In this document: positions 1-64,000 of the stretch, one piece after another
Position numbering within the stretch: the stretch's first letter is position 1
How the letters are laid out: each line of letters opens with the position of its first letter
Source of the DNA: an uncultured SAR86 cluster bacterium
GTDB taxonomy: Bacteria > Pseudomonadota > Gammaproteobacteria > Magnimaribacterales > D2472
Assembly: GCA_902594005.1 (NCBI GenBank)
Contig: CACJKN010000002.1
Span: forward strand, 3,639-67,638
Direction: 5' to 3'
Length of the DNA stretch: 64,000 nucleotides
Notes under the pieces: generated by a model
Told to the model about the DNA's origin: nothing
Database searches by the model: none
What the model saw: only the letters and a program-made list of their open reading frames with translations
Translations under genes and position numbers: made by a program

Positions 1-636
1 TTTCATTTTTTCTTCAACGCTTGATGATTCTTTTTCGATAATAGAAGCAAGGATGATTCCTTCATATTTAGACTTAAGGGGATTGTCTATTGGTTTATCA
101 TTCCAAATTATATCTACATAACTTTTTAGTTCAGATGAAGATTTGTTAAGCAGTAAAGATAAATTTGTATTCTTTTTGTAAAAATATGTATCAGGTAAAA
201 GAAGGCCTTCAATAGAATTATTGATTAAATCAATGCATGAAAAATCTTCACAATCATTATTAAGATTTAAGGTATTTATATATGAGCTTAAATCAAACCT
301 GTTCGTCCCATCACTTATAACAAATTTATGAGTAATGGTTTCGCCTAACTTCATCTTGGTAAGAACCTTAAAAAGACTATCATCTATTAAATATTCTCCA
401 GCCTGAATAGTCCTAAAATCAAATAAGTAAATACCTAGTAAAAATAATGATTTTTCAAAGAAATTATTAGATTCATATATTCCGTTGTATAAATCTAATA
501 TTGAGGAGTTAGGTTTTACTTCATATGTGAATGGTTCAAGTGTTATTTTATTGTTATAAAAGCTTTTTAATGACCCATAGAGAGTAAATGATGCTAAGAG
601 AAAAATACCGATTAGTCTTAGTAGATATTTTATCAA
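1..636 (-). CDS. mltG: Endolytic murein transglycosylase MltG/YceG, N-terminal ~212 codons (gene continues past the left window edge)
   Basis: Absent from the ORF track because it has no stop inside the window. Hand translation of the minus strand from TTG at 636-634 (directly after the fabF stop) gives LIKYLLRLIGIFLLASF (membrane anchor) ... IQAGEYLI ... IEGLLLPDTYFY ... YEGIILASIIEKESS, which are YceG-family motifs. Its position downstream of fabF matches the E. coli order. Confidence 0.7.
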   Translation of the reverse strand, partial: MIKYLLRLIGIFLLASFTLYGSLKSFYNNKITLEPFTYEVKPNSSILDLYNGIYESNNFFEKSLFLLGIYLFDFRTIQAGEYLIDDSLFKVLTKMKLGETITHKFVISDGTNRFDLSSYINTLNLNNDCEDFSCIDLINNSIEGLLLPDTYFYKKNTNLSLLLNKSSSELKSYVDIIWNDKPIDNPLKSKYEGIILASIIEKESSSVEEKMK

Positions 637-1860
637 TTAGACAGACTTAAAAATAAGAGTTGAGTTGGTTCCGCCAAAACCAAATGAATTATTTAACGAA
701 ATATCTATTTTCATATCTCTGGCTTCTTTTGGAATGAAATCTAAATCACAACCTTCATCAGGATTATTTAAATTAATTGTTGGTGGAGAAATATTATTAA
801 CAATAGATAAAATTGAAAATATTGATTCTACAGCTCCAGCCGCACCTAAAGTATGGCCTGTCATAGATTTAGTTGAGCTAATTGGTGGAGGTGAATCAAA
901 AATAGATTTAACGGCATTGCATTCTGCAAGATCGCCAAGAGGTGTTGATGTTGCATGAGCATTTATATAATCAATGTCATTTGTTGAAATACCTGCATCT
1001 GATATTGCTCGAGAAATTGATAATGAAGCACCAGCACCATCTTCTGATGGTGCAGTCATATGATATGCATCAGAACTCATGCCAAAACCAATAACTTCTG
1101 CATATATATTCGCTGAGCGATTTTTGGCATGCTCATATTCTTCTAATACAAGAATTGCGGCTCCATCTGACAATACAAAACCATCGCGACCTTTATCCCA
1201 TGGTCTACTTGCTGTCTTTGGATCATCGGATTTACTTAAAGCTCTTGATGCAAGAAAACCTGAAACCCCTAAAGGTGTAGTTGCCATTTCAGAACCTCCT
1301 GTAACCATAACATCTGCATCTCCATAGGCTATCAATCTTGCGCTAGTTCCAATGGCATGATTACTTGATGCGCACGCAGTTACAATAGATAAATTTGGAC
1401 CTGTATATCCATTAATAATACTTAAGTATCCAGGCGTCATATTGATTATAGATCCAGGAACAAAAAATGGAGATACCCTCTTGAATGATTTTTTATTAAG
1501 TATATCTTTATTTTTTTCTATGCTATCCAAACCCCCGATGCCTGATCCTATATTCAAACCAACTCTATCTTTATTAACATTATTATCCAAACCAGCATCT
1601 TCAATAGCCTGAATACCCGCAGTCACACCATATTGAACAAATGTATCTAAGCGTCTTATATCTTTGGAATCTATATATTCAGCTGGATCGAAATCTCGAA
1701 TTCTTCCACCAACCTTAATTGGCATATGTTCTAGATCAACAATATTCTCAGAGATGCCTGAACATCCATTTATGCAGTTAGACCATGATTCATCAACAGA
1801 GTTACCTAAGGGAGAAATTAATCCCATTCCAGTAACTACAACTCTTCGAGGAAGTTGCAT
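637..1860 (-). CDS. fabF: 3-oxoacyl-ACP synthase II (KAS II)
   Basis: 407 aa. Active-site Cys context IVTACASS; HATSTPLGD and GHTLGAAG His motifs; C-terminal NSFGFGGTN. Lies directly downstream of acpP. Confidence 0.95.
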   Translation of the reverse strand: MQLPRRVVVTGMGLISPLGNSVDESWSNCINGCSGISENIVDLEHMPIKVGGRIRDFDPAEYIDSKDIRRLDTFVQYGVTAGIQAIEDAGLDNNVNKDRVGLNIGSGIGGLDSIEKNKDILNKKSFKRVSPFFVPGSIINMTPGYLSIINGYTGPNLSIVTACASSNHAIGTSARLIAYGDADVMVTGGSEMATTPLGVSGFLASRALSKSDDPKTASRPWDKGRDGFVLSDGAAILVLEEYEHAKNRSANIYAEVIGFGMSSDAYHMTAPSEDGAGASLSISRAISDAGISTNDIDYINAHATSTPLGDLAECNAVKSIFDSPPPISSTKSMTGHTLGAAGAVESIFSILSIVNNISPPTINLNNPDEGCDLDFIPKEARDMKIDISLNNSFGFGGTNSTLIFKSV

Positions 1861-1868
1861 TTAAGATA

Positions 1869-2108
1869 TTAGGAATTTTCGACTATGTAATCTACAGCTT
1901 CTTGAACTGTTGAGATTTTTTCAGCATCTTCATCAGCAATTTCAAGATCGAATTCTTCTTCCAAAGCCATCACTAGCTCCACAGTGTCAAGAGAATCAGC
2001 ACCAAGATCGTCAACAAATGATGAATCAGTATTTACTTCTGACTCAGCAACACCGAGTTGTTCGCAAACAATTCCAGTAACAGTTTTTTCAATTTCACTT
2101 CTTTCCAT
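1869..2108 (-). CDS. acpP: Acyl carrier protein
   Basis: 79 aa, acidic. Phosphopantetheine site [20 protein letters not shown]. Confidence 0.95.
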
Positions 2109-2164
2109 ATTAGTACCTCAATTGAAAGTTTGGTTATTTTAACGTGCAAGTTAAAAAATACCAA

Positions 2165-2884
2165 CTAATACATAAATAAGCCTCCATCAACAGAAATGGT
2201 TTGGCCAGTTATATAATTTGCTTTATCAGAAGCAAGAAACACTATGCATTTAGCTACATCTTCGACGGTACCAAATCTTTTCATTGGTATATTCTTACTT
2301 ACCTCAACTTTTTCATCATCATTCAAAAAGTTTGTCATGTCAGTCTCAATAAAGCCAGGCGCAACAACATTTGATGTAATATTTCTAGATCCAAGTTCTT
2401 TAGCTAAAGATCTTGAGAAACCAACCATTGCTGACTTTGATGAAGAATAATTAACTTGGCCAGAGTTGCCCATAAGGCCAGCAACTGATGAAATGTTGAT
2501 CACTCTTCCAAATTTATTTTTTACCATGGGTTTTATAAAAGCCTTAGTAACTCTGAATAATCCATTTAAATTTGTCTCTATAACATCATCCCAATCTTCA
2601 TCTTTCATTCTCAAAAATAATTGATCTTTGGTAATACCTGCATTATTGACAAGCACTGATGGGAGAAGATCTTTAGATTTAAGATCCGTAAACAAGTTTT
2701 TTATGCTTTCTTTTGACATTAGGTCTAACTGAACAGAGATAGCACTATCGTCTCCTATGAGTTCACCTAGATTAAAATCACCTCGTGATGAACCAATTAC
2801 CTTATATCCCTCTCTAGAGAAATTTTTAGCAGCTTCTAGACCAATTCCTCTTGAAGCGCCTGTGACTAAAACAATCTTACTCAT
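2165..2884 (-). CDS. fabG: 3-oxoacyl-ACP reductase (SDR family)
   Basis: TGASRGIG cofactor motif, NNAG, and the YSSSK catalytic Y-x3-K. Located between fabD and acpP. Confidence 0.9.
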   Translation of the reverse strand: MSKIVLVTGASRGIGLEAAKNFSREGYKVIGSSRGDFNLGELIGDDSAISVQLDLMSKESIKNLFTDLKSKDLLPSVLVNNAGITKDQLFLRMKDEDWDDVIETNLNGLFRVTKAFIKPMVKNKFGRVINISSVAGLMGNSGQVNYSSSKSAMVGFSRSLAKELGSRNITSNVVAPGFIETDMTNFLNDDEKVEVSKNIPMKRFGTVEDVAKCIVFLASDKANYITGQTISVDGGLFMY

Positions 2885-3798
2885 ATATTTTGCACCTTAT
2901 CTTTAAAATTTAGATCAGCCATATAAAGAATACTTTGTAAATCATAACCCTTTGATAAACCACATAAAATATTTTTTGGACCAATTTCTATTAAGCATGA
3001 AGCGGAATTAGAAATTTTTTCCATAGTTTTAGTCCAAAGAACTGGTTGAGTTAGTTGATTTAGAAGATTTTGTTTAATTGAGGATAAATCAGTCTCAATC
3101 TCACCAGTATGATTTTGTATGATTGAATATCTTGGAAGAGAAAAAATAATTTTTTGGAGAGACTCATTAAATTCGTCTGCAGCATCAGTCATTAATTTGG
3201 TATGAGATGCAATACTAACGTTTAATTCTATGCATCTTTTTGCACCAATTCCTGGAAGTAAATTACTTGCCATTTCTACACCTTCAATATTTCCAGCAAT
3301 TACAGTTTGCTTCATAGAGTTATAATTTGCAGAAGCTACGTAAGCTTTTTCATTAGACTTATTAATTTGTGAACAAACTTCATCGATAATTTTTGAATCA
3401 AGTCCAAGTATAGCCATCATTTTACCTTCTTCAGAGCTTTGCATTAACTTACCTCTGAGATGAGTTATTTTTATGGCATCTTCAAAAGTTATTGATTCTG
3501 CAAACATTAAAGCTGAGTATTCTCCAAGTGAATGACCAGCTATTACTTTTGGGGTTGGTAAAGATAAATTTTTATATGCTTCTGAAAAAATGGCCGAAGA
3601 TAAGACCAGAAGCGGTTGAGTAAAAGTAGTTGAATTTAATTTAGACTCATCCTCTAAAATGCTATTAACATCATAACTTAGTATTTCAGATACAATTTCG
3701 ATCTTTTCATTTATGAAAGACTGATCAACCAAATCAGTTTGAAGCATTTCAGGATGTTGTGAGCCCTGACCAGGGAATACACAAGCTATGGAGCCCAT
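2881..3798 (-). CDS. fabD: Malonyl-CoA:ACP transacylase
   Basis: FPGQGSQ N-terminus and GHSLGEYSAL nucleophile elbow. 4-bp overlap with fabG. Confidence 0.9.
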   Translation of the reverse strand: MGSIACVFPGQGSQHPEMLQTDLVDQSFINEKIEIVSEILSYDVNSILEDESKLNSTTFTQPLLVLSSAIFSEAYKNLSLPTPKVIAGHSLGEYSALMFAESITFEDAIKITHLRGKLMQSSEEGKMMAILGLDSKIIDEVCSQINKSNEKAYVASANYNSMKQTVIAGNIEGVEMASNLLPGIGAKRCIELNVSIASHTKLMTDAADEFNESLQKIIFSLPRYSIIQNHTGEIETDLSSIKQNLLNQLTQPVLWTKTMEKISNSASCLIEIGPKNILCGLSKGYDLQSILYMADLNFKDKVQNI

Positions 3799-3801
3799 TT
3801 C

Positions 3802-4005
3802 TTACTCTTGTTCTTGATCTTCTTTAACTGGCTTTCTTAAATCCTTTACAAGTCTTCCTTTGTAAAAGCCATCCTTAGTCATTTGATGCCTCAAATGTTT
3901 CTCACCAGATACTTGATCAGTTGACAATGTAAGGTTCTTTAGCTTGTCATGAGATCTTCTCATGCCAATTCTTGAACGTGTTTTTTTACTCTTTTGTACG
4001 GCCAT
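3802..4005 (-). CDS. rpmF: 50S ribosomal protein L32
   Basis: [22 protein letters not shown] is the typical L32 N-terminus. 67 aa with an acidic C-terminal extension. Confidence 0.9.
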
Positions 4006-4054
4006 AATTATAAAAAAGCGTATCCTAACAAATATATTCTTAAATGAATAGTAA

Positions 4055-4969
4055 TTAAGTATCCAAATAACTTAACATTTTTTCAAACTGGTCGTCATAA
4101 TCTGCAACAAAAGTATTTCTTTTATTCTCAAGATCTAAAAAAGATATTTCAGACGAATGAAGTCCTAATCTTTTTACACCTGAATGTTTTAATCGAGTGT
4201 TAAAGTCGTTACATCCATACTTCTTGTCATTGGCGATATTTTTGTTAATTTTTTCACATTGAGCTCTTATTTGATGCGTTCTTCCTGTGAGAATCTCTAT
4301 TTCTATCAAAGAACTACAATCAAACTTTTTTAGAGGCTTTAAGATTGATTTTGCCTCTTTACCATTTTTATTGATTGAAACTTTTTTGAATGACCCTTTT
4401 GTGTTTGTATTAATACTGTCTTCTATAACCATTTCTTCAGAAATGAAGTCCTTTACTATAGCGTGATAAATCTTTTTTACTTTTCTTTGTTTTAGTTGAT
4501 TATTAAAAAAACCTAAGAATTTTTGGTTTTTAGCAATTACCAAGCAGCCAGATGTACCCTTATCAAGCCTATGACATAAATTTAATGAATTATCTTTTAA
4601 AACTGATCGCAATATGTCAATAAGACCATGATCATTCTTTGTTCCGCTATGAACAGCATAATTCGATGGTTTATTGTAGATGAGGAAATCCTCATCATCG
4701 TATATCACTCTATCTTTAAGAAAAGTATATTTGCTTATATTAATATCTAAAATCTTCTCATGATTAATTAGATTAGGCGGTATCCTTATTAAGTCATTTT
4801 TTGATAGTTTAGTATCAGGTTTGACTCTTTTTGAATTAACTCTAACTTCTCCTTTTCTAATAACTTTGTAGATTTTTGATTTAGGAATATTTTTAAAATT
4901 AGAAAAAAGGAAGTTATCTATCCTTCTTCCTTCATTATCATGATCTACGGTTATATTTTTGACAGACAT
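4055..4969 (-). CDS. rluC: 23S rRNA pseudouridine synthase, RluA family (RluC-like)
   Basis: N-terminal S4-like region (RIDNFL...KGEVRVN) and catalytic [12 protein letters not shown] motif. Divergent from rne, as rluC is in E. coli. Confidence 0.7.
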
Positions 4970-5155
4970 AAATTATATATATACGATAAGCACAATAATT
5001 ATAGTTTATGTTGAATAGTTCAACATAATAGAGATAGAAAAATACTAATTTTACTTTCAGCTCTCCATCCCGAGCTGTTTAGAAAGCAATAAGAGTAAGA
5101 CTTTCTAAAAATAACCTAAATGGTATTAACTATCTCCTTAACTAAAGGAGTTAGT
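4970..5155 (+). promoter_or_regulatory. rne promoter/5' leader with three hairpins (possible RNase E autoregulatory leader)
   Basis: Hand-found inverted repeats: ATGTTGAA-TAG-TTCAACAT (5008-5026), CAGCTC-N8-GAGCTG (5058-5077), TAGAAAG-N14-CTTTCTA (5080-5107). Followed by the SD AAGGAG (5145-5150). E. coli rne has a structured autoregulatory 5' UTR. Confidence 0.35.
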
Positions 5156-7132
5156 ATGAAAAGAATATTAATAAATAGTTCTTATAACGACGAATTACGT
5201 GTTGCACTTGTTGACGGTGCGAAATTATTTGATTTAGATACAGAAGTTACTGACAGAGTTCTATACAAAGGAAGTATCTTCAAGGCAACAGTTTCTAGAA
5301 TTGAGAAAAGTTTGAATGCGGCTTTTGTAGATTTTGGATCGAGTAGGCATGGGTTCTTACCACTAAAAGAACTATCAAGAAACTTTTACAAAAAAAATTC
5401 ACAAGGTAAATCAGAATGCACTCTAAAAGAGGGTCAAGAGATACTTGTTCAAATAAATAAAGAGGAAAGAGGCACTAAAGGTGCAACTTTATCAACTCAG
5501 ATATCCATAGCTGGCCGTTTTATGGTTTTAATAGCTAATTCTGATAAATCAGGTGGTATTTCAAGAAGAATTACAGGAGATGAGAGAGAAGATCTAAAAA
5601 ATCAGATCTCAAAACTAGATATACCGGAGGGCATGAGTGTGATTATTCGAACTGCTGGTATAGATAGATCATTTGAAGAACTACAAAATGACCTCAACTA
5701 TCTTATTTCTCTATGGGATGATATCAATGCTACACAAGCTTCAGCCGACTCGCCTCAATTGATTTACAAAGACGACAAGCTAATAGTTCGAGTTTTTAGG
5801 GATATTTTTCGAGATGATATAGAAGAAATTTTAGTGGATGATAAATCTGTATTTGAGGAAGCTAAAAATTTTGCTGAATTAGTTATTCCTGATCAAAAAG
5901 ACAAAGTAAAGCTATATGATGAAGAAATCCCTCTTTTTAATAGATATCAAATAGAATCACAGATTGAATTAGCTTTCCAAAGAGAGATTTCTCTTCCATC
6001 AGGAGGATCTATAGTTATAGACCCTACTGAAGCAATGACAACTATTGATATTAATTCAGCTCGATCAACTAAAGGTAAAGATATTGAAGAAACAGCTCTT
6101 AAGACAAACTTAGAGGCAGCAAAAGAAATTGCAAGACAATTAAGGTTAAGAGACGTTGGCGGGTTAATAGTTATAGATTTTATCGATATGCAAAATGAAG
6201 ATTCACAAAATAAAGTTGAGAATGCTTTTAGAAGAGCCGTATCGTCTGATAGAGCTAGAATCCAAATAGCAAGTATTTCAAGATTTGGATTGCTTGAAAT
6301 TTCTAGGCAAAGACTTAAACCTTCTTTAAACGAGACATATGACATAGAGCATGTTTTAGTTAGGGGGCCAAGATCAATTGGGCAATCTATTTTAAGAATT
6401 ATCGGTGAAGATGTTGCTAAAGATAATACAGCAGAAATACAGGTATATGTTCCTGCCGATGTTGCTAGCTACTTACTAAATGAAAAAAGAAGAGATATTC
6501 TGAGTATAGAGAATTCTACAGGTGTAAAAATCTTAATTATTGCTGATCCTTATAAATCAAGACCATATTACAAGGTAATAAGAATTAAAGATTCTGAAGT
6601 AAAGAAAAAATCTTCATATGAGTTAACTCCTGATAGTCCAAAACCAGATACTGATTGGAGAGATGAAAAATCTGGATCAAAGCTTAACCCGCTGGTAGAT
6701 GCCACTGACCATAAAAAGAATCATAAATCTGGTGGTGGTATTTTAAGCTGGATCAAAAGTTTAACTGCTTCACCGCAACCAAAAAAAACAACAAAGAAAA
6801 AATCTCCTCAAAAAAGACGTCCTCGCAAGGGAAATTATAAGAAAAAGAATGCTAACACCTCTAAATCTAGACCAAACAGAAAACCTTCTTCATCTAAGAA
6901 TACAAGAAGACCTTCTTCATCTAGGAGTACAGGAAGGCCTTCAAAGTCTGTTGATAGGAAGCCAAAAAATGACTCTAGAACAAAAGATACCAGAAAAAAA
7001 GCTCCATCAAGAAAACCTAGAGTAGAAAAAGATACTGCCAAAAAAATATCCGGCAGACAGGATATTGTTAAGGAAACAAAAAAGAAGCCTGAGCCCCCAA
7101 CTAGAGCTTTGAACGATCCTCGAGATAACTAG
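5156..7132 (+). CDS. rne: Ribonuclease E (RNase E/G family) with a short basic C-terminal tail
   Basis: MKRILINSS...ELRVALVDG N-terminus, S1 domain (GSIFKATVSRIEKSLNAAFVDFG), DNase-I-like/Zn-link region (TIDINSAR...GLIVIDFIDM). The tail from about residue 530 is K/R/P/S-rich. I prefer the ATG at 5156 (SD AAGGAG 5 nt upstream) over the track start at 5120. Confidence 0.85.
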   Translation: MKRILINSSYNDELRVALVDGAKLFDLDTEVTDRVLYKGSIFKATVSRIEKSLNAAFVDFGSSRHGFLPLKELSRNFYKKNSQGKSECTLKEGQEILVQINKEERGTKGATLSTQISIAGRFMVLIANSDKSGGISRRITGDEREDLKNQISKLDIPEGMSVIIRTAGIDRSFEELQNDLNYLISLWDDINATQASADSPQLIYKDDKLIVRVFRDIFRDDIEEILVDDKSVFEEAKNFAELVIPDQKDKVKLYDEEIPLFNRYQIESQIELAFQREISLPSGGSIVIDPTEAMTTIDINSARSTKGKDIEETALKTNLEAAKEIARQLRLRDVGGLIVIDFIDMQNEDSQNKVENAFRRAVSSDRARIQIASISRFGLLEISRQRLKPSLNETYDIEHVLVRGPRSIGQSILRIIGEDVAKDNTAEIQVYVPADVASYLLNEKRRDILSIENSTGVKILIIADPYKSRPYYKVIRIKDSEVKKKSSYELTPDSPKPDTDWRDEKSGSKLNPLVDATDHKKNHKSGGGILSWIKSLTASPQPKKTTKKKSPQKRRPRKGNYKKKNANTSKSRPNRKPSSSKNTRRPSSSRSTGRPSKSVDRKPKNDSRTKDTRKKAPSRKPRVEKDTAKKISGRQDIVKETKKKPEPPTRALNDPRDN

Positions 7133-7916
7133 ATATAAGCTGTCCCGAGATTGATAATTTAGGTGGCACATTCGGAAGGTCATCTATTTTGAACCATTTG
7201 GCATCCTCAAGTTCTGCTTCTTCTATTTTTATTTCACCTGATTCGTATTCACAAAAATATCCAAGCATTAGCTGACTAGGAAATGGCCACGGCTGACTTC
7301 CAAAATATGTAATATTTTTAACAGAAACATTTACTTCTTCCATAACCTCTCTTCTTAGAGCCTCTTCTGCTGTTTCACCAGCTTCAATAAAGCCAGCTAA
7401 AGTGCTATACCAGTTTTCAGGGAAAAATTTGTTTCTTGCTAACAAAACCTCGTCTCCTCTAGTAACTAGCGTTATTATGCAAGGCGAGATCTTTGGATAA
7501 ATAAATTCTTGATTGCAAGGTCTAACAAAAGCACCCTCTTTTTCTTGAAAGGATAATTTTCCAGAACATCGAGAACAGTATTTCGTTTCATCAATCCAAT
7601 GCACCAACTGCTTAGCAGTAAAAACAACTCCATCATTTTCTGGATTAAAGTTCGCTAAAGTTCTTATTTCAATTAATTCTGCATCTTCAGGTTTATTTAC
7701 TAAAGTTATGTCTTTTAAGTTAATCGCATAAATGTATTCATCTTCATCGTGAGAAATACCTATTCTTGCCATATCAATATCACCCTCTAAAATTAAATAA
7801 TTTGCATCAAATTTATAAGATTTTTCCGATTTATCGTATAAAATCTTATTTTCTGAAATAAAAATATATTTGTTGTTATTTAATTCAGAGAAATTTTTAA
7901 AACGAGACCTAGACAT
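7101..7916 (-). CDS. nudC: NADH pyrophosphatase (Nudix)
   Basis: Nudix box GFIEAGETAEEALRREVMEEVNV, NudC-specific SQPWPFPSQLM, and a Cys-rich zinc-ribbon segment CSRCSGK...PC. The 3' end overlaps the rne 3' end by 32 bp. Confidence 0.85.
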   Translation of the reverse strand: MSRSRFKNFSELNNNKYIFISENKILYDKSEKSYKFDANYLILEGDIDMARIGISHDEDEYIYAINLKDITLVNKPEDAELIEIRTLANFNPENDGVVFTAKQLVHWIDETKYCSRCSGKLSFQEKEGAFVRPCNQEFIYPKISPCIITLVTRGDEVLLARNKFFPENWYSTLAGFIEAGETAEEALRREVMEEVNVSVKNITYFGSQPWPFPSQLMLGYFCEYESGEIKIEEAELEDAKWFKIDDLPNVPPKLSISGQLISSYLEDRSKL

Positions 7917-7930
7917 AAGTAATAATCATA

Positions 7931-9451
7931 ATGAATATATCCTTAATGTATAGTATGTTTTTAGGTGATTCACCTAGATGGTATAAACAAGCAATTCTTA
8001 GCTTTCTTATAATTAACCCAATACTACTTATCGTCCTTAATTCACTTGGTTTAAATGGTGGATTCATAATGGGCTGGATAATTCTGTTACAGTTCATTTT
8101 TACCTTAGCGCTAGCACTTAAATGTTATCCTCTTCAGCCAGGTGGTCTTCTTGCAATTGAAGCTTTAGTAATGGATCTTTCAAATCCATATTCAATGATG
8201 CATGAAATAGAGGCAAATATAGAGGTAATTCTATTACTTGTTTTTATGGTAGCTGGAATTTTCTTTATGAAAAATCTAATGCTTACTATATTCACTAAAC
8301 TACTTCTAAACGTTAAATCAAAAGTTTGGCTTTCTCTACTCTACTGTTTTACCGCAGCTTTTTTGTCAGCTTTTCTAGATGCTCTTACAGTTACAGCAGT
8401 TTTAATTGGAGTTACTGTTGGATTCTATAGAATTTATCATTTAATAATTTCGAATAAATATTTTGATGATACCACTCATGATATTCATAATGATGCATCT
8501 ATTGATTCTCTTAAAGTTGAGGAACTAGATGACTTTAAAGGTTTCTTAAGACAGTTAATTATGCACGGTGCCGTCGGTACTGCTCTTGGGGGTGTATGCA
8601 CAATTGTTGGTGAGCCTCAAAATTTATTAATTGCAAATATTGCTGGCTGGGATTTTATTGAATTTTTCTTATATATGGCGCCAGTTACGATGCCAGTATT
8701 CGTTGCTGGATTATTGGTTTGTTTTTGCTTAGAGCGATTTAAGTTAGCAGGTTTTGGATCGGAGTTATCAGGAAATATAAGAACCATTTTTGCTGAATAT
8801 GCAGCATACGAAGATCAAATTAGCAAAAATGATGACAAGAAAAAAGCTGAACTTGCAGTTGAGACATTTGTTTTAGTCTTATTAATCTTTGCCCTTGCTT
8901 TCCATATTGCTGAAGTTGGGATTATTGGTCTTGGCGTTATAATTCTTTTAACTTCTTTTAAAGGTATTACTCATGAGCATTATTTAGGAGATGCTTTTAA
9001 AGAGGCTTTACCTTTCACTGCTTTGCTTTGCGTCTTCTTCGCTATTGTTAGCGTTATACATGAGCAACACTTATTTACCCCTGTTATTAATTATGTTCTT
9101 ACTTTTAGTTTTGAAAGCCAGACAAGTATCTTCTTTATTGCAAACGGAGTTCTATCTGCAATTAGTGATAATGTTTTTGTAGCTACAATTTATATAAATG
9201 AAGTTAAAGCTCTTCTAGATGCAGGAAAGATTTCTTTAGAACATTTTAATAATCTTACAATTGCTATTAATACAGGAACGAATATACCTAGTATTGCTAC
9301 TCCAAATGGTCAGGCAGCATTTCTTTTCTTGCTTACCTCCTCTCTTGCTCCATTAATTAACTTATCTTATTTCAGAATGGTTTTAATGGCTCTTCCATAT
9401 ACAATTGTTCTCACGATAGTAGCCCTCATTTCAGTTTATTTATTCATCTAA
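7931..9451 (+). CDS. nhaB: Na+/H+ antiporter NhaB
   Basis: 506 aa polytopic protein. The N-terminus [21 protein letters not shown] parallels E. coli NhaB ([21 protein letters not shown]), and the length matches. Confidence 0.8.
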
Positions 9452-10411
9452 ATGTCACTAGATCGAAGGTTCTGCGTAGCTCCTATGATGAGATACACAG
9501 ATATGCATGAAAGATTCTTTTTAAGACTCATATCTAAAAAAGCAGTCCTATATACAGAAATGATTTCCACAGGAGCCCTAATACATGGAAATTGTGATTA
9601 TCAGTTAGATTTTAATAAAGAAGAGCATCCTGTAGCTGTTCAATTTGGTGGTTCTTCGCCTCAAGAGTTATCTCAATGCTCAATAAAGGCTGAAAAAAAG
9701 GGATACGATGAAATTAACCTGAATATAGGATGCCCATCTGAAAGAGTGCAAAAAGGTAATTTTGGAGTATGTTTAATGCTTGAGCCTGACCTGGTTGCAG
9801 AATGTGCAAGTAAAATGAGGAACTCCGTAGATATTCCTGTGACTATTAAATGCAGAACTGGTGTTGATGATAATGATGATTATGAATTTTTGAAATCATT
9901 TATAAGTACTGTCAAGGATTCTGGTGTTAAAACTTTTATAATCCATGCGAGGAAAGGAATTTTAAAAGGTTTAAGCCCAAGACAAAATAGAAATATCCCA
10001 CCCTTAAACTATCAAAAAGTTTATTCAATAAAGGATGATTTTCCAGAATTAGAAATTATTATTAATGGCGGCATCAAAACTATTAGTGAGGCAAAGAATC
10101 ATCTTACTTATGTAGATGGAGTTATGTTGGGAAGAGCAGCCTACGATGATCCTTTTATGCTCAGTGATATAGATTCTGAAATTTACTCAAATACTAAAGT
10201 AGAGATAAGTAGAAAAGATCTTCTTACAGAATATTTAAATTATGTTCATCTTATGACTCAAAAAGGTTATGACCCTAAAATTATGTTGAAACATGTATTT
10301 GGGCTTAAAAAAGGTGAAAAAGATGCTAAAAGATTTAGGGTAAAAGTAGCTGAGATAATGAACTCATCGAGTCTGGTTAAAAACAAAGATGACTTACTAT
10401 CAATGGTTTAG
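9452..10411 (+). CDS. dusA: tRNA-dihydrouridine synthase A
   Basis: FCVAPMMRYTDMHERFF, NLNIGCPSERVQKG and IHARKG motifs of the DusA subfamily. Confidence 0.85.
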   Translation: MSLDRRFCVAPMMRYTDMHERFFLRLISKKAVLYTEMISTGALIHGNCDYQLDFNKEEHPVAVQFGGSSPQELSQCSIKAEKKGYDEINLNIGCPSERVQKGNFGVCLMLEPDLVAECASKMRNSVDIPVTIKCRTGVDDNDDYEFLKSFISTVKDSGVKTFIIHARKGILKGLSPRQNRNIPPLNYQKVYSIKDDFPELEIIINGGIKTISEAKNHLTYVDGVMLGRAAYDDPFMLSDIDSEIYSNTKVEISRKDLLTEYLNYVHLMTQKGYDPKIMLKHVFGLKKGEKDAKRFRVKVAEIMNSSSLVKNKDDLLSMV

Positions 10412-11106
10412 TTATCTCCAAATATATCTTCCATATCATCTAAAAATTCATCTTCCTCAGTCGAACCATTATTAATTTCATATTCTCTAGATTGGACATA
10501 AGCATCTTTAACAAAAATATACTTATCTCCGATAATAAGTGTTTCAGCATCTAGAAGGCGCTCTCTAGTCTCGAGAGCATCAATACCTACCAATGTTATC
10601 TTTACATCATTATCTTCCATTGCGAATGTACCGGAAAGGAAGCTTGAAATTGGTCTACTCAATAAATCTCTTGGATTACTCGGGCCTAAAAAGGGAAGCA
10701 TAATATAAGGGCCTGAATCAAAACCCCAAACACCAAGTGTTTGTCCAAAATCTTCCTCATGTCTTTCAAGACCCATTTTTGATGCAACATCAATTAAGCC
10801 AAATAATCCAATAGTAGAGTTGATAACAAATCTACTTGCATCATTGAATGCATATTTAATTTCTCCCTGGAGTACTTGATTTATAGTGGTATCAATTTCT
10901 TCAAGATTATTAAAAAAGTTTGTTACTCCTGTTCTAGCAAATTGAGGTGTAACTTTTCTATATGTTAAGGCAGCTGGCTTTAAAAGTTTTTCATCTAATT
11001 TCTCATTAAAGATAAAAATATCCCTATTTAGATCCTCAAATGGATCATTTATTTCTTCACCAAAGATTGGAAAAGATAATAATAAAATAAGTAAAAATCT
11101 ATTCAT
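10408..11106 (-). CDS. mlaA: Outer-membrane lipid asymmetry protein MlaA/VacJ
   Basis: DPFEDLNRDIFIFNEKLDEKLLKPAALTYRKVTP and GPYIMLPFLGPSNPRD are VacJ-family signatures. Has an N-terminal signal peptide. Confidence 0.8.
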   Translation of the reverse strand: MNRFLLILLLSFPIFGEEINDPFEDLNRDIFIFNEKLDEKLLKPAALTYRKVTPQFARTGVTNFFNNLEEIDTTINQVLQGEIKYAFNDASRFVINSTIGLFGLIDVASKMGLERHEEDFGQTLGVWGFDSGPYIMLPFLGPSNPRDLLSRPISSFLSGTFAMEDNDVKITLVGIDALETRERLLDAETLIIGDKYIFVKDAYVQSREYEINNGSTEEDEFLDDMEDIFGDN

Positions 11107-11794
11107 GCTCTCTGATTGCTCGTATTGTATTTAGAAATAAAGTATCTAATTTTAAATCATCAAATGGATATGTTGAATCTATGAATTTTTTATCATATTC
11201 AACTCTATCTAAAACTGTATTCTCAGTTTCTAAGTTAAAACTCTGGAAATCATCACTTTGATGAATATTGTTTAGGATAATGCCTAATACTTTAATATTT
11301 AAGCTTGCAAAAACATGTTCAGATCTCCTTAAATCTGCAATTGATAATTTAGATATAGTTGATACTAAAATTACAAAATCAGGAACAATTTTTTGACATA
11401 CCGTTAAATAGGCATCGCCTGTTCCAGGAGGCATATCAATTAAAAGAAAATCTAGTTCGTCCCAATTAGTTTTTTCATATATCTGGTTGATGGCAGAGCT
11501 CAACATGGGCCCTCTCCAGATAGCAGCATTTTTATCGAGTAAGAATCCTAGAGAGTTTACTGAAATATTATCAACTTTTTTTGGTATATATGGTCTGTCA
11601 GTATTTTTTTTATCTACTTCAATATTCTTATCATTAATGTCGAATAATATATCTTGATTAGGGCCGTAAATATCTGCATCTAAAATACCAACTTTGCTCT
11701 CCTTTGATAGAGCTGTAGCTAAAAAAGAGCAAACAGTTGATTTACCAACTCCGCCTTTTGCTGAAGCAATTGCAATAGTTTTTTTTATAGTCAT
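11099..11794 (-). CDS. apbC: Mrp/ApbC-type P-loop ATPase (short form, lacks the CxxC cluster-binding motif)
   Basis: IAIASAKGGVGKST deviant Walker A and DMPPGTGD. Divergent from metG, like E. coli mrp. No DUF59 N-domain, and no Cys pair after the ...LGIILNN segment. Confidence 0.7.
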   Translation of the reverse strand: MTIKKTIAIASAKGGVGKSTVCSFLATALSKESKVGILDADIYGPNQDILFDINDKNIEVDKKNTDRPYIPKKVDNISVNSLGFLLDKNAAIWRGPMLSSAINQIYEKTNWDELDFLLIDMPPGTGDAYLTVCQKIVPDFVILVSTISKLSIADLRRSEHVFASLNIKVLGIILNNIHQSDDFQSFNLETENTVLDRVEYDKKFIDSTYPFDDLKLDTLFLNTIRAIREHE

Positions 11795-11833
11795 TATCTA
11801 ATTAACTTATAATATATTAAAAATTATCACAAA

Positions 11834-13783
11834 ATGAAATCACGAAAGATTCTGGTAACAAGCGCATTGCCATATGCGAATGGTTCAATACATATTGGGC
11901 ATGTTCTTGAATCTGTAATTACTGATATCTGGGTAAGATACCAAAATCTTAATGGTAATGAATGTCTTTACTTTTGTGCAGATGATACGCACGGAACTCC
12001 TGTCATGCTGAAAGCCAAAGAGCTTGGAATAGAGCCTGAAGAGCTTATTAAAAGAACTAGAGAGGAGCATATAAGAAGTTATTCAAAATTTAATATTAAT
12101 TTTGATAATTTTTATACTACGCATTCAGACGAGAACAAGAAATATGCTGAAGATATTTATCAAAAATGTAAAGAAGGAAATCTAATTTTTAAAAAAGAAA
12201 TTGAACAGTTTTATGACTCGGAAGAAGGTTTATTCTTATCTGATAGATTTATAAAAGGCACATGTCCAAAATGTGGCGCTGAAGATCAGTATGGTGATGG
12301 TTGTTCTGTCTGTGGCACGACTTATACACCCGATGATTTAGTAAATCCAGTATCATCATTATCGAATTCTGAGCTTACCAAGAAAAAAACTGAACATGTG
12401 TTTTTTGATTTACCTCAAATGAAAGATTTTCTTGAAAATTATCTCAAAGACTTAGCTCTTCAAGATCCGATAAAAAATAAACTAAATGAGTGGATTGAGG
12501 ATGGGTTAAAGCCATGGGATATATCAAGAGACAAACCATACTTTGGATTTGAAATACCTGGAGAAAAAGATAAATATTTTTATGTTTGGCTTGATGCACC
12601 GATTGGATATTTAGCTTCTGCAAAAAATTGGGCAGAAAACAATAGTATGGATATGAATGATTTATGGGGTGAAAGCTCTGATTATGAAATTCATCATTTT
12701 ATTGGAAAAGATATTGCCTATTTTCATGCCCTATTCTGGCCAGCGCTTTTAAAGTCATCAAATATTCGCTTACCTGAGTCAATAAATGTTCATGGATTTT
12801 TAACTATTGATGGTGAGAAGATGTCAAAATCCAATGGAACCTTTATAAATGCAGATGATTTTGCTGAAAATTATGATGGTGAATTATTAAGATATTATTT
12901 TGCAGATAAGTTTAATAATTCAATTGATGATCTAGATTTTAATGAAGATGAATTTATTCAAAAAATTAATTCAGATATCGTCGGCAAATATCTAAATATT
13001 GCTAGCAGAGTTTCAAAATTTATTGAGAAGAATGGCAATAGTCTCTCTGCAAACTTAGATGAAGACTTTATTAAGAAAAATCTGGCTAAGATCGATGAAG
13101 TGATTGAGCATTATGAAGACTTAAATCTTTCTAAATCTGTAAAAATTATTATGAAGATGGCAGATGAAGTTAATAAATATATTAATGAGAATGAGCCTTG
13201 GAAATCTAGTGAAGAAAAGGCTGTAGAGGTATCTTCGACAGCAATTAACTGTTTTAGAGTTATCTCAATATTGCTTAATCCTGTTCTACCAACAATAACA
13301 TCAAAGGCTTTAGAGGTATTTAATGATAGTGCTACAAATGATTTTAATAATATTAAGGATTATCTTGTAGATACAAAAATTAATCCATATAAGCCCCTAT
13401 TAAAAAGATTAGAAAAAGCTAAAATAAATGAGGAAATTGAAATGGAAGATTCAAATTTAATTGATATCAAAGATTTTGCAAAGGTTGAGCTTCGCGTAGC
13501 TAAAATTGTTAAAGCTGAAGGTATAGAAGAAGCTGATAAGCTCATAAAATTACATCTTGATGTGGGTGATCTTGGTAAAAGAACTGTTTTTGCTGGCATA
13601 AAAAGTGCATATGATCCTGAGAGTCTTAATGGAAGACATGTTGTATTAGTTGCAAATCTTGAGCCAAGGAAAATGAAATTTGGAGTATCGGAAGGAATGG
13701 TCTTAGCGTCGAGTAATGATGAGGGATCAATTTATTTAATATCACCAGATGAAGGTGCAAAGCCAGGTCAGTTAGTTAAATAA
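11834..13783 (+). CDS. metG: Methionyl-tRNA synthetase with C-terminal tRNA-binding (EMAP-like) domain
   Basis: HIGH region (YANGSIHIGHV), KMSKS (GEKMSKSNG), Zn knuckles CPKCGAEDQYGDGCSVCG, C-terminal VELRVAKIVKAE...GQLVK. Confidence 0.95.
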   Translation: MKSRKILVTSALPYANGSIHIGHVLESVITDIWVRYQNLNGNECLYFCADDTHGTPVMLKAKELGIEPEELIKRTREEHIRSYSKFNINFDNFYTTHSDENKKYAEDIYQKCKEGNLIFKKEIEQFYDSEEGLFLSDRFIKGTCPKCGAEDQYGDGCSVCGTTYTPDDLVNPVSSLSNSELTKKKTEHVFFDLPQMKDFLENYLKDLALQDPIKNKLNEWIEDGLKPWDISRDKPYFGFEIPGEKDKYFYVWLDAPIGYLASAKNWAENNSMDMNDLWGESSDYEIHHFIGKDIAYFHALFWPALLKSSNIRLPESINVHGFLTIDGEKMSKSNGTFINADDFAENYDGELLRYYFADKFNNSIDDLDFNEDEFIQKINSDIVGKYLNIASRVSKFIEKNGNSLSANLDEDFIKKNLAKIDEVIEHYEDLNLSKSVKIIMKMADEVNKYINENEPWKSSEEKAVEVSSTAINCFRVISILLNPVLPTITSKALEVFNDSATNDFNNIKDYLVDTKINPYKPLLKRLEKAKINEEIEMEDSNLIDIKDFAKVELRVAKIVKAEGIEEADKLIKLHLDVGDLGKRTVFAGIKSAYDPESLNGRHVVLVANLEPRKMKFGVSEGMVLASSNDEGSIYLISPDEGAKPGQLVK

Positions 13784-14808
13784 TGAAAGAAACGGATATT
13801 TTAATAGTTGGAGCAGGTCCCGTAGGACTTTTTACAGTTTTTGAAGCTGGCCTATTAGGATTAAATTGCACATTAATCGATAACTTAGACAAACCTGGCG
13901 GGCAATGCGCCGAGCTTTATCCTGAAAAACCTATCTATGATATCCCAGGAGTCCCATTTCAAACAGCACAAGAACATGTTGACGCCCTATTAAAGCAAAT
14001 AGAACCTTTTGATTATGATTTAAATTTATCCCAAAGAGTTCAAACAATTTCAGAAGATGGTGACTTTTGGATTGTAGAAACTAATGAGGGTAATAAATTT
14101 AAAACAAAAAATATATTCATTGCAGCAGGTGCTGGATCTTTTGAACCAAGAAGACCGGCAAATATTGAAAATCCTGATTTATTTCTCAATAAGGGAGTAA
14201 CGTATGCCGTAAGAAATATGGATCAATACAAAGACAAAGAAGTATTCATTTTTGGTGGCGGAGACTCTGCTTTAGATTGGACAGTGGAATTAAGTAAAAT
14301 CGCCTCTCATGTTAGCTTGGTTCATAGAAGAGATCAGTTTAGAGGTGCATATAAAACTGAACAAGAAATGAGAGATTTAGTTAAAAATGAAAAAGTTAGT
14401 CTTTTTACACCTCACTTAATCAATGAAATAGTTGGAGACAAAAAAGTAACTGGAGTTAAACTTAAGAACTTCGAAACTTTAGAGATTTCGGAACATAAAG
14501 CCGATGAACTGCTATTCCTCTTTGGTTTAAATAAAAAACTAGGCCCAATACTTGATTGGGAGATTGATTTAGAAGATAAAAAAATATCTGTAAATACCAC
14601 TACTTTTGAAACATCTAAAAAAGGTATATTTGCTGTAGGTGATATTAATCATTACGAAGGAAAGCTTGATCTTATTTTATGTGGATTCCATGAAACAACA
14701 CTTGCAGTCCAAGAGGCTTTTAAGAGAATAAATCCTGGTGAGAGAGTTCCCTTTGGATATACAACCTCAAATAAAAAACTTCAAAAAAAACTTGGCGTAA
14801 TTGATTGA
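13783..14808 (+). CDS. Ferredoxin-NADP+ reductase, thioredoxin-reductase-like type
   Basis: DILIVGAGPVGLF FAD motif, GGQCAELYPEKPIYDIPG, second dinucleotide fold FGGGDSALDW. No CxxC redox pair, which fits an FNR rather than a TrxB. Confidence 0.75.
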   Translation: MKETDILIVGAGPVGLFTVFEAGLLGLNCTLIDNLDKPGGQCAELYPEKPIYDIPGVPFQTAQEHVDALLKQIEPFDYDLNLSQRVQTISEDGDFWIVETNEGNKFKTKNIFIAAGAGSFEPRRPANIENPDLFLNKGVTYAVRNMDQYKDKEVFIFGGGDSALDWTVELSKIASHVSLVHRRDQFRGAYKTEQEMRDLVKNEKVSLFTPHLINEIVGDKKVTGVKLKNFETLEISEHKADELLFLFGLNKKLGPILDWEIDLEDKKISVNTTTFETSKKGIFAVGDINHYEGKLDLILCGFHETTLAVQEAFKRINPGERVPFGYTTSNKKLQKKLGVID

Positions 14809-15380
14809 AAGAAAAGTTTAGAAAGTTCCTTCCGGTAGTTGTAGATATGGAAACTGGTGGTTTTGATCCAGTTAACGATGCACTATTGGAAATTGCTATT
14901 ACTCTTATAGATTACGACAAAGAATTTCGAGTTGGCACCACTCATAGGCATCACATAATACCGTTTGAAGGTTTAAATGTATCTGAGGAATCTCTCGAAT
15001 TTACCGGCATTGATCTTAATCACCCTCTAAGAAATGCAGTTGATGAAAAAGAAGCTTTAAAAGACCTTTTTAGTATCATCAATAAACATAAGAATAAATA
15101 TGAGTGCAGTAGAGCTATTCTTGTTGGACATAATGCTCATTTTGATTTGGGTTTTTTAAATGAGTCCATTAAGAGAAATAATATTAAAAGATCTCCTTTC
15201 CACCCCTTCTCAGTTTTTGATACTGTATCTATAGGTGGAATTTTTACTGGTCAAACTGTCCTTGCAAGAGTTGCTAAAGAGCTAGGCTTTGATTATGAAA
15301 ACGAATTGGCTCATTCAGCATCATATGATTCAGAAATTACGGCGAAAGTTTTCTGTAAAATCTTAAATAAAATAGATTAG
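14805..15380 (+). CDS. rnt: Ribonuclease T (DEDDh exonuclease)
   Basis: FLPVVVDMETGGFDP (ExoI), GHNAHFDLGFL (ExoII), HSASYDSEITAKVF (ExoIII with His). TTG start overlaps the upstream stop. Confidence 0.8.
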   Translation: MKEKFRKFLPVVVDMETGGFDPVNDALLEIAITLIDYDKEFRVGTTHRHHIIPFEGLNVSEESLEFTGIDLNHPLRNAVDEKEALKDLFSIINKHKNKYECSRAILVGHNAHFDLGFLNESIKRNNIKRSPFHPFSVFDTVSIGGIFTGQTVLARVAKELGFDYENELAHSASYDSEITAKVFCKILNKID

Positions 15381-15691
15381 CCTAATGCATCATCAACAAG
15401 TTTTTGAAGCTCGCCTGATTCATGCATTTGCGTAACAATGTCACAACCCCCAATTAACTCACCGGAAATAAAAACCTGAGGAAAGGTTGGCCAGTCAGTT
15501 ACAGAAGGAAGTGTTGCTCTAACTTCTTGATTTTCTAGGATATCAACAAATGAGAATTGAGCCCCACAATCTATTAATGCTTGTACAGTCTTTGATGAAA
15601 AACCGCATCTTGGCTCATATGGCGTGCCCTTCATATAAATAAGCACAGGATTTTCTTTGATTTGTTGTTTAAGTTTTTCTTCTAGGCTCAT
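15377..15691 (-). CDS. grxD: Monothiol glutaredoxin Grx4
   Basis: CGFS active site (PRCGFSSK), WPTFPQVFISGELIGGCD. Confidence 0.9.
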   Translation of the reverse strand: MSLEEKLKQQIKENPVLIYMKGTPYEPRCGFSSKTVQALIDCGAQFSFVDILENQEVRATLPSVTDWPTFPQVFISGELIGGCDIVTQMHESGELQKLVDDALG

Positions 15692-16434
15692 TTAATTATC
15701 TTAATATACTGTGAAAGAACATTATCCAATCCATGGATAAGTGATTCAGTTATTATAGCGTGACCAATTGAAACTTCATCAATAATATTGAGATCAATTA
15801 ATTCAGGAAGATTTTCTAAGTTGAGGTCATGACCCGCATTGAGTTTTAAATTATTTGATTTTATATACTTGAAAATCTCATGCATTTCTTCAATGTATGA
15901 AACTCTTTCATCTTTGTTAAGTTTTGCATATGGTCCAGTATAAATTTCTACTGCATTTACACCCATTTCCAAAGCATAATCTACAGATTCGAGATTGGCA
16001 TCAATAAACATACTTACGTGTGAACAATCTTCATGGAGTCTTTCTATAATTAATTTTAATTCCTCATCATGATCTCCCCTTATCCAACCATGATCTGAGG
16101 TTATTTGATTGTCTTCATCCGGAACAAGTGTTGCTTGATAAGGTTTTATATCTTTAACTAAGTTTTCGTATCCCCTAAATGAACCATTTTCATTATTAAA
16201 TGGGTTACCCTCAATGTTAAATTCAAGATTATTTTCTTTACATAAAGTAGCTAAATCTATGACATCTGATGACAAAGCATGTCTCTCATCTGATCTAGGA
16301 TGAAGAGTAAGGCCACAAATATCATGCTCCATACATGATTTAGCAAAATTCACTAATGATGGATAATCTGATCCTCTTGCATTTCTAAGAAGTGCAACCT
16401 TATTCAAGTTAACGCTTAAATTTGTTTTATTCAT
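15688..16434 (-). CDS. pdxJ: Pyridoxine 5'-phosphate synthase
   Basis: LSVNLNKVALLRNARG N-terminus, HPRSDERH, EGNP, VSIGHAII. PdxJ family pattern. Confidence 0.85.
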   Translation of the reverse strand: MNKTNLSVNLNKVALLRNARGSDYPSLVNFAKSCMEHDICGLTLHPRSDERHALSSDVIDLATLCKENNLEFNIEGNPFNNENGSFRGYENLVKDIKPYQATLVPDEDNQITSDHGWIRGDHDEELKLIIERLHEDCSHVSMFIDANLESVDYALEMGVNAVEIYTGPYAKLNKDERVSYIEEMHEIFKYIKSNNLKLNAGHDLNLENLPELIDLNIIDEVSIGHAIITESLIHGLDNVLSQYIKIIK

Positions 16435-16468
16435 AAAATCTATATTAATTATAACTAATATTTATGTT

Positions 16469-17806
16469 TTAACTAATATTTTCTTTTATAGTCGAATGAG
16501 CTTCTCGTGAAATATTATGTTTTGATAAAAGATAGCTAGCAAGAAAAAAACACATTACTGGAATAAAGTGATACATATATAAAAGAGTATTCTTGGTAAA
16601 TTCTGAATTATCAGATCCTAAAGTAATATCAAAACCAATTACACTCTCAAGAAATATATAAGGAAAGGCTACCGCAAGGGTATAACCTACTTTGGTAATT
16701 GTTGTGTAGTATGCAAACATAGCTCCAGATTTATTAACATCTGATTCTGCCTGCTCTGCATCCGAGACGTCAGCTACCATAGAAATAATCAATGGTGCAG
16801 CGCCTGAAAAGGATATCCCATACATTGCCAGAACAAAAAATAGTACTCCTGCTTTTACTGATTCACTTGCATCACTTATATAAAGAACAACAAAAAATTG
16901 GAGTAGAAATAGAATCCCTGCATATAGAAGACATAATGATGCAGCAAAATGTTTTGTAAATTTTAGGCCAATATATCTCCATAAAAATATTCCTATAACC
17001 GCAAATGTAAAGTTTACGAATATAGCCCTTGATGCGTAATCACCAAGCTCAAGAATAGAGTCCATAAAGATTACAAATAAACCGCCAGTTAAGCTTTGAG
17101 CGAAAGCAAGAAGAACGCTTGCCAAAACAAGTCTATTTAAAGTTTTATTCTTAAAGAATCTCTTGAAGGATTTTAGTGGGTTATCGTAATTTGAAGCAGT
17201 CCTCTTATCATCTAAAAAAAATAGACCAAGAAATATTGTTAGAGGAATACCAACCAAAGCGAATACACCAATTGCATTGATCTTTAGGAGAAATGATCCT
17301 TCATAGATCTCTATTACTGCAGGTATAGAAATAACAATTAATGTTGCGATGATCGCAATAATTTCTCTCAATGTTAATAATTTAGTTCTTTCATCATATT
17401 CAGGAGCGATAAATGATGCCCATGAAAGCTGAGCTATATTGGCAAGGGTAAATCCGCTGTAAAGAGTAAATAAAGCAATAAACAAGTACCAACCACTAAT
17501 AAATTCATCTTGAGGAAAAAAAAGGAAATATGCGCTTAGGCATAAAACAGGTAGCGATAAGAAAATCCAATGTTTGTGTTTTCCAAATCTTGATGGATAT
17601 CTGTCAACCAATGCGCCCATAATGGGATCAGTGAATACGTCTATAATTCTGCCAGCAAAGAAGATTAATCCCACCAAAGAAAGTCCAAGATTATAGTTTG
17701 AAGCATAAAAAGGAAGAATATATACAAGGATAGGTATCCCGGTTACTGGAAATGGAAAAACCAATAATGAATATATGATCTTTTTATTGTTTTCTGAAAT
17801 AACCAT
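16469..17806 (-). CDS. MFS transporter, glycoside-pentoside-hexuronide (GPH) cation symporter family
   Basis: 12-TM profile. DVFTDPIMGALVDRYPSRFGKHKHW matches the GPH loop 2-3 signature (compare MelB DAITDPIMG...RWGKFKPW). Confidence 0.7.
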   Translation of the reverse strand: MVISENNKKIIYSLLVFPFPVTGIPILVYILPFYASNYNLGLSLVGLIFFAGRIIDVFTDPIMGALVDRYPSRFGKHKHWIFLSLPVLCLSAYFLFFPQDEFISGWYLFIALFTLYSGFTLANIAQLSWASFIAPEYDERTKLLTLREIIAIIATLIVISIPAVIEIYEGSFLLKINAIGVFALVGIPLTIFLGLFFLDDKRTASNYDNPLKSFKRFFKNKTLNRLVLASVLLAFAQSLTGGLFVIFMDSILELGDYASRAIFVNFTFAVIGIFLWRYIGLKFTKHFAASLCLLYAGILFLLQFFVVLYISDASESVKAGVLFFVLAMYGISFSGAAPLIISMVADVSDAEQAESDVNKSGAMFAYYTTITKVGYTLAVAFPYIFLESVIGFDITLGSDNSEFTKNTLLYMYHFIPVMCFFLASYLLSKHNISREAHSTIKENIS

Positions 17807-17845
17807 TTGGATTAGAATACTATACTTGTAATTAATCTATTTTAA

Positions 17846-18019
17846 ATGGCTAAATTAAATAAAAATCTTTTAAATATCCTGGTCTGTCCTGTCTCCAAAG
17901 GGAAGTTAGTTTATGATGAAGAAAATAATGAACTCATCTGCGAAGAGTCTAAATTAGCTTATCCAATTATTGATGGCATTCCTGCTATGCTTAAAGAAAA
18001 AGCACGTAAGATTTCTTAA
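17846..18019 (+). CDS. ycaR: Trm112/YcaR-family small protein (UPF0434)
   Basis: 57-aa ORF below the track threshold, translated by hand: MAKLNKNLLNILVCPVSKGKLVYDEENNELICEESKLAYPIIDGIPAMLKEKARKIS. Collinear with E. coli YcaR (LLEIIACPVCNGKL...ELICK...AFPLRDGIPVLLE). Confidence 0.75.
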   Translation: MAKLNKNLLNILVCPVSKGKLVYDEENNELICEESKLAYPIIDGIPAMLKEKARKIS

Positions 18020-18044
18020 TCCTTTTATTTTATAATTCTAGTAT

Positions 18045-18122
18045 GCGCCTGTAGCTCAGTTGGATTAGAGTGCTTGGCTACGAACCAAGAGGTCGGAGGT
18101 TCGAATCCTTCCAGGCGCGCCA
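18045..18122 (+). tRNA. tRNA-Arg (anticodon ACG)
   Basis: Hand-folded cloverleaf: acceptor GCGCCTG/CAGGCGC, anticodon arm CTTGG-CTACGAA-CCAAG, T arm GGAGG-TTCGAAT-CCTTC, encoded CCA. The 3' end abuts the stop codon of the convergent gene. Confidence 0.9.
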
Positions 18123-19205
18123 TTAATTATTAGAATTAGCATACTGGTTTAATAGAATGCTTTTTACCTCATTTTGCTCGTCTTTTAGCCTCTCTGAGAA
18201 GTATTCATTGTCTTCAAGTTTAAGATCTTTATTCAAAATAGATAAAGCATCTTTATTTGTAGGATGATTATGAAACTGATTAGATATTTCATTAGTTATT
18301 TGCTCAGCAACTATCTCATAAGAGTCTGATCCGAAGTTCATTACATTTCCAATATTCAATACTACCGATCCTTTAAAGCCTGATATTCCCCTAGATATAC
18401 TTTCAAGGTCTTCATTTTCTTTTTTTTCATAAAAGCCCTTTACCTCGGTCTCATAAATCTCTTTAGCTTTATTCAAATCATTTGGGTCAAACTCATATGA
18501 AATAGATACTGGAATAACTTTCATTTGATTAAAGAAATCAGAAATAGATAACTCTTTTCTTTTGGTAAGATGGATCATTTTTAGAATTGCTGGATCTGTT
18601 ATATCTTTACCATCTTTTGCCCTTCCCTCACGTTGAGCAATCCAGATAGATTCATTTTCAACTTTTACTTTATTGAATATGAATTCTGAAACTAGATTGA
18701 GTGATTGATAAATTTCTCTCTTTGATGATCCAGATCTTGGTATTATAAAACTCTTATTGAGGCGCATAAGATCTGCAGCCCACTTTTGATCCATAAGATT
18801 ACTACCTACAGCTATATTTACAGTAGAAAAGTCATTTTTGTGAAGAGCAAGGTTTAAAAACGCAGGGTCTAAAGTAATGTCTCTATGATTTGAAATAAAT
18901 AGATATGAAGTATTTTCTTGAAGGTTTTCCAGCCCATTATATGTAAAACCACTTGATGTATCTTTTATGATCTTTTCCATAATCTTTTCATACATATTTT
19001 GATATTGATGGATTGATTTAATTTTTTTGAATCTTCTGCTGAGATATAAAGATAAAAATAATCCCAAAAAAGAATTTAAAAAAGTGTTGTGGTAGCCCCT
19101 GGAATGTAAAAAGGCATTTATAACTTTCTTATTAGATGCAAGTTCACGAAGTTTAGATTCAACTTCGTGATCATAATAAGGCCTTATTTCTTCAAATTTA
19201 TCCAA
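18123..19205 (-). CDS. Phospholipid/glycerol acyltransferase family protein (PlsC-domain)
   Basis: HX4D acyltransferase motif in FISNHRDITLDPAF, plus the later QREGRAKDG block. Substrate unknown. Confidence 0.6.
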   Translation of the reverse strand: MDKFEEIRPYYDHEVESKLRELASNKKVINAFLHSRGYHNTFLNSFLGLFLSLYLSRRFKKIKSIHQYQNMYEKIMEKIIKDTSSGFTYNGLENLQENTSYLFISNHRDITLDPAFLNLALHKNDFSTVNIAVGSNLMDQKWAADLMRLNKSFIIPRSGSSKREIYQSLNLVSEFIFNKVKVENESIWIAQREGRAKDGKDITDPAILKMIHLTKRKELSISDFFNQMKVIPVSISYEFDPNDLNKAKEIYETEVKGFYEKKENEDLESISRGISGFKGSVVLNIGNVMNFGSDSYEIVAEQITNEISNQFHNHPTNKDALSILNKDLKLEDNEYFSERLKDEQNEVKSILLNQYANSNN

Positions 19206-19242
19206 GTTGTATAATGATTTTTAAGAGTATTTTACAAAATAT

Positions 19243-19986
19243 ATGAAAGATTACCTAAATTATGATGGTTTGGCTGTTATGGCTCATCGAGGCGGCTCTC
19301 TTGAAGCTCCTGAAAATACCCTTGAATCATTCAAATACGCTTTAGATATTGGTTCAGATATCATTGAAACAGACATACAACTAAGCTCTGATGGTATTCC
19401 ATATATCTTTCATGATGATGACTTAAAAAGAATCCCTGGTATAGAAAAGAATTTTAATGAGCTTTTAGCTTCTGAAATAGATGAATTAAATATTTTTGAT
19501 GATTGCAAAATACCAACACTTGAAGAAACGCTAAAACAATTTCCTAATACTAAATTTCAAATTGATTTTAAAACAGATGAAGTAGTCGATCCTGCAATTG
19601 AGATAATTAATAAGTTGCCACATATTAAAAAGAATTTATGTGTTGCCAGTTTTTCAAGTCAAAGACTACAAAAAATTAAATCTAAACTTAGTGACGTAAC
19701 CTATTCAATGGGTCCTCATGAAGTACTTAAGCTTCTTCTTAAAAGCTTTGGAATATATAGAGGTGAAATTACTGGTGATTGCCTGCAAATACCAATTTAC
19801 AGATATGGCATTAAGATTGTTACAAGGAGATTTGTAGATTTTTGTAAACATGAGAATATCAAGATTTCTGTTTGGACAATTAATAGTATTGAAGAAATGG
19901 ACTATCTGATTGACTTAGATGTGGATGGCATAATAACAGATAAGCCTAAAGCTTTGATCAATCTGCTTGCTTCAAAAAATACTTAA
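19243..19986 (+). CDS. Glycerophosphodiester phosphodiesterase (GDPD, UgpQ-like)
   Basis: MAHRGGSLEAPENT, IETDIQLSSDG, VWTIN and GIITDKP are typical GDPD blocks. Confidence 0.8.
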   Translation: MKDYLNYDGLAVMAHRGGSLEAPENTLESFKYALDIGSDIIETDIQLSSDGIPYIFHDDDLKRIPGIEKNFNELLASEIDELNIFDDCKIPTLEETLKQFPNTKFQIDFKTDEVVDPAIEIINKLPHIKKNLCVASFSSQRLQKIKSKLSDVTYSMGPHEVLKLLLKSFGIYRGEITGDCLQIPIYRYGIKIVTRRFVDFCKHENIKISVWTINSIEEMDYLIDLDVDGIITDKPKALINLLASKNT

Positions 19987-20155
19987 CAAGAGCTTTTCTT
20001 GCAAAATAATACATAGGGAGAATAATAATTGAGCAAATTAGTATTTCTACTCCAATACTATAATCAATAAGAGATCTTATATATCTTGCAATGAATAAAC
20101 TTATAAGGCCCATTAGTGAATAAAAGATAATTGAATTCTTGCTAAATAATTTCAT
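19958..20155 (-). CDS. Hypothetical small membrane protein (2 predicted TM)
   Basis: 65-aa hydrophobic ORF overlapping the upstream MFS gene by 14 bp (possible coupling) and the convergent GDPD gene by 29 bp. No recognisable motif. Confidence 0.3.
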   Translation of the reverse strand: MKLFSKNSIIFYSLMGLISLFIARYIRSLIDYSIGVEILICSIIILPMYYFARKALVKYFLKQAD

Positions 20156-21383
20156 TTGGATATTTCACGTATCTTAATAAAAACCCGCCGGCAATAAACA
20201 ACACAATAATTGGTACAAGAGCTATTTGTAGATTATTAAATATACCTATAAACATTCCAACTAATGCAGGACCCATCACAGATCCGGCTCTGCCAAATGT
20301 ATTGTAAAAACCAAAAAACTCGCCAGATTTATTTGTAGGAATTATTTTGGAGAAAAAGCTTCTCGATGCAGCTTGAATACCGCCCTGGACTGAACCTATC
20401 AGTACTGCCATAACATAAAATTCTGAAGAGTTGGAAAGTGCTGTTGAGTAAATAACAACGCATATATAAATAAAGATGGTTGCATAAAGAACGACTTTAT
20501 CGTCATATTTATTACCAATATAAGACCAAAAAAGTGTTGATGGGAATGCAACAAATTGAACTAAAATTAGTGCAACAATAATCGCCGATTGATCAATTCC
20601 AATGTTTTCAGCAAAAATTGCTGCAAGCGACATAATTGTATGAACACCATCAATATACAAAAAGAAGGCAAATAAAAATAACAAAACATTTTTATTTTTC
20701 TGAATATCTCTAAACGTGGTTACAAATCCACCAAGAACTTCTTTGAGATTTCCAGTTTTTTCAACTTCACGCTCTTTATAATTAATTGCTAAAGGAAGTA
20801 AGAAAATAAACCACCACACTGATACAGTTATAAATGCCCATCTTACTGCTTCAGCTTCATTACTTAAGCCAAAGGTTTCAGGTTGAAGGACCATGAAAGC
20901 ATTCAAGGCAAATAACAACCCTCCCCCCAAGTATCCTAATGCATAACCATAGCTAGATACTTTTGTTAGCTGATCTTCTGAAGCAACATAAACCAGCATT
21001 TTGTCATAGAGCACAACTGCTGAAGCAAAAGAGAAAAATGAAATGCCATAAAGAATGAGAGCCATTAACCATTTGCCCATCGGAATAAAGTAAAAGGAGG
21101 CAACTGATACAATTGATAATAAAGTAAAAATTATAAATAGAATCTTTGTTAGTCTTTTATAGTCGGTTACTGCACCAATAATTGGAGCTGAAACAAGAAT
21201 AATTAAATTTATTATTGTTAGTGCAAATGCAAGATATTGAGTTGCTTGAAGTGACTCAAGATCATTAGACCAGTAGCTTGCATAAAATAGTGGAAAAAAT
21301 GCAGCAATAACTGTGGTTGCATAGGCTGAGTTACCGAAATCATAGAATATCCAAGACTTAATTTCTTTGTTAAAATCCTTCAT
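20142..21383 (-). CDS. MFS transporter, UMF1/Atg22-like family
   Basis: WIFYDFGNSAYATTVIAAFFPLFY N-terminus typical of UMF1. About 12 TM. Confidence 0.65.
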   Translation of the reverse strand: MKDFNKEIKSWIFYDFGNSAYATTVIAAFFPLFYASYWSNDLESLQATQYLAFALTIINLIILVSAPIIGAVTDYKRLTKILFIIFTLLSIVSVASFYFIPMGKWLMALILYGISFFSFASAVVLYDKMLVYVASEDQLTKVSSYGYALGYLGGGLLFALNAFMVLQPETFGLSNEAEAVRWAFITVSVWWFIFLLPLAINYKEREVEKTGNLKEVLGGFVTTFRDIQKNKNVLLFLFAFFLYIDGVHTIMSLAAIFAENIGIDQSAIIVALILVQFVAFPSTLFWSYIGNKYDDKVVLYATIFIYICVVIYSTALSNSSEFYVMAVLIGSVQGGIQAASRSFFSKIIPTNKSGEFFGFYNTFGRAGSVMGPALVGMFIGIFNNLQIALVPIIVLFIAGGFLLRYVKYPNEII

Positions 21384-21507
21384 AATTCTTTAATTAAATA
21401 TGAACGATAACGAAACAACGAAGTTCGCAACATTCTTTTTGGTTGGCATAGCACTATTAGTTTTTCTTCTTGGTGTTGGCTCATATTTTTATAGTATATA
21501 TATGTAA

Positions 21508-21843
21508 TTACCCCGGTGGCCACGAAAGTGGTCTTCCAGCCAGCAGATGTAAGTGAAGATGAAAGACTGACTGTCCGGCTTTCGCTCCATTATTAATAAC
21601 AATCCTAAAAGCATCTTTTGTATCATGATCTTCCGCTATTTTGTTGGCAGCAATAAGAAGCTTTCCCAATAATGCGCTATCGCTCTCATCTGATAAAGAT
21701 AGTTGGGGAATTTCTTTTTTGGGGATTATTAAAATATGAATAGGAGCTTGAGGATTAATATCATTAAAAGCTATACAAAAATCATCCTCATATAAAATAT
21801 CTGTCGGTATTTCTTTATCGATAATTTTTTTAAAGATGGTCAT
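21508..21843 (-). CDS. HIT-family nucleotide hydrolase (HinT-like)
   Basis: Histidine triad QSVFHLHLHLLAG. 111 aa. Confidence 0.85.
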   Translation of the reverse strand: MTIFKKIIDKEIPTDILYEDDFCIAFNDINPQAPIHILIIPKKEIPQLSLSDESDSALLGKLLIAANKIAEDHDTKDAFRIVINNGAKAGQSVFHLHLHLLAGRPLSWPPG

Positions 21844-21845
21844 GC

Positions 21846-22037
21846 CTACATGAAAACTCTTGGCAGAACCCTAATAGCAATATAAAAAATTCCTGCGGTC
21901 ATAACGAGACCTAGAAAAATCACTAAAAGATCTCTTAAAAATGCTGTTAACCTTCCATTTCTTTTAGCTTTTACTAAATTAATTATAAAAAATGTTATAG
22001 CTAAGAGTGATGCGGTAAGTATTAATATTTGAATCAT
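21846..22037 (-). CDS. Hypothetical small membrane protein
   Basis: 63 aa, two hydrophobic helices. Tightly packed between dedA and HIT (7-bp and 2-bp gaps). Confidence 0.35.
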   Translation of the reverse strand: MIQILILTASLLAITFFIINLVKAKRNGRLTAFLRDLLVIFLGLVMTAGIFYIAIRVLPRVFM

Positions 22038-22044
22038 AATAAGT

Positions 22045-22548
22045 TTATAAAATTGAGCTTAATCCTGTAGTGAGTATTATAAGGCCAAAACCCCATACCG
22101 AAATAGCTAAAATAGATGCTCTATAGAATTTCATAAATTCCATACCTGTCATCCCTATTAAAAATGGAACAATAGCCCTCATGGCAGGAATAAATCTACC
22201 CAATACAACTGTAAGTTGACCAAATCTATCAATAAAATTATTTCCTCTCTCAATAATACTCTCTCTTTTTTTAAAAAACTGTGTCTCAAGCACAAGTGGA
22301 CCAAATCTTTTTCCTAAAACAAAGCTGATAACATCGCCCGCATGCGCTCCAATCATAGCTAAAGGAACTATGCTATATAAATCAAGAAGATTGTTGTTAT
22401 AAAGAAATACGCAAATTGAAAAAAGAATTGCACTTGAGAGAATGCTACCCACAACAACAAGTGATTCAGCAAAAGCAAATAATAAGATTAATAAATACGA
22501 ATATTGGAGATTATTTGCAATAAAATCTAAAACGTTATCTAGTGACAT
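22045..22548 (-). CDS. DedA-family membrane protein
   Basis: 167 aa. GKRFG...LGRFIP..R...P...G pattern of the DedA/SNARE-associated family. Confidence 0.75.
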   Translation of the reverse strand: MSLDNVLDFIANNLQYSYLLILLFAFAESLVVVGSILSSAILFSICVFLYNNNLLDLYSIVPLAMIGAHAGDVISFVLGKRFGPLVLETQFFKKRESIIERGNNFIDRFGQLTVVLGRFIPAMRAIVPFLIGMTGMEFMKFYRASILAISVWGFGLIILTTGLSSIL

Positions 22549-23671
22549 CTAAATTATCCAAAATTTGTTCAAATGAAACTAATTTAAAGTTTTGATTTAC
22601 TTTATTTTCGCCAGTGTAGTTGTATCCATCTTGGACAATCATGACTCCTAATGGAAAATCATCACAAAAATCTAACTGGTTTTTATTATCTTTGCATTTT
22701 AAATTGTAATTAAGCGTCTCGATTCCATCTGTATCTGAAACACCATCAATACTTCCATTTCCAATAATCTTGAAACTACTAATAAAACCATATGGGGCTT
22801 GTCTGTTATAAATATTAAACTTGCCATCGCCTTGTGATGAAAGAATAATATAACCATCATTCTTGTCTGTCTTGTAAATAGACACTCCTTCAGGATCGCC
22901 AAATATTTGACCTCTTCTAGAATCAATTAAAAATGGTTTACCTACAAAATCAAAGTTTTTATCGAATTTATATGCTTTTAAATTTCCTCTTACATTTTCC
23001 TCTGAAATAAAGAGCGTTGAATTTTCATCGTCAAATACACATCCTTCAGATTCTCCTCCGTTACTGAAGGTTTTTAACAAATTTAATCCATTTCCATCTA
23101 AATAATAAACCTCAACATCGGGACCCCTATCTTCAGTTACAAATACTACAAATCCATATTTTGGATGTACTCCGGCACATGTTCCATATATATTTGATTC
23201 AGATTTAACTCTGAAATTTGGCTTTACTGGAATTTGAAAATTATTTTTAGTATTTGAAAGTTCTGACATCATGGAATCATTTATTTCCTCATCGATGAAT
23301 ATCCATAAATCTACAGTATTTAAGGATCTATTAGTACCTACCAAGAATGAATAATCTTTTTTTGTTTTAATATTATTATTTTTAAAGTCGAGATTTAACG
23401 TCCTTGTATCTATATTGTTTATTTGGCCTACTGGAGAGAACGTAATTTTATCTCCCCTTAAGTTATATGCATAAATACCCGCTCTCTTATCAGTACCAAA
23501 TACTATAGATAAAGCAGGAAATTCTTTATTAAGCCAAAAAGCAGGATCATCAGCAGCATCACCCCTTGTATCTATTGGGGGAGTTTCATAAATTGGATAA
23601 ACCTCAAAAATGTCTGAGTAGGTATATTGTATTGAAAGAAAACAAAAAAAATATAATAAATACTTATGCAT
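22535..23671 (-). CDS. Beta-propeller phytase (3-phytase), exported
   Basis: Signal peptide MHKYLLYFFCFLSIQYTYS; DAADDPAFWLN, SEGCVFDDE and DPEGVSIY blocks; repeated propeller-like DGxxxT/E segments. Confidence 0.75.
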   Translation of the reverse strand: MHKYLLYFFCFLSIQYTYSDIFEVYPIYETPPIDTRGDAADDPAFWLNKEFPALSIVFGTDKRAGIYAYNLRGDKITFSPVGQINNIDTRTLNLDFKNNNIKTKKDYSFLVGTNRSLNTVDLWIFIDEEINDSMMSELSNTKNNFQIPVKPNFRVKSESNIYGTCAGVHPKYGFVVFVTEDRGPDVEVYYLDGNGLNLLKTFSNGGESEGCVFDDENSTLFISEENVRGNLKAYKFDKNFDFVGKPFLIDSRRGQIFGDPEGVSIYKTDKNDGYIILSSQGDGKFNIYNRQAPYGFISSFKIIGNGSIDGVSDTDGIETLNYNLKCKDNKNQLDFCDDFPLGVMIVQDGYNYTGENKVNQNFKLVSFEQILDNLDVTR

Positions 23672-23679
23672 AATTTTTA

Positions 23680-24276
23680 TTATGATGATTGGTTTATCCA
23701 GTTTAATAAATAAGCATGTGCGGCCCTGTGAGCCTCAATCTTCCCAATCTCATTAAGAGAATTATTTTCTTTAACATTTAAAGAGAAAACAGAAATTATT
23801 ATTTGTAACATAACCCTGAATACCCCATCTTTATCAAACATTTCAGGTAATTTTATATTTGATTCAACATAGGTTTTCATTTCCGACGATAATCCATGAA
23901 TTGATTCTGAGGGTAATGAAGGAGATATAGTGTTTGAAAGAATGAGTATTTGAGCAGGTTTACAATCTATAAAGAAATTATAAATGATCTCAATAGCTCT
24001 CATTACAACTACAGATGTTTGATCAGTATTTATTGATTCTGTCTTTTCTTTAAAAATCTTTTCACAATTATTTAAGTATCTATTTATCATGAATTCTTTT
24101 AAAGCATCAGGTGTTGGAAAAAATTTATAGGTTGATGTCCTTTTAAGATCTGAATATTTGGCAATATTTGCAATTGTTATTGAATCTAAACCTCTTTGCT
24201 CTAAAAGATTTTCTGCTGTTTCAAAAATTTTCTCAATTCGCTTTCTACTTCTTGCTTGTTTAGCCAAATTTTCCAT
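23680..24276 (-). CDS. TetR-family transcriptional regulator
   Basis: N-terminal HTH: GLDSITIANIAKYSDLKRTSTYKFFP. Confidence 0.75.
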   Translation of the reverse strand: MENLAKQARSRKRIEKIFETAENLLEQRGLDSITIANIAKYSDLKRTSTYKFFPTPDALKEFMINRYLNNCEKIFKEKTESINTDQTSVVVMRAIEIIYNFFIDCKPAQILILSNTISPSLPSESIHGLSSEMKTYVESNIKLPEMFDKDGVFRVMLQIIISVFSLNVKENNSLNEIGKIEAHRAAHAYLLNWINQSS

Positions 24277-24320
24277 ACAACAATTATGAACAAATGTTAC
24301 AAAAAGTAAATTAAAAGGAA

Positions 24321-25238
24321 TTAAAATTTATATTCTGTTCCAACAGAAATATAATCGACCTTTCCTTTGTTGGAAGACTCTCTTGAAGACTGGTGTATAA
24401 AAATCTTGGTCTTGTCATTAATCTTATAGGTATAACCAAATGATCTTTGCTCTCCATCATCTATTTTCATATCAGATTTAGCATTTTGAAAATATATAGA
24501 ACTTTTAACAGATAGCTTTCTGTTAATGCTAAAGATATGACCTTCATCTTTTTTATTTGTTGATATCTTTTTAGAGTTTTGCAGCAATAATCCAATATCA
24601 AAGTTATAAACAGCAAACATTAAAGCAAGTCTTGTGCTATCAAAACCCTTAGCATCTTTATCTACGGATAATGCTGAATTAATATTCTCTGTTTTATATG
24701 TAATTGAGTAAGAATAAAAGTCGCCTGATGATTGGCTGATAGAGTTTAAGCTTACTTTCATGCCCTCAATTAATTCAGGACTTTCATATCCTACAAAGCT
24801 ATTCATCCTATTTTCGCCTTGTAAAATATATTTTATATCTGCTCTTGTGTCGTTAAATAGGTCTACTTTTAATTGTCCTAACTTTAAGGCAGAATCATAG
24901 GTTCCTGCGTAAAGTTTACCAAAATCACCTTTGATACCAACGAACGTATTTCTCTCTTTAAAAACCTTCTCGCCGTCAGCTTTGCCATCGGTGGGATCAA
25001 TTTCATTCTCTGCCTGGAAAATTAATGAGTATTTGTCATTTAATTTAAAATTACCTTTAATACCAATTCTTGATGCATTATTTACAAAATTAGTATTTGA
25101 TTCTTCTGCAGAATCTTCGTTCTCATAACTAAAATTTAATTTGCCATAAAATGAAACACTGGCTGTAATACTTGAAGTAAAGAAAATTAATGCGGATAAA
25201 GCAAACAGCTTTTTGGCCCTCATTATTTTAAACTCCAA
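24321..25238 (-). CDS. Small outer-membrane porin (general Gram-negative porin-like)
   Basis: Signal peptide, FYGKLNFSYEN...NASRIGIKGNFKL...TFVGIKGDFGKLYAG beta-strand pattern, C-terminal ...VGTEYKF (terminal Phe). The true start may be the MRAKK Met at 25223. Confidence 0.7.
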   Translation of the reverse strand: MEFKIMRAKKLFALSALIFFTSSITASVSFYGKLNFSYENEDSAEESNTNFVNNASRIGIKGNFKLNDKYSLIFQAENEIDPTDGKADGEKVFKERNTFVGIKGDFGKLYAGTYDSALKLGQLKVDLFNDTRADIKYILQGENRMNSFVGYESPELIEGMKVSLNSISQSSGDFYSYSITYKTENINSALSVDKDAKGFDSTRLALMFAVYNFDIGLLLQNSKKISTNKKDEGHIFSINRKLSVKSSIYFQNAKSDMKIDDGEQRSFGYTYKINDKTKIFIHQSSRESSNKGKVDYISVGTEYKF

Positions 25239-26475
25239 ATATAAATCTAATTGTAAAGAAGAAGAATGCTGTTAAAACTGCTCCCACTGGAATGGTGACA
25301 AGCCATGAAAGGATTATTCTTCCAATTGATGAATAATCCAGATGCGATACACCTTTAGCTAAACCAACTCCTATGACCGCTCCAACAAGTGTATGAGTAG
25401 TCGAGATTGGAAAACCAATGTACGTTGCGGCAACAACTGTCGATGCTGCGGCCATTTCAGCAGAAAACCCTAAACTAGGAGTTAGTGTTGTTATCTTTGT
25501 ACCAACAGTTTTGATAACTCGGCCACCAAGCATCGCTAATCCAAAAACTATACCTGCACCACCGATAAGAAGAACATAGGGACTAACCGCTGATTTAGCA
25601 CCAATAGCTCCTTCGGAAGTAACGCTTATAATTGCTGACATTGGACCAATTGCATTTGCAACATCATTTGATCCATGGGCAAAGGCCATAGCTGAAGCTG
25701 TAACAATCATTAAAATAGCAAATGCAGACTCAACTCCATATTCTCTTATTTTTTCACTATTGAGTCGGAGAAGAATGGCTGTGATTATTGAAACCACAAC
25801 ACCAAATATAACTGTAACTAGCAACACCTCACTATCAGATAGAGGAAGGCCAACATGCTTTAATCCTTTTCTTGCTGTTACTAAAGCAATTATGATCGCA
25901 ACAAAAAAGCTATATATGGGAATTAATGAGACTGCTGCCTGGGATGGGTCTCTCCTATCCAAGATAAACTTTTTTGCACTAAGATAAATAAAGAATGAAA
26001 ATGTTCCTGCAAATACTGGGGAAGTAACCCAGCTGGCAGCAATAGTTCCAACTTTTCCCCATGATACTGCGTAAAACCCAGCAGAAACGATCACAAAGCC
26101 AACAATAGATCCAACAATTGAGTGTGTAGTTGAAACAGGCCAACCTTTTGAACTTGCAATTAGCAACCAAGTTGCAGCTGCCAGTAATGCTGACATCATT
26201 CCAATAATAAATATATTTTCTTGACCTACATATAGATCTGGATCAACTATGCCTTTTCTAATAGTTGAAGTAACTTCACCTCCAGCAAGATAAGCGCCAA
26301 GAAATTCAAAGACAGCAGCAATTAATATTGCTTGTTTAAATGTTATTGCCTTGCTACCAACTGAAGTCCCCATTGCATTTGCAACATCATTGGCTCCAAT
26401 TCCAAAAGCCATAAAAAAACCTGCAAAAGCAGCAATTAGAAGTATTAGGGTAGGATCAAGAAAAAGAGTTTCCAT
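25228..26475 (-). CDS. pitA: Inorganic phosphate transporter, PiT family
   Basis: Duplicated GANDVANAMGT / GSNDVANAIGP signature. 415 aa polytopic. Confidence 0.9.
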   Translation of the reverse strand: METLFLDPTLILLIAAFAGFFMAFGIGANDVANAMGTSVGSKAITFKQAILIAAVFEFLGAYLAGGEVTSTIRKGIVDPDLYVGQENIFIIGMMSALLAAATWLLIASSKGWPVSTTHSIVGSIVGFVIVSAGFYAVSWGKVGTIAASWVTSPVFAGTFSFFIYLSAKKFILDRRDPSQAAVSLIPIYSFFVAIIIALVTARKGLKHVGLPLSDSEVLLVTVIFGVVVSIITAILLRLNSEKIREYGVESAFAILMIVTASAMAFAHGSNDVANAIGPMSAIISVTSEGAIGAKSAVSPYVLLIGGAGIVFGLAMLGGRVIKTVGTKITTLTPSLGFSAEMAAASTVVAATYIGFPISTTHTLVGAVIGVGLAKGVSHLDYSSIGRIILSWLVTIPVGAVLTAFFFFTIRFIFGV

Positions 26476-26480
26476 AATTT

Positions 26481-26522
26481 ATGACATTATTTAAACAATC
26501 TTTTGTAACAGATAAGTTACAA
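26481..26522 (-). promoter_or_regulatory. Candidate Pho-box-like direct repeats upstream of pit
   Basis: Minus-strand reading: TTGTAAC-TTAT-CTGTTAC-AAAA-GATTGTT-TAAA-TAATGTCAT, ending 5 nt before the pit ATG. These are 7-bp repeats at an 11-bp period with AT-rich spacers, resembling the E. coli Pho box CTGTCAT-AAAA-CTGTCAT (4/7 and 5/7 matches for the first pair). Confidence 0.3.
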
Positions 26523-26584
26523 ATATAAATCTTTTTTGTTAATTAAAAAGGAGGTTTGGTAACAAGATTGTTTATAAGAATAAT

Positions 26585-27040
26585 CTAAAAATTAATTTCA
26601 ACGATATATCCATCAAGTTTAGATTTTTGAATCTTTATATCAGAAGGATTTTTATTAAAAAAAAGAGAAAGCTCGTTAACAACATCGGCTAGCAAATCTA
26701 ATCTAGAAATTGTAAAGGTAAGATTTTCCCTACCATTAATATTTCTCAACTCAATGTTTTCTTGATTGAGTAGTTTTAGCTTCTCATTATCGGAAATGTG
26801 TTCATAAATACTCACACCAGAAAGTTTGATGTTCTGACTTTCAATATTTGCAGAAATAATATTTGCTTTCTCAAGCACATAGAGATAATCACTTTCAGTA
26901 CTTTTATGGATTCTTTTAACATTCCTTAAATCTGAAGATACAGAATTAATTAAAAAAGAAATTAAAAGGATGCCTAAAAGTCCAAGAGACAAAAGTACTA
27001 GCTTTTTTTCTCTTTCGTTTAAGTTTCTATAAAAATCCAT
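26585..27040 (-). CDS. gspM: Type II secretion system protein M
   Basis: 151 aa, single N-terminal TM (LVLLSLGLLGILLISFLI). Last gene of the gsp cluster, start overlapping the gspL stop. Call is mainly positional. Confidence 0.6.
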   Translation of the reverse strand: MDFYRNLNEREKKLVLLSLGLLGILLISFLINSVSSDLRNVKRIHKSTESDYLYVLEKANIISANIESQNIKLSGVSIYEHISDNEKLKLLNQENIELRNINGRENLTFTISRLDLLADVVNELSLFFNKNPSDIKIQKSKLDGYIVEINF

Positions 27041-28146
27041 TATGAATACCTGAATGTAAGTTTCCCTGAGACCTTATTACCATTCTCGTTAATTTCCTCA
27101 TTAATAAGTACCACACCAAAGTTGGTAAATAAACTTTTCGCCAGATTAAACTGAGAAGCAGGCATATCATCAATTTCAATAACAAGTTGTTGGGTTTCAA
27201 TTAAAATCTGAGTAGATTTAACATAATCTAAATTGAATCTATCAATATACTTGAAGTACGAATTATCAAAATTATATCTTTCAATAGATTGCGTTTGTTG
27301 ATTTGCAAGAAGTTGATCAATCTGTGCACGAGCGTTAATCACTCTATTAAAGCTTGGATTGAGCGTTTTAAAAATTATAAGAGTCTCCTTTTTATAATTA
27401 TCTATTTGACTTTGAAGGATATTTTTTTGGATAAAAGGAAAACTAACCATTATTAAAAATATTGCAGACAGAGCTATAACATCTCTTTTAGTTATCATCA
27501 ATTTGTTTAAAACATTTGCAATAGTCGGCCTAAATTTAAAGAAATTAATACTAGAGTCATTTGATGCAAGAAATTGTTCTTGCAACTCCTCTAAATCTCC
27601 TGATTTTTCTTCAAGGTCATCAATAGCTATAGACTCTAAAAAGGAATCAGAGTGTTCATTTGGTATGGAGAATCCTCTACCGTCTGAAAGCTTAATTAAT
27701 GATTTATGTTTGGTATTTACTGAAACACCTGTATCTGTTTCACCGAGCAAGAAATATTCTGGAATTAAAAAGATTTTATTATTAAGTTTACTTAGCTCAT
27801 TCTGAATATCTTCATAATATTCCTTATCAATGAGAAAAACTAAATCATTGTTATTTTCTGAGAAAGAGAAAAATTCCTGGTTAGAAATATCATTTACAAG
27901 AATATCTTCTTTATCTGCAAAGAACCTTGCTTCATATTTCTCTTTTGTTTCGCCTTCTTCTTTGTTGAAGTTGAACGTTGAAATCTTTGAGCTATCTAAA
28001 AGAAGATAAATTATTGAAGCAGGATCAATATTATTTTTTAAATCACTTAAAGATATTTCTTCTTCCTGAATCTTTTTATTACCTTCAAAGCAAACTAAAT
28101 TAAGCTTCTTTGAAGAAAAATCTGTTGAAATAATATATTGCTTCAT
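27040..28146 (-). CDS. gspL: Type II secretion system protein L
   Basis: 368 aa, cytoplasmic N-domain plus a central TM (VIALSAIFLIMVSFPFI) plus a periplasmic C-domain. Located between gspK and gspM. Mainly positional/architectural. Confidence 0.6.
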   Translation of the reverse strand: MKQYIISTDFSSKKLNLVCFEGNKKIQEEEISLSDLKNNIDPASIIYLLLDSSKISTFNFNKEEGETKEKYEARFFADKEDILVNDISNQEFFSFSENNNDLVFLIDKEYYEDIQNELSKLNNKIFLIPEYFLLGETDTGVSVNTKHKSLIKLSDGRGFSIPNEHSDSFLESIAIDDLEEKSGDLEELQEQFLASNDSSINFFKFRPTIANVLNKLMITKRDVIALSAIFLIMVSFPFIQKNILQSQIDNYKKETLIIFKTLNPSFNRVINARAQIDQLLANQQTQSIERYNFDNSYFKYIDRFNLDYVKSTQILIETQQLVIEIDDMPASQFNLAKSLFTNFGVVLINEEINENGNKVSGKLTFRYS

Positions 28147-29109
28147 CTAGTTATTATATGTTCTTGTTGTAATAGTAGCTCTTCCCTTCTCTATTGTAAT
28201 TAAAGATTTGCTTTTGAATGTAAAATTTTCATAAATCGTATCAGACATTAAATAAAAACTTTCTGTATTAGTTGAAAAATTATTCATGCTTTTATCGGGT
28301 AAGTAGTTTGTAAATACTTCTTTAAATTCTTCAATGGTTTTGAATCCATCAACAGGGCTATTCATGATCAAATATTCTGCATCATCTATTGATATACCCA
28401 AATAAGATGCAAGAACAAGAGCGTCTTCTAACTCAAGTGTATTTACATTTATATTTGTTTTTTCAGAATATGGAATAACGCATATGTATTTCTTCAGATC
28501 ATTTAAATCAAACTCTCTTGAAGCTGGTAAGTTATTTAATTCTGAGAAATCATAAAGAGTTCTTTTGGATGTATATTGTCTTGGTTCATTTATGGGGCCT
28601 GTATAAAAATAATCTTCATATCCGTTTGATCTTGGCTGATCATCATAATCAACCCAATCAATTATCTGGTCAATAAATGAATCAATTTGTCTTTCATCAT
28701 AATTAAGAAATATCAACATGTTACTCAAGATAGAGATAGACCTATCATTAGGAAGCTTGTTATTTTCTGCAGAAATTAGTAATGAATTTAAGTTAAAGCA
28801 ATTTGATGTATCTACTAATCTAGATCGAATAAGGAATCCATTACTTTCAAAAAATATTTCATCCTTCAATAATTGATCATTTTTTGTAAGGTATCCTTTG
28901 TTATATCTTAAATTTTGATCGATTAGATCTATTCCAAGACTTTCCATATTTCTTTGAAGCTGAATCGATGTTGATTGAAATTCAATATATGTTGATCTTT
29001 TGATAGATTTAAAAAATATTTCACCTAGAGATACGCTTATTCCAGAAAGAATAAGTACAATCAGTAGCACTGAGATTAACACTACTCCTCTTTTATTATC
29101 TGTATACAT
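28147..29109 (-). CDS. gspK: Type II secretion minor pseudopilin K
   Basis: RGVVLISVLLIVLILSGISVSL N-terminus typical of GspK (no Phe at +1). 320 aa. Confidence 0.75.
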   Translation of the reverse strand: MYTDNKRGVVLISVLLIVLILSGISVSLGEIFFKSIKRSTYIEFQSTSIQLQRNMESLGIDLIDQNLRYNKGYLTKNDQLLKDEIFFESNGFLIRSRLVDTSNCFNLNSLLISAENNKLPNDRSISILSNMLIFLNYDERQIDSFIDQIIDWVDYDDQPRSNGYEDYFYTGPINEPRQYTSKRTLYDFSELNNLPASREFDLNDLKKYICVIPYSEKTNINVNTLELEDALVLASYLGISIDDAEYLIMNSPVDGFKTIEEFKEVFTNYLPDKSMNNFSTNTESFYLMSDTIYENFTFKSKSLITIEKGRATITTRTYNN

Positions 29110-29683
29110 AATCTATGTTTGGATTAATAATTATTTCAAAATCTCTGTCCTTATCGTTTATCTCAATTTTCACAAGTTTTGGAATCTTATATGCTGCAGT
29201 TTGCCCAGCGGGCCACTCTGTGAACCATCTGTTATCGGATAAAAAAGATATTTCTAAATCGTCAATATTATTGAAAATAACTGAATCTATATGATCATCA
29301 TAATCATAAGGATCTGCTGTAAAGTAAACTCTTCTAATAAATTTTGTATCATTGAATAAATATTCAATTCTTGAGATAGACGATCTCGAACTATCAATTC
29401 TATTAATAAAACCAAGGAAAGTAATTTTCTTGTCTGTATTGCTCCCTATAAAATTAGGTAGCTGATTCCCAAAGTTATCTCGCATGGGTAAATTAACTGC
29501 TGACATAAGATCCCTTCTTATCGTGCTCACTCCTAAGTTAAATACTTTTATATCATCTACTTTTGATTTGCTTTGATTCCTTAAATCAATGGATGATTGA
29601 AGAAAGTTTGTAGAAACAATTGCAATTATGGAAAGAATAACTAAAGATATTAGTACTTCTATTAGTGTGAAACCTTTTTTCAT
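29096..29683 (-). CDS. gspJ: Type II secretion minor pseudopilin J
   Basis: Prepilin leader MKKGFTLIEVLISLVILSII. 195 aa. Confidence 0.8.
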   Translation of the reverse strand: MKKGFTLIEVLISLVILSIIAIVSTNFLQSSIDLRNQSKSKVDDIKVFNLGVSTIRRDLMSAVNLPMRDNFGNQLPNFIGSNTDKKITFLGFINRIDSSRSSISRIEYLFNDTKFIRRVYFTADPYDYDDHIDSVIFNNIDDLEISFLSDNRWFTEWPAGQTAAYKIPKLVKIEINDKDRDFEIIINPNIDYVYR

Positions 29684-30046
29684 TTAATTCTTTTTTAAAA
29701 AACCCTTAGTTTCATATACAACTTGGGAGTTATCTTTTTTGGTTATTTCTATTTGATATTCAATGTAAGATTTCATTGGGGCTTCATTAAATGTTTCTTT
29801 CCACTCCCACTCATCTCCATAAAAAACTAAGGAACCGCTTCTATTTTTTTGATTAAATGGTTTTTCTAAAGTATTAATTAAAGAAATCCTATTATTTGCT
29901 ATCTCTCTAGCAATTACTCTATTTTCTAAAGAGAAGATTGATAATGTTGTTGAGCTCAATGTTTGATAAACCGACATAACAGCGACGCTAAGTATTAAAA
30001 GCGATACCGAAACCTCTATTAAGCTAAAACCTCTCTTAAAATTCAT
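29684..30046 (-). CDS. gspI: Type II secretion minor pseudopilin I
   Basis: MNFKRGFSLIEVSVSLLILSV leader. 120 aa. Confidence 0.8.
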   Translation of the reverse strand: MNFKRGFSLIEVSVSLLILSVAVMSVYQTLSSTTLSIFSLENRVIAREIANNRISLINTLEKPFNQKNRSGSLVFYGDEWEWKETFNEAPMKSYIEYQIEITKKDNSQVVYETKGFLKKN

Positions 30047-30536
30047 CAGTTCTTAAGAATTCTCCTCCATGAGTAAGAACAAAATTATATTTCTGATTAT
30101 TGTTGTAAAAAGTGAATTTTGCTCCTGTTGTTTCACCAGATGGATAAAATAAGATATATGGTAAATCTAGATCATCATTAGATAGCTTAAATTTAAGACC
30201 ATCGCTTGTTTCAATTTCTTTTTCAAAATCAATAAATTCATTCCAGGTGTAGCTATATATGGGTTTCGAGATTATTCCAGTTTCTTCATTAGTTATTTCA
30301 TAAACAGCCTGTTCATTTGTATTTGCATACCATCCTAAGACTTTTCCACGAATTATGCTTTCTTGGGAGATTTCAGAAAAGTTTTCTTCTAATGTCTTAG
30401 GTGAGTTACTAATGTTAACAATATTGGTATTCAGAAGAAGTATTGATGACATCAAGCCAATAATAACAATTACAATAAGTAATTCTATTAATGTAAATCC
30501 TGGTTTTTTATTTAAGCCAATTACCAAGGTCTGCAT
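30036..30536 (-). CDS. gspH: Type II secretion minor pseudopilin H
   Basis: KPGFTLIELLIVIVIIGLMS leader. I use the Met of MQTLVIGLNKKPGFTLIE (30536) rather than the track start at 30569. This still overlaps the gspG 3' end by 29 bp. Confidence 0.75.
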   Translation of the reverse strand: MQTLVIGLNKKPGFTLIELLIVIVIIGLMSSILLLNTNIVNISNSPKTLEENFSEISQESIIRGKVLGWYANTNEQAVYEITNEETGIISKPIYSYTWNEFIDFEKEIETSDGLKFKLSNDDLDLPYILFYPSGETTGAKFTFYNNNQKYNFVLTHGGEFLRTDEF

Positions 30537-30927
30537 TTTCACCTGTTCCTCCTTCCACTCCATCAGCACCTAAAGTGTAGACATCATAGGATGAGTTTTT
30601 TAAGCCAGGATACAGATATAGGTATTCTCTACCCCATGGATCTTGAGGGAAAGACTTTATATAACCTCCTTCAGGATAGAGTGACGGTCGTTTAAGATCT
30701 GACGGAGGAACAACTAATGACTGTATTCCTTGATCAGTAGTTGGGTAAGTTAGCTCATTAAATTTATAAAGCTCTAGCGCTTTCTCAATTTGTGAAATAT
30801 CTGCTCTCACTTTTTCTAAATTTGCTCTTTGGAGAAAAGGAGACACATTAACTGCAACTACTGTAGCTAGTATGCCGAGTATCACAATTACTGCCATAAG
30901 CTCAATTAAAGTAAATCCTTTTTTCAT
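30508..30927 (-). CDS. gspG: Type II secretion major pseudopilin G
   Basis: MKKGFTLIELMAVIVILGILA, DPWGREYLY and GADGVEGGTGENADLGNW are highly characteristic of GspG. Confidence 0.95.
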   Translation of the reverse strand: MKKGFTLIELMAVIVILGILATVVAVNVSPFLQRANLEKVRADISQIEKALELYKFNELTYPTTDQGIQSLVVPPSDLKRPSLYPEGGYIKSFPQDPWGREYLYLYPGLKNSSYDVYTLGADGVEGGTGENADLGNWLK

Positions 30928-30929
30928 AA

Positions 30930-32123
30930 TTAATTTAATATTAGTGTGTTCATTTGCATTATAGGAATAAGTATAGCCATAACGATTAAAAGAATAAATC
31001 CACCCATCACAATAATGATTAATGGCTCTATGAGAGATAAGACAGTTGAGCGAGTTGTTTCAATCTCAGATTTCATAAAGTTAGAAGCTTTTTTGAACAT
31101 CGGAGTGAGATTGCCAGACCTATAACCGCTGGAAATGAGTTGGTTAAAGATATCTGGAAATATTTGTTCGCGGGTTAAAGCACGTGAAAAATCAGAACCC
31201 TCTTTTACTGACTTTATTATTTTGTTAAGACGATCTTTAAGATAAGCATTATTCAAAACATCAGATGTTTCTTTTAGCGCATCGTCTAGAACTATCCCTG
31301 ATGACATTAATAAGTACATAGTGCTACTGAATCTTTCAGTCTCAGATTTTAATAAAAATCCTCCAAATATTGGAATTTTAAGAAATATTCTATGAATATT
31401 TATTGCCTTATCAGTACTTAGTAACCTCTTATAATAGAAAAAAGAAACACCTAATATCAGTATAATAGAGGGAATTATATAAATCATATTTGAAGATATA
31501 TTCATTAATATTGATGTAAGTAAGGGAAGATCAACGCCTGATTTAACGAATTGATTTACAACCTGGGGCATTACAAAAGTAAGTAGTGAAATTACTACAA
31601 CAATTGAAAAAGAAAAAAGAATAAACGGATATGTTAAAGCAGTCCGAACTTTCTGATTAATAGATAAACTTTCTTCGAGATAATCTGACAATGATTTAAA
31701 CATCTCAACAAGCCTTCCTGAAGTATCACCAGCTTTAATTAAAGATACATATGTATTATCAAAAACTTGAGGGTAAGCCTCCATAGCATTACCTAGTCTT
31801 TTGCCCTGAATTATTTCATCCCTTAAATTAAATAATATATTTTTTAAATCTTTATTTTTAACTTGCTCAGCAGTCATTTTTAAAGCCTCATCAATTTGAG
31901 CAGCTGCCTCAAGAAGTGTGCCAATTTGCCTAGTAGCAAGAACCAAATCCTTATTTTTGATTTTATATCTTTTGGTAGTTTGAGATTTTATTTCTTTAAG
32001 TTTGTGTGGTATTAAATTTAGACTTTTTATTTCCTTTCTTGCCAATCTTTCACTTTCGGCATTTATAAATCCTGATTGAACTGAGCCTTCAGAATCAAAA
32101 GCCTTATAACTATACGAAGGCAT
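30930..32123 (-). CDS. gspF: Type II secretion inner-membrane platform protein F
   Basis: 397 aa, duplicated GspF domain, 3 TM. Located between gspE and gspG. Confidence 0.9.
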   Translation of the reverse strand: MPSYSYKAFDSEGSVQSGFINAESERLARKEIKSLNLIPHKLKEIKSQTTKRYKIKNKDLVLATRQIGTLLEAAAQIDEALKMTAEQVKNKDLKNILFNLRDEIIQGKRLGNAMEAYPQVFDNTYVSLIKAGDTSGRLVEMFKSLSDYLEESLSINQKVRTALTYPFILFSFSIVVVISLLTFVMPQVVNQFVKSGVDLPLLTSILMNISSNMIYIIPSIILILGVSFFYYKRLLSTDKAINIHRIFLKIPIFGGFLLKSETERFSSTMYLLMSSGIVLDDALKETSDVLNNAYLKDRLNKIIKSVKEGSDFSRALTREQIFPDIFNQLISSGYRSGNLTPMFKKASNFMKSEIETTRSTVLSLIEPLIIIVMGGFILLIVMAILIPIMQMNTLILN

Positions 32124-33615
32124 CTTCTTTTATATTGTTAGATCTAATGAGCTCATCACAAGACGTTATACCTTTTATAAGAAGATCTGAGCATGAAGAA
32201 TTTATAGACGGAGCATTTTTAAATACATACTCATTAATCTCATTCTCTGACTTTTCATTGTGAATCATGTCTTTAATGTTTTTATCAACATTTACGCACT
32301 CTGCAACAGCAATTCTTCCTTTGTATCCGGTACCATTACACTTATCACAGCCCTTGTGATCATAAACTTCAAGATTGTGCTTAAGACCAAACAAATCAGC
32401 AATGTCTTTGTTAATAGTGGTTTTAACTTTGCAGCTATCACATAACCTTCTTACAAGTCTTTGAGAAATTACTGTTTTCAAACTTGAAGATATTAAAAAT
32501 GATTCTATTCCCATATCTCTCAACCTAGTGATAGCTCCGACAGCGCTATTTGTGTGCACTGTTGATAAAACTAGATGGCCCGTTAAGCTAGCTTGAATAG
32601 CAATTTGGGCAGTTTCTGTATCTCTTATTTCTCCTACCATCACTACATCAGGATCTTGCCTTAGCATTGCACGTAATCCCGTAGCAAAAGAGTATCCAGT
32701 TTTTTGATTAACCTGTGTTTGGCCAATGCCCTTCAGGGTATATTCAATTGGATCCTCAACAGTAAGAATATTTTGAGACGAGTCACTAAGATCTCTAAGA
32801 CCAGCATAAAGTGTTGTAGTTTTTCCTGAGCCTGTTGGTCCAGTAACTAGAATAATACCTTCTGATTCACTTAAAGACTTCTTATAGGTTGAAAGTATTG
32901 TTTGCGGTAAACCAAGATCATTAATGTTAATTTGTGCTGATTGTTTATCTAAGAGTCTTAATACAATTCTTTCTCCATATGTAGATGGTAAAGTTGAAAC
33001 TCGAACATCAACATTTTTATCTCCTAGGGATAAAGAAACTCTTCCATCCTGTGGCAACCTCCTTTCAGAAATATCAAGTTTTGAAATAACCTTTAGTCTG
33101 GCAATAATTAATGGTGTGAGTCGAGGATCTTGAGATAAAACTTCCTGCAGTATTCCATCTATCCTATATCTTACTGATAAAGAATCTTCATAGGGCTCAA
33201 AGTGAATATCAGATGCTCTTAACTTAATTGCCTGACTTAAAATACCGTTTATAAGTTTTATGATTGGGGCATCATTGCTCCCGCTTAATAAATCTTCTGT
33301 AGCTGTAATTGTTCCTGCAAAAGTTTTAAGATCAAAATTATCTTTAAGTTCTTCTGAAAGTTCAGAGTTTTGTGAAATTACAGAAAAATTTGATGTTATG
33401 AGGTTATTTAATTCCTCAGCATTACAAATTTCTACTTTAAATGATTTACCTATATACCTAAATAGCTCCTGATGTATATCAAAGCTTAGCTCTGAAGTTG
33501 AATAAATTTTAATCTCGCCATTTTTATCTATTCCAAAGATATTATTCTGTTTTACGAAGTCGTAAGGAAGAATGCTCGATGTTTCTGCCACAACATCATT
33601 AGGTATATCAGACAT
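32110..33615 (-). CDS. gspE: Type II secretion ATPase E
   Basis: Walker A GPTGSGKTTTLY, Asp box, Walker B DPDVVMVGEIRD, His box, tetracysteine CDSC...CDKCNGTGYKGR. Confidence 0.95.
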   Translation of the reverse strand: MSDIPNDVVAETSSILPYDFVKQNNIFGIDKNGEIKIYSTSELSFDIHQELFRYIGKSFKVEICNAEELNNLITSNFSVISQNSELSEELKDNFDLKTFAGTITATEDLLSGSNDAPIIKLINGILSQAIKLRASDIHFEPYEDSLSVRYRIDGILQEVLSQDPRLTPLIIARLKVISKLDISERRLPQDGRVSLSLGDKNVDVRVSTLPSTYGERIVLRLLDKQSAQININDLGLPQTILSTYKKSLSESEGIILVTGPTGSGKTTTLYAGLRDLSDSSQNILTVEDPIEYTLKGIGQTQVNQKTGYSFATGLRAMLRQDPDVVMVGEIRDTETAQIAIQASLTGHLVLSTVHTNSAVGAITRLRDMGIESFLISSSLKTVISQRLVRRLCDSCKVKTTINKDIADLFGLKHNLEVYDHKGCDKCNGTGYKGRIAVAECVNVDKNIKDMIHNEKSENEINEYVFKNAPSINSSCSDLLIKGITSCDELIRSNNIKEDAFV

Positions 33616-35463
33616 TTATTTATCTTTTGTGAGGTCGATTAGCTTAGATTGCTGCTTAAGCAACTGTTCTGCTTTGATAAAATTATACTTTTCAGTCGAA
33701 ATCTGAGAAACCGATTCCGAGTCAACTAAAATCTTAGGTCTTAAAAAGACCATTAAATTCTTTTTAACTTTTGACTCACTGGATGATTGGAATAATTTAC
33801 CGAGAACTGGAATTGAACCAAGGACAGGAACTCTCTGAACATCTTCCTGAATATCTTCGTCAACCAAACCGCCCAAAACAATAATTTGATTATTATCTAC
33901 CAATACAGTTGTTTCTATTGTTCTTTTATTTGTAATTAAATCAGTAGTCCCGGTTAAAGGGCCAGCAACACCAGATACTTCCTGTTTTATCTCTAAGATA
34001 ACTGAATTTCCCTCATTAATTTGAGGCTTTACTGAAAGCTTTATACCAACCTCTTCTCTTGAGGTTGTCCTGAAGGGATTTGTATTATTTGAACCTAAAC
34101 TTTCACCTGTTGTAATAGGAATTTCCTGACCAATAACAGTAGAAGCTTCCTCATTGTCCATTGCCAATAATGATGTAGTAGTTAAGATATTAGAATTCTT
34201 ATCTGCATCTATAGCATTAATGATCGCTATCATGCTGTCATCATCCTCTGAAATTCTTCCAATACCTGCAATTATGCCCTGAGAGTTTAAAAGCGAATTA
34301 GCTGCAATATTTGAAAAATTAGCATTATCACCAGACTCAATTGCAGATCCTGTTAAACCTAGTAGATCAGGTCCTGTTCCATTTTGGAATCTAGTAATTC
34401 CAATAGGTATTTCTCCATCTTCTGCACCAGCAAAAATAGTTTCTACACCTAAACTTCTTGCGGCTGTTTCTGAGAGCTCAACGACTATAGCTTCTACTAA
34501 TACTTGAGCCCTTCTAATATCAAGCTTAGATATTAGATTTCTTATAGTCGCTATATTTGATTCATCACTAGATACAACAACAGAATTTGTTGGAGCATGG
34601 TATGTAACTATTGGTTTTTCTGATTCTGAAGAAATAAATCTTGAAGCTATAGAACTAACTATTCCTGCAACCTCCTCAGCATTAGCATATTTAAGGTATA
34701 TAACAGCGACTGAACCTTCACTAATTGCATCAGCATCTAGTTGCTGAAGTGTCTCTTTAATTATGTTTGTCGTAATTGAATTGGCAGATACTATTACAGA
34801 ATTTGATGCACTAAAAGAAATGGCAACAAAATTATTGATTGTAGGATTATTTTGGGATTTTAACTTCTCAAGAATTCTAACTGCCTCAACTGATGAGAGA
34901 TTCTTTAAGTCAACAATAGTTACACTTGCGGTGTTATCTTCATCTAATGACTGAACTACTTCCGTTATTCTTTCAACATTGCTTTTTCTATCAACGACAA
35001 GCAAAGAGTTAATTGATGCAATGCTTGAAACATTCGCTTGTCTTCCAGCGATTGGTTTAATAAGTGGTAAAAGCTCAACTGAAGATCTATTTTTAAGCTC
35101 AATGACTCTTGTAATAAATTCACCGCCAGATTCTCCAGAGTTTTGATCTCTTGTTGCTTCATTTTCAGGAACAATCCTAACAAAATTTTCATCATTAAGG
35201 GCGCTAAAACCATTAACCTGTATTGTTCGCAAATAAACATCCCAAACTTCATCAGAAGATAGTGATGAGTTAGAAAAGATTGTGACTTTCCCCTTTACTC
35301 TAGGATCAAGAATAATAGTTTTCTTTGAAAAATTAGCTATATCTTGAGTTACTTTTTTAATATCTACATCTTCATAATTAAGAATAAAAGTTTCCTGAGA
35401 TTGCACAACAAAAAATGCACATAATGTTGTCACTAATAAAGATTTTTTAAAAAAGCTATTCAT
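33616..35463 (-). CDS. gspD: Type II secretion secretin D
   Basis: 615 aa. Signal peptide, N0-N3 repeats, secretin core (VPVLGSIPVLGKLF, LMVFLRPKIL). Confidence 0.9.
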   Translation of the reverse strand: MNSFFKKSLLVTTLCAFFVVQSQETFILNYEDVDIKKVTQDIANFSKKTIILDPRVKGKVTIFSNSSLSSDEVWDVYLRTIQVNGFSALNDENFVRIVPENEATRDQNSGESGGEFITRVIELKNRSSVELLPLIKPIAGRQANVSSIASINSLLVVDRKSNVERITEVVQSLDEDNTASVTIVDLKNLSSVEAVRILEKLKSQNNPTINNFVAISFSASNSVIVSANSITTNIIKETLQQLDADAISEGSVAVIYLKYANAEEVAGIVSSIASRFISSESEKPIVTYHAPTNSVVVSSDESNIATIRNLISKLDIRRAQVLVEAIVVELSETAARSLGVETIFAGAEDGEIPIGITRFQNGTGPDLLGLTGSAIESGDNANFSNIAANSLLNSQGIIAGIGRISEDDDSMIAIINAIDADKNSNILTTTSLLAMDNEEASTVIGQEIPITTGESLGSNNTNPFRTTSREEVGIKLSVKPQINEGNSVILEIKQEVSGVAGPLTGTTDLITNKRTIETTVLVDNNQIIVLGGLVDEDIQEDVQRVPVLGSIPVLGKLFQSSSESKVKKNLMVFLRPKILVDSESVSQISTEKYNFIKAEQLLKQQSKLIDLTKDK

Positions 35464-35839
35464 TGCTAAACCTATTATTTATTGTAAATTTTTTACCTTG
35501 AAATTCAAAAATTATTACACTTTTATCAACTTGCACTAATTTATATTTATTTTCTAATAACTCATTTATCTGAACTACGTATTCTTTACCTCCCTTTTTT
35601 ACAATCACTGATGTATTCTCATCACCCAGTCTTACAGCGGATAATTCGTAGTTAAAGCTTGCAGGAGGTGTATTAGAAATATCGCTTCGTATAGTAGTGT
35701 TTTGAACATTGATTGGTCTAATTACAGAAAAATCCTCTATCTTATTAGAGCTATTCAAAATTAAAGTGTTAACAAGTAGATATGCTGATAGTGATATCAC
35801 TAAAAAGTAGAACACATATTTTAAATTTACTTTATTCAT
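35456..35839 (-). CDS. gspC: Minimal GspC-like protein (TM + HR domain only)
   Basis: 127 aa. N-terminal TM, then YELSAVRLGDENTSVIVKKGGKEYVVQINELLENKYKLVQVDKSVIIFEFQGKKFTI, which resembles the GspC/PilP HR fold pattern. 8-bp overlap with gspD. No PDZ or coiled-coil region. Confidence 0.55.
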   Translation of the reverse strand: MNKVNLKYVFYFLVISLSAYLLVNTLILNSSNKIEDFSVIRPINVQNTTIRSDISNTPPASFNYELSAVRLGDENTSVIVKKGGKEYVVQINELLENKYKLVQVDKSVIIFEFQGKKFTINNRFSNE

Positions 35840-35904
35840 ATTAAAAAACGAACTGAGTATTTTAGCTTATTTAAAAGTAATATACTCTAAAGAACTATCT
35901 TAAG

Positions 35905-37113
35905 TTAGGAATTGTAAATAGGGAGTGTAAACCAAAAGGTGCTACCTTTCTGCCTTCTTTTCATGACACCAACTTGACCACCAAGGCTTATTGTGAGATT
36001 TTTTACAATTGCAAGCCCAAGACCGCTCCCAGTTTTTTGGCTAGCTCTTGCATCTGGCGTTCTATAGAATCGCTTAAAAACTAGCTCTTGATCAGAACTT
36101 TGTATACCTATTCCAAGATCTTTAACTAAAACTTTAATGAAGTTCTTCTCTTTCTTTACCTCTATCTCAACCTCGCCTTCATCATTAGCTTTAGTATATT
36201 TAATAGCATTATCTAGAAGATTTGTCATGATTCTTTCAACGGCAGCCTCATCAGCTAGAACGTTGGGTAGTTTTTTTTCTATAAAATTAATATTTATTCC
36301 TTTCCTTTTAGCAGAACTGTAATGTGAATCTTTTACAATACTCACTACATCACATACATTTAATTCATTGAGATCTAAATGAATCTCGCCATAATCAATC
36401 CTCGACAAGTCTATTAAATCACTGACCAAGCCTGAGATCCTTTCTGTATTATGAAGAATAGCTTTAGTAAAGGTTTTTGCATCCTTCTTATTGTCAATAG
36501 CCCCGTTCATCAAAGTTTCAGCATTTGCAGAAATGACACTAACGGGAGTTCTTAATTCATGTGATAAATTCGAAATAAAATCTCTTCTCATAGAAGCATT
36601 TGCCCTTAATTCAGTAACATCATTAATGACAAGAATGATTTCGTTTGTTGTTTTTGATCTATTTATAGATCCAAGTAACCATTTAGGATTTGAACTTTCG
36701 CCTTGTATCTGAAATTCATATTGGAATAAGCCATCTTTTAAAGCATTTTTAAACATATTCTTTAATGCATTAATTTTTAAATCATTGATATTTTTATTTT
36801 TAAGGGATTTGATCTCAAATATCTTTAGCATGCTTTCATTTGCATATGTAATATCTCCAGATGTGCTAGCAAGCAGAACGCCCTCTCCCAAGTTATCTAA
36901 AACACTTCCAAAGGAATCTGTTTGCTTTGCAATCAATTTGAATCTTATGCGATTAATCCGCCAAACAACCAATGATGAAAATAATGAAAATAAAATAATA
37001 GTGATGCTAATTTCAAGATTAGAACTGTAAGCCCCATCAAAGTAGCTCTGAATTAAAAAGAACGATATAAATGAAATTAAGAAAACACTGAAGATTCTAA
37101 GAAAAGAAAACAT
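35905..37113 (-). CDS. phoR: Sensor histidine kinase, PhoR-like
   Basis: Two N-terminal TM, PAS-like segment, H-box FISNLSHELRTP, N box LLDNAIKYT, G boxes DLGIGI / GSGLGLAIV. Located 6 bp downstream of the PhoB-like regulator. Confidence 0.65.
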   Translation of the reverse strand: MFSFLRIFSVFLISFISFFLIQSYFDGAYSSNLEISITIILFSLFSSLVVWRINRIRFKLIAKQTDSFGSVLDNLGEGVLLASTSGDITYANESMLKIFEIKSLKNKNINDLKINALKNMFKNALKDGLFQYEFQIQGESSNPKWLLGSINRSKTTNEIILVINDVTELRANASMRRDFISNLSHELRTPVSVISANAETLMNGAIDNKKDAKTFTKAILHNTERISGLVSDLIDLSRIDYGEIHLDLNELNVCDVVSIVKDSHYSSAKRKGININFIEKKLPNVLADEAAVERIMTNLLDNAIKYTKANDEGEVEIEVKKEKNFIKVLVKDLGIGIQSSDQELVFKRFYRTPDARASQKTGSGLGLAIVKNLTISLGGQVGVMKRRQKGSTFWFTLPIYNS

Positions 37114-37119
37114 TAGACT

Positions 37120-37815
37120 CTAATCAGATGACCTAGAGAACCTATACCCAACACCTCTGATTGTTTGGATATGTTTACCCATTTCTTTGAGTTTTTCTCT
37201 TAATCTTTTAACGTGGGTATCGACGGTTCTGGTAGTAACATGGGATGAATATCCCCAAACTTCCTCTAGAAGCTGGTCACGGGTTTGAACCCTACCTCTT
37301 CTGTCAACTAGATGCTTTAAAAGTTTAAATTCCAAGGCAGTTAAATTTATCTCAACATCATTAACATAAACCTCATGAGAATCGTCATTAATATTCAAGC
37401 CATCAAAAGAAATGACTGTATTGGACTTTGAGGCTCCTTCCTGAGTATTTCTTTTTAATATTGCTTTGATTCTTAACATAAGCTCTCTTACGCTAAAAGG
37501 TTTTGTTACATAATCATCTGCGCCAAGCTCAAAACCAACCACTTTATCAACTTCATCCCCTTTAGCTGTAACAATTATTACAGGAATATCTTTATAAATG
37601 TTTGATGACTTAAGGGTTTTACAAAAGTCTAATCCCGAACCATCTGGAAGCATTAAATCAAGAATTATTAAAGATATGTTATTTGATGAAAGTTGGTCAT
37701 CAGCTTCTTGAAGATTAAGAGCACTTAAGGGGTGAAACCCTTCATTAGCTAAATTATAAGAAACTGTTTTATTTATATCTGGTTCGTCTTCTACTACTAA
37801 AATATGATGCGACAT
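37120..37815 (-). CDS. phoB: OmpR-family response regulator, PhoB-like
   Basis: Receiver ILVVEDEPD...LILDLMLPDGSG...TAKG. Winged helix LTALEFKLLKHL...VWGY...RTVDTHVKRLREKL...IQTIRGVGYRF. Confidence 0.7.
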   Translation of the reverse strand: MSHHILVVEDEPDINKTVSYNLANEGFHPLSALNLQEADDQLSSNNISLIILDLMLPDGSGLDFCKTLKSSNIYKDIPVIIVTAKGDEVDKVVGFELGADDYVTKPFSVRELMLRIKAILKRNTQEGASKSNTVISFDGLNINDDSHEVYVNDVEINLTALEFKLLKHLVDRRGRVQTRDQLLEEVWGYSSHVTTRTVDTHVKRLREKLKEMGKHIQTIRGVGYRFSRSSD

Positions 37816-37853
37816 AATTATTAATTAGTATTTATACATTATAAAGATAAAAT

Positions 37854-39530
37854 TTAAAGCTCTTTTTCATAATTCACAAACATTTCACGTAACTGCGTTT
37901 TTGAGAATTTACCTGAACCAACTCGCGGCAATGGATTATCTTCAAAAACTACAAATGCAGGGATCTTAAACTTTGCCAATCTCTCAGCTAGGAAGGAATT
38001 TAACTCATCTTCATCTAGGTTTTTAGAGTCTTTAAGATGGATCGCAGCACAGAGTTTTTCACCAAGTCGCTCTTCAGGAATACCAAAAACACAAACCTCT
38101 GAGACAGATTCATGCTCATATATTGCTGCCTCTACCTCAATACAAGAAATATTTTCTCCACCTCTGATGACTAGATCCTTGACTCTATCAACTATGTGCA
38201 GAAATGGGCCATTAAAATACCCTAAATCACCAGACTTAAACCATCCTTCATCATTTAAAACTTCGTTTGTTGCTTCCTCATTTTTCCAATAGCCAGCCAT
38301 GTTTGCTGGGCTCTTAATAACAATTTCTCCAACTTCTCCTTCAGGCAATGAATTCCAATTAGAGTCAATAATATCTATATCGGTTAATGGAGGAACGACT
38401 CTTCCACAGCTTGAGGGATTTTGAAGATATTCATCACCGCCACCTATAGTTCCGATTGCATTAGTTTCAGTTAATCCATATCCAATAGAGGGTCTAGCTT
38501 TAAAAGCTTCATCAAGTTGTTTCACATGTTCTGGAGGTCTTGCAGCACCTCCTCCTGATAAGTCTTCAAGGTTGCTTAGATCATATTTATCTCTATCAGG
38601 ATGATTTAGAAGCTCCCAAGTTTGTGTCGGAACACCTGTAATATTTGTTATTTTTTCTTTTTCAAGAAGCTCAAGTGCTTCTTTTGCATCCCATTTTTTC
38701 ATCATAACTATCTTTCTACCAACCGGAATTGACATAAAGAAACCAACATGACTGCCGGTTACATGAAATAAAGGAACACAATGAAGAATTGATAGTTGCT
38801 TACCACTATTAACATCTAATCCATCACCATATAACTCAACCCTTATCTGAGAAATACATAACCATGAAAAGAAGCCTGAAATCATACTTTTATGAGTTAA
38901 TAAAACGCCTTTAGGGTTTCCAGTAGAACCTGATGTATAAAATATAGTTGCATTGTCTTCACCAGAAATATCTACTTCTGGCCATGAATCACTTTGATCT
39001 TTAATAAAATCATAGAAGTCTTGATGATCATTAGTTTCTGATCTCACTGAAACTTTTATTAAATCAAGATCATCCAGACCCACCAATCTTTTATCATCAG
39101 CAATTAGGAGCTTTGCCTCACTATTTTGTAGACCATATGTTACTTCTTTGGGAACCCACCATGAGTTTAGAGGAACCGCTACAGCTCCGATCCCAATAAT
39201 CCCCATCATAGCAATGATGTATTCAGGAGAATTGACCATGCAAATTGCTACTCTGTCTCCTTTTTGTATACCAGCAGCAATCAATGCGTTAGCAAGTTTT
39301 GCTGATTTATCGAATATTTCTTTGTATTCATATCGCTCATCATCATAGACAAGCCAATCTTTATCAGGATGAAGTAATCCAAAATCAAAAAACTTTCTTA
39401 AATTTTCTGGTATTGCTGGATTGCAAAACTCTCGGTAAGTTACGCCCTTATCATTAGTAACTTCTTTAAACTCAAAAATTTGACCAGGCTCTGTGTATTT
39501 CTTTACTGCTTCTGAGTATGCATCTGTCAT
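37854..39530 (-). CDS. AMP-dependent acyl-CoA synthetase/ligase
   Basis: AMP-binding motif IFYTSGSTGNPKGVLLTH, YGLTE and GDLGY blocks, C-terminal GKFSK. Confidence 0.8.
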   Translation of the reverse strand: MTDAYSEAVKKYTEPGQIFEFKEVTNDKGVTYREFCNPAIPENLRKFFDFGLLHPDKDWLVYDDERYEYKEIFDKSAKLANALIAAGIQKGDRVAICMVNSPEYIIAMMGIIGIGAVAVPLNSWWVPKEVTYGLQNSEAKLLIADDKRLVGLDDLDLIKVSVRSETNDHQDFYDFIKDQSDSWPEVDISGEDNATIFYTSGSTGNPKGVLLTHKSMISGFFSWLCISQIRVELYGDGLDVNSGKQLSILHCVPLFHVTGSHVGFFMSIPVGRKIVMMKKWDAKEALELLEKEKITNITGVPTQTWELLNHPDRDKYDLSNLEDLSGGGAARPPEHVKQLDEAFKARPSIGYGLTETNAIGTIGGGDEYLQNPSSCGRVVPPLTDIDIIDSNWNSLPEGEVGEIVIKSPANMAGYWKNEEATNEVLNDEGWFKSGDLGYFNGPFLHIVDRVKDLVIRGGENISCIEVEAAIYEHESVSEVCVFGIPEERLGEKLCAAIHLKDSKNLDEDELNSFLAERLAKFKIPAFVVFEDNPLPRVGSGKFSKTQLREMFVNYEKEL

Positions 39531-39607
39531 AAAATATCCCCTTTAGATGATCTTAAATTCTACTATGCTTTTGTGGAAAATAATATTATGTTTTAATAGT
39601 AAAAGTT

Positions 39608-41236
39608 ATGAGTTCTGGTAAATTACATTTTGCAAAAATTTGGGAGTCAAATGCAAAGCTTGTTGGTGACTCTCCAGCACTAATTAATGATTCACAAGTT
39701 GTCTCTTGGTCAGAGTATGAGTCACAGGCATCAAAGATTGCTAATTTCCTTCAAGAAAAAGGACTTAAACAGGATTCGAAAGTTGGAATATATTTACATA
39801 ACTGTAATGAGTTTCTTATTGCTCAGTTTGGTGTTTTTAAAATGGGCGGTTGCCCCATCAATGTTAACTATAGATATAAAGAAGATGAACTTGTTTATCT
39901 TTTAGATAACTCAGATACTGAAGCAGTTTTTTTTCATGGTTGTTACTCATCTCAAATTGATTTAATTAAAGATAAGCTTCCTCAAGTTAAAGCTTACATT
40001 CAAATTGATGATGGAACGGAGCCCTTAAATGATAATGCTGTCTTCTTTAATGAAATAATTAAAAATTTTGATCCGCTCCCACCTCAAGACAGATCGGAAG
40101 AAGAAATTTATATGTTGTATACAGGTGGTACAACCGGAATGCCTAAAGGTGTTATGTATAAGCAAGGTGGTTTTGTAACAAGTATGTTAAAGACTCTCAA
40201 AGCGATGGGTTTTGAAATGCCTGATGATATAGATCAACTACCTGAATATGTTGCAAAAATTAAAGAAGCAAACATGCTCCCAAAATCTCTGGTCGCTTGT
40301 CCTTTGATGCATGGAACTGGAATGTGGTTAGGAGCTTTTCTGCCGATGTTGACTGGTGGGTGTGTGGTATCTGTTCCAAATCTAAGTTTTGATGCTGATA
40401 AGTTGTGGGAAGAAGTCGAAAGATCCAAAATTTCTAGTATTGTAATTGTTGGTGATGCTTTTGCTAAGCCAATGTTAGAGTCTCTTAATAAAGCTAAAGA
40501 GGCTGGAAAACCGTACGATATTTCTTCTGTTATGTTAATAATTTCATCGGGAGTTATGTGGAGCAGTGAGGTTAAGAAGGCACTTCTTGAACATCATGAC
40601 ATGATGTTAATGGACACTATGGGTTCTACAGAGGGTGGCATGGGTGCATCAATAACTTCTAGAGCAATGCCAACAGAAACAGCTAAATTTAGATTAAATC
40701 CAGGAACAGTTATAGTTTCTGATGATGGCGAGGAAGTTGAGCCGGGTTCTGGAGTAATGGGTAAAATTGGAACGAGTGGATTAGTTCCTGAGGGATATTA
40801 TAAAGACCCTGTTAAGTCAGCTGAAACTTTTAAGGAATTCAATGGTGTTCGATACAGCTTCCCTGGTGATTATGCAACAATCAATGAAGATGGAACTATT
40901 AATCTTTTAGGCAGAGGAAGTAATTGCATTAACACTGCCGGTGAAAAAGTCTATCCAGAAGAGGTTGAGGAAGCTATTAAATTAAGCGAGAGTGTATATG
41001 ACTGTCTTGTTGTTGGATTAGATGATGAAAAATTTGGTCAGAGAGTAGTTGCAGTTGTTTCACTGAATAAAAATTCTGATATTTCGGAGCAGGATCTAAC
41101 TGATTTCACAAAAACTAAGATTTCTGGATATAAAGCTCCCAAAAACATACTATTTGTTGATGAAGTAAAAAGAGCTCCAAATGGAAAAGCAAACTATAAA
41201 TGGGCAAAAGCTGAAGCTATAGATAAGCTATCTTAA
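39608..41236 (+). CDS. AMP-dependent acyl-CoA synthetase/ligase (second, divergent)
   Basis: MLYTGGTTGMPKGVMY, GSTEG, GDYATINEDGTINLLGRGS, NGKANY. Confidence 0.8.
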   Translation: MSSGKLHFAKIWESNAKLVGDSPALINDSQVVSWSEYESQASKIANFLQEKGLKQDSKVGIYLHNCNEFLIAQFGVFKMGGCPINVNYRYKEDELVYLLDNSDTEAVFFHGCYSSQIDLIKDKLPQVKAYIQIDDGTEPLNDNAVFFNEIIKNFDPLPPQDRSEEEIYMLYTGGTTGMPKGVMYKQGGFVTSMLKTLKAMGFEMPDDIDQLPEYVAKIKEANMLPKSLVACPLMHGTGMWLGAFLPMLTGGCVVSVPNLSFDADKLWEEVERSKISSIVIVGDAFAKPMLESLNKAKEAGKPYDISSVMLIISSGVMWSSEVKKALLEHHDMMLMDTMGSTEGGMGASITSRAMPTETAKFRLNPGTVIVSDDGEEVEPGSGVMGKIGTSGLVPEGYYKDPVKSAETFKEFNGVRYSFPGDYATINEDGTINLLGRGSNCINTAGEKVYPEEVEEAIKLSESVYDCLVVGLDDEKFGQRVVAVVSLNKNSDISEQDLTDFTKTKISGYKAPKNILFVDEVKRAPNGKANYKWAKAEAIDKLS

Positions 41237-41796
41237 TGAAATCCTTTAAAAATAAGTTTCTATATTTTATAGAGAAGGTACCTGGTGACTTTTTTTCTAA
41301 TACATTAATATATTTGTGCGAACACGATAGTAATGGTGCTTTTGGCTTTATAGTAAATCAGCCTACTGATTTTACTGTTTCAAAATTTTTATCATCAATA
41401 GGTAGTAAATCTAATAATCATATAACTAGCTTTGAAAGACTTATGCGAGGAGGTCCAGTAGATCTAGATAAGGTTTTCATGCTGCATAACGATAGATCAA
41501 TCTCAAATGTGAATACTAGTCCTTTAACTGATAGGCTTTTTCTTACAAGTGCCCCAGAGGTAATTAACAGTGTAAATACTAATGCTGGGCCAAATAAATT
41601 TAAACTATTTCTTGGGTATTGTGGCTGGTCAGCAAATCAACTTGATTCTGAAATTAAGAATAATTCTTGGCATGTCATAGATGCAAATACTGATTTAATA
41701 TTTGATGAGCCTCCCCATAATCTGATTTCAGCAGTTTCTGAAGATTTAGGATATGACTTATCGAATATCTCTGGTGAAAGTAAAAAGGTTCATTGA
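41236..41796 (+). CDS. yqgE: YqgE/AlgH family protein (UPF0301)
   Basis: GAFGFIVNQP, GGPV and GYCGWSANQLDSEI are family hallmarks. Confidence 0.8.
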   Translation: MKSFKNKFLYFIEKVPGDFFSNTLIYLCEHDSNGAFGFIVNQPTDFTVSKFLSSIGSKSNNHITSFERLMRGGPVDLDKVFMLHNDRSISNVNTSPLTDRLFLTSAPEVINSVNTNAGPNKFKLFLGYCGWSANQLDSEIKNNSWHVIDANTDLIFDEPPHNLISAVSEDLGYDLSNISGESKKVH

Positions 41797-43487
41797 TGAA
41801 AATTATTAATAATTTGTTTCTTGCGCTTGTTTTAATATCCATACCTTCGCAATCGATTGCTTCTTATGCTCAATCAGATATCTCTTCAGATGGAGTGGTT
41901 GCAACTCAGCACTATCTAGCAACTGAAATAGGTGAAAATATATTAACTCAAGGCGGCAATGCCTATGATGCAGCTATAGCAGTTGGCTTCGCATTAGCAG
42001 TTGTTCTTCCAAGAGCTGGAAATATAGGTGGTGGTGGATTTATGGTCATTTATGATGAAGATTCAAACGACACCTATGCTATTGATTATCGTGAAAAGGC
42101 TCCTGCTGCATCTTTTAGAGACATGTATCTAGATGAAAATGGAGAATTTGATATTCTCAAGTCAACATTTGGATATAACGCAATTGGTGTTCCTGGGACA
42201 GTTCATGGTTTTTGGAGTGTTCATCAAAGATTTGGCTCTCTTCCATGGGCAGATCTAATTCAACCAGCAATCATTTTAGCTGAAAGAGGTTTTGTCATGT
42301 CCGATTATATGGCTCAGACCCTTAATAATTATTCTGAAAAAATGTCATATTATGACGAAACTCGAAATATATTTTTAAGAAACTACCCTAACCTAAAAGA
42401 TTCTAGGTTAATACAAAATGATCTGGCTAAAACATTAAAAAGAATACAAAAGGATGGCCTAAATGGATTCTATTCAGGAGAGACAGCTTCCTTAATCGCT
42501 GCTGATATGAAAGAAAATGGCGGGTTAATCACAGAGCAGGATCTTTTAGATTATAGATCCGTTTGGAGAGATCCCATTAAAGGAACTTACAGAGGAAAAA
42601 CAATAGTTACCATGCCTCCTCCCTCATCCGGCGGTATTCATCTTATTCAAATGCTTAATATTTTAGAAAATTTTGAACTAGATACTTATGAACACAATAG
42701 CTATCAATATGTATCTTTGCTTTCAGAAACAATGAAATATGCATATGCTGATAGATCTGAATATCTTGGAGATCCAGATTTTTTTGAAGTACCTATCTCT
42801 AAAATAACATCAAAGGAATATGCAAAAAAGATTTCTGCATCAATTAAAGAGTTAGGCGTCTTGCCCTCATCAAAAATTAATCCAGGAATGTATATAAATC
42901 CTGAATCTAATGAAACGACTCATTTCTCAATCGCTGACAAGTTTGGAAATGTTATATCTAATACCTACACCATAAATTCAGCTTTTGGATCAGGTGTTAC
43001 GATTAAGGGTACTGGAATACTAATGAATAATGAGATGGATGATTTTTCAGGACAGCCTGGTGTTCCAAATCAATTTGGATTATTGGGTGGTATTGCAAAT
43101 GAAATAGAGCCTGCCAAAAGACCTTTAAGCTCTATGACACCAACAATAGTTTTTGATAATGATGAGCCATTTCTAGCGATTGGCTCTCCTGGAGGCTCAA
43201 GGATTATTACTGCTGTTTTGCAAATTATTTTAAATGTTATTGATTTTGAGCAATCTTTAGAAGAGGCAACAGATAGTAAGAGAGTTCACCACCAATGGTA
43301 TCCTGATGATATTGATATAGAAGAAACCTATAACCAAATTAATGAATTAATTGATCTGGGTTATAAGATTGATATTATTGATACAGCTACATGCACACAA
43401 TCAATTATGATTGATGATGGTGAGTTTATTGGAGTTTCTGATTTAAGAAGGCCGGACTCTCTTGCATTGGGAGTTAAAAATGATTGA
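41793..43487 (+). CDS. ggt: Gamma-glutamyltranspeptidase, exported
   Basis: Signal peptide. GGNAYDAAIAVGFALAVV, autoprocessing/nucleophile Thr in ESNETTHFSIAD, GSPGGSRII. Confidence 0.9.
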   Translation: MMKIINNLFLALVLISIPSQSIASYAQSDISSDGVVATQHYLATEIGENILTQGGNAYDAAIAVGFALAVVLPRAGNIGGGGFMVIYDEDSNDTYAIDYREKAPAASFRDMYLDENGEFDILKSTFGYNAIGVPGTVHGFWSVHQRFGSLPWADLIQPAIILAERGFVMSDYMAQTLNNYSEKMSYYDETRNIFLRNYPNLKDSRLIQNDLAKTLKRIQKDGLNGFYSGETASLIAADMKENGGLITEQDLLDYRSVWRDPIKGTYRGKTIVTMPPPSSGGIHLIQMLNILENFELDTYEHNSYQYVSLLSETMKYAYADRSEYLGDPDFFEVPISKITSKEYAKKISASIKELGVLPSSKINPGMYINPESNETTHFSIADKFGNVISNTYTINSAFGSGVTIKGTGILMNNEMDDFSGQPGVPNQFGLLGGIANEIEPAKRPLSSMTPTIVFDNDEPFLAIGSPGGSRIITAVLQIILNVIDFEQSLEEATDSKRVHHQWYPDDIDIEETYNQINELIDLGYKIDIIDTATCTQSIMIDDGEFIGVSDLRRPDSLALGVKND

Positions 43488-43570
43488 TAAACTAATTGTG
43501 ATTTCTGTATATGCAGTACCAACAATACTTTTTTTAGTCTTTTGTTATTTCTTTACAAAAAGAAAGTAAA

Positions 43571-44305
43571 TTGTTTCTTATAGACTACTTAATATTTTTC
43601 TTTATTGGGGCTATTTTTGGAAGCTTTATATTCAGCTTTATCAATAGGCACTCATCTGAACTAGAATCAGCAAATGTATCGATTGTAAGTCCGCCCTCTT
43701 TTTGTCCTCAATGTAAAAAAACTCTTAAGCCTATTATGCTAATACCAATATTCAGCTATATATTTTTAAAAGGTAAATGTTGGTATTGCAAATCTGCAAT
43801 TAAGTCCTCCTATTTATTTTATGAAATATTGATTGGTGTTTTTTCAGTTGCTTTCTTTGTTGCATTCGAAGTCTCATGGGTTAGTATTTTAAAGTACATT
43901 GTTTGCTTATTAATCATCATGCAAATCCTTCTAGACTATAGATTTCTTTTGCTTTCAACGAATATAAGTATTTTGATAATACTTTTGGGGTTAGGTTTAG
44001 CATATCTAGATATAAAGGTCTCAATCATAGACTCGTTTATAGGTCTTTGTTTAGGTTACATCTCGTTGTGGCTAATTAATTTTATTTTTAAGATTATTAA
44101 GTCTAAAGATGGTATTGGTGGTGGTGACTTTATTTTTCTTGCAGCTCTTTGCTCTTTAATGGGCTACAAATTTATTGGACCAATAGTTCTTGGCGCATCA
44201 TTAATTTCTTTATTAATTTATTTAGTTTCAAATAAAGAAAAACAGCTTTTACCATTTGGTACCGGAATGGGGATAACCACATTATCTTTGATTTTCTTTT
44301 TATAA
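43571..44305 (+). CDS. pilD: Prepilin peptidase (A24 family; PilD/GspO)
   Basis: CPQCKKTL...CWYCKS zinc motif, catalytic-Asp context GIGGGDFIFLAA, polytopic. TTG start. Unlinked from the gsp cluster (about 8 kb away). Confidence 0.85.
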   Translation: MFLIDYLIFFFIGAIFGSFIFSFINRHSSELESANVSIVSPPSFCPQCKKTLKPIMLIPIFSYIFLKGKCWYCKSAIKSSYLFYEILIGVFSVAFFVAFEVSWVSILKYIVCLLIIMQILLDYRFLLLSTNISILIILLGLGLAYLDIKVSIIDSFIGLCLGYISLWLINFIFKIIKSKDGIGGGDFIFLAALCSLMGYKFIGPIVLGASLISLLIYLVSNKEKQLLPFGTGMGITTLSLIFFL

Positions 44306-44381
44306 ATTGAACTAATTCAAAAAATACGTGTCTATATAAGTGTTGACCGATTCCTCTTAATTTTTTCCCCAGGGGTCAACT

Positions 44382-44411
44382 AAAAGCGGGCCTTGGTCCG
44401 CTTTTGTTTTT
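44382..44411. terminator. Bidirectional intrinsic terminator between pilD and tRNA-Gly
   Basis: AAAAGCGGGCC-TTGG-TCCGCTTTTGTTTTT: GC-rich stem flanked by an A-run and a T-run, 2 nt from the tRNA 3' end. Confidence 0.65.
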
Positions 44412-44413
44412 AA

Positions 44414-44489
44414 TGGAGCGGGTGACGGGATTCGAACCCGTACCAATAGCTTGGAAGGCTATTGTGCTAGCCGTTAACACCACACCCGC
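44414..44489 (-). tRNA. tRNA-Gly (anticodon UCC)
   Basis: Hand fold of the reverse complement: acceptor GCGGGTG/CACCCGC, anticodon arm ATAGC-CTTCCAA-GCTAT, T arm ACGGG-TTCGAAT-CCCGT, CCA encoded. 76 nt. Confidence 0.9.
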
Positions 44490-44511
44490 ATAGAGAAAGG
44501 TATTATAAAAT

Positions 44512-44537
44512 AAAAAAGGGGCATAAGCCCCTTTTTT
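44512..44537 (-). terminator. Intrinsic terminator downstream of the secreted-paralog operon
   Basis: AAAAAAGGGGC-ATAA-GCCCCTTTTTT, 14 bp after the stop of the 44552-45334 gene. Confidence 0.7.
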
Positions 44538-44551
44538 AAATTAAGTAAATT

Positions 44552-45334
44552 CTAATTATGAGTGTTGTAAACCATATGAGCTTGATATGTATCAGCACCA
44601 GAACATGACTCAATATGCTTAGATCTTTCTTTTCTTATGCCAGAATCTTCAAGAAGATCAGAAAATTCTGCCCAAGAAGAAATCATATTCATTCTGCTTT
44701 CTGCATTATACCAATGCGTCATCATAAGAAAGTCCCAATCAGCTCCAGTCTGGTTACCTCGGTATGGTGTGAAAAAACTTACCCCATAACCATTCAGCCC
44801 AAAGTCTTTAGCTAATTTTTCTTGTTTAGCATAAAGAGCCTTAAGTTCAGCAACATTTGCATCCTCAGTAAGCTTGCACCTTCTCCAATCAGTAAAAAGT
44901 CGTTCATCCCTATCTTCCATAGGAATTCTAAGTCTAAGGACTGAATGAAATCTCATTGATACAGCACCCTTAGCACAATCTCCAACATTCTGGGGCGGTA
45001 CATCATTATCGCTTGCCCATTTTGGGTAATCATTCATGTATGCACCCCATTCCTTGTATTGATCTTGACCGCTAGGCCAATTTCCCCACATGACGTAGTC
45101 ATATTCAGCATCATTATCCCAAATTGGTAATAAATTGATCCTGTTATACTGTAGACCTTTTTCTTTTAGAAAATCTTCATAAGGAGCTTGCTCTACCAAA
45201 AGATCAGCATAGCTTTTGCCTTCATTAAAATTGCAAAAAAAGAATTCAGATCTATGAATGTACTGATCAGATGTTTCTGCAAATGCAGCTACACTACTGA
45301 ATAAAATTGTAAATGTAATAACTAAATTTCTCAT
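44552..45334 (-). CDS. Secreted protein of unknown function, paralog 1 (internally duplicated ~100-aa module)
   Basis: Signal peptide MRNLVITFTILFSSVAAFA. Module 1 SEFFFCNFNEGKSYADLL...MWGNWPS, module 2 WRRCKLTEDANVAELKALY...MMTHWYN. W/D-rich. Shares its architecture with the next two ORFs. Confidence 0.6.
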   Translation of the reverse strand: MRNLVITFTILFSSVAAFAETSDQYIHRSEFFFCNFNEGKSYADLLVEQAPYEDFLKEKGLQYNRINLLPIWDNDAEYDYVMWGNWPSGQDQYKEWGAYMNDYPKWASDNDVPPQNVGDCAKGAVSMRFHSVLRLRIPMEDRDERLFTDWRRCKLTEDANVAELKALYAKQEKLAKDFGLNGYGVSFFTPYRGNQTGADWDFLMMTHWYNAESRMNMISSWAEFSDLLEDSGIRKERSKHIESCSGADTYQAHMVYNTHN

Positions 45335-45335
45335 A

Positions 45336-46088
45336 TTAGTTAGGAACTCTCATTCCATACCCTATATATGAAGTTGTGTTTTTACATTCCCACCCTTGCA
45401 TATTTTGAGCAGCTTCGCTTCCTGCTAGCTTCTCCCAAAATCTATCAGCATTTACACCCATCTCTGAAATGCTTGATGTGTACATTAGTCTATGAAAGTC
45501 TGCATCAGAATTTGTTTCTGTTGTTGGAACTATAAGCTTTCTTCCAACAGTATCACCATTTTCTTTAGCAAATTTTGCAAAATCAACATATCCATCGTAG
45601 ACATTATTAAGGGTGACGCCCTCTTCAAGATAACATTCAGAATAGGCCGCATACATTACCATACCTGCTTCAAGTGCAGCTGGTTCTGATACCGTCCATT
45701 GCCATGTATCAACGACAGCAGTATTAGTAATTGGTATATCACTAAATAGATCTATGGCATCATCATCCGTTGCCCAATTTTCTAAAGCAGCAAATTGAGC
45801 TGTAGGAGTTGGCCAAGTATTAACCCACATAAAATCATGAGATGATAAGTCACTGCTGTATTGTGGCCTTAGAATTGCAACTGTCATTGAATCCCAAGTA
45901 TCGCCTTGATCATCAGTCCAATCAGCAAAATCATCATACCAATCCATTAAATCTTCAAGATCTTTGCCTTTGTTAAAAGTTCCAAAAAAATACTCAGCCT
46001 TATTAGAAACAGGCTCATATTTATTTTCAGATTCTTGAGCAAAAATATTAAAAGAAAATGCTAATGAAAAAATCATTAAATATTTCAT
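45336..46088 (-). CDS. Secreted protein of unknown function, paralog 2
   Basis: Signal peptide MKYLMIFSLAFSFNIFA. AEYFFGTFNKGKDLEDLMDWYDDF...MWVNTWPT aligns with paralog 1. C-terminal WECKNTTSYIGYGMRV matches the paralog 3 end. 1-bp gap to paralog 1. Confidence 0.6.
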   Translation of the reverse strand: MKYLMIFSLAFSFNIFAQESENKYEPVSNKAEYFFGTFNKGKDLEDLMDWYDDFADWTDDQGDTWDSMTVAILRPQYSSDLSSHDFMWVNTWPTPTAQFAALENWATDDDAIDLFSDIPITNTAVVDTWQWTVSEPAALEAGMVMYAAYSECYLEEGVTLNNVYDGYVDFAKFAKENGDTVGRKLIVPTTETNSDADFHRLMYTSSISEMGVNADRFWEKLAGSEAAQNMQGWECKNTTSYIGYGMRVPN

Positions 46089-46215
46089 AAATATCCTCCA
46101 AAAAAAATTATTTTGATGAGAAAGATCTCTCCCTTAGATGTTTCAAATCTCTAATAAAGATTGTTTCAAGAACAAAAGGAAAAATCAATATATAGTTAAA
46201 AAAAACACCTAAAAA

Positions 46216-46947
46216 CTAAAAGACTTTATAACCGATGTATGAATTTGAAGAGAAGCACTCAGATTGCTCAGAAAAAAGATCTTTTATTTCAATTGAATCT
46301 TCACTATCAATCCAGCTAGCGTAAAAATTATCTCTATCTATAGAGGAATTAAAAAAGTTATGCCAGTAGAAGTTCCTTGAACTAGAATCTGAGTTAAGAA
46401 AATCAGCTTTATAAGAAATACTATACTCATTCAATAGGTTATAAAAATAATCTGAAGCAACCTTAAACGTTCCAAAGTTTGAATCTGGGCCAAATTCACA
46501 ATCTAGAATTTCTAAGTAGAAAATATCATCTTGCTGATCTAACTTTGAAATTAATGTAGTTGCAACAAGATTATTATTTTTTTGCAGACACTGAAATATA
46601 TTGTTTTCAGAATTAATGAATAAGTTAAGATTCTCTTGATCAATAGATTCTTTATTTTTTACATTGATTATAAAATTTTTAATTTCATCATCTTGGCTGT
46701 CTGAAAAATAAAAATCTAATTGATATTCAAAACTATGATTCTTAAGTAGTTGAGAAAGTTTAGGAATGTATTGCTCAAGGTCATTTAAGTTATTATTTTG
46801 ACTTAAAGTACATTCATATTGAGAAATAAAGTAGTTTTGGTTTGGCTGCATTAATTCAGAGAGATTTTGTTGATTATCTGAGACTTCGTTGCTACATGAA
46901 GCAAGAAAAAATAGAGAAATTAAAAAATTTTTATACGGCATCATCAA
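46216..46947 (-). CDS. Lipoprotein of unknown function, paralog 3 (very AT-rich, N/D/S-rich)
   Basis: Lipobox LFFLASC. YFISQYECTL...NDLEQYIPKL and FYLEILDCEF... modules. C-terminal SECFSSNSYIGYKVF. Confidence 0.55.
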   Translation of the reverse strand: MMMPYKNFLISLFFLASCSNEVSDNQQNLSELMQPNQNYFISQYECTLSQNNNLNDLEQYIPKLSQLLKNHSFEYQLDFYFSDSQDDEIKNFIINVKNKESIDQENLNLFINSENNIFQCLQKNNNLVATTLISKLDQQDDIFYLEILDCEFGPDSNFGTFKVASDYFYNLLNEYSISYKADFLNSDSSSRNFYWHNFFNSSIDRDNFYASWIDSEDSIEIKDLFSEQSECFSSNSYIGYKVF

Positions 46948-46960
46948 CTATAATCAATAC

Positions 46961-47917
46961 ATGAATAATTTTATCAAATTATATCTTTTATCTAGCTTAA
47001 GTTTATCTTTTATAAATGCAGATACTACTAAATTTGGTCTAGGTTCTTGTCTTGATCAAGATTACCCTCAACCAATTTGGGAAGCAATTGAAAAAGAAGA
47101 CTTGGATTATTTTGTTTTCTTGGGAGATAACGTCTATGGGGATTTACCCAGTGGATCTCTCAGAAAAATGGTAAGTGCCTATAAAAAACAAAAGAATAAT
47201 TTTCCTAAATGGATGGAAGACGTAAAAATTTTACCTATATGGGATGATCATGATTACGGCTTAAATGATGCTGGCTCAGAATATCCTCTAAAGAGACAAT
47301 CACAAGAGATATATCTAAATTTTTGGGAAATACCATTAGACGATGATAGGCATAATAGAGATGGTATTTATTTTTCAGAAGAAAAAATAATACAGGGAAA
47401 AGTTTTTAAACTAATATTTCTTGATACAAGATTTTTTAGATCTAAGTTGAATGGTCCAAAAGGAAAATATGTTGAAAATCTAGATCCTGATGCAACAGTA
47501 CTTGGAAGCTCTCAGTGGAGCTGGCTCGAGAATGAACTCAAAGATGAGTTTGATTTCTTAATAATATTTAGCTCCATTCAAATAATTGCCAAAGATCATC
47601 CTTACGAGAAGTGGAGCAACTTCCCTCTAGAGCAACAAAGATTGTTTAGCCTAATTGATAATCACAAAGATAACGTCTTGCTTGTTTCCGGAGATAGACA
47701 TAGAGGCGGTATCTACAATATGGATGGCATTTATGAAATAACTTCTTCCTCTATGAATAAGCCTGGCAGTTCTTTTGATGAAACTGACGAATATTTAATA
47801 GATGAAACTTACTATAAAGAAAATTACGGAGTTATTGAGATTGACAACAACTCCGTTCTAGTTGAATTATTAGATATAGAGGGAGAGATTATAAACAGTG
47901 TTAAGCTGTCTTATTAA
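46961..47917 (+). CDS. phoD: PhoD-like alkaline phosphatase/phosphodiesterase (metallophosphoesterase), exported
   Basis: Signal peptide MNNFIKLYLLSSLSLSFINA. FGLGSCLDQDYPQPIW, FLGDNVYGD, WDDHDYGLND, VSGDRH. Start moved to the ATG at 46961 (the track start 46889 would overlap the divergent gene). Confidence 0.75.
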   Translation: MNNFIKLYLLSSLSLSFINADTTKFGLGSCLDQDYPQPIWEAIEKEDLDYFVFLGDNVYGDLPSGSLRKMVSAYKKQKNNFPKWMEDVKILPIWDDHDYGLNDAGSEYPLKRQSQEIYLNFWEIPLDDDRHNRDGIYFSEEKIIQGKVFKLIFLDTRFFRSKLNGPKGKYVENLDPDATVLGSSQWSWLENELKDEFDFLIIFSSIQIIAKDHPYEKWSNFPLEQQRLFSLIDNHKDNVLLVSGDRHRGGIYNMDGIYEITSSSMNKPGSSFDETDEYLIDETYYKENYGVIEIDNNSVLVELLDIEGEIINSVKLSY

Positions 47918-47999
47918 TCTATAAAATTAAGACAAACTTTGCTTATAGAACTTTCCTTCATTAACTCGTCTAATTTTTTAAAAATTTTACTCATTTTAT

Positions 48000-48060
48000 T
48001 GTGTCCTAATTGTGACATTTACATGTCAATTTGTAACATTAATGTCACATAATAGACACA
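48000..48060. repeat. 60-bp imperfect palindrome in a convergent intergenic gap
   Basis: Hand alignment of 48000-48029 against the reverse complement of 48030-48060 gives 20/30 matches, in the blocks TGTGTC...TGTGACATT / AATGTCACA...GACACA. Contains the sub-palindromes TGACAT-TTAC-ATGTCA (48013-48028) and TGTAACAT-TA-ATGTCACA (48032-48049). Confidence 0.7.
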
Positions 48061-48080
48061 TTAGCAGGAAAGTCAAGTAT

Positions 48081-48968
48081 TTAGAGGTCTTCAAGCAAGA
48101 ATGGAGCAGCGGCTTGAATCATTTTTGAGTTTTCATGGGCTGCATTTTTGACAACTTGCAACCGCCATCTAAATGGCATATTTAAAGAATCTGCAATGAG
48201 AACATTTCTTTCAAAATAACGAATACCCCTTTGAAATCTATTATTGCCCTGCTCTTTTGCACCTTTATCATTTCTTAATGAACCATCATTAGGGTCTGTA
48301 TCTTCATCACCAAGCATAATCGCTCCTTTGACAGATAAGAACCATTTGAGTCTATCTTCAGATATAGGCATGTCTTTTACACCATAAGGATAATTAATAT
48401 CTTTTAAAAAGGTATACCATCCAGCATTGGCCATAACCGCTTTTTCAGCCCTGGTATCCTGACCAAATAAAAGATATCTATGTACAAACTGCGATCCACC
48501 TGAGTGACCATAAATTCTATATGAGTTCTCCTGAATATCGAATTTAGACCTAAAATAATCAAATATTAAACTGATTGAATCACTTAGAGAGTTACTAGGA
48601 TTATTTTGAGGTTCCAGACAATAGCCCGAATACTCATATTCACAACTCCTTCCTTGAGCGAGTTTTTTATCAACAACAAGAGAGTTATAGGACGGAAAAG
48701 CTGCTTTATCAAACTTTGGTGCAATCAGAATAATATTTTTATTATTCGTATATTCATACCATTTTGTAAAATATGATTCGGCTGTCCTTGATGCGCCATG
48801 AATAACAAAAAGGACTTTAGTATCCTCATTAACCTCCTCCGGAAGCGAATAAAAGATTTCTATATCTGGTTTTGACCAAAGTGAGAACGTTAACTTATTG
48901 AAGCTGTCTGCCAAAGAAGAAAAAGAGATAAATAAGCAAACTATAGAAAAATACAATTTTATGCGCAT
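48081..48968 (-). CDS. Alpha/beta hydrolase (esterase / PHB-depolymerase-like), exported
   Basis: Signal peptide MRIKLYFSIVCLFISFSSLA (start at 48968 preferred to 49025). Nucleophile elbow GHSGGSQF. VIHGASR oxyanion region. Confidence 0.65.
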   Translation of the reverse strand: MRIKLYFSIVCLFISFSSLADSFNKLTFSLWSKPDIEIFYSLPEEVNEDTKVLFVIHGASRTAESYFTKWYEYTNNKNIILIAPKFDKAAFPSYNSLVVDKKLAQGRSCEYEYSGYCLEPQNNPSNSLSDSISLIFDYFRSKFDIQENSYRIYGHSGGSQFVHRYLLFGQDTRAEKAVMANAGWYTFLKDINYPYGVKDMPISEDRLKWFLSVKGAIMLGDEDTDPNDGSLRNDKGAKEQGNNRFQRGIRYFERNVLIADSLNMPFRWRLQVVKNAAHENSKMIQAAAPFLLEDL

Positions 48969-49006
48969 ATATGCATAATAAAGCAAATAATAATTATTTA
49001 CACACA

Positions 49007-50110
49007 ATGATCTTTGATAATTCATCCATCAAAGCGATTCATGAATCGCCCTACAAGTTTGTAATTTCATCCAGTGGTGGAGGAACTAATGCAATTTCTA
49101 CTTTAATGGGTGTGCCAGGTGCAAGCCAATCCATTTTAGAATCTTATGTGCCCTACTCGAGAGAATCTCTAGATATTCATTTAAACAAAAAACCTGATCA
49201 TTATTGTTCACAAGCAACATCGCTTCATATGGCATCATTGGCATATAAGAAAGCATTAAAGATATCCGATATTGATAAAAAATATCTATTTGGTATCGCT
49301 GTAACAGCCTCTTTGAAGAGTAATTACAATAAGCTTGGTGAGCATAGATTTCACATCGCCTTGCAAAACGAGAAACAAACTGTAGTCATCAACTGTGTTC
49401 TTGAAAAAAATATGAGATCTCGTGAAGAAGAAGAAAATTTATTATCAACATTTATATTAAATTTGATATCAAAGTCTTGTGCTTTAGAGTTTGAATATCC
49501 CCAAATATCTGATGAGATAGAAATTAGTGAAGTTCATGGAGAAAAAGATTGGATTGACCTAATTGATGACAAAGTCGGCTTTATCTCCAATACAGCAAAC
49601 AAACCTGAATTAATATTTCCTGGATCATTTAACCCTCTTCATAAAGGTCATCTTAAGATGAAAGAGGTCGCGGAAAGGAAAACTGGAATGGATCTATATT
49701 ATGAAATCTGTATTGATAATGTCGATAAGCCGCCATTAACTTTCTTTGAAATCTCAAACACAATCAATCAATTTGAAAATGATTCCTGGGTTTTAACAAA
49801 GGCTGGGAGATTTATTGATAAAGCCAAATTATTTGAAAATGCTACTTTTGTTATCGGTTATGACACCCTAAGAAGATTATTTAATGAAAAGTATTATGAA
49901 AATTCAAAAATCATGAAGGAAAATCTAATGATCTTTGATGACTTCAATATAAACTTCCTAGTATTTGGGAGAAAAGATTTTGATAAATTTAGATCTCTTG
50001 AAGATGTTGATATACCAGCGGAATTAAAACCCAGATTTACAGGTTTTGATGAAGATACATTCAGAGATGACATATCGTCATCAGAAATAAGGAAAAAGGA
50101 ATTAGATTAA
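49007..50110 (+). CDS. Fusion protein: PncC/CinA-C-like (NMN deamidase-like) N-domain + NadD-like nucleotidyltransferase C-domain
   Basis: N-domain: FVISSSGGGTNAISTLMGVPGASQSILESYVPYSRESL parallels PncC TAESCTGG...GSS..F..G.V.YSN..K. C-domain: FPGSFNPLHKGHLKM (the (T/H)xGH motif) and terminal ISSSEIRKK (the ISST.IR motif of NadD/NMNAT). Start at 49007 (MIFDNSS) or 48971. Confidence 0.6.
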   Translation: MIFDNSSIKAIHESPYKFVISSSGGGTNAISTLMGVPGASQSILESYVPYSRESLDIHLNKKPDHYCSQATSLHMASLAYKKALKISDIDKKYLFGIAVTASLKSNYNKLGEHRFHIALQNEKQTVVINCVLEKNMRSREEEENLLSTFILNLISKSCALEFEYPQISDEIEISEVHGEKDWIDLIDDKVGFISNTANKPELIFPGSFNPLHKGHLKMKEVAERKTGMDLYYEICIDNVDKPPLTFFEISNTINQFENDSWVLTKAGRFIDKAKLFENATFVIGYDTLRRLFNEKYYENSKIMKENLMIFDDFNINFLVFGRKDFDKFRSLEDVDIPAELKPRFTGFDEDTFRDDISSSEIRKKELD

Positions 50111-50301
50111 CTGTGAGGCGGTAATTTAGCTTCAACAAACCATTCGTGAACTCTCTTCACAGGATTAAACTTCTTAAGTCTGAGTTTAGTATTTTCTAAA
50201 ATAAATTTTCTAGTTTTAATTACAGTGTAGTGATAGGTGTGAGAATCACGCGTTTCACCTTCAGGAATTAAATATACTTTTGTTTGTTTTTTATCTGCCA
50301 T
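50107..50301 (-). CDS. rpmG: Divergent ribosomal protein L33 homolog (no Cys, stand-alone)
   Basis: MADKKQTKVYLIPEGETRDSHTYHYTVIKTRKFILENTKLRLKKFNPVKRVHEWFVEAKL aligns with E. coli L33 (...[48 protein letters not shown]) with a ~7-aa insertion. Start at the Met at 50301. Confidence 0.55.
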   Translation of the reverse strand: MADKKQTKVYLIPEGETRDSHTYHYTVIKTRKFILENTKLRLKKFNPVKRVHEWFVEAKLPPHS

Positions 50302-50343
50302 AACGTGCTGAATTATACACAAGAACTAGGAATTTTAAACAGA

Positions 50344-51249
50344 TTAAATGCTATTAATATAATTAAGACTGCCAAAAAGACAGGTATAACCCCTATTCGC
50401 TACTTTGACACCGACCTTATTAAGAATTTCCTTATGAATATCACTTTTTCCTTCTAAAAAATGCTTATTAAATAAATCTTTATTTGCTATCGTCAAAAAA
50501 GACCTAGAAAGAGACCCTGCAAGAATAATTCCACCTCCGTTTGAGAATGCCAGCGATAAGTCTGAGAGAGTTCTTGCAAAAGCTATGGTAAACATATTAA
50601 TTACCTCTATGGCATCATCGTCACCATTGAGAGAAAGAGAAAAGATCTCTTCTGACTTAACCTTATCTCCAGTCTTTATTTCAAACATTCTAGAAATTCC
50701 AGTACCTGAAATAACATCCTCTAAAACATTAAATTCATCACTGTTTATCTTTAGAAGAGATTTCAAAGCAGATAAGCCTAAGTTGGTGTTTCCTATCTCT
50801 GTTGCGATCACATTATTACCAGAAATCACTGATGCACCCAGACCAGTACCAGGCCCAATTACTAGAAAGGTATCATTAAAGGGCTCACCCTCTTTAAAAG
50901 TATCAAAATCATTTTCAGCGAATGTTCTGATACTATATCCAATTGACTCCCAGTCATTTAGCAAATAACAGGATTCTAGGTTAAATCTTTTTCTAATTTC
51001 ATCAGCATCTATTTCAAAATTCCTATTGGTCATCTTGATTGAATTGTTTACCTTAGGCCCTGCAACAGAAAAAACAATATTTTTAACATCTGCCTCAGCT
51101 AACAGCTCTGACATCAAATTATCAAAATCATTTAAGCTATCAAGTTCAGCTTTGTTTTCTGAAACAAAATCAGAATCTCCAATATTTGAATATGCGTATC
51201 TAATATTTGTTCCGCCAATATCAACAAGAAGAAGATTCTTATCTAGCAC
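50344..51249 (-). CDS. glk: Glucokinase
   Basis: LLLVDIGGTNIRYAY phosphate-1 motif, GPGTGLG, ILAGS. 301 aa. Confidence 0.8.
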   Translation of the reverse strand: MLDKNLLLVDIGGTNIRYAYSNIGDSDFVSENKAELDSLNDFDNLMSELLAEADVKNIVFSVAGPKVNNSIKMTNRNFEIDADEIRKRFNLESCYLLNDWESIGYSIRTFAENDFDTFKEGEPFNDTFLVIGPGTGLGASVISGNNVIATEIGNTNLGLSALKSLLKINSDEFNVLEDVISGTGISRMFEIKTGDKVKSEEIFSLSLNGDDDAIEVINMFTIAFARTLSDLSLAFSNGGGIILAGSLSRSFLTIANKDLFNKHFLEGKSDIHKEILNKVGVKVANRGYTCLFGSLNYINSI

Positions 51250-53681
51250 TGAATAACTCTCTTGGAACTTCTATCTTTATTTATGACAATCTTATTGATA
51301 TCTATGTCCCATTTTCCAGAAGTCATTAACATCGCAGGAATATATACTTTAGATAAATCTAGACCGCTTTTCTCTAGACATTTATAACTAATATCAACCT
51401 CGATCCAAGAATTATTATTTTGATCACTCAAGAAATCCATTAAATTAATTGCTCCACTGCAATTTACACCACAAGTTGCAACAAAAAATAATAGGTCATC
51501 AGATCTGGAGTTTACTCTAAACTTAATACTCACATATGGGTTGCTTAGCTCACTCATGACAAGGTTCTCATTCAATGATATGCCCCAGGCATTCATTAGC
51601 TCAGAATCATTAAAAACAATGTTTCTAGAGTCATACTGCTGATTAAGATCAAATCTTTTCAAAGAAATATTTTTTTCAGGGCTGGTGTATAAATTAGCAT
51701 TCACAATCGATGGAGATTTATTATTTTCAATTACAAACTCATTAGCGTTCAAAGGGGAGCCTTCAAAAATTATCTTACTTTCAATCTTTTCTATTATTTC
51801 TTCTTCTTCAAGAAAAGGGATATTAATACTATCGGAATAAGATAATCCATACCCAAAGGCAAATAAATGATCGGATAGAGGATCATTAGAATTTAGAACA
51901 GTCTGCGTAGATTTTTTAGGCCAAGTAAATGAAAGTTTTCCTGTGAAATCTTTATTTATATTTCCATCTTTTTTCAAGACAACATCAGCTATTCCTTCAA
52001 CGGCCTGACCAGGCAACCATGCAGCAATAAAAGCGGAGGAAAGATTTATTTGTTTGTTAACCGCCAGAGGCCTTCCGCTTAAAAATATTGAAGTAATGGG
52101 AATAGATTCGTTGCTAAGCTTTCTCATTGCATTTAAATAATTTAAGTCGGAGGATTTAAATGATAAATTCTTCACATCACCAAAGAACTCTGCATAGGGA
52201 TTTTCTCCATAAACTGAAATTACATAGTCAGGTTTTTGTTTGTAAGTGCCATTTTGTGAAAACTCTATTGAGCCTCCATTCTCAATGACTTGTTCAGCTA
52301 AAGCTTCGTATATGGATAGTGTATTTGGGAAATCTGACCTATTTAATTCAGTGCCCTGCCATGTGATTGTCCAGCCACCCATTTGATTCATTATTTCAAC
52401 AGCAGCATTACCAATTACTAAAAAATGTTTTGTTGAATCAAGAGGAAGTAAATTATCATTATTCTTAAGCAGAACTAGTGACTTTGATACCGCTTCTCTT
52501 GCAAGCTCTCTATGCTCAATTTTACCAACATAATTTTCATACTCATGTGGCTTTCGCCCATCAAGCATTCCAAGCCTATCCTTTACAGTGAGGATTTTTC
52601 TAACAGCATCATCCAATCTATCCTCTGAAATATCTCCAGATTTAACTGCCCTGACTGTGTTTGTATAAAGCTCTTTCCATTCATCAGGAGCCATATAAAT
52701 ATCCACACCAGCATTAAAACTTTCAGGACAATTTGCATTTGTACAACCTGGAACCTCTCCATGACCATTCCAATCTCCGACAACCAACCCATTGAAGCCC
52801 ATTTGATCTCTCAAAACGTCAGTTAAGAGATATTCGTGACCATGCATTTTCACTCCATTCCATGAGTTAAAACTTGCCATAACAGATTGAACACAAGCTT
52901 CAAAAGCTGAATAGTATGGCGTTCCATGTATGTTCTTCAAACCACCTTCAGAAATCCTGGTATCACCCTTATCAATACCCTTAAAAGTGCCGCCATCACC
53001 AATGAAGTGCTTCGCAGTTGCCATAATATGATTTGAATCAAGAAATTCATCACCGGTTCCTTGAACTCCCTCGATAAAAGCTTTTCCTATTCTTGATACA
53101 AGATCTTGATTCTCTGAAAAACCTTCATAAGTCCTTCCCCAAGTATCATTCTGAGGAACTGTGATTGTAGGAGCAAAAGTCCAAACAATCCCTGTTGAGA
53201 GGACTTCCTTAGCTACAACCTCTGCAATTCTTTTAATCAGGTCAGTATCTTGAGTCGCACCAATACCTATGTTGTGTGGGAATACAGTTGCTCCAATGAC
53301 ATTACTATGACCATGCACTGCATCTGTCCCCCATATAATTGGAACAATTTGATCTCCAATAATTGGTGAAGCATCATAATAAGCTTTGCTTAGATTTTGC
53401 CAATCTTGGACTGTGCTAGTTTTTTTATTATTTGGCCAACTTCCGCCTCCGTTGAGAATTGAACCTAACTGGTACTTTTTTGCTTCTCCAGGTGTGACAT
53501 ATTGGATATCAGGCATAATTATTTGCCCTATCTTTTGCCTTAATGTCATTTGATTAATGATTTCATCAAGGTTCTTTGAGTCCTCAATATTGCAAGTTGA
53601 TGGACTTGACCAATCTATAGATGCACTAGTATTTATAGAAATACCTAATAATAAGGCAATTAAGAAATATCTTTTTACCAC
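51243..53681 (-). CDS. Glycoside hydrolase family 3 beta-glucosidase/exo-beta-glucanase with extra C-terminal domain, exported
   Basis: Signal peptide. GH3 blocks SILNGGGSWP, WGTDAVHGH and KHFIGDGG, nucleophile region GFNGLVVGDWNGH. About 170-aa additional C-terminal domain (812 aa total). Confidence 0.85.
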   Translation of the reverse strand: MVKRYFLIALLLGISINTSASIDWSSPSTCNIEDSKNLDEIINQMTLRQKIGQIIMPDIQYVTPGEAKKYQLGSILNGGGSWPNNKKTSTVQDWQNLSKAYYDASPIIGDQIVPIIWGTDAVHGHSNVIGATVFPHNIGIGATQDTDLIKRIAEVVAKEVLSTGIVWTFAPTITVPQNDTWGRTYEGFSENQDLVSRIGKAFIEGVQGTGDEFLDSNHIMATAKHFIGDGGTFKGIDKGDTRISEGGLKNIHGTPYYSAFEACVQSVMASFNSWNGVKMHGHEYLLTDVLRDQMGFNGLVVGDWNGHGEVPGCTNANCPESFNAGVDIYMAPDEWKELYTNTVRAVKSGDISEDRLDDAVRKILTVKDRLGMLDGRKPHEYENYVGKIEHRELAREAVSKSLVLLKNNDNLLPLDSTKHFLVIGNAAVEIMNQMGGWTITWQGTELNRSDFPNTLSIYEALAEQVIENGGSIEFSQNGTYKQKPDYVISVYGENPYAEFFGDVKNLSFKSSDLNYLNAMRKLSNESIPITSIFLSGRPLAVNKQINLSSAFIAAWLPGQAVEGIADVVLKKDGNINKDFTGKLSFTWPKKSTQTVLNSNDPLSDHLFAFGYGLSYSDSINIPFLEEEEIIEKIESKIIFEGSPLNANEFVIENNKSPSIVNANLYTSPEKNISLKRFDLNQQYDSRNIVFNDSELMNAWGISLNENLVMSELSNPYVSIKFRVNSRSDDLLFFVATCGVNCSGAINLMDFLSDQNNNSWIEVDISYKCLEKSGLDLSKVYIPAMLMTSGKWDIDINKIVINKDRSSKRVIQC

Positions 53682-55237
53682 AGGCTGATATAGATTATTG
53701 ATAGTATCACTACAACTACAACAGTATTTACATTAAAAGCTTTAGATGTTGCAAAACTCATATCATTTAAATTAATAGCCTTAGGACTATCTGTATAGCC
53801 TTGAATCAGAGATGTTAAATAGCAAACAAAGAATGATGAAAAGAACACCACAGCCATTCTGTGAATAAATGGGTATTCAGGGAAAAAGTAAAATATAAAT
53901 ATTGATAAAGCTAGAGAAGTTAATGCAGCATTAAGTACTGATAATGTTGTAGCTTTTGGCCAAAATAGAGCTACTAAAAATATCACTAAAATCCCTGGAG
54001 TAAAAAATCCTGTAAAGTTTTGAATATATTGAAATGCTGACTCAAGACTTCCCAAGAGAGGTGTAGCAGAAAATACTGCTATTACTAAAGCAACAACCGA
54101 AGTTGATCTTCCAATGTTAACTAATCTTGCATTAGATGGATTATTTGTTGCATAAGCTCTATATACATCCATAGTAAATATTGTGCTTATGCTGTTAGTC
54201 ATAGATGCTAAAGACGAAACAATGGCTGCAATTAATGCAGCAAAAGTTAATCCGAGCAATCCATTGGGTAGTAAAGACATCATCATAGGATATGCTTTGT
54301 CACTTGTTTCAAGTAATGGGAATAGAACAGCTGCGCAAATTCCAGGAAGCACAATAACAAGCGGCATTATAATTTTTAAATAGGCTGCAAACATCACTCC
54401 CTTTTGTGCCTCTGGTAGAGACTTAGCACCAAGCGCTCTTTGTGTTATGTATTGATTAAAGCCCCAATATGCGAAGTGAGCTATCCAAAGACCGCCAATT
54501 AAGACCCAAACACCTGGAAGGTCTTTGTAGGATGGATTATCTGGAGATAAAATAATGTCCCATTTTTCAGGTAATGACCTATACACTTCAACGAAACCAT
54601 CAGTAACAACACCATTTCCAATCTTTGATAAAGCAATGAATGAGACGGCTAATCCACCAAATATTAATAGTACAACTTGAATGATATCTGTAAGTGCAAC
54701 AGCCTTTAATCCTCCGTATAACGAATATGCTAAAGATAATATTGCAAGTAAAACCAAGCCATAGAAGGTCTCAAGTCCTGTTAGTGTATTTATAGCAAGT
54801 GAACCAAGCCATAAGACTGAAGTAAGATTGATAAATACATACACTGCAAGCCAGAAAAAGGATAATACCAAGCTAACTCTTTTATCGAAGCGCTGCTCTA
54901 AGAATTGCGGCATTGTATAAATTTGTTTTTTTAGAAAGAGAGGCAAGAAATACTTTGCCATTACAATTAGAGCAATTGCAGCTGTAAGCTCATATGTCGC
55001 AATAGCTATACCCACCACAAAACCCTGACCTGACATACCGATAATTTGTTCTGCAGAAATATTTGCAGCTATCAAAGAGGCTCCTATTGCCCACCAAGGG
55101 AGCGACCTACCAGCTAAAAAATAATCCTCAGGACTTCTTTCAGATCCTGATTGTTGCCTAGAAACATATGTAGCAATAGCGATTATACCAACGCAATAAA
55201 TTGCAATGATTGAAAAATCTAATGAATTAAAAAACAT
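53675..55237 (-). CDS. Sodium:solute symporter (SSS family, SGLT-like sugar transporter)
   Basis: 520 aa, about 13-14 TM. YFLAGRSLPWWAIGASLIAANISAEQIIGMSG and GGLKAVALTDIIQ are SSS signatures. Confidence 0.8.
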   Translation of the reverse strand: MFFNSLDFSIIAIYCVGIIAIATYVSRQQSGSERSPEDYFLAGRSLPWWAIGASLIAANISAEQIIGMSGQGFVVGIAIATYELTAAIALIVMAKYFLPLFLKKQIYTMPQFLEQRFDKRVSLVLSFFWLAVYVFINLTSVLWLGSLAINTLTGLETFYGLVLLAILSLAYSLYGGLKAVALTDIIQVVLLIFGGLAVSFIALSKIGNGVVTDGFVEVYRSLPEKWDIILSPDNPSYKDLPGVWVLIGGLWIAHFAYWGFNQYITQRALGAKSLPEAQKGVMFAAYLKIIMPLVIVLPGICAAVLFPLLETSDKAYPMMMSLLPNGLLGLTFAALIAAIVSSLASMTNSISTIFTMDVYRAYATNNPSNARLVNIGRSTSVVALVIAVFSATPLLGSLESAFQYIQNFTGFFTPGILVIFLVALFWPKATTLSVLNAALTSLALSIFIFYFFPEYPFIHRMAVVFFSSFFVCYLTSLIQGYTDSPKAINLNDMSFATSKAFNVNTVVVVVILSIIYISLW

Positions 55238-55248
55238 GCTATCCCCTT

Positions 55249-56658
55249 TTAAAAGTTTACAACTCTAATTGCATCAGAATGTTTCTCAGAAAACATTCCA
55301 GAAATAAGAACAAACTTTAATTTTCTCTTTTTACTTAAAACCTTTTTGAGTGTATTAGCAATTTTAGACATATTATTTTTATTATCAACAATACTTTTTT
55401 GATAAAAACTTAAAACGGAGCCAACTAATGAAAGCTGTCTATGAACTCTTTTATCGTTTGTGAAAGCATATATTGGAGCGTTGAATGGCTTTGCATTGGA
55501 AACAAGGTTTGCTGTATATCCACTTCTTGTAATAACGATAATACCATCAGCATCAATTGACTCAGAAAGATCTCTAGCAGTCTTAGCTAAGTATTCCCAA
55601 TCGCCACTTAATTCAAGTTTTTCTTCATAACCTAATGTTCTAAATTTTTCTGACCTATCAGCTATTGATTTAAGAAATTTTATGCATTCAATTGGATATT
55701 TCCCAATACTGGTCTCACCAGATAACATAATTGCATCTGCACCCTCATAAATAGTATTAGCAACATCAGTTACTTCAGCTCTGGTAGGTGTTGGTTTCTC
55801 TATCATTGATTCTAACAAGTGAGTAGCTACGATAGATCTTCTACCCCATTTTGAACATGCATACATTATGCGTCTTTGTACATTTGGTAGATCAGCCAAG
55901 CTTGTTTCAATTCCAAGATCGCCTCGGGCAACCATGACAGCATCTGATTCTTGAGTAATAGCATGAATATTAGAAAGGCCTTCATTATCTTCAATCTTTG
56001 AAACAATTTTTATTTGTGATTTCTTTCTCTTAAGGATTTTTCTTAAGTTATGAATATCTTCTATTTTTCTAACAAAGGAAAGAGCTATGTAATCTACATC
56101 ATGTTTGATAGCAAAATTTATATCGGCCTTATCTTTTTTAGTTATGGAAGGAAGGTCTATCCTAACTCCGGGCAGATTAACGCTTCTCTTGCTACCAATT
56201 TTTCCTCCATCAATAACTCTGCATAAAAGCTTGTCATCATGTTTTTCTAAAACTTTAAAATTTACTAGGCCATTATCTACAGAAATCTTAGAGCCTTTCT
56301 TTACACTATTAATTAAGCCTCTATAGTTAATTTTGATAGATGATGTCTCAACATCAACTTCATCTCTTACAGTAAGATTTACTTTATCACCGAGCTTTAA
56401 ATCAAGAGACGTATCCCTATCTCCTGTTCTGATTTCAGGGCCTTGAGTATCTATCAAAATGGAAATTGGCCCCATTTTAATATCTGGATTTTTATTAATT
56501 AATTTAACATTATTAATTATATTTAATGCCTCATCATGAGATGCATGTGACATATTAATTCGAACAACATTCATTCCAGCTAAGTACATCTTTTGCATTG
56601 TGATTAATTCAGATGTAGCTGGGCCAATAGTGCAAATAATCTTTGTTCTAGTGAACAT
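55249..56658 (-). CDS. pyk: Pyruvate kinase
   Basis: TKIICTIGPA, VVRINMSHA, MVARGDLGIE, ATHLLESM, MLSGETSIGKYP. Confidence 0.95.
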   Translation of the reverse strand: MFTRTKIICTIGPATSELITMQKMYLAGMNVVRINMSHASHDEALNIINNVKLINKNPDIKMGPISILIDTQGPEIRTGDRDTSLDLKLGDKVNLTVRDEVDVETSSIKINYRGLINSVKKGSKISVDNGLVNFKVLEKHDDKLLCRVIDGGKIGSKRSVNLPGVRIDLPSITKKDKADINFAIKHDVDYIALSFVRKIEDIHNLRKILKRKKSQIKIVSKIEDNEGLSNIHAITQESDAVMVARGDLGIETSLADLPNVQRRIMYACSKWGRRSIVATHLLESMIEKPTPTRAEVTDVANTIYEGADAIMLSGETSIGKYPIECIKFLKSIADRSEKFRTLGYEEKLELSGDWEYLAKTARDLSESIDADGIIVITRSGYTANLVSNAKPFNAPIYAFTNDKRVHRQLSLVGSVLSFYQKSIVDNKNNMSKIANTLKKVLSKKRKLKFVLISGMFSEKHSDAIRVVNF

Positions 56659-56708
56659 GAGGTGGATATTACATTAAAAAACAACCATAAGGAATTTTTT
56701 TCAACACA

Positions 56709-56928
56709 AAAAAAAACAGAGCTTGCGCTCTGTCTCTTAGTTCGAGTTCCTCAAGTGTCTAAAGTGAGATTTTCTTTAGCTCCTTGGATGCTATCTCTTC
56801 ATCCTTGGTGGGTTTTAAAGCTATTTTTTATCGTATACTCTTTAAAACGCTTTCGCCTTGAGGGCTCTTCCTTTGATTTCTCTTAAGTTTCCGTCTGCAG
56901 TTGGTCTCTTATCGGTCCTCAATAGGTA
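56709..56928 (-). ncRNA. Candidate ~220-nt structured RNA (stand-alone sRNA or cis-acting leader of the pyk operon), GGA-rich
   Basis: Bounded by a near-consensus sigma70 promoter (56935-56962) and an intrinsic terminator (stem CAGAGC/GCTCTG at 56717-56732 followed by 9 U). No ORF longer than 3 codons from any ATG. Hand-found helices: GTTTTAAAG/CTTTAAAAC (9 bp), GGATG/CATCC, CTAAAG/CTTTAG, long-range GAG-CCTCAAG/CTTGAGG-CTC. Six GGA motifs. Confidence 0.4.
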
Positions 56929-56934
56929 AAGTTA

Positions 56935-56962
56935 ATATTACGCTCTTTTTAAAAAGTGTCAA
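56935..56962 (-). promoter_or_regulatory. Sigma70-type promoter for the candidate RNA
   Basis: Minus-strand reading: TTGACA (56962-56957) - 16 nt - TAATAT (56940-56935). Lies 30 nt downstream of the glcB stop. Confidence 0.5.
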
Positions 56963-56992
56963 CACCTAAATGCAAAAAAAGTTAAGTTTTTT

Positions 56993-59152
56993 TCAAGGGT
57001 TATTTTTCTTAAATTCTAAACGCCACTTATGCAACAACGGCTCGGTATATCCACTTGGTTGAGAAGCTCCTTTTATTGCTAAATCCAAGGAAGCTTGAAA
57101 TGCAAATCCAGAAAAATTTGATCCCATTTTTTGATAGTCTGGACTATCTTTATTTTGTTCGTCAACTACTAGAGCCATCTCTTTAAAAATATCAATTACT
57201 TCTTCCTCAGAACAAATACCATGAAAAATCCAGTTTGAAATATGCTGGCTTGATATTCTACAAGTTGCTCTATCTTCCATAAGACCAATATTATTAATAT
57301 CTGGAACTTTTGAACATCCAATACCCTGATCAATCCATCTTACGACATAACCAAGAATGCCTTGAGCACTGTTTGCTATCTCATTCCTAATTGTTTGTTT
57401 ATCTAAATTCTCCTTTAAAAGAGGTATTGTTAAGATGTTATCTAAATCAGCATGCTCTCTTGATGATAGTTCATCTTGTTTTGATAACACATCAACCTGA
57501 TGATAATGCATTGCATGAAGTGTTGCAGCTGTAGGTGATGGAACCCATGCACATGTTGCACCAGATAATGGGTGAGCTATTTTAGTTTCTACCATATCTT
57601 TCATCTCATCCGGCATGGCCCACATACCTTTTCCAATCTGAGCTTTGCCACTAAGACCACAACTTATACCTACATCCACATTCCAGTCCTCATAAGCGTT
57701 TATCCATGATTGAGATTTCATTTCTGATTTCGGAACCATAGGGCCAGCTTCCATACTTGTATGTATTTCATCTCCAGTTCTGTCTAGAAAACCAGTATTT
57801 ATAAAAATTATTCTTTCTTTAGCTTTTTCAATGCAGGCCTTTAGATTAATAGTGGTTCTTCTCTCCTCATCCATAATTCCAACTTTTACGGTATTTTTTT
57901 CTAGCTTAAATAATCTCTCAACTGCATCAAATAAATCACACGTAAAAGCTACCTCCTCAGAACCATGCATTTTTGGTTTAACAATATACATACTGTTGTT
58001 CCCTGAGTTTGACAATGCATTCAATTGATTTAGATCATATAACGCAATACAAATCGTAAACATAGCATCTAAAATTCCTTCAAAAACCTCTTCGCCATTG
58101 TCTAATATTACTGAAGGATTCTGCATTAAATGACCTACATTCCTAATAAGCAAAAGACTTCTTCCGGGTAGAGAAAAAGAATTTCCATCAATATCTAAAT
58201 ATTTTCTATCTTCTTTTAAGACTCTTGTTAATTGTTTCCCATTTTTTTCAAATGTTTCAGAAAGATCTCCTTTCATCAGACCTAGCCAGTTTCTATAGGC
58301 AATTACTTTATCTTCAGCATCAACTGCGGCAACTGAATCCTCACAATCTTGGATTGTTGAAACTGCAGACTCCAAAAAAATATCTTTAATATTTGCTTTA
58401 TCAGTCTTACCAACAGGATGATTGGGATCTATTTGAATTTCTAAATGGAGATTGTTATTAACTAATAAGATCTCTGAAGGATTTTCAGGAGATCCATTAA
58501 ATCCTTTGAATTGATTTTCATTTTTTAGATAACTAATTTTATTTTGCTCAGCATGAAAAAGTAATCTTTGATCCTTAATTGAAATATTTGTAATATCTTT
58601 ATAACTAAGATCAGTGATTGGGAAACAGTCATCTAAAAATTGTTTTGAAAAATCAATAACCTTATTTCCTCTTATTTCATTATATGCACCCTCTTTTGAT
58701 GCACCTCCATCTTCTGAAATAACATCCGTCCCGTATAGTGCATCATAAAGACTGCCCCACCTTGCATTGGTTGCATTCAAAGCAAATCTTGCATTCATGA
58801 TAGGGACAACAAGCTGAGGTCCTGGGATACTTGAAATTTCAGGATCTGTATTCATGGTTCTGATTGTAAAATCTGCAGGCACTTCTTCTAAGTAACCTAT
58901 TTCTTGTAAAAACCTTTTATATTCATTTAAATTAAAATCATTATTCTTATGCCAAGCAGAGATTTGATCTTGCAACAAAGATCTTTTGGCTAATAAATCT
59001 TTATTTCTTTGATGGAATTCCTCTAAAAGACCTTCAAACTTTTCCCAAAACTCATCTGAGTTTATATCAAGTCCCGAGAGCACCTCATCATTAAGAAATC
59101 TATCGAGAGTATTATGAATATTAAGGCTGCCGCGTTTTATATAGTCTTCCAT
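56993..59152 (-). CDS. glcB: Malate synthase G
   Basis: 719 aa, the size typical of MSG. Blocks GPQLVVPIMNARFALNATNARWGSLYDALYGTD, IVKPKMHGSEE, MDEERRTT, MPDEM. Confidence 0.9.
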   Translation of the reverse strand: MEDYIKRGSLNIHNTLDRFLNDEVLSGLDINSDEFWEKFEGLLEEFHQRNKDLLAKRSLLQDQISAWHKNNDFNLNEYKRFLQEIGYLEEVPADFTIRTMNTDPEISSIPGPQLVVPIMNARFALNATNARWGSLYDALYGTDVISEDGGASKEGAYNEIRGNKVIDFSKQFLDDCFPITDLSYKDITNISIKDQRLLFHAEQNKISYLKNENQFKGFNGSPENPSEILLVNNNLHLEIQIDPNHPVGKTDKANIKDIFLESAVSTIQDCEDSVAAVDAEDKVIAYRNWLGLMKGDLSETFEKNGKQLTRVLKEDRKYLDIDGNSFSLPGRSLLLIRNVGHLMQNPSVILDNGEEVFEGILDAMFTICIALYDLNQLNALSNSGNNSMYIVKPKMHGSEEVAFTCDLFDAVERLFKLEKNTVKVGIMDEERRTTINLKACIEKAKERIIFINTGFLDRTGDEIHTSMEAGPMVPKSEMKSQSWINAYEDWNVDVGISCGLSGKAQIGKGMWAMPDEMKDMVETKIAHPLSGATCAWVPSPTAATLHAMHYHQVDVLSKQDELSSREHADLDNILTIPLLKENLDKQTIRNEIANSAQGILGYVVRWIDQGIGCSKVPDINNIGLMEDRATCRISSQHISNWIFHGICSEEEVIDIFKEMALVVDEQNKDSPDYQKMGSNFSGFAFQASLDLAIKGASQPSGYTEPLLHKWRLEFKKNNP

Positions 59153-59173
59153 ATTTATATTTTATCAGAGGTA

Positions 59174-59650
59174 TTAAACGCTTTCTTTAACTGCCAATCT
59201 CAAATCAAATGGAATACTGCCAAGATTGTCATGACTGTGCTTTAAAGATGTTATTGATTGAAAGAAAGAATCATCCATTTCGATTATCTTCCGTAAATTC
59301 ATGTCAATATGGCCCAATACAGTCTCATAGACAGTACATATATTATTTTCTGAGTCTAAAAGGCATCCCAATATATGGATACATTTCCTGTTTAAACCAA
59401 CAATCCTAAAAGAGGGATATATTGAATCACCTTCAAGAAACTCTTTAAAGTATTTTAAATTTTCCTCTAACGTAAATGAAGAATAACCATTATTGAAATA
59501 CTCATCATCAAATCCCATATCTGTGTACATTTGGCCCCAACACCCATCGAAACATCTGGTATATGATCCAGTGTTCATATGACCATTGTGGTCACACATC
59601 TCTTGAGTAACTAGTATTTTTTCACCATGATAAGGAAATAATTCTTTCAT
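59174..59650 (-). CDS. Hotdog-fold acyl-CoA thioesterase (4HBT-like)
   Basis: 158 aa. N-terminal V..EMCDHNGHMNTGSY resembles the 4HBT/YbgC catalytic region (D..GH.N...Y). Confidence 0.55.
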   Translation of the reverse strand: MKELFPYHGEKILVTQEMCDHNGHMNTGSYTRCFDGCWGQMYTDMGFDDEYFNNGYSSFTLEENLKYFKEFLEGDSIYPSFRIVGLNRKCIHILGCLLDSENNICTVYETVLGHIDMNLRKIIEMDDSFFQSITSLKHSHDNLGSIPFDLRLAVKESV

Positions 59651-59667
59651 AAGTAATGATTATTAAT

Positions 59668-59743
59668 TGGAGCGGGAAACGAGGTTCGAACTCGCGACCT
59701 CAACCTTGGCAAGGTTGCGCTCTACCAGCTGAGCTATTCCCGC
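59668..59743 (-). tRNA. tRNA-Gly (anticodon GCC)
   Basis: Reverse complement folds as acceptor GCGGGAA/TTCCCGC, D arm GCTC-AGCTGGTA-GAGC, anticodon arm CAACC-TTGCCAA-GGTTG, T arm GCGAG-TTCGAAC-CTCGT, CCA encoded. 76 nt. Confidence 0.92.
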
Positions 59744-59917
59744 ATCACAAGTGGGTAGTAAATATAACTGCAATGGAATGGGCTTTCAAGCAGAATTGTA
59801 AAAAGTTTAGTGATGAATGAGATTCATAAAACTCATCATTGCTCATCATTTTGGTATGATTAGAATTGTGGAACTTTTATTAGATTTTTAAGAAATGAGT
59901 AGGCTTCTTTATTTATC

Positions 59918-60823
59918 ATGATAGAAACAAAAACATTTTCACCAAATGTCTTTAATAGCTTTGCTATACAAGCTTATCGTTTAGTGTTTGGTCGTATTTT
60001 ACCTCAGTCATTGTTTCGCAATAAAATACCTGCTGAAGCAGATCGCAAGGCAGTGAAGGGAAAGTTTGATTTAGAGATTGTGAGTCACTGTTGGGGTTAT
60101 GCCAACATGTTAACCTATCAATTAAGTTCGTTTGTAAACTATCCACCAACAAAACTAAATTTAACTGTGACCGTTTTTTATGCTGAAGAAGATACTAAAA
60201 CAAAGGCTACATTGGACTTCTTTAGTCAAATAACCATGCCAAATATAACTTGGAATTTTCACCCACTTTCCAAAGGAAAGCTCTTCAGACGTGCCATAGG
60301 CCGAAATATGGCTGCGCGGTCAACAGAAGCTGACTGGATATGGTTTACAGATTGCGACATTATCTTTTATGAGAACTGCTTAGACTCACTCGCCGATAGT
60401 TTACAAGGCGAGAAAGGTTCATTGTTTTTTCCTAAAGAAGAAAAAATCACTGAGATGTTAAAAGATGATGACCCATTATTGTCAAACGGTGCCCAACCAC
60501 AAGTTATCGACATAGATACAGAAAATTTCAGTTTATATGAGCGTGATAAATCCCGTGATAAAGCACGCGGCGCATTTCAAATTGTTCATGGTGACGTTGC
60601 TCGTGCTATCGGTTATTGTGAAAAACTGTCAATATTTCAAACTGAATCTGACCGTTGGCGTAAAACCTATGAAGACACCGCCTTTCGCTGGCTACTTGGT
60701 ACTGATGGTGAGCCTAAGCATATTGATGGTGTTTTTCATATTCATCATGTTACAAAAGGACGTTATAAAGAAAATTCTCAATTGTCTAAAGTGCGTAGTA
60801 ATATCCGTTTAAGCCAAAAATAG
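59918..60823 (+). CDS. Putative GT-A-fold glycosyltransferase (DxD type), on a G+C-rich insertion
   Basis: 301 aa. ADWIWFTDCDIIFYENC contains a DxD-like DCD motif after a beta-strand, preceded by a Rossmann-like LEIVSHCWGY...LTVTVFYAEED segment. Adjacent to kdkA, which suggests an LPS-core function. Family not identified. Confidence 0.45.
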   Translation: MIETKTFSPNVFNSFAIQAYRLVFGRILPQSLFRNKIPAEADRKAVKGKFDLEIVSHCWGYANMLTYQLSSFVNYPPTKLNLTVTVFYAEEDTKTKATLDFFSQITMPNITWNFHPLSKGKLFRRAIGRNMAARSTEADWIWFTDCDIIFYENCLDSLADSLQGEKGSLFFPKEEKITEMLKDDDPLLSNGAQPQVIDIDTENFSLYERDKSRDKARGAFQIVHGDVARAIGYCEKLSIFQTESDRWRKTYEDTAFRWLLGTDGEPKHIDGVFHIHHVTKGRYKENSQLSKVRSNIRLSQK

Positions 60824-60827
60824 TTAC

Positions 60828-61553
60828 ATGGCATATATACAACAAAAAGCAGTTAAGTCCCACATCATGTTGTTTGATGGAGGCCATTTCCCTGCACCTG
60901 CCCCAAAAATGTTTACGGGTCAATATTGGAAAACACAAAATGCTATAACAGGACAGGCAACTGGCCGAGGCACCACCTACTTTTTTCAACATAACAAAAA
61001 TGAATATGTGTTACGGCACTATCGTCGCGGCGGCTTGATTGGAAAAGTACTAAGTGATCAATATATTTATACAGGTATTGAAAAATCACGAGCATGGCAA
61101 GAATTTAAGCTGCTACAGCACATGAAAAATATGGATTTAAATTGTCCAACTCCGATCGCAGCGATGTTGAAGAAGACAGGCTTATATTACCAAGCCGATA
61201 TCATTTTAAAAAAAATTTCCAGCGCTAAGGACTTACATCATATTTTACTAGCAAACAGCTTAACCGCTGATGTATGGAAAAAAATTGGGCAAACCATTGC
61301 CAAATTTCATCATCATCAGATTTATCTCCACGATTTAAATATCCACAACATTATGCTCGATATAGAAAACGAGGTTTGGTTAATTGATTTTGATAAATGC
61401 CGAATTAGAAAAGGCAGTAATTGGAAAAACTCAAACATAGCGCGTTTAAAGCGATCGTTTGAAAAAGAAAAACGGTTACATAATATTTATTGGCAACTAG
61501 CCGATTGGCAAATACTAATATCTGCCTATAACGAAGCGGCAATGGCTAATTAA
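60828..61553 (+). CDS. kdkA: 3-deoxy-D-manno-octulosonic acid (Kdo) kinase
   Basis: GQATGRGTTYFF, YVLRHYRRGGLIGK, AWQEFKLLQHM and LHDLNIHNIMLD...WLIDFDKC parallel the Haemophilus/Vibrio KdkA blocks (GRGTTWF, LRHY.RGGL, HxDLNxxNIL, DFD). Confidence 0.85.
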   Translation: MAYIQQKAVKSHIMLFDGGHFPAPAPKMFTGQYWKTQNAITGQATGRGTTYFFQHNKNEYVLRHYRRGGLIGKVLSDQYIYTGIEKSRAWQEFKLLQHMKNMDLNCPTPIAAMLKKTGLYYQADIILKKISSAKDLHHILLANSLTADVWKKIGQTIAKFHHHQIYLHDLNIHNIMLDIENEVWLIDFDKCRIRKGSNWKNSNIARLKRSFEKEKRLHNIYWQLADWQILISAYNEAAMAN

Positions 61554-61665
61554 CTCGATATTTAATCTCAGTAAATACTAATACATCGGTTTTAGAATCA
61601 GTATTTTCTACTTTTCCATGTTCAATGCTTGCACTTAATTTGACTAACCAATCACCGCAGGCTGC
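61546..61665 (-). pseudogene. 3' remnant (39 codons + stop) of an unidentified gene at the right edge of the G+C-rich insertion
   Basis: Minus-strand frame reads AACGDWLVKLSASIEHGKVENTDSKTDVLVFTEIKYRVN*. There is no start codon and in-frame stops lie immediately upstream (TAA at 61668-61666). Composition matches the insertion, not the host. Overlaps the kdkA stop by 8 bp. Confidence 0.45.
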
Positions 61666-61686
61666 TTAATAAAATCAAGGATTCAA

Positions 61687-62079
61687 CTAAATTTGCTTAA
61701 GAGCTTCAACCATTTTTGCTCTAACGATTTCAACTGCTTTAAAGGGTCTAATCATGACTTTAAAATTAAGTATCTTGCCATCATCATCCCACTCAATCAT
61801 ATCCACCCCATTTACGCTTATGTCATCAATTGTCGTCTCGAATTCTAGAACAGAGTGATTACCATCATTCAATTCTCTAGTGTATTTAAAGCTGTCCATA
61901 TTGAATGAAAGACCAGCCGCACTTAGATACATTTTTGTAATTTCTTTGCCTTCAAGTGGTGTAAAAACTACGGGTGAATAAAAAGTAGCATTATCGTTGA
62001 GAAGGTTATCAAGAAGCTCCATTTTCCCTTCAAGCATAACCTCATGCCATTTCTTTATATAATCTGCTGCGTCTGTCAT
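61687..62079 (-). CDS. NTF2/SnoaL-like fold protein
   Basis: 130 aa. W..V.EG....L..LL.D...F.SPV ... G....EW.DDGKI pattern typical of SnoaL-like domains. Confidence 0.5.
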   Translation of the reverse strand: MTDAADYIKKWHEVMLEGKMELLDNLLNDNATFYSPVVFTPLEGKEITKMYLSAAGLSFNMDSFKYTRELNDGNHSVLEFETTIDDISVNGVDMIEWDDDGKILNFKVMIRPFKAVEIVRAKMVEALKQI

Positions 62080-62101
62080 ATAAGTATTATAAATTTAATT
62101 C

Positions 62102-62134
62102 AAAAAAAAGGAGAGCAATGCTCCCCTCTTTTTT
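62102..62134 (-). terminator. Intrinsic terminator downstream of the TonB-dependent receptor gene
   Basis: AAAAAAAAGGAGAGC-AAT-GCTCCCCTCTTTTTT: 8-position stem (one mismatch) flanked by A8 and T6 runs, 15 bp after the receptor stop. Confidence 0.65.
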
Positions 62135-62149
62135 AAGATTGCTTAAAAA

Positions 62150-64000
62150 TTAGAAATCCTTTTGGAATCTAACTCCATATGCCATTGGAGGAGCATACAT
62201 TGCTTTAACAAATCCAGCATTAGCAGGATATGAATCAGTCTTTATAAGCTCATCAGTAGCATTATGTATGTAAAACTCTAAGCCCCAAGCATTAGCCTCA
62301 TTAATGAAAACCATACTAGTATTAACTGTATGCAAGTCATCTCTTCCACTATGGAATGGCTCTCTGTCATAGTTGCTTTCGTTATAGAACATTTCACCAG
62401 TGTAATTAACATTAATAATATTCATGATTCTAAAGCCGTTGCCAGTGTATGTATTATGCTCAAACTGAAGATTCCATGATAATTCCGGAGACCATGTTAG
62501 ATGTTTGCCACTTAAATCAATGGTTCCATCTGCATTGCACGGATCAACACCGACTAAAGCTCTTTCCATACAAAGATATCCATCTTGTGTAGCTTCAGCA
62601 GAACTTGATCCACCATTTTCTGTATCAAGCATTGATACCCAACCAAATAGACGACCTGCTTCATAAGGTCTCCAATCAAATTCTAGCTCAACACCTTGAA
62701 TGGTTGAATTTGGAACATTCTTTGTCATCAGTGTATAAATAGCTTGGCCATCTAATTCTCTGTATCCAACAAAACCAAATAATGTTCTTTGCATATCTTC
62801 GTAATCGCTGTAGAAAACGTTACCTAAAAGTTTGAGATCGCCATCGAGATGAACTGATTTAAAACCAAGCTCATATGTAGTATTTAATTCAGAATCATAC
62901 TCAAAGTTTATGAACTCACCATCGCCTCTATCAACATTATCGCCAAATCCACCAGCTTTATAACCAGTTGCAACTGATGCATAAAGGAATAGATCATCGT
63001 TTGCGATATAGTCAGCGCCCAGTCTCCATGTTCCTTGATCCCATTTAGCATCATAGTCATTTCGTGCATTAGCTACGAATGCTGAAAGATCATCACTACC
63101 GCTGATACCCATGCTTGGAAGCAAGTCATCAGATTGATAGTATTGATTCCATGGTGAGAAGGTAAAGTTTGTTCCATCAAAACCAGTTAGTGTTGTATCT
63201 CCAACAAAATCATAGCTTTCAAACCAAAAACAAGGGCCTCCATTACAATAAGCATTAGCATTATCGAAGTAGCCATATGTTTTATAAGTTCTTCCACCTA
63301 CGTCTCTTTTTTCATCCCATGTATGCCTATAACCTACTGTTAGGTTTAGACCATCAACACCTGTTTTATAGTCTAGTTGACCAAAAATAGCTGAAGTTTC
63401 TGTAGTTCTTTCTGGTTGAAGATATATTTCATGTAGCGGTCTAATAATTGGTCCAAGGAATGGCATTTCTACATCAAATCTAGTGTATGTCTCTTCATCC
63501 ATATGGAAAATACCGGCCACCCATTGAACGTCTCCTTCACCATCAGATTTAAGTTGGAACTCAAGGACATTAGATTTGTTATTCTGAATTGTTCTGTAAA
63601 GCTCATCAAACCACATAGGTTTAACAGCATTATTAAGAGCTGCTGCTGCATTTCCAGGAGAAAGTCCAAGAAGGCCAGCTACTGCATCTAAATCCTGCAT
63701 CCAAAAAGAGTACTGACAGCCATATGCGAATGATGATTCAACAGAACCACCCCAACCCATTTGACAGTTGTCATAACCCATATCCCAAGCAGTATTTTGG
63801 TAATATGCATCTCCATTAAAACCTGTTCCATTTGAACCAGCTACTCTAGGACCCCATCCATATTGGTAACCAAATAAGCCGCCAAAATGTCCTCTTAGTG
63901 CTGTCCAATTCATCATCATTGAATCAGGATGATTTCTAACAAAGCCATAAGCCGGGTGAGTTGGTGAAGTATGAAAACCACCATCACCATCGTACATTTG
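62150..64000 (-). CDS. TonB-dependent outer-membrane receptor, C-terminal ~616 codons (5' end lies beyond the right window edge)
   Basis: The frame stays open through position 64000 (Q precedes the track's Met). Alternating aromatic beta-strand pattern (YELGFKS, LGNVFYSDYEDMQ, GVELEFDW) and a C-terminal ...YGVRFQKDF with terminal Phe. Confidence 0.8.
   Translation of the reverse strand, partial: QMYDGDGGFHTSPTHPAYGFVRNHPDSMMMNWTALRGHFGGLFGYQYGWGPRVAGSNGTGFNGDAYYQNTAWDMGYDNCQMGWGGSVESSFAYGCQYSFWMQDLDAVAGLLGLSPGNAAAALNNAVKPMWFDELYRTIQNNKSNVLEFQLKSDGEGDVQWVAGIFHMDEETYTRFDVEMPFLGPIIRPLHEIYLQPERTTETSAIFGQLDYKTGVDGLNLTVGYRHTWDEKRDVGGRTYKTYGYFDNANAYCNGGPCFWFESYDFVGDTTLTGFDGTNFTFSPWNQYYQSDDLLPSMGISGSDDLSAFVANARNDYDAKWDQGTWRLGADYIANDDLFLYASVATGYKAGGFGDNVDRGDGEFINFEYDSELNTTYELGFKSVHLDGDLKLLGNVFYSDYEDMQRTLFGFVGYRELDGQAIYTLMTKNVPNSTIQGVELEFDWRPYEAGRLFGWVSMLDTENGGSSSAEATQDGYLCMERALVGVDPCNADGTIDLSGKHLTWSPELSWNLQFEHNTYTGNGFRIMNIINVNYTGEMFYNESNYDREPFHSGRDDLHTVNTSMVFINEANAWGLEFYIHNATDELIKTDSYPANAGFVKAMYAPPMAYGVRFQKDF

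Follow-up and report, generated by a model that had tools for sequence, protein, structure and literature searches.

An IMES-1 RNA gene upstream of pyk in a SAR86 genome: conserved structure, genomic context and candidate modes of action

Results

The glcB-pyk intergenic region harbors an IMES-1 gene

The stretch of DNA analyzed here (64,000 nucleotides; hereafter, the window) is part of a contig from a SAR86 single-cell genome. On its minus strand, the interval between the glcB stop codon and the ATG of pyk (56658), in the pyk-SSF-GH3 operon, contains the following observed and predicted features:

56963..56992, minus strand: A/T-tract resembling an UP element, directly 5' of the -35 hexamer (AAAAAACTTAACTTTTTTTGCATTTAGGTG), beginning right past the glcB stop codon
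56957..56962, minus strand: putative -35 hexamer TTGACA (TTGACA in 65/85 homologous loci, TTGAC in 77/85)
56935..56940, minus strand: putative -10 hexamer TAATAT after a 16-nt spacer (16 nt in 82/85 loci)
56708..56927, minus strand: predicted IMES-1 transcript of ~220 nt, from the predicted +1 (A56927) through the last U of the U-tract, with 56733-56921 covered by the Rfam model
56870..56925, minus strand: predicted hairpin P1, the 5' domain, with compensatory changes in every pair
56895..56900, minus strand: palindromic hexamer CUGCAG in the 10-nt apical loop AA-CUGCAG-AC, a candidate kissing-loop dimerization site
56749..56863, minus strand: predicted multi-stem domain holding P3, P4 and P5, closed by P2
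56863-56857 with 56755-56749, minus strand: predicted helix P2, CCUCAAG with CUUGAGG, with double changes in 6/7 pairs
56812..56848, minus strand: predicted P3, a 9-bp helix (GUUUUAAAG/CUUUAAAAC) whose loop carries conserved AAGAGU and AAAAAAUAGC
56786..56804, minus strand: predicted P4, GGAUG/CAUCC, a covarying stem (AU/GC/UA/CG) with conserved loop AAGAGA, just preceded by invariant CCACCAAG
56780..56785, minus strand: AAGGAG at the P4-P5 junction (GGA in 72/75 sequences; AGGAG in 63/69 of the independently anchored metagenome set)
56759..56779, minus strand: predicted P5, CUAAAG/CUUUAG, with invariant loop AAUCUCA and 98.7% of cells paired
56708..56733, minus strand: predicted intrinsic terminator ACAGAGC, loop GCAA, GCUCUGU, then U9, with a conserved stem

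The region is a complete IMES-1 RNA gene (Rfam RF02034) in a SAR86 (Magnimaribacterales) genome. An earlier note, made by eye from the sequence, had stated that it matches no recognizable RNA family; this is incorrect, as an Rfam scan returns the RF02034 covariance model at full length (model positions 1-191) and E = 5e-45, scoring 198.2 bits where the gathering score is 81. In its helices, its conserved loops and junctions and its marine origin the window copy agrees with the family, with no structural difference. The conserved unpaired blocks CAACUGCAGACGG, GAAAGC, CCACCAAG, CAAGGAGC and AAUCUCA are all present in it; they are kept in 75 sequences from genomes and 69 from metagenomes.

The covariance model also confirmed IMES-1 in 19 further loci (103-206 bits), including a genuine copy in the cultured SAR86 isolate HIMB1674 (145.5 bits). 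Of the 94 matches to a pattern search on genomes, 92 are genuine IMES-1, nearly all from genomes labelled SAR86 and some from SAR92/Porticoccaceae; the remaining two, L054 (Gemmatimonadaceae) and L060 (Saccharibacteria), were discarded as false positives. Altogether, some 210 homologs, found in SAR86, SAR92 and marine metagenomes, share a common promoter, fold and terminator. An origin in marine bacterioplankton fits both the provenance of the window and that of its homologs, almost all of which are from SAR86 or SAR92. A phage or mobile-element origin was considered and rejected: a collection of viral contigs yielded three matches, two at contig ends and one fitting the family poorly, and blastn against 50,697 phage genomes detected no IMES-1. 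Shortened copies in metagenome contigs, first taken for integration sites or promoter capture, proved to be chimeric contigs in which IMES-1 fragments are fused to eukaryotic LSU rRNA, RNase P RNA or high-GC DNA.

The IMES-1 motif, a structured small RNA of ocean metagenomes, was reportedly described in Nature in 2009 by Weinberg, Perreault, Meyer and Breaker, and also by Shi, Tyson and DeLong in the same journal and year. The former study, which is said to have described GOLLD as well, reportedly placed IMES-1 among the most abundant RNAs of coastal ocean metatranscriptomes, above 5S rRNA. To our knowledge, neither its host nor its function was known in 2009, and it has been a function orphan since. 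Full-text literature searches found nothing relevant on IMES-1 or IMES-2, nor on SAR86 in combination with sRNA, CsrA or small RNA, and the paper on HIMB1674 makes no mention of sRNAs, CsrA or Hfq.

A near-consensus promoter and an intrinsic terminator delimit a putative 220-nt transcript

The promoter proposed in the earlier note is present as described (TTGACA, 16 nt, TAATAT), and matches the consensus at 10 of 12 positions. Only two TTGACA-N15-18-TAnnnT sites occur in the 64-kb window, and this is one of them. Across 85 homologous loci, no two of which share an identical promoter segment, the -10 element is most often TAATAT (48 loci) or TATATT (20 loci), and the upstream region follows the consensus AAAAAAA-n-tTaAat-TTTTTT-naAaaAAa-GTG-TTGACA, with 84% A+T in the 45 nt 5' of the -35 hexamer. 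We take this A/T-tract to resemble the UP element of E. coli rrnB P1. The putative IMES-1 promoter is of a near-consensus sigma-70 type and resembles a stable-RNA promoter. This resemblance and the fusions of IMES-1 fragments to LSU rRNA or RNase P RNA in some contigs are indirect hints of the high abundance credited to IMES-1 in marine metatranscriptomes. Transcription would start at A56927, given a conserved A 7-8 nt past the -10 hexamer; we infer this 5' end, as well as the abundance and termination efficiency of IMES-1, from sequence.

The absence of an open reading frame over ~220 nt was likewise borne out, with no minus-strand ORF exceeding 26 aa. Coding of a small peptide was rejected: the longest sense ORF, of those 26 aa, has a TTG start, and substitutions among homologs follow the pattern of RNA helices. 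The predicted terminator (ACAGAGC-GCAA-GCTCTGT plus U9) ends at 56708, 49 nt 5' of the pyk ATG, again in line with the earlier reading. Its CAGAGC/GCUCUG stem and U8-9 tract are kept in nearly all copies, while its loop is variable. It does not overlap P2, and neither of its strands has more than 5 nt of complementarity to the body of the RNA, G-U pairs included.

Covariation points to a 5' hairpin followed by a three-hairpin junction

Comparative analysis indicates that the IMES-1 fold is a 5' hairpin followed by a three-hairpin junction that is closed by a long-range helix. All four helices that had been found by hand exist in this fold and draw support from compensatory changes in 75 distinct homologs. 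When evaluated as an explicitly named structure, the fold has 88.6% of cells paired, compared to 74.1% for shuffled controls and no more than 46.4% when partners are slid. Compensatory changes occur in 34/44 pairs, and the covariation score is 0.392 (shuffled controls, 0.133; slid partners, no more than 0.098). The RNA has a minimum free energy of -54.5 kcal/mol (z = -4.18 versus shuffles). RNAalifold, run on a MAFFT alignment, missed P1 and most of P2 owing to alignment gaps, and both were recovered by the explicit structure.

The 9-bp P3 (in DNA, GTTTTAAAG/CTTTAAAAC) has 97.6% of cells paired and double changes in 9/9 pairs. Within P1, the predicted outer helix CC..UUGA/UCAA..GG takes in the 5' end of the RNA and the inner helix is UAAG/CUUA; its apical loop is closed by a 2-bp mini-stem (CC/GG) that occurs as CG/UG/GC/UA. 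Both sides of the GAG/CTC extension of the long-range P2 helix are invariant, so covariation is uninformative there.

The apical loop of P1 maintains a palindrome

The hexamer in the apical loop of P1 is palindromic in all ~210 copies, which present the variants CUGCAG, CUCGAG, CUUAAG and CUAUAG through about three independent substitution events; HIMB1674 has CUCGAG. The pair at its center is GC in 69 sequences, CG in 3 and UA in 2, and no non-palindromic center was found among the ~210 copies. The hexamer is predicted to be mostly unpaired, with a probability of 0.65, compared to 0.47 for the whole RNA. A self-complementary hexamer that lies in an apical loop and is preserved by compensatory changes is what a kissing loop would present, and an IMES-1 homodimer formed by loop-loop kissing is therefore predicted.

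The dimerization initiation site of HIV-1 has the loop AA-GCGCGC-A, and IMES-1 shares with it a purine-flanked 6-nt palindrome in a small apical loop. As in known kissing-loop dimers, natural variants of IMES-1 hold the palindrome through double changes, the IMES-1 dimer itself being a prediction. Self-assembly has precedents among bacterial RNAs: PMC12286853 presents GOLLD as a homo-oligomeric RNA that self-assembles, like ROOL and OLE, all of which are much larger than IMES-1.

Conservation of unpaired nucleotides is consistent with a protein-binding particle

Conservation in IMES-1 is concentrated outside its stems. At least 90% conservation is seen in 76 of 119 unpaired body positions, versus 24 of 74 paired ones, with about 22 of the unpaired positions being forced by the first search pattern. 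A second, differently anchored set confirms these forced positions in part, with AGGAG in 63/69 sequences and AAUCUCA or AUUCUCA in 64/69; the UCUC of the P5 loop is invariant. Furthermore, there are four unpaired sites with a conserved AGAG, and AAGAG occurs 6 times versus 2.0 expected, an uncorrected figure for one k-mer among many looked at. Because unpaired junction and loop nucleotides are conserved above the stems, (A/U)AGAG recurs at single-stranded positions and the apical-loop hexamer is always palindromic, we favor a reading in which folded IMES-1 would act as an abundant particle, binding or sequestering a protein or other macromolecule, and not as a seed-pairing sRNA. We give this mechanism, taken by itself, somewhat less than an even chance.

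The main competing explanation, which we regard as unlikely, is precisely that of a base-pairing sRNA using a conserved loop (AAUCUCA or CAACUGCAGACGG) as its seed, perhaps against mRNAs of the pyruvate node. A stand-alone gene ending in a terminator and U-tail would suit such a regulator, as would invariant single-stranded loops, tandem paralogs that look like sibling sRNAs and metabolic genes as neighbors. Conservation, however, extends over the whole molecule, encompassing junctions and several loops instead of one short seed, and the predicted fold is more elaborate than that of typical seed sRNAs. In addition, the abundance above 5S rRNA with which IMES-1 is credited would be disproportionate for an antisense regulator acting stoichiometrically.

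GGA triplets do not support a Csr/Rsm-type sponge

The six GGA triplets on which the earlier note had based a Csr/Rsm-type sponge RNA are indeed there, but they do not amount to an enrichment: dinucleotide shuffles expect 4.1 ± 1.2, and not about two as had been estimated, so that P(≥6) = 0.11. Members of the family contain between one and nine GGA triplets. Of the six sites in the window, five vary or fall within stems, and in the first CCAAGGA the GG is structural, since the P4 stem containing it covaries. The only GGA conserved family-wide is that of AAGGAG (CAAGGAGC), a Shine-Dalgarno-like motif that is followed by no start codon and is located at a junction rather than within a hairpin loop.

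At the gathering score or E ≤ 1, the Rfam scan of the region gave no match to CsrB, CsrC, RsmX, RsmY or RsmZ, nor to 6S models. Over the 238 nt preceding the -35 hexamer, no match to the GacA/UvrY box TGTAAG-N6-CTTACA was detected with up to four substitutions. A tblastn search with E. coli CsrA, as well as with Hfq and ProQ, had no match in 763 kb of SAR86 DNA, which, as a small and non-random part of many genomes, is uninformative on their presence.

CsrB/CsrC and RsmX/Y/Z are highly expressed RNAs that sequester CsrA/RsmA. Like IMES-1 they are stand-alone, often multi-copy and end in an intrinsic terminator, and they are linked to carbon metabolism, as IMES-1 may be. A sponge titrating a CsrA/RsmA homolog through several GGA motifs, and thereby regulating carbon metabolism, could draw on the strong promoter of IMES-1, its carbon-flux neighbors and its one invariant, single-stranded AAGGAG/AGGAGC. 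In contrast to the string of similar small hairpins in those RNAs, however, IMES-1 has a rigid multi-helix fold, and it has neither their GGA excess nor a conserved GGA in a hairpin loop. Together with the lack of model matches and of a GacA-like box, this makes the Csr/Rsm assignment very improbable; of the earlier proposal, the stand-alone character of the RNA stands and its Csr/Rsm type does not.

The same motif could be read as an exposed Shine-Dalgarno-like site through which IMES-1 would bind the 30S subunit and modulate translation globally. The persistence of AGGAG with no start codon after it in the independently anchored set, the rarity of Shine-Dalgarno-like motifs in the window (6/44 long ORFs) and the stable-RNA-like type of the promoter are compatible with this idea. 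It is, however, drawn from sequence alone, and RNAalifold pairs the GG of the conserved AGGAG with the invariant CC of CCACC, so the motif may not be free; we consider 30S binding a marginal prospect.

IMES-1 recurs as an independent unit in many genomic contexts

The putative IMES-1 promoter and terminator accompany the RNA in at least 15 different genomic contexts. At least 16 genomes carry two or more copies, some of them in tandem and each with its own promoter and terminator, and the downstream gene is convergent in ~41/82 genome loci and 31/71 metagenome loci. Since the downstream gene is so often convergent and copies are multiple and sometimes in tandem, the comparative evidence indicates that IMES-1 is an autonomous transcription unit and a stand-alone gene, neither a pyk leader nor the 3' UTR of glcB. 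The latter was also rejected on other grounds, as the same promoter precedes IMES-1 where the upstream gene is divergent (e.g. an IDO-like gene, 31 loci). IMES-1 very probably acts in trans, the glcB-pyk position being one of many interchangeable contexts.

Downstream neighbors include pyk, oadB, KDPG aldolase and aceE in 44/82 genome and 37/71 metagenome loci, based on Pfam assignments. This association with the pyruvate node, which comprises four locus types, was noticed after the fact.

The same data bear on the second proposal of the earlier note, a cis-acting leader, attenuator or riboswitch whose regulated terminator read-through would express the pyk-SSF-GH3 operon; as the function of the family this is rejected, with about half of the downstream genes on the opposite strand. 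It is true that pyk is the commonest co-oriented downstream gene (22/82 genome loci, 37-67 nt away), that the conserved multi-stem junction has an aptamer-like appearance and that, as had been noted, a consensus scan finds no promoter between terminator and pyk in the window. Nonetheless, IMES-1 is also followed by unrelated genes (aceE, SSF, an FAD monooxygenase, a TonB-dependent receptor, a patatin-like gene), and the lack of any antiterminator pairing above 5 nt, alongside the constancy of the terminator stem and U-tract, argues against regulated read-through. Moreover, a -10-like TAATAT lies 7 nt 5' of the pyk ATG in the window, other SAR86 lineages present a TTGCAA-N16-TAATAT promoter at the same place, and this genome, mostly devoid of Shine-Dalgarno sequences, has -10-like boxes near many start codons. 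The cis-leader explanation is accordingly scarcely credible, although the promoter of pyk matches the consensus poorly here and some minor read-through coupling may occur at this locus.

Discussion

IMES-1 is an already known RNA, and the region described here is a by-eye rediscovery of a known family and not a new one. The mechanism that we favor for it can be outlined as follows. A sigma-70 promoter, aided by an A/T-tract element, would drive synthesis of an RNA of ~220 nt, ended by its own strong intrinsic terminator. This RNA would fold into the 5' hairpin and three-hairpin junction, two molecules could kiss via the apical palindrome to form a homodimer, and the folded RNA would bind or sequester a protein or other macromolecule. 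The process targeted may be central carbon flux, because half of the copies adjoin genes of the pyruvate node. For the explanation as a whole, joining the IMES-1 gene, action in trans and a protein-binding particle, we see the case as evenly balanced.

Comparable modes of action are known from abundant bacterial RNAs. 6S RNA, which is stable and very abundant, works through protein binding and not base pairing; its fold is long and rod-like, with a bubble at the center, whereas IMES-1 is predicted to be a branched junction. CrcZ and CrcY are abundant Pseudomonas sponges with purine-rich repeats that sequester Hfq/Crc and control carbon-source use in catabolite repression. Like them, IMES-1 repeats a short purine-rich motif, and its SAR92/Porticoccaceae and SAR86 hosts are also gammaproteobacteria; however, their motif is AAnAAnAA and their promoter sigma-54-dependent, compared to (A/U)AGAG and a sigma-70-type promoter in IMES-1, and no sequence relationship between them was found.

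To the picture of the family this analysis adds the SAR86, SAR92 and related hosts, the conserved promoter and terminator, the multi-copy status, a 5' extension of P1 that takes in the first transcribed nucleotides and the palindromic apical loop, some of which the descriptions of 2009 may already contain. It also leaves two hypotheses that can be tested cheaply: kissing-loop dimerization via the palindromic hexamer and a functional connection with the pyruvate node. SAR86 ranks among the most abundant bacterial lineages in surface ocean waters, and the presence of IMES-1 in HIMB1674, its only cultured strain, turns an environmental curiosity into an RNA that can be studied in culture. In its most ambitious form, which we think unlikely, the interpretation would make IMES-1 the regulatory RNA that dominates in SAR86: transcribed from a promoter of the stable-RNA type, it would form a homodimer via its palindromic apical loop and sequester an RNA-binding protein or the 30S subunit, thereby setting pyruvate-node flux. 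If true, IMES-1 would represent a sponge RNA of a new class, with no relation to Csr/Rsm, 6S or CrcZ.

The RNA upstream of pyk is a member of the IMES-1 family

The Infernal search against Rfam that the earlier note had proposed, run on the whole window, returned a full-length match to IMES-1 (RF02034, model positions 1-191) at 56733-56921 on the minus strand, scoring 198.2 bits where the gathering threshold is 81 (E = 5e-45), and no match to Csr/Rsm (including CsrB/RsmX-type), 6S or leader families even at E <= 1. The element is an already known RNA family, and the statement that it matches none, the sole factual error of the note, is wrong; the promoter, RNA and terminator observed there are real and were well drawn. 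They are arranged as follows:

56995-56993, minus strand: stop codon of glcB (malate synthase G), upstream of IMES-1
between the glcB stop codon and the -35 box, minus strand: A/T-tract region
56962-56957, minus strand: -35 box TTGACA, 16-nt spacer to the -10 box
56940-56935, minus strand: -10 box TAATAT
56927, minus strand: likely transcription start, a conserved A 7-8 nt past the -10 box, followed by CC or CG
ending at 56708, minus strand: terminator hairpin ACAGAGC-GCAA-GCTCTGT with a tail of nine U, separated by 49 nt from the pyk ATG
56658, minus strand: ATG of pyk

The longest minus-strand ORF in the approximately 220 nt after the promoter has 26 aa, and the RNA has a predicted folding energy of -54.5 kcal/mol (z = -4.18 relative to shuffled versions). 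Downstream, pyk and the genes for a sodium:solute symporter and a GH3 glycosidase are arranged head to tail, making "pyk operon" a fair label.

Weinberg et al. (in Nature, 2009) reportedly described IMES-1 from environmental sequences of marine origin; it is said to occur also in metatranscriptomes published by Shi et al. (Nature, 2009), and was reportedly noted for its extreme abundance; to our knowledge, neither its host nor its function was known at that time. A review states that Weinberg 2009 and Shi 2009 both found new abundant noncoding RNAs in such data.

Distribution and copy number of IMES-1

A pattern derived from the 3' half of IMES-1, searched against one genome per bacterial species, returned 94 loci, two of them chance matches in high-GC genomes and the others IMES-1. 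Nearly all IMES-1 loci carry the label SAR86 cluster bacterium, including those on three complete chromosomes and in the cultured strain HIMB1674, and a few lie in SAR92/Porticoccaceae and unclassified Gammaproteobacteria. Rfam confirmed 19 loci (103-206 bits), with scores of 145.5 in HIMB1674 and of 168.6 and 183.2 at two SAR92 loci. The IMES-1 copies and downstream flanks of two loci in MAGs labeled Neomarinimicrobiota (L031) and Flavobacteriales (L055) closely match SAR86, so these are probably mis-binned contigs, and IMES-1 could serve as a marker of SAR86 contamination in such bins. Two further loci, L071 and L081, stand out by their Woeseiaceae label alone. Phage-borne IMES-1 was ruled out by searches of viral contigs and phage genomes. 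The window itself (about 33% G+C) encodes a pyruvate kinase identical, residue for residue, to one on a contig of single-cell genome GCA_902590885.1.

At least 16 genomes harbor more than one copy, mostly at distances of a few kb. In several, copies stand in tandem and every copy has a promoter and a terminator of its own; on one chromosome the copies lie 280 kb apart. The repeat apparently breaks assemblies. Contig ARRL01000002.1 (279 kb, single-cell genome AAA168-P09) carries IMES-1 at both ends (L006 and L044). In the metagenome collection, IMES-1 fragments are joined to eukaryotic LSU rRNA (L192), to bacterial RNase P RNA (L130) and, at six loci (L101, L102, L129, L132, L158, L213), to unrelated, mostly high-GC DNA. 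These fusions must be chimeric contigs, of a kind that would be expected if the library contained a highly abundant RNA.

IMES-1 is a free-standing gene

Among 85 loci with enough upstream sequence, every promoter segment is different; the -35 box is TTGACA in 65 and begins with TTGAC in 77, the spacer measures 16 nt in 82, and the -10 box is TAATAT in 48 and TATATT in 20. A+T makes up 84% of the 45 nt upstream, whose consensus is AAAAAAA..TTTTTT..AAAA-GTG, tracts that we take to resemble the UP element found at rRNA promoters of E. coli. TTGACA-N15-18-TAnnnT occurs at only two sites in the 64-kb window, one being the IMES-1 promoter. At the other end, practically all copies have the CAGAGC/GCUCUG terminator stem and a U8-9 tract, with a variable loop.

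Flanking ORFs were called and clustered for 95 copies. Upstream lie a divergent IDO-like gene (31 copies) or, also frequently, the malate synthase G gene glcB (12). Co-oriented downstream genes encode pyruvate kinase (22), pyruvate dehydrogenase E1 (6), a symporter (4), an FAD monooxygenase (4) and a TonB-dependent receptor (3), and convergent ones, among others, oxaloacetate decarboxylase beta (13), a cytidylyltransferase-like protein (5), DUF1285 (4), an ammonium transporter (3), LacI (3), KDPG aldolase (3) and zinc-dependent alcohol dehydrogenase (3). About half of the downstream genes in the genome set are oriented toward IMES-1, and the independently anchored metagenome set has 40 co-oriented versus 31 convergent. 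Convergent downstream genes mean that the family is not a 5' leader, and the divergent upstream gene at other loci means that it is not simply the glcB 3' UTR, a scenario the earlier note had considered. These results show IMES-1 to be an autonomous, free-standing gene whose promoter is very good, whose complex fold is conserved and whose terminator is constitutive; we infer that the RNA is produced abundantly and acts in trans.

For about half of the copies, the immediate downstream gene is pyk, oadB, KDPG aldolase or aceE, in either orientation. The adjoining enzymes (pyruvate kinase, oxaloacetate decarboxylase, pyruvate dehydrogenase E1 and KDPG aldolase) make or consume pyruvate, and malate synthase accompanies them on the upstream side, an association noticed after the fact. 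Since oadB, aceE and eda were not found in the window and copies can be far apart on a chromosome, the pyruvate-gene loci are not one neighborhood. The association fits a secondary report of a link, made by Shi et al., between such RNAs and carbon metabolism.

Close relatives of the window present four flank pairs (glcB or a peptidase gene upstream, pyk or amt downstream, in all combinations), seen at window positions 56700-57000, at L002 and L080 of one single-cell genome (AG-359-G23), and at L020, L050, L011 and L062. These are as expected if two IMES-1 copies recombined, for instance by inversion, in which case a second copy in the window genome, between peptidase and amt, should lie outside the 64 kb. 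The window has tRNA genes at 59671-59743 (minus strand), just upstream of the thioesterase-glcB-IMES-1 stretch, 18045-18119 (plus) and 44417-44489 (minus); at L009, L013 and L085, too, IMES-1 has tRNA genes within 0.5 kb.

Expression of pyk

In agreement with the earlier note, a consensus scan found no promoter between the terminator and pyk, but expression of pyk by read-through only, which the note had considered, is unlikely. Positions 56671-56666 form a TAATAT box that ends 7 nt short of the pyk ATG, TTGCAA-N16-TAATAT occupies the corresponding site in other SAR86 lineages, and many window genes present -10-like boxes near start codons without a Shine-Dalgarno motif; together, these make it probable that pyk is transcribed from a promoter of its own, with a leader that is very short or missing. 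The boxes also suggest that leaderless or short-leader mRNAs are widespread in this genome. Several of the 44 long window ORFs have such a box about 5-15 nt from the ATG. In the window lineage the pyk -35 box appears to have been displaced by an insertion, and some read-through from IMES-1 may hence contribute to pyk expression.

Conserved fold and GGA content

The Rfam architecture, with the 5' extension and terminator added, was tested on 75 distinct sequences (57-97% identity to the window copy). Standard pairs occupy 88.6% of cells (shuffles, 74.1%; slid partners, at most 46.4%), compensatory changes occur at 34 of 44 pairs, and the covariation score is 0.392 (0.133 and at most 0.098, respectively). 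All four helices originally drawn by hand are among those supported in this way. The outer helix of the 5' hairpin, P1, reaches the first transcribed nucleotides, where CC or CG forms pairs with GG or CG in the AAGGAAGAG block; the GGA in this block is therefore partly structural and not kept as GGA.

Conservation is higher at unpaired than at paired body positions (at least 90% identity at 76 of 119 versus 24 of 74), about 22 of the former being fixed by the search pattern itself. In a second set, anchored on the 5' half (69 intact sequences), CCACC is present in 69, AGGAG in 63 and A(A/U)UCUCA in 64. AAGAG occurs six times in the window RNA (2.0 expected; P about 0.002, uncorrected), and four unpaired sites as well as the terminator stem keep AGAG. 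(A/U)AGAG, at transcript positions 49, 64, 91 and 134, is more conserved than GGA. The invariant loops GAGA of hairpin P4 and UCUC of hairpin P5 are mutually complementary, making a loop-loop contact possible.

The purine-rich window RNA does contain the six GGA triplets noted earlier, but not the claimed excess over chance (4.1 ± 1.2 in dinucleotide-preserving shuffles, P = 0.11). Family members carry 1 to 9. Among the 75 sequences, GGA is found at transcript position 14 in 8, 40 in 24 (GGG in 39), 61 in 36, 128 in 30 (within the covarying stem P4), 149 in 72 (junction CAAGGAGC) and 182 in 55 (half within the long-range helix P2). The conserved site, AAGGAG, is a perfect Shine-Dalgarno sequence that no start codon follows; such motifs precede only 6 of the 44 window ORFs of at least 200 aa. 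As a Shine-Dalgarno-like site it is a lead rather than a finding.

A palindromic apical loop and a possible mode of action

The apex of P1 is a 10-nt loop, AA-CUGCAG-AC (hexamer at 56895-56900, minus strand), closed by a covarying 2-bp stem (CC/GG, UC/GG, CU/AG, GC/GC or GU/GC). In every copy examined with nhmmer, about 210, the hexamer is a perfect palindrome, although the metagenome set, anchored on CUGCAG, adds nothing on this point. Most copies have CUGCAG, the HIMB1674 clade has CUCGAG, and CUUAAG and CUAUAG occur at two loci and at one, respectively; L045, L007, L013 and L018 are examples of the palindrome besides the window. These are all the possible CU-NN-AG palindromes, and none of the twelve non-palindromic centers occurs among the approximately 210 copies. 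Were the three derived centers drawn at random, the chance of exactly these three would be 1 in 455, the argument resting on about three independent events. The hexamer is predicted to be mostly unpaired (0.65 versus 0.47 overall), with self-duplexes of -5.4 to -9.9 kcal/mol. Inside a single molecule the hexamer is unable to self-pair; most simply, two IMES-1 molecules would pair through their loops, which suggests a kissing-loop homodimer. The loop layout recalls the similarly arranged dimerization site of HIV-1, the IMES-1 dimer being a prediction from sequence. GOLLD and other large bacterial RNAs from the discovery paper of IMES-1 are now known to assemble into homo-oligomers (PMC12286853).

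We tentatively favor, as the most likely mechanism, a folded, possibly dimeric particle that would bind or sequester a protein, because conservation extends through loops and junctions across the whole molecule and single-stranded motifs are repeated. A seed-pairing sRNA is less likely than such a particle, and on balance doubtful. The Csr/Rsm-type sponge put forward in the earlier note was right in its stand-alone part, borne out by the convergent and divergent neighbors; sequestration of CsrA, however, is quite improbable next to the particle, given the unenriched GGA, the Rfam result and the absence of a GacA box upstream of IMES-1, and the anatomy is not that of a Csr/Rsm sponge. Lower still stand a cis-acting leader of pyk, unsupported with about half of the downstream genes convergent, and a 30S-binding RNA, both highly unlikely compared with the particle.

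A protein-binding, possibly dimeric particle is the reading we tentatively retain for an orphan, reportedly hyper-abundant ocean RNA that is now tied to SAR86 and to a cultured strain, and that yields a specific and cheap structural prediction, the dimer.

Follow-up and report, generated by a model that had tools for sequence, protein, structure and literature searches.

A probable recent gain of a trimmed lipopolysaccharide inner-core module from Paraglaciecola-like bacteria beside tRNA-Gly(GCC) in a SAR86-type genome

Few uncultured heterotrophs of surface seawater are more abundant than SAR86 bacteria, whose streamlined genomes are usually framed in terms of gene loss. Flexible "glycotype" islands flanked by tRNA genes are known from Prochlorococcus, and cell-envelope hypervariable regions from SAR11 and Alteromonas. 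In Vibrio, Haemophilus, Pasteurellaceae and Alteromonadales, the gene kdkA belongs to a canonical waa cluster (waaA-...-kdkA-coaD-mutM-rpmBG), and in Vibrio, Haemophilus and Bordetella its product phosphorylates the 3-deoxy-D-manno-octulosonic acid (Kdo) residue in Kdo-lipid A. In V. cholerae, H. influenzae and B. pertussis, KdkA follows a monofunctional KdtA, and LpxL depends on the phosphate added by KdkA (PMC3178793). tRNA-like insertion hotspots have been discussed for marine MAGs, including those of SAR86 (PMC12379486).

The locus described here lies in a 64-kb stretch of DNA, the window. Its foreign unit, at about 59788-61676, comprises 1.9 kb and two genes, and is very probably a recently acquired, trimmed fragment of the waa cluster of a Paraglaciecola-like member of the Alteromonadaceae, now carried in a SAR86-type genome. 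The module belongs to a known kind, the flexible cell-envelope island, and has a donor-like composition, a patchy distribution and an identity between copies far above the genomic background. As in flexible glycotype islands, the surface-polysaccharide genes of the window occupy a tRNA-proximal variable interval, here bounded by a TonB-dependent receptor gene on one side and by tRNA-Gly(GCC)/malate synthase G on the other, their composition is foreign, content of this type varies among close relatives (with or without two sulfotransferases), and homologous exchange through conserved flanks is plausible. In contrast to such islands, the module is very small (two genes) and its source lies in a different order, its copies in many divergent SAR86 lineages, where it adjoins one or another of three tRNAs, are at least 95% identical, and its chemistry is that of the inner core (Kdo level), not of O-antigen or capsule. 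An earlier note on this DNA had drawn the borders at 59744 and 61686, which is roughly right, with deviations of about 45 bp at the left end and 10 bp at the right end, and had correctly placed the segment on the 5' side of the tRNA gene. The features of the locus are:

59174-59650, minus strand: 4HBT_2 thioesterase gene (PF13279, 65.8 bits); left flank of the host, outside the module
59668-59743, minus strand: tRNA-Gly(GCC) (ARAGORN; Rfam RF00005, 69.2 bits); host gene that anchors the insertion site on the left; its 5' end is directed towards the module
59744-59787, no strand: lineage-specific host spacer adjoining the tRNA; no counterpart in the c3-type contexts, where the remainder of the leader is shared
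59788-59901, plus strand: leader of about 115 bp; moves with the module among low-GC genomes, with no homology to the Paraglaciecola-type donor locus
59902-59917, plus strand: 16-base 5' UTR of the glycosyltransferase gene; the first donor-homologous DNA, aligned by blastn with L135:9985-10000 within a 97% match
59918-60823, plus strand: GT-A-fold, DxD-type glycosyltransferase of 301 aa, distantly GT2-like (fold, motif, sub-threshold PF00535)
60824-60827, no strand: 4-nt spacer between the glycosyltransferase gene and kdkA; scar of the deleted 311-nt intergenic region of the donor
60828-61553, plus strand: kdkA, Kdo kinase of 241 aa, intact (NF002475 equivalog)
61549-61676, minus strand: stub of wzi (capsule assembly protein Wzi), the last 39-42 codons or so, with an internal stop; right end of donor DNA
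61687-62079, minus strand: gene for a SnoaL_2-like protein (PF12680, 29.5 bits); right flank of the host, outside the module

The host genome is that of a SAR86-type gammaproteobacterium with 33% GC, as indicated by a gene order common to SAR86 genomes at 44-81% amino acid identity; the taxonomic labels used here are based on synteny with, and identity to, a few named records together with codon usage. A comparison of malate synthase G with species-representative genomes gave matches of 56-65% among the matches listed and revealed the SAR86 synteny. The SAR86 loci L004, L008, L012 and L021 share the order malate synthase G-PK-SSF-GH3-ROK with the window, at 44-81% amino acid identity, and also carry tRNA-Gly(GCC) and the upstream TonB-dependent receptor gene. 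tRNA-Gly(GCC) lies upstream of malate synthase G in eight SAR86 loci and is its ancestral neighbour in SAR86 genomes. Beside this tRNA the module is absent from eight SAR86 loci, which excludes the alternative that all relatives carry it at this site; the insertion is read from these more distant SAR86 loci, not from a sister genome. Each retrieved contig of the window's own population that reaches the site has the module, exact-protein look-ups of the thioesterase, SnoaL and pyruvate kinase having recovered no empty-site allele, and the polymorphism there is one of content, with or without sulfotransferases. The extra GC-rich piece of 1.4-1.6 kb found in some relatives was considered as an IS element and rejected, as it encodes the two sulfotransferases. 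The SnoaL gene is 93-97% identical at the nucleotide level in the window-type relatives L104, L118, L123, L139 and L143.

A search for the donor lineage, envisaged in the earlier note, led to a Paraglaciecola-type LPS-core cluster, waaA-GT4-GT4-GT-kdkA-wzi-coaD-mutM, to which window positions 59902-61676 are 96-97% identical in nucleotide sequence. In L135 (the same as L127), where the order is waaA-GT4 remnant-GT4-GT-kdkA-wzi-coaD-mutM, the match spans positions 9985-10906 and 11218-12077, with the glycosyltransferase gene at 97% and kdkA at 96%. Positions 10907-11217 of L135 are missing from the window, and the 4-nt spacer is the scar left by deletion of this 311-nt intergenic region. The minus-strand translation of the wzi stub, ...AACGDWLVKLSASIEHGKVENTDSKTDVLVFTEIKYRVN followed by a stop, matches the C-terminus of L135 Wzi; its 123 bp are 96% identical to L135:11955-12077, and 42 aa of it align by tblastn at 74% (E 4e-15) with Wzi of Paraglaciecola sp. 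MB-3u-78, a cultured strain. The truncated gene remnant noticed earlier is thus the 3' end of wzi, with an internal stop, and is non-functional. Of the donor cluster, the window retains besides this stub only the glycosyltransferase gene, kdkA, their 4-nt spacer and the 16 bp of 5' UTR. The proteins of L135 are 99% (coaD), 91% (mutM), 90% (wzi) and 80% (waaA) identical to those of MB-3u-78, and loci L144, L145 and L149 are collinear with L135 at 75-85% nucleotide identity in all aligned blocks, the cassette included, which indicates vertical inheritance within the donor clade. On sequence grounds the donor would be a Paraglaciecola-like member of the Alteromonadaceae, a copiotroph of a different order from SAR86.

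Transfer in the reverse direction, from SAR86 or an unsampled lineage into an L135-type Paraglaciecola, or from a third donor into both, has to be weighed here. All copies form one tight clade in which L135 is nested and not clearly basal, the KdkA of L135 is only about 71% identical to that of MB-3u-78 at a locus where its neighbours reach 80-99%, and the 115-bp leader matches neither L135 nor viral contigs. Set against this, L144, L145 and L149 hold GT-kdkA-wzi in the same waa context at 75-85% nucleotide identity to L135, wzi is intact in the donor clade and truncated in SAR86 contexts, and the GC3 and codon usage of the cassette match the Paraglaciecola-type loci. Furthermore, among homologues that carry a name, followed down to some 55-60% identity, most belong to the Alteromonadales and the label SAR86 does not occur; the few others are Halieaceae, Candidatus Thioglobus, Congregibacter and a single MAG under the label Alphaproteobacteria. 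We consider a reverse or third-party direction very unlikely, and gain by SAR86 from a Paraglaciecola-like donor remains the preferred reading. The leader itself, presumed to be the promoter region, is 93-99% identical in tRNA-Gly-type loci and in L106, L108, L133, L137, L156 and L158, where the flanks to its left are unrelated, and has no counterpart in L135 or in viral contigs. A promoter and terminator scan of the glycosyltransferase side gave nothing exceeding the shuffled expectation; the best sigma-70-like match in the host spacer (59789-59761, minus strand, 10/12, a match to the consensus only) is directed into the tRNA gene.

Copies at least 95% identical to the module are found in about 10 SAR86-like contexts, beside tRNA-Gly(GCC), tRNA-Glu(TTC) or tRNA-Ala(GGC). 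Single-linkage clustering of the flanks merged all of them owing to shared donor DNA and sulfotransferase genes; repeated after masking of donor-homologous DNA, it resolved the left flanks into 10 or more classes, each of them SAR86-like in codon usage. The pairing of left and right flanks in short-read contigs could be chimeric across the 95-99% identical repeat, each single junction being real. Among the copies the losses of donor DNA are nested, from the longest tracts of about 3.4-3.7 kb (GT4, GT, kdkA and the wzi stub) downwards, and upstream donor DNA ends, depending on context, at L135 positions 8513-8570, 9761, 9799, 9920, 9983 or 9998. The spacer between the glycosyltransferase gene and kdkA measures 322, 199, 100, 56-67, 4, 3, 0 or -1 nt in other copies, and those with 4-nt spacers (3-nt in three loci) form one sub-clade in a concatenated tree.

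These differences bear on a second alternative, that each context received its copy independently from Paraglaciecola-like donors, with no spread from SAR86 to SAR86. Donor-DNA lengths that differ by context would fit such a history, as would L117, which is almost identical to L135 (cassette dS 0.016-0.021) and keeps the longest donor tract. However, the derived 4-nt spacer, the breakpoint at 9983-9985 and the non-donor leader of 115 bp are common to the tRNA-Gly context and to the unrelated c3 and L158 contexts. The glycosyltransferase and kdkA trees are discordant for L112 and L156, suggesting recombination among resident copies. L122 and the window have identical junctions with flanks at 78-79% nucleotide identity (thioesterase 78%) and a module at 96-97%, and the identity steps up from 64-88% to 96-100% within the tRNA-Gly gene. 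A history of independent acquisitions with no SAR86-to-SAR86 spread is accordingly a poor candidate, one to which we give little credence; most likely, independent entries and spread among SAR86 both occurred.

For the acquisition from a Paraglaciecola-like donor, the DNA may first have entered tRNA-proximal hypervariable regions through illegitimate or micro-homology recombination. Later spread among SAR86 lineages that share the site could have used homologous recombination through the perfectly conserved tRNA gene and the flanking genes, progressive trimming after entry would account for the nested losses, and selection may have maintained the spread. Since no mobility gene, att or inverted repeat, or phage, plasmid or viral-contig match was found at the locus, the mechanism of transfer is one that we infer. 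As the earlier note had stated, there is no integrase: none is encoded among the window neighbours (thioesterase, malate synthase G, SnoaL and TonB-dependent receptor) or among twenty neighbours elsewhere, which have metabolic or envelope-related roles or match no family. Att repeats of the tRNA 3' end are lacking from 59500-62200, where short repeats are chance-like only; as regards an IS element, a composite transposon or an integron cassette, neither a transposase ORF nor terminal inverted repeats occur at the locus, and an Rfam search matched only the tRNA. Neither phage nor plasmid nor viral-contig sequences matched the cassette DNA, the glycosyltransferase, KdkA or the leader, apart from a 41% identical KdkA relative on one viral contig. 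The module resembles classical tRNA-targeting islands, prophages and ICEs in adjoining tRNA genes, on the 3' side of tRNA-Glu and tRNA-Ala in other lineages. Unlike those elements, it has no integrase, duplicated tRNA 3' end or att repeats, and in the window it sits on the 5' (promoter) side of the tRNA, so that integration was not of the classical tRNA-targeted type.

The recency of the gain is apparent when the cassette is set against its surroundings. Cassette dS is 0.075-0.105 between the window, L135, L001 and L122; for comparison, malate synthase G of the window differs from that of its close relative L139 at a dS of 0.36, and the glycosyltransferase genes of L135 and L144 at 0.50. The L001 genome, 85% identical in nucleotide sequence to the SAR86 MAG L012, is syntenic with the window region and shares its module neighbourhood (TonB-dependent receptor...tRNA-Gly...malate synthase G); its orthologues are about 47-81% identical to those of the window at the amino acid level, while the cassette is 96.3% identical in nucleotides. 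Five independent lines lend strong support to the earlier note's proposal that an LPS inner-core module was recently acquired by horizontal transfer from a gammaproteobacterium, one of somewhat higher GC: the identified donor, the donor-gene remnant, the codon usage, the dS contrasts and the unrelated contexts.

Composition speaks most clearly at synonymous sites. Counts of G+C made by hand for the earlier note (29/60 and 23/60 within the segment, 16/60 in its flank) are exactly correct. The sharp jump read from them is present as a bulk rise, a weak one (region 0.362, mean of the window 0.330, a difference of 1.6 SD): 5% of stretches of the same length reach as high a value, the neighbouring TonB-receptor gene stands above it at 0.383, and 23/60 is an ordinary count for the window. 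The right neighbour is indeed of the SnoaL_2 family, and with a GC3 of 0.321 it is not AT-rich for this genome, contrary to its first description. The reported change in codon choice is borne out by GC3, codon-usage fit and codon LLR. GC3 of kdkA is the highest among 59 genes (z 3.4), and the glycosyltransferase gene and kdkA fit the codon usage of the window most poorly (z -2.9 and -2.6). A codon likelihood test of donor against host gives them +0.145 and +0.118, both inside the donor-type range of +0.149 +/- 0.053, against -0.107 +/- 0.031 for host genes; their codon usage is 7-8 SD away from window genes and within the donor distribution. The GC3 of the donor locus, 0.325, likewise matches that of the cassette, 0.29-0.34.

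The alternative named in the earlier note, old genes that SAR86 inherited vertically and that owe their composition to codon selection acting on single genes, is an extremely improbable account. The small bulk shift in GC, the raised GC3 of the thioesterase and SnoaL genes and the chromosomal neighbourhood common to the window and the L001/L012 lineage would agree with it, but a cassette dS of 0.08-0.10 separates lineages whose syntenic orthologues are only 47-81% identical in amino acids. Similarity between L001 and the window begins 3 bp before the start codon and ends at the stop codon, a foreign wzi stub is attached, codon LLR is donor-type for the cassette and host-type for the thioesterase (-0.051) and SnoaL (-0.099) genes, and eight SAR86 loci lack the module beside tRNA-Gly. 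An assembly or binning artefact, in which abundant Paraglaciecola-like DNA was fused to a SAR86 contig, can practically be dismissed: the module is a 95-99% inter-genome repeat, where short-read assemblers do switch genomes, but a single-cell genome contig (GCA_902590885.1) covers both junctions at 99.6-100% (99.6% across 49174-63438), metagenome assemblies (Tara, other ENA and JGI) supply no fewer than 10 additional contigs with the same left junction and no fewer than 3 with the right one, and SAR86-context copies have the 4-nt spacer, the truncated wzi with its stop and the leader, which the Paraglaciecola-type copy does not. The chimera that the earlier note had wished to exclude is ruled out by this single-cell contig and these independent assemblies.

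Both ORFs of the acquired module are intact in each copy translated (window, L001, L117, L122, L135 and L144) with dN/dS of 0.2-0.44, and kdkA against other copies gives 0.2-0.36. The assignment of kdkA made in the earlier note is upheld by a match well over the cut-off to the NCBIfam equivalog NF002475 (298.6 bits, cut-off 142, residues 4-237 of 241) and by PF06293 (164.1 bits), and the kinase motifs (the H-x-D-L-x-x-x-N loop and D-F-D) are present in its translation, ...YLHDLNIHNIMLD...WLIDFDKC.... For the glycosyltransferase, likewise rightly named as a DxD enzyme, the Pfam GT2 score falls just under threshold (PF00535, 21.9 bits against a gathering threshold of 23.3; partial, residues 104-166), and some homologues have a precomputed PF00535 match. 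Its T144-D145-C146-D147 motif is invariant in 30 homologues of 60-96% identity. An AF2 model (pLDDT 85.7, pTM 0.88) gave Foldseek probabilities of 1.0 to K4CP (2z86), SpsA (1h7q), CHSY3 and TarP at TM 0.46-0.51, indicating a GT-A fold; a PDB-sequence profile search gave only a marginal CHSY3 match.

Like the kdkA of canonical waa clusters, that of the window is a full-length equivalog, and in the donor clade the gene stands in exactly such a cluster together with waaA, 2-4 kb upstream in donor-type loci. Unlike them, window kdkA lies apart from waaA and core genes, none of which occurs within the 64-kb window, with one GT-A partner only and among metabolic genes. From the established role of KdkA, the window enzyme would phosphorylate Kdo on Kdo-lipid A, and the GT-A enzyme may add a sugar to the LPS inner core. 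Together they would alter the charge and structure of the innermost core, and hence the surface presented to phages, grazers and cations. A phosphorylated single-Kdo inner core is a predicted chemical trait for these uncultured hosts.

The locus offers a clean, datable gene gain with an identifiable donor clade, in which a trimming series is visible from about 3.5 kb to exactly two ORFs and the same allele is found over many SAR86 lineages. It bears on the exchange of DNA between copiotrophs and oligotrophs where no mobile element is recognisable, and on which cell-surface traits face the strongest current selection. Tentatively, and with more doubt than conviction, one may go further and envisage a very recent gene-specific sweep of the two-gene module across an order-level boundary, from Paraglaciecola into many divergent SAR86 families, beside different tRNAs and without an integrase. 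If true, such a sweep would mean that a broad-host-range carrier of DNA, be it a gene-transfer agent, a vesicle or a generalised transducing phage, operates in the surface ocean and has gone unrecognised. It would also mean that Kdo phosphorylation is under strong selection common to these lineages, as it might be where cells evade a phage whose receptor is the inner core.

As a separate observation on the host population, a search for MetRS homologues returned 97-100% variants only; the window population is very abundant.

The segment adjoins the 5' end of tRNA-Gly(GCC), as the earlier note had proposed, since this tRNA gene lies on the minus strand. Its Kdo kinase gene was confirmed as kdkA by a full-length match to equivalog NF002475 (298.6 bits, cut-off 142). 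ORF 59918-60823 scored below the Pfam GT2 threshold (21.9 versus 23.3); its reading as a DxD glycosyltransferase (GT) is borne out by an invariant TDCD motif and by a confident model (pLDDT 85.7) predicting a GT-A fold like that of K4CP, SpsA, CHSY3 and TarP. What had been described as a truncated gene remnant is a stub of wzi, matching Wzi of the cultured Paraglaciecola sp. MB-3u-78 (74% over 42 aa, E 4e-15). Its minus-strand translation runs ...GDWLVKLSASIEHGKVENTDSKTDVLVFTEIKYRVN to a stop, the corresponding stretch of Wzi at the Paraglaciecola-type LPS-core locus L135 reads ...GDWLVKLGASIEHGKVDDADSKTDVLVFTEIKYRLN, and a Gln-to-stop change lies just upstream in the stub. The parts are:

59668-59743, minus strand: tRNA-Gly(GCC)
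before GT: 16 bp of the GT 5' UTR, donor-derived
59918-60823: GT, donor-derived
between GT and kdkA: 4-nt scar, replacing the donor's 311-nt spacer
60828-61553: kdkA, donor-derived
after kdkA: 123 bp of the wzi 3' end, donor-derived

A 54-aa ORF antisense across tRNA-Gly (59656-59820, plus strand), present as a public gene call (e.g. L082 3618-3782), is almost certainly spurious. The best sigma-70-like match of the region (59761-59789, minus strand; TTGAAA-17-TATATT, 10/12, a consensus match only) is directed into tRNA-Gly from the exact left edge of the mobile unit, and may be the reason why 45 bp of host spacer were preserved.

An artefactual origin of the segment was rejected, as a single-cell contig (GCA_902590885.1, CACIYN010000003.1) is 99.6% identical to window 49174-63438 and independent metagenome contigs bridge the left (L083, L084, others) and right (L091, L139) junctions.

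The hand G+C counts behind the proposed compositional jump were exact on recount, and the signal at synonymous sites is real; the bulk shift, however, is modest (0.362 versus a window mean of 0.330, 1.6 SD), with 5% of equal-length window segments as G+C-rich and the TonB-dependent receptor (TBDR) gene just to the right exceeding the module. Across the 59 window ORFs, GC3 peaks at kdkA (0.343, z 3.4), and the ORFs at 59918-60823 (z -2.9) and 60828-61553 (z -2.6) fit window codon usage most poorly; the donor locus agrees with the cassette in GC3 (0.325). A per-codon log-likelihood ratio of Paraglaciecola-type against window genes separated 72 donor-type genes (+0.149 +/- 0.053) from 51 window genes (-0.107 +/- 0.031, maximum -0.043) and placed GT (+0.145) and kdkA (+0.118) with the donor type. 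The flanking thioesterase (TE) and SnoaL genes are host-like by this ratio, and this despite the third and second highest GC3 in the window (59174-59650 and 61687-62079).

Where homologues of the two proteins carry names, most belong to Alteromonadales (e.g. Paraglaciecola, Colwellia, Glaciecola). A classical core cluster, waaA-GT4-kdkA-(wzi)-coaD-mutM-rpmGB-radC-dfp, contains kdkA in Paraglaciecola sp. MB-3u-78 and in related Tara contigs. A metagenome scan recovered L135 (=L127), a cluster of this type (coaD 99, mutM 91, wzi 90 and waaA 80% identical to MB-3u-78), in which GT and kdkA are neighbours: waaA, GT4 remnant, GT4, GT, 311 nt, kdkA, wzi, coaD, mutM. L135:9985-10906 is 97% identical to window 59902-60823, and L135:11218-12077 is 96% identical to 60817-61676. 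Judged by collinearity, the GT-kdkA arrangement is native and vertically inherited in the L135 clade, because its relatives L144, L145 and L149 keep this order at 75-85% nucleotide identity in each aligned block, those covering GT and kdkA among them.

The host of the window segment, by contextual evidence, is a SAR86-type gammaproteobacterium, because the window shares the gene order malate synthase G (MSG), pyruvate kinase, SSF transporter, GH3 and ROK kinase with SAR86 single-cell and metagenome-assembled genomes L004, L008, L012 and L021 (GC 0.33-0.36; only 44-81% aa identity), and tRNA-Gly(GCC) lies upstream of MSG in most SAR86 loci too. Conservation of tRNA-Gly(UCC) downstream of malate synthase (44414-44489, minus strand) in SAR86 L002, L005 and L011 supports this assignment. 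The host is very abundant, with at least 120 distinct MetRS variants 97-100% identical to its own. Neither GT nor kdkA lies upstream of MSG in any SAR86 locus compared, and TE and SnoaL occur near tRNA-Gly in none of the others; an orthologous TBDR is present in L012, and the stretch between TBDR and MSG as a whole appears to be variable. A type II secretion cluster (gspD, gspE, gspF and neighbours) occupies 27040-35839, minus strand.

On synonymous divergence, the data show a recent transfer of the module: cassette dS is 0.075-0.089 between window and L135, 0.087-0.105 between window and the SAR86 contig L001 and 0.016-0.021 between L117 and L135, against an MSG dS of 0.36 even for so close a relative of the window as L139 and a GT dS of 0.50 between L135 and L144. 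The ORFs are intact in each copy translated, and together with a dN/dS of 0.2-0.44 this argues for a functional module.

A comparison of 55 metagenome loci showed near-identical copies (GT 94-98% aa, KdkA mostly 90-96%) in at least 10 left-flank classes, all with SAR86-like codon usage. Three different tRNA genes adjoin the module:

tRNA-Gly(GCC), module on the 5' side: window type
tRNA-Glu(TTC), module on the 3' side: L001, L117, L140
tRNA-Ala(GGC), module on the 3' side: L119, L130, L131, L136, L138, L156, others

In L001, a 1.0-Mb contig of 34.6% GC, the 96.3% nucleotide identity to the window is confined to the stretch that begins 3 bp ahead of the GT start codon and ends with the kdkA stop codon; its flank is collinear with and 85% nucleotide-identical to SAR86 genome L012, which places it in a lineage with orthologues only 47-81% aa identical to those of the window. 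A 7620-member 90% protein cluster, which holds both the 241-aa KdkA and the 301-aa GT, probably through fused gene calls, indicates that the module is abundant in ocean metagenomes.

The donor tract ends upstream at L135 positions 8513-8570 (intact GT4 included), 9761, 9799, 9920, 9983-9989 or 9998, and downstream at 11944-12205; these nested ends are most simply read as progressive trimming. The GT-kdkA spacer likewise forms a series (322, 199, 100, 56-67, 4, 3, 0 and -1 nt), at whose extreme GT stop and kdkA start overlap or abut (ATAATG) in tRNA-Glu-type copies (L001 10903-10910; L117; L140; L141). A single tight clade holds all copies, with L135 nested among them; those with the 4-nt spacer (3-nt in three loci) are one sub-clade of the concatenated tree, and conflict between GT and kdkA trees for some loci suggests recombination among copies. 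Despite unrelated flanks further out, window-type loci and those of the c3 type, another context of the module, have in common the breakpoint at 9983-9985, the 4-nt spacer and a 115-bp leader not derived from the donor (window ~59788-59901), which indicates that the unit moved between SAR86-like genomes once trimmed. Relative to the window, L122 steps from 78-79% nucleotide identity in TE and MSG to 96-100% from within tRNA-Gly onward, a pattern consistent with homologous replacement that has the conserved tRNA as its anchor.

Neither the window nor the neighbours tested in other contexts showed an integrase, a transposase, an att duplication or a terminal repeat, and phages, plasmids and viral contigs yielded no match to the module. 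The most plausible route of first entry is therefore illegitimate or short-homology recombination into variable regions close to tRNA genes. One viral-collection contig (L185 42-740, IMG/VR UViG_3300007208_000164) encodes a distant KdkA relative (41%) unrelated to the module.

That flexible islands near tRNA genes gain surface-polysaccharide genes is already known. What is notable is the combination of an identifiable cross-order donor, multi-lineage, multi-site spread at >=95% identity, a trimming series and no mobility gene found. tRNA-like hotspots in marine MAGs have been discussed (PMC12379486).

In V. cholerae, monofunctional KdtA adds one Kdo, which KdkA then phosphorylates; LpxL of V. 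cholerae, H. influenzae and B. pertussis depends on this phosphate (PMC3178793). By analogy, the module KdkA would phosphorylate Kdo, and a sugar of the inner core is the probable addition made by the GT-A enzyme; the 64-kb window contains no waaA or other LPS-core gene. Between kdkA and SnoaL, some relatives of the window type have two sulfotransferase genes (L104 2261-3614; L111 4869-6306; also L118, L123, L125, L143), marking the site as a small hotspot of envelope modification. The pair (GC ~0.45; Sulfotransfer_3/1 and Sulfotransfer_2 matches) sits at the site of window 61554-61686, replaces most of the wzi stub and accompanies the module in other contexts. Odd neighbours of the module in other contexts include a protein with 17 MORN repeats (L141 4238-5689) and a 2407-aa ORF (L121 6429-13652).
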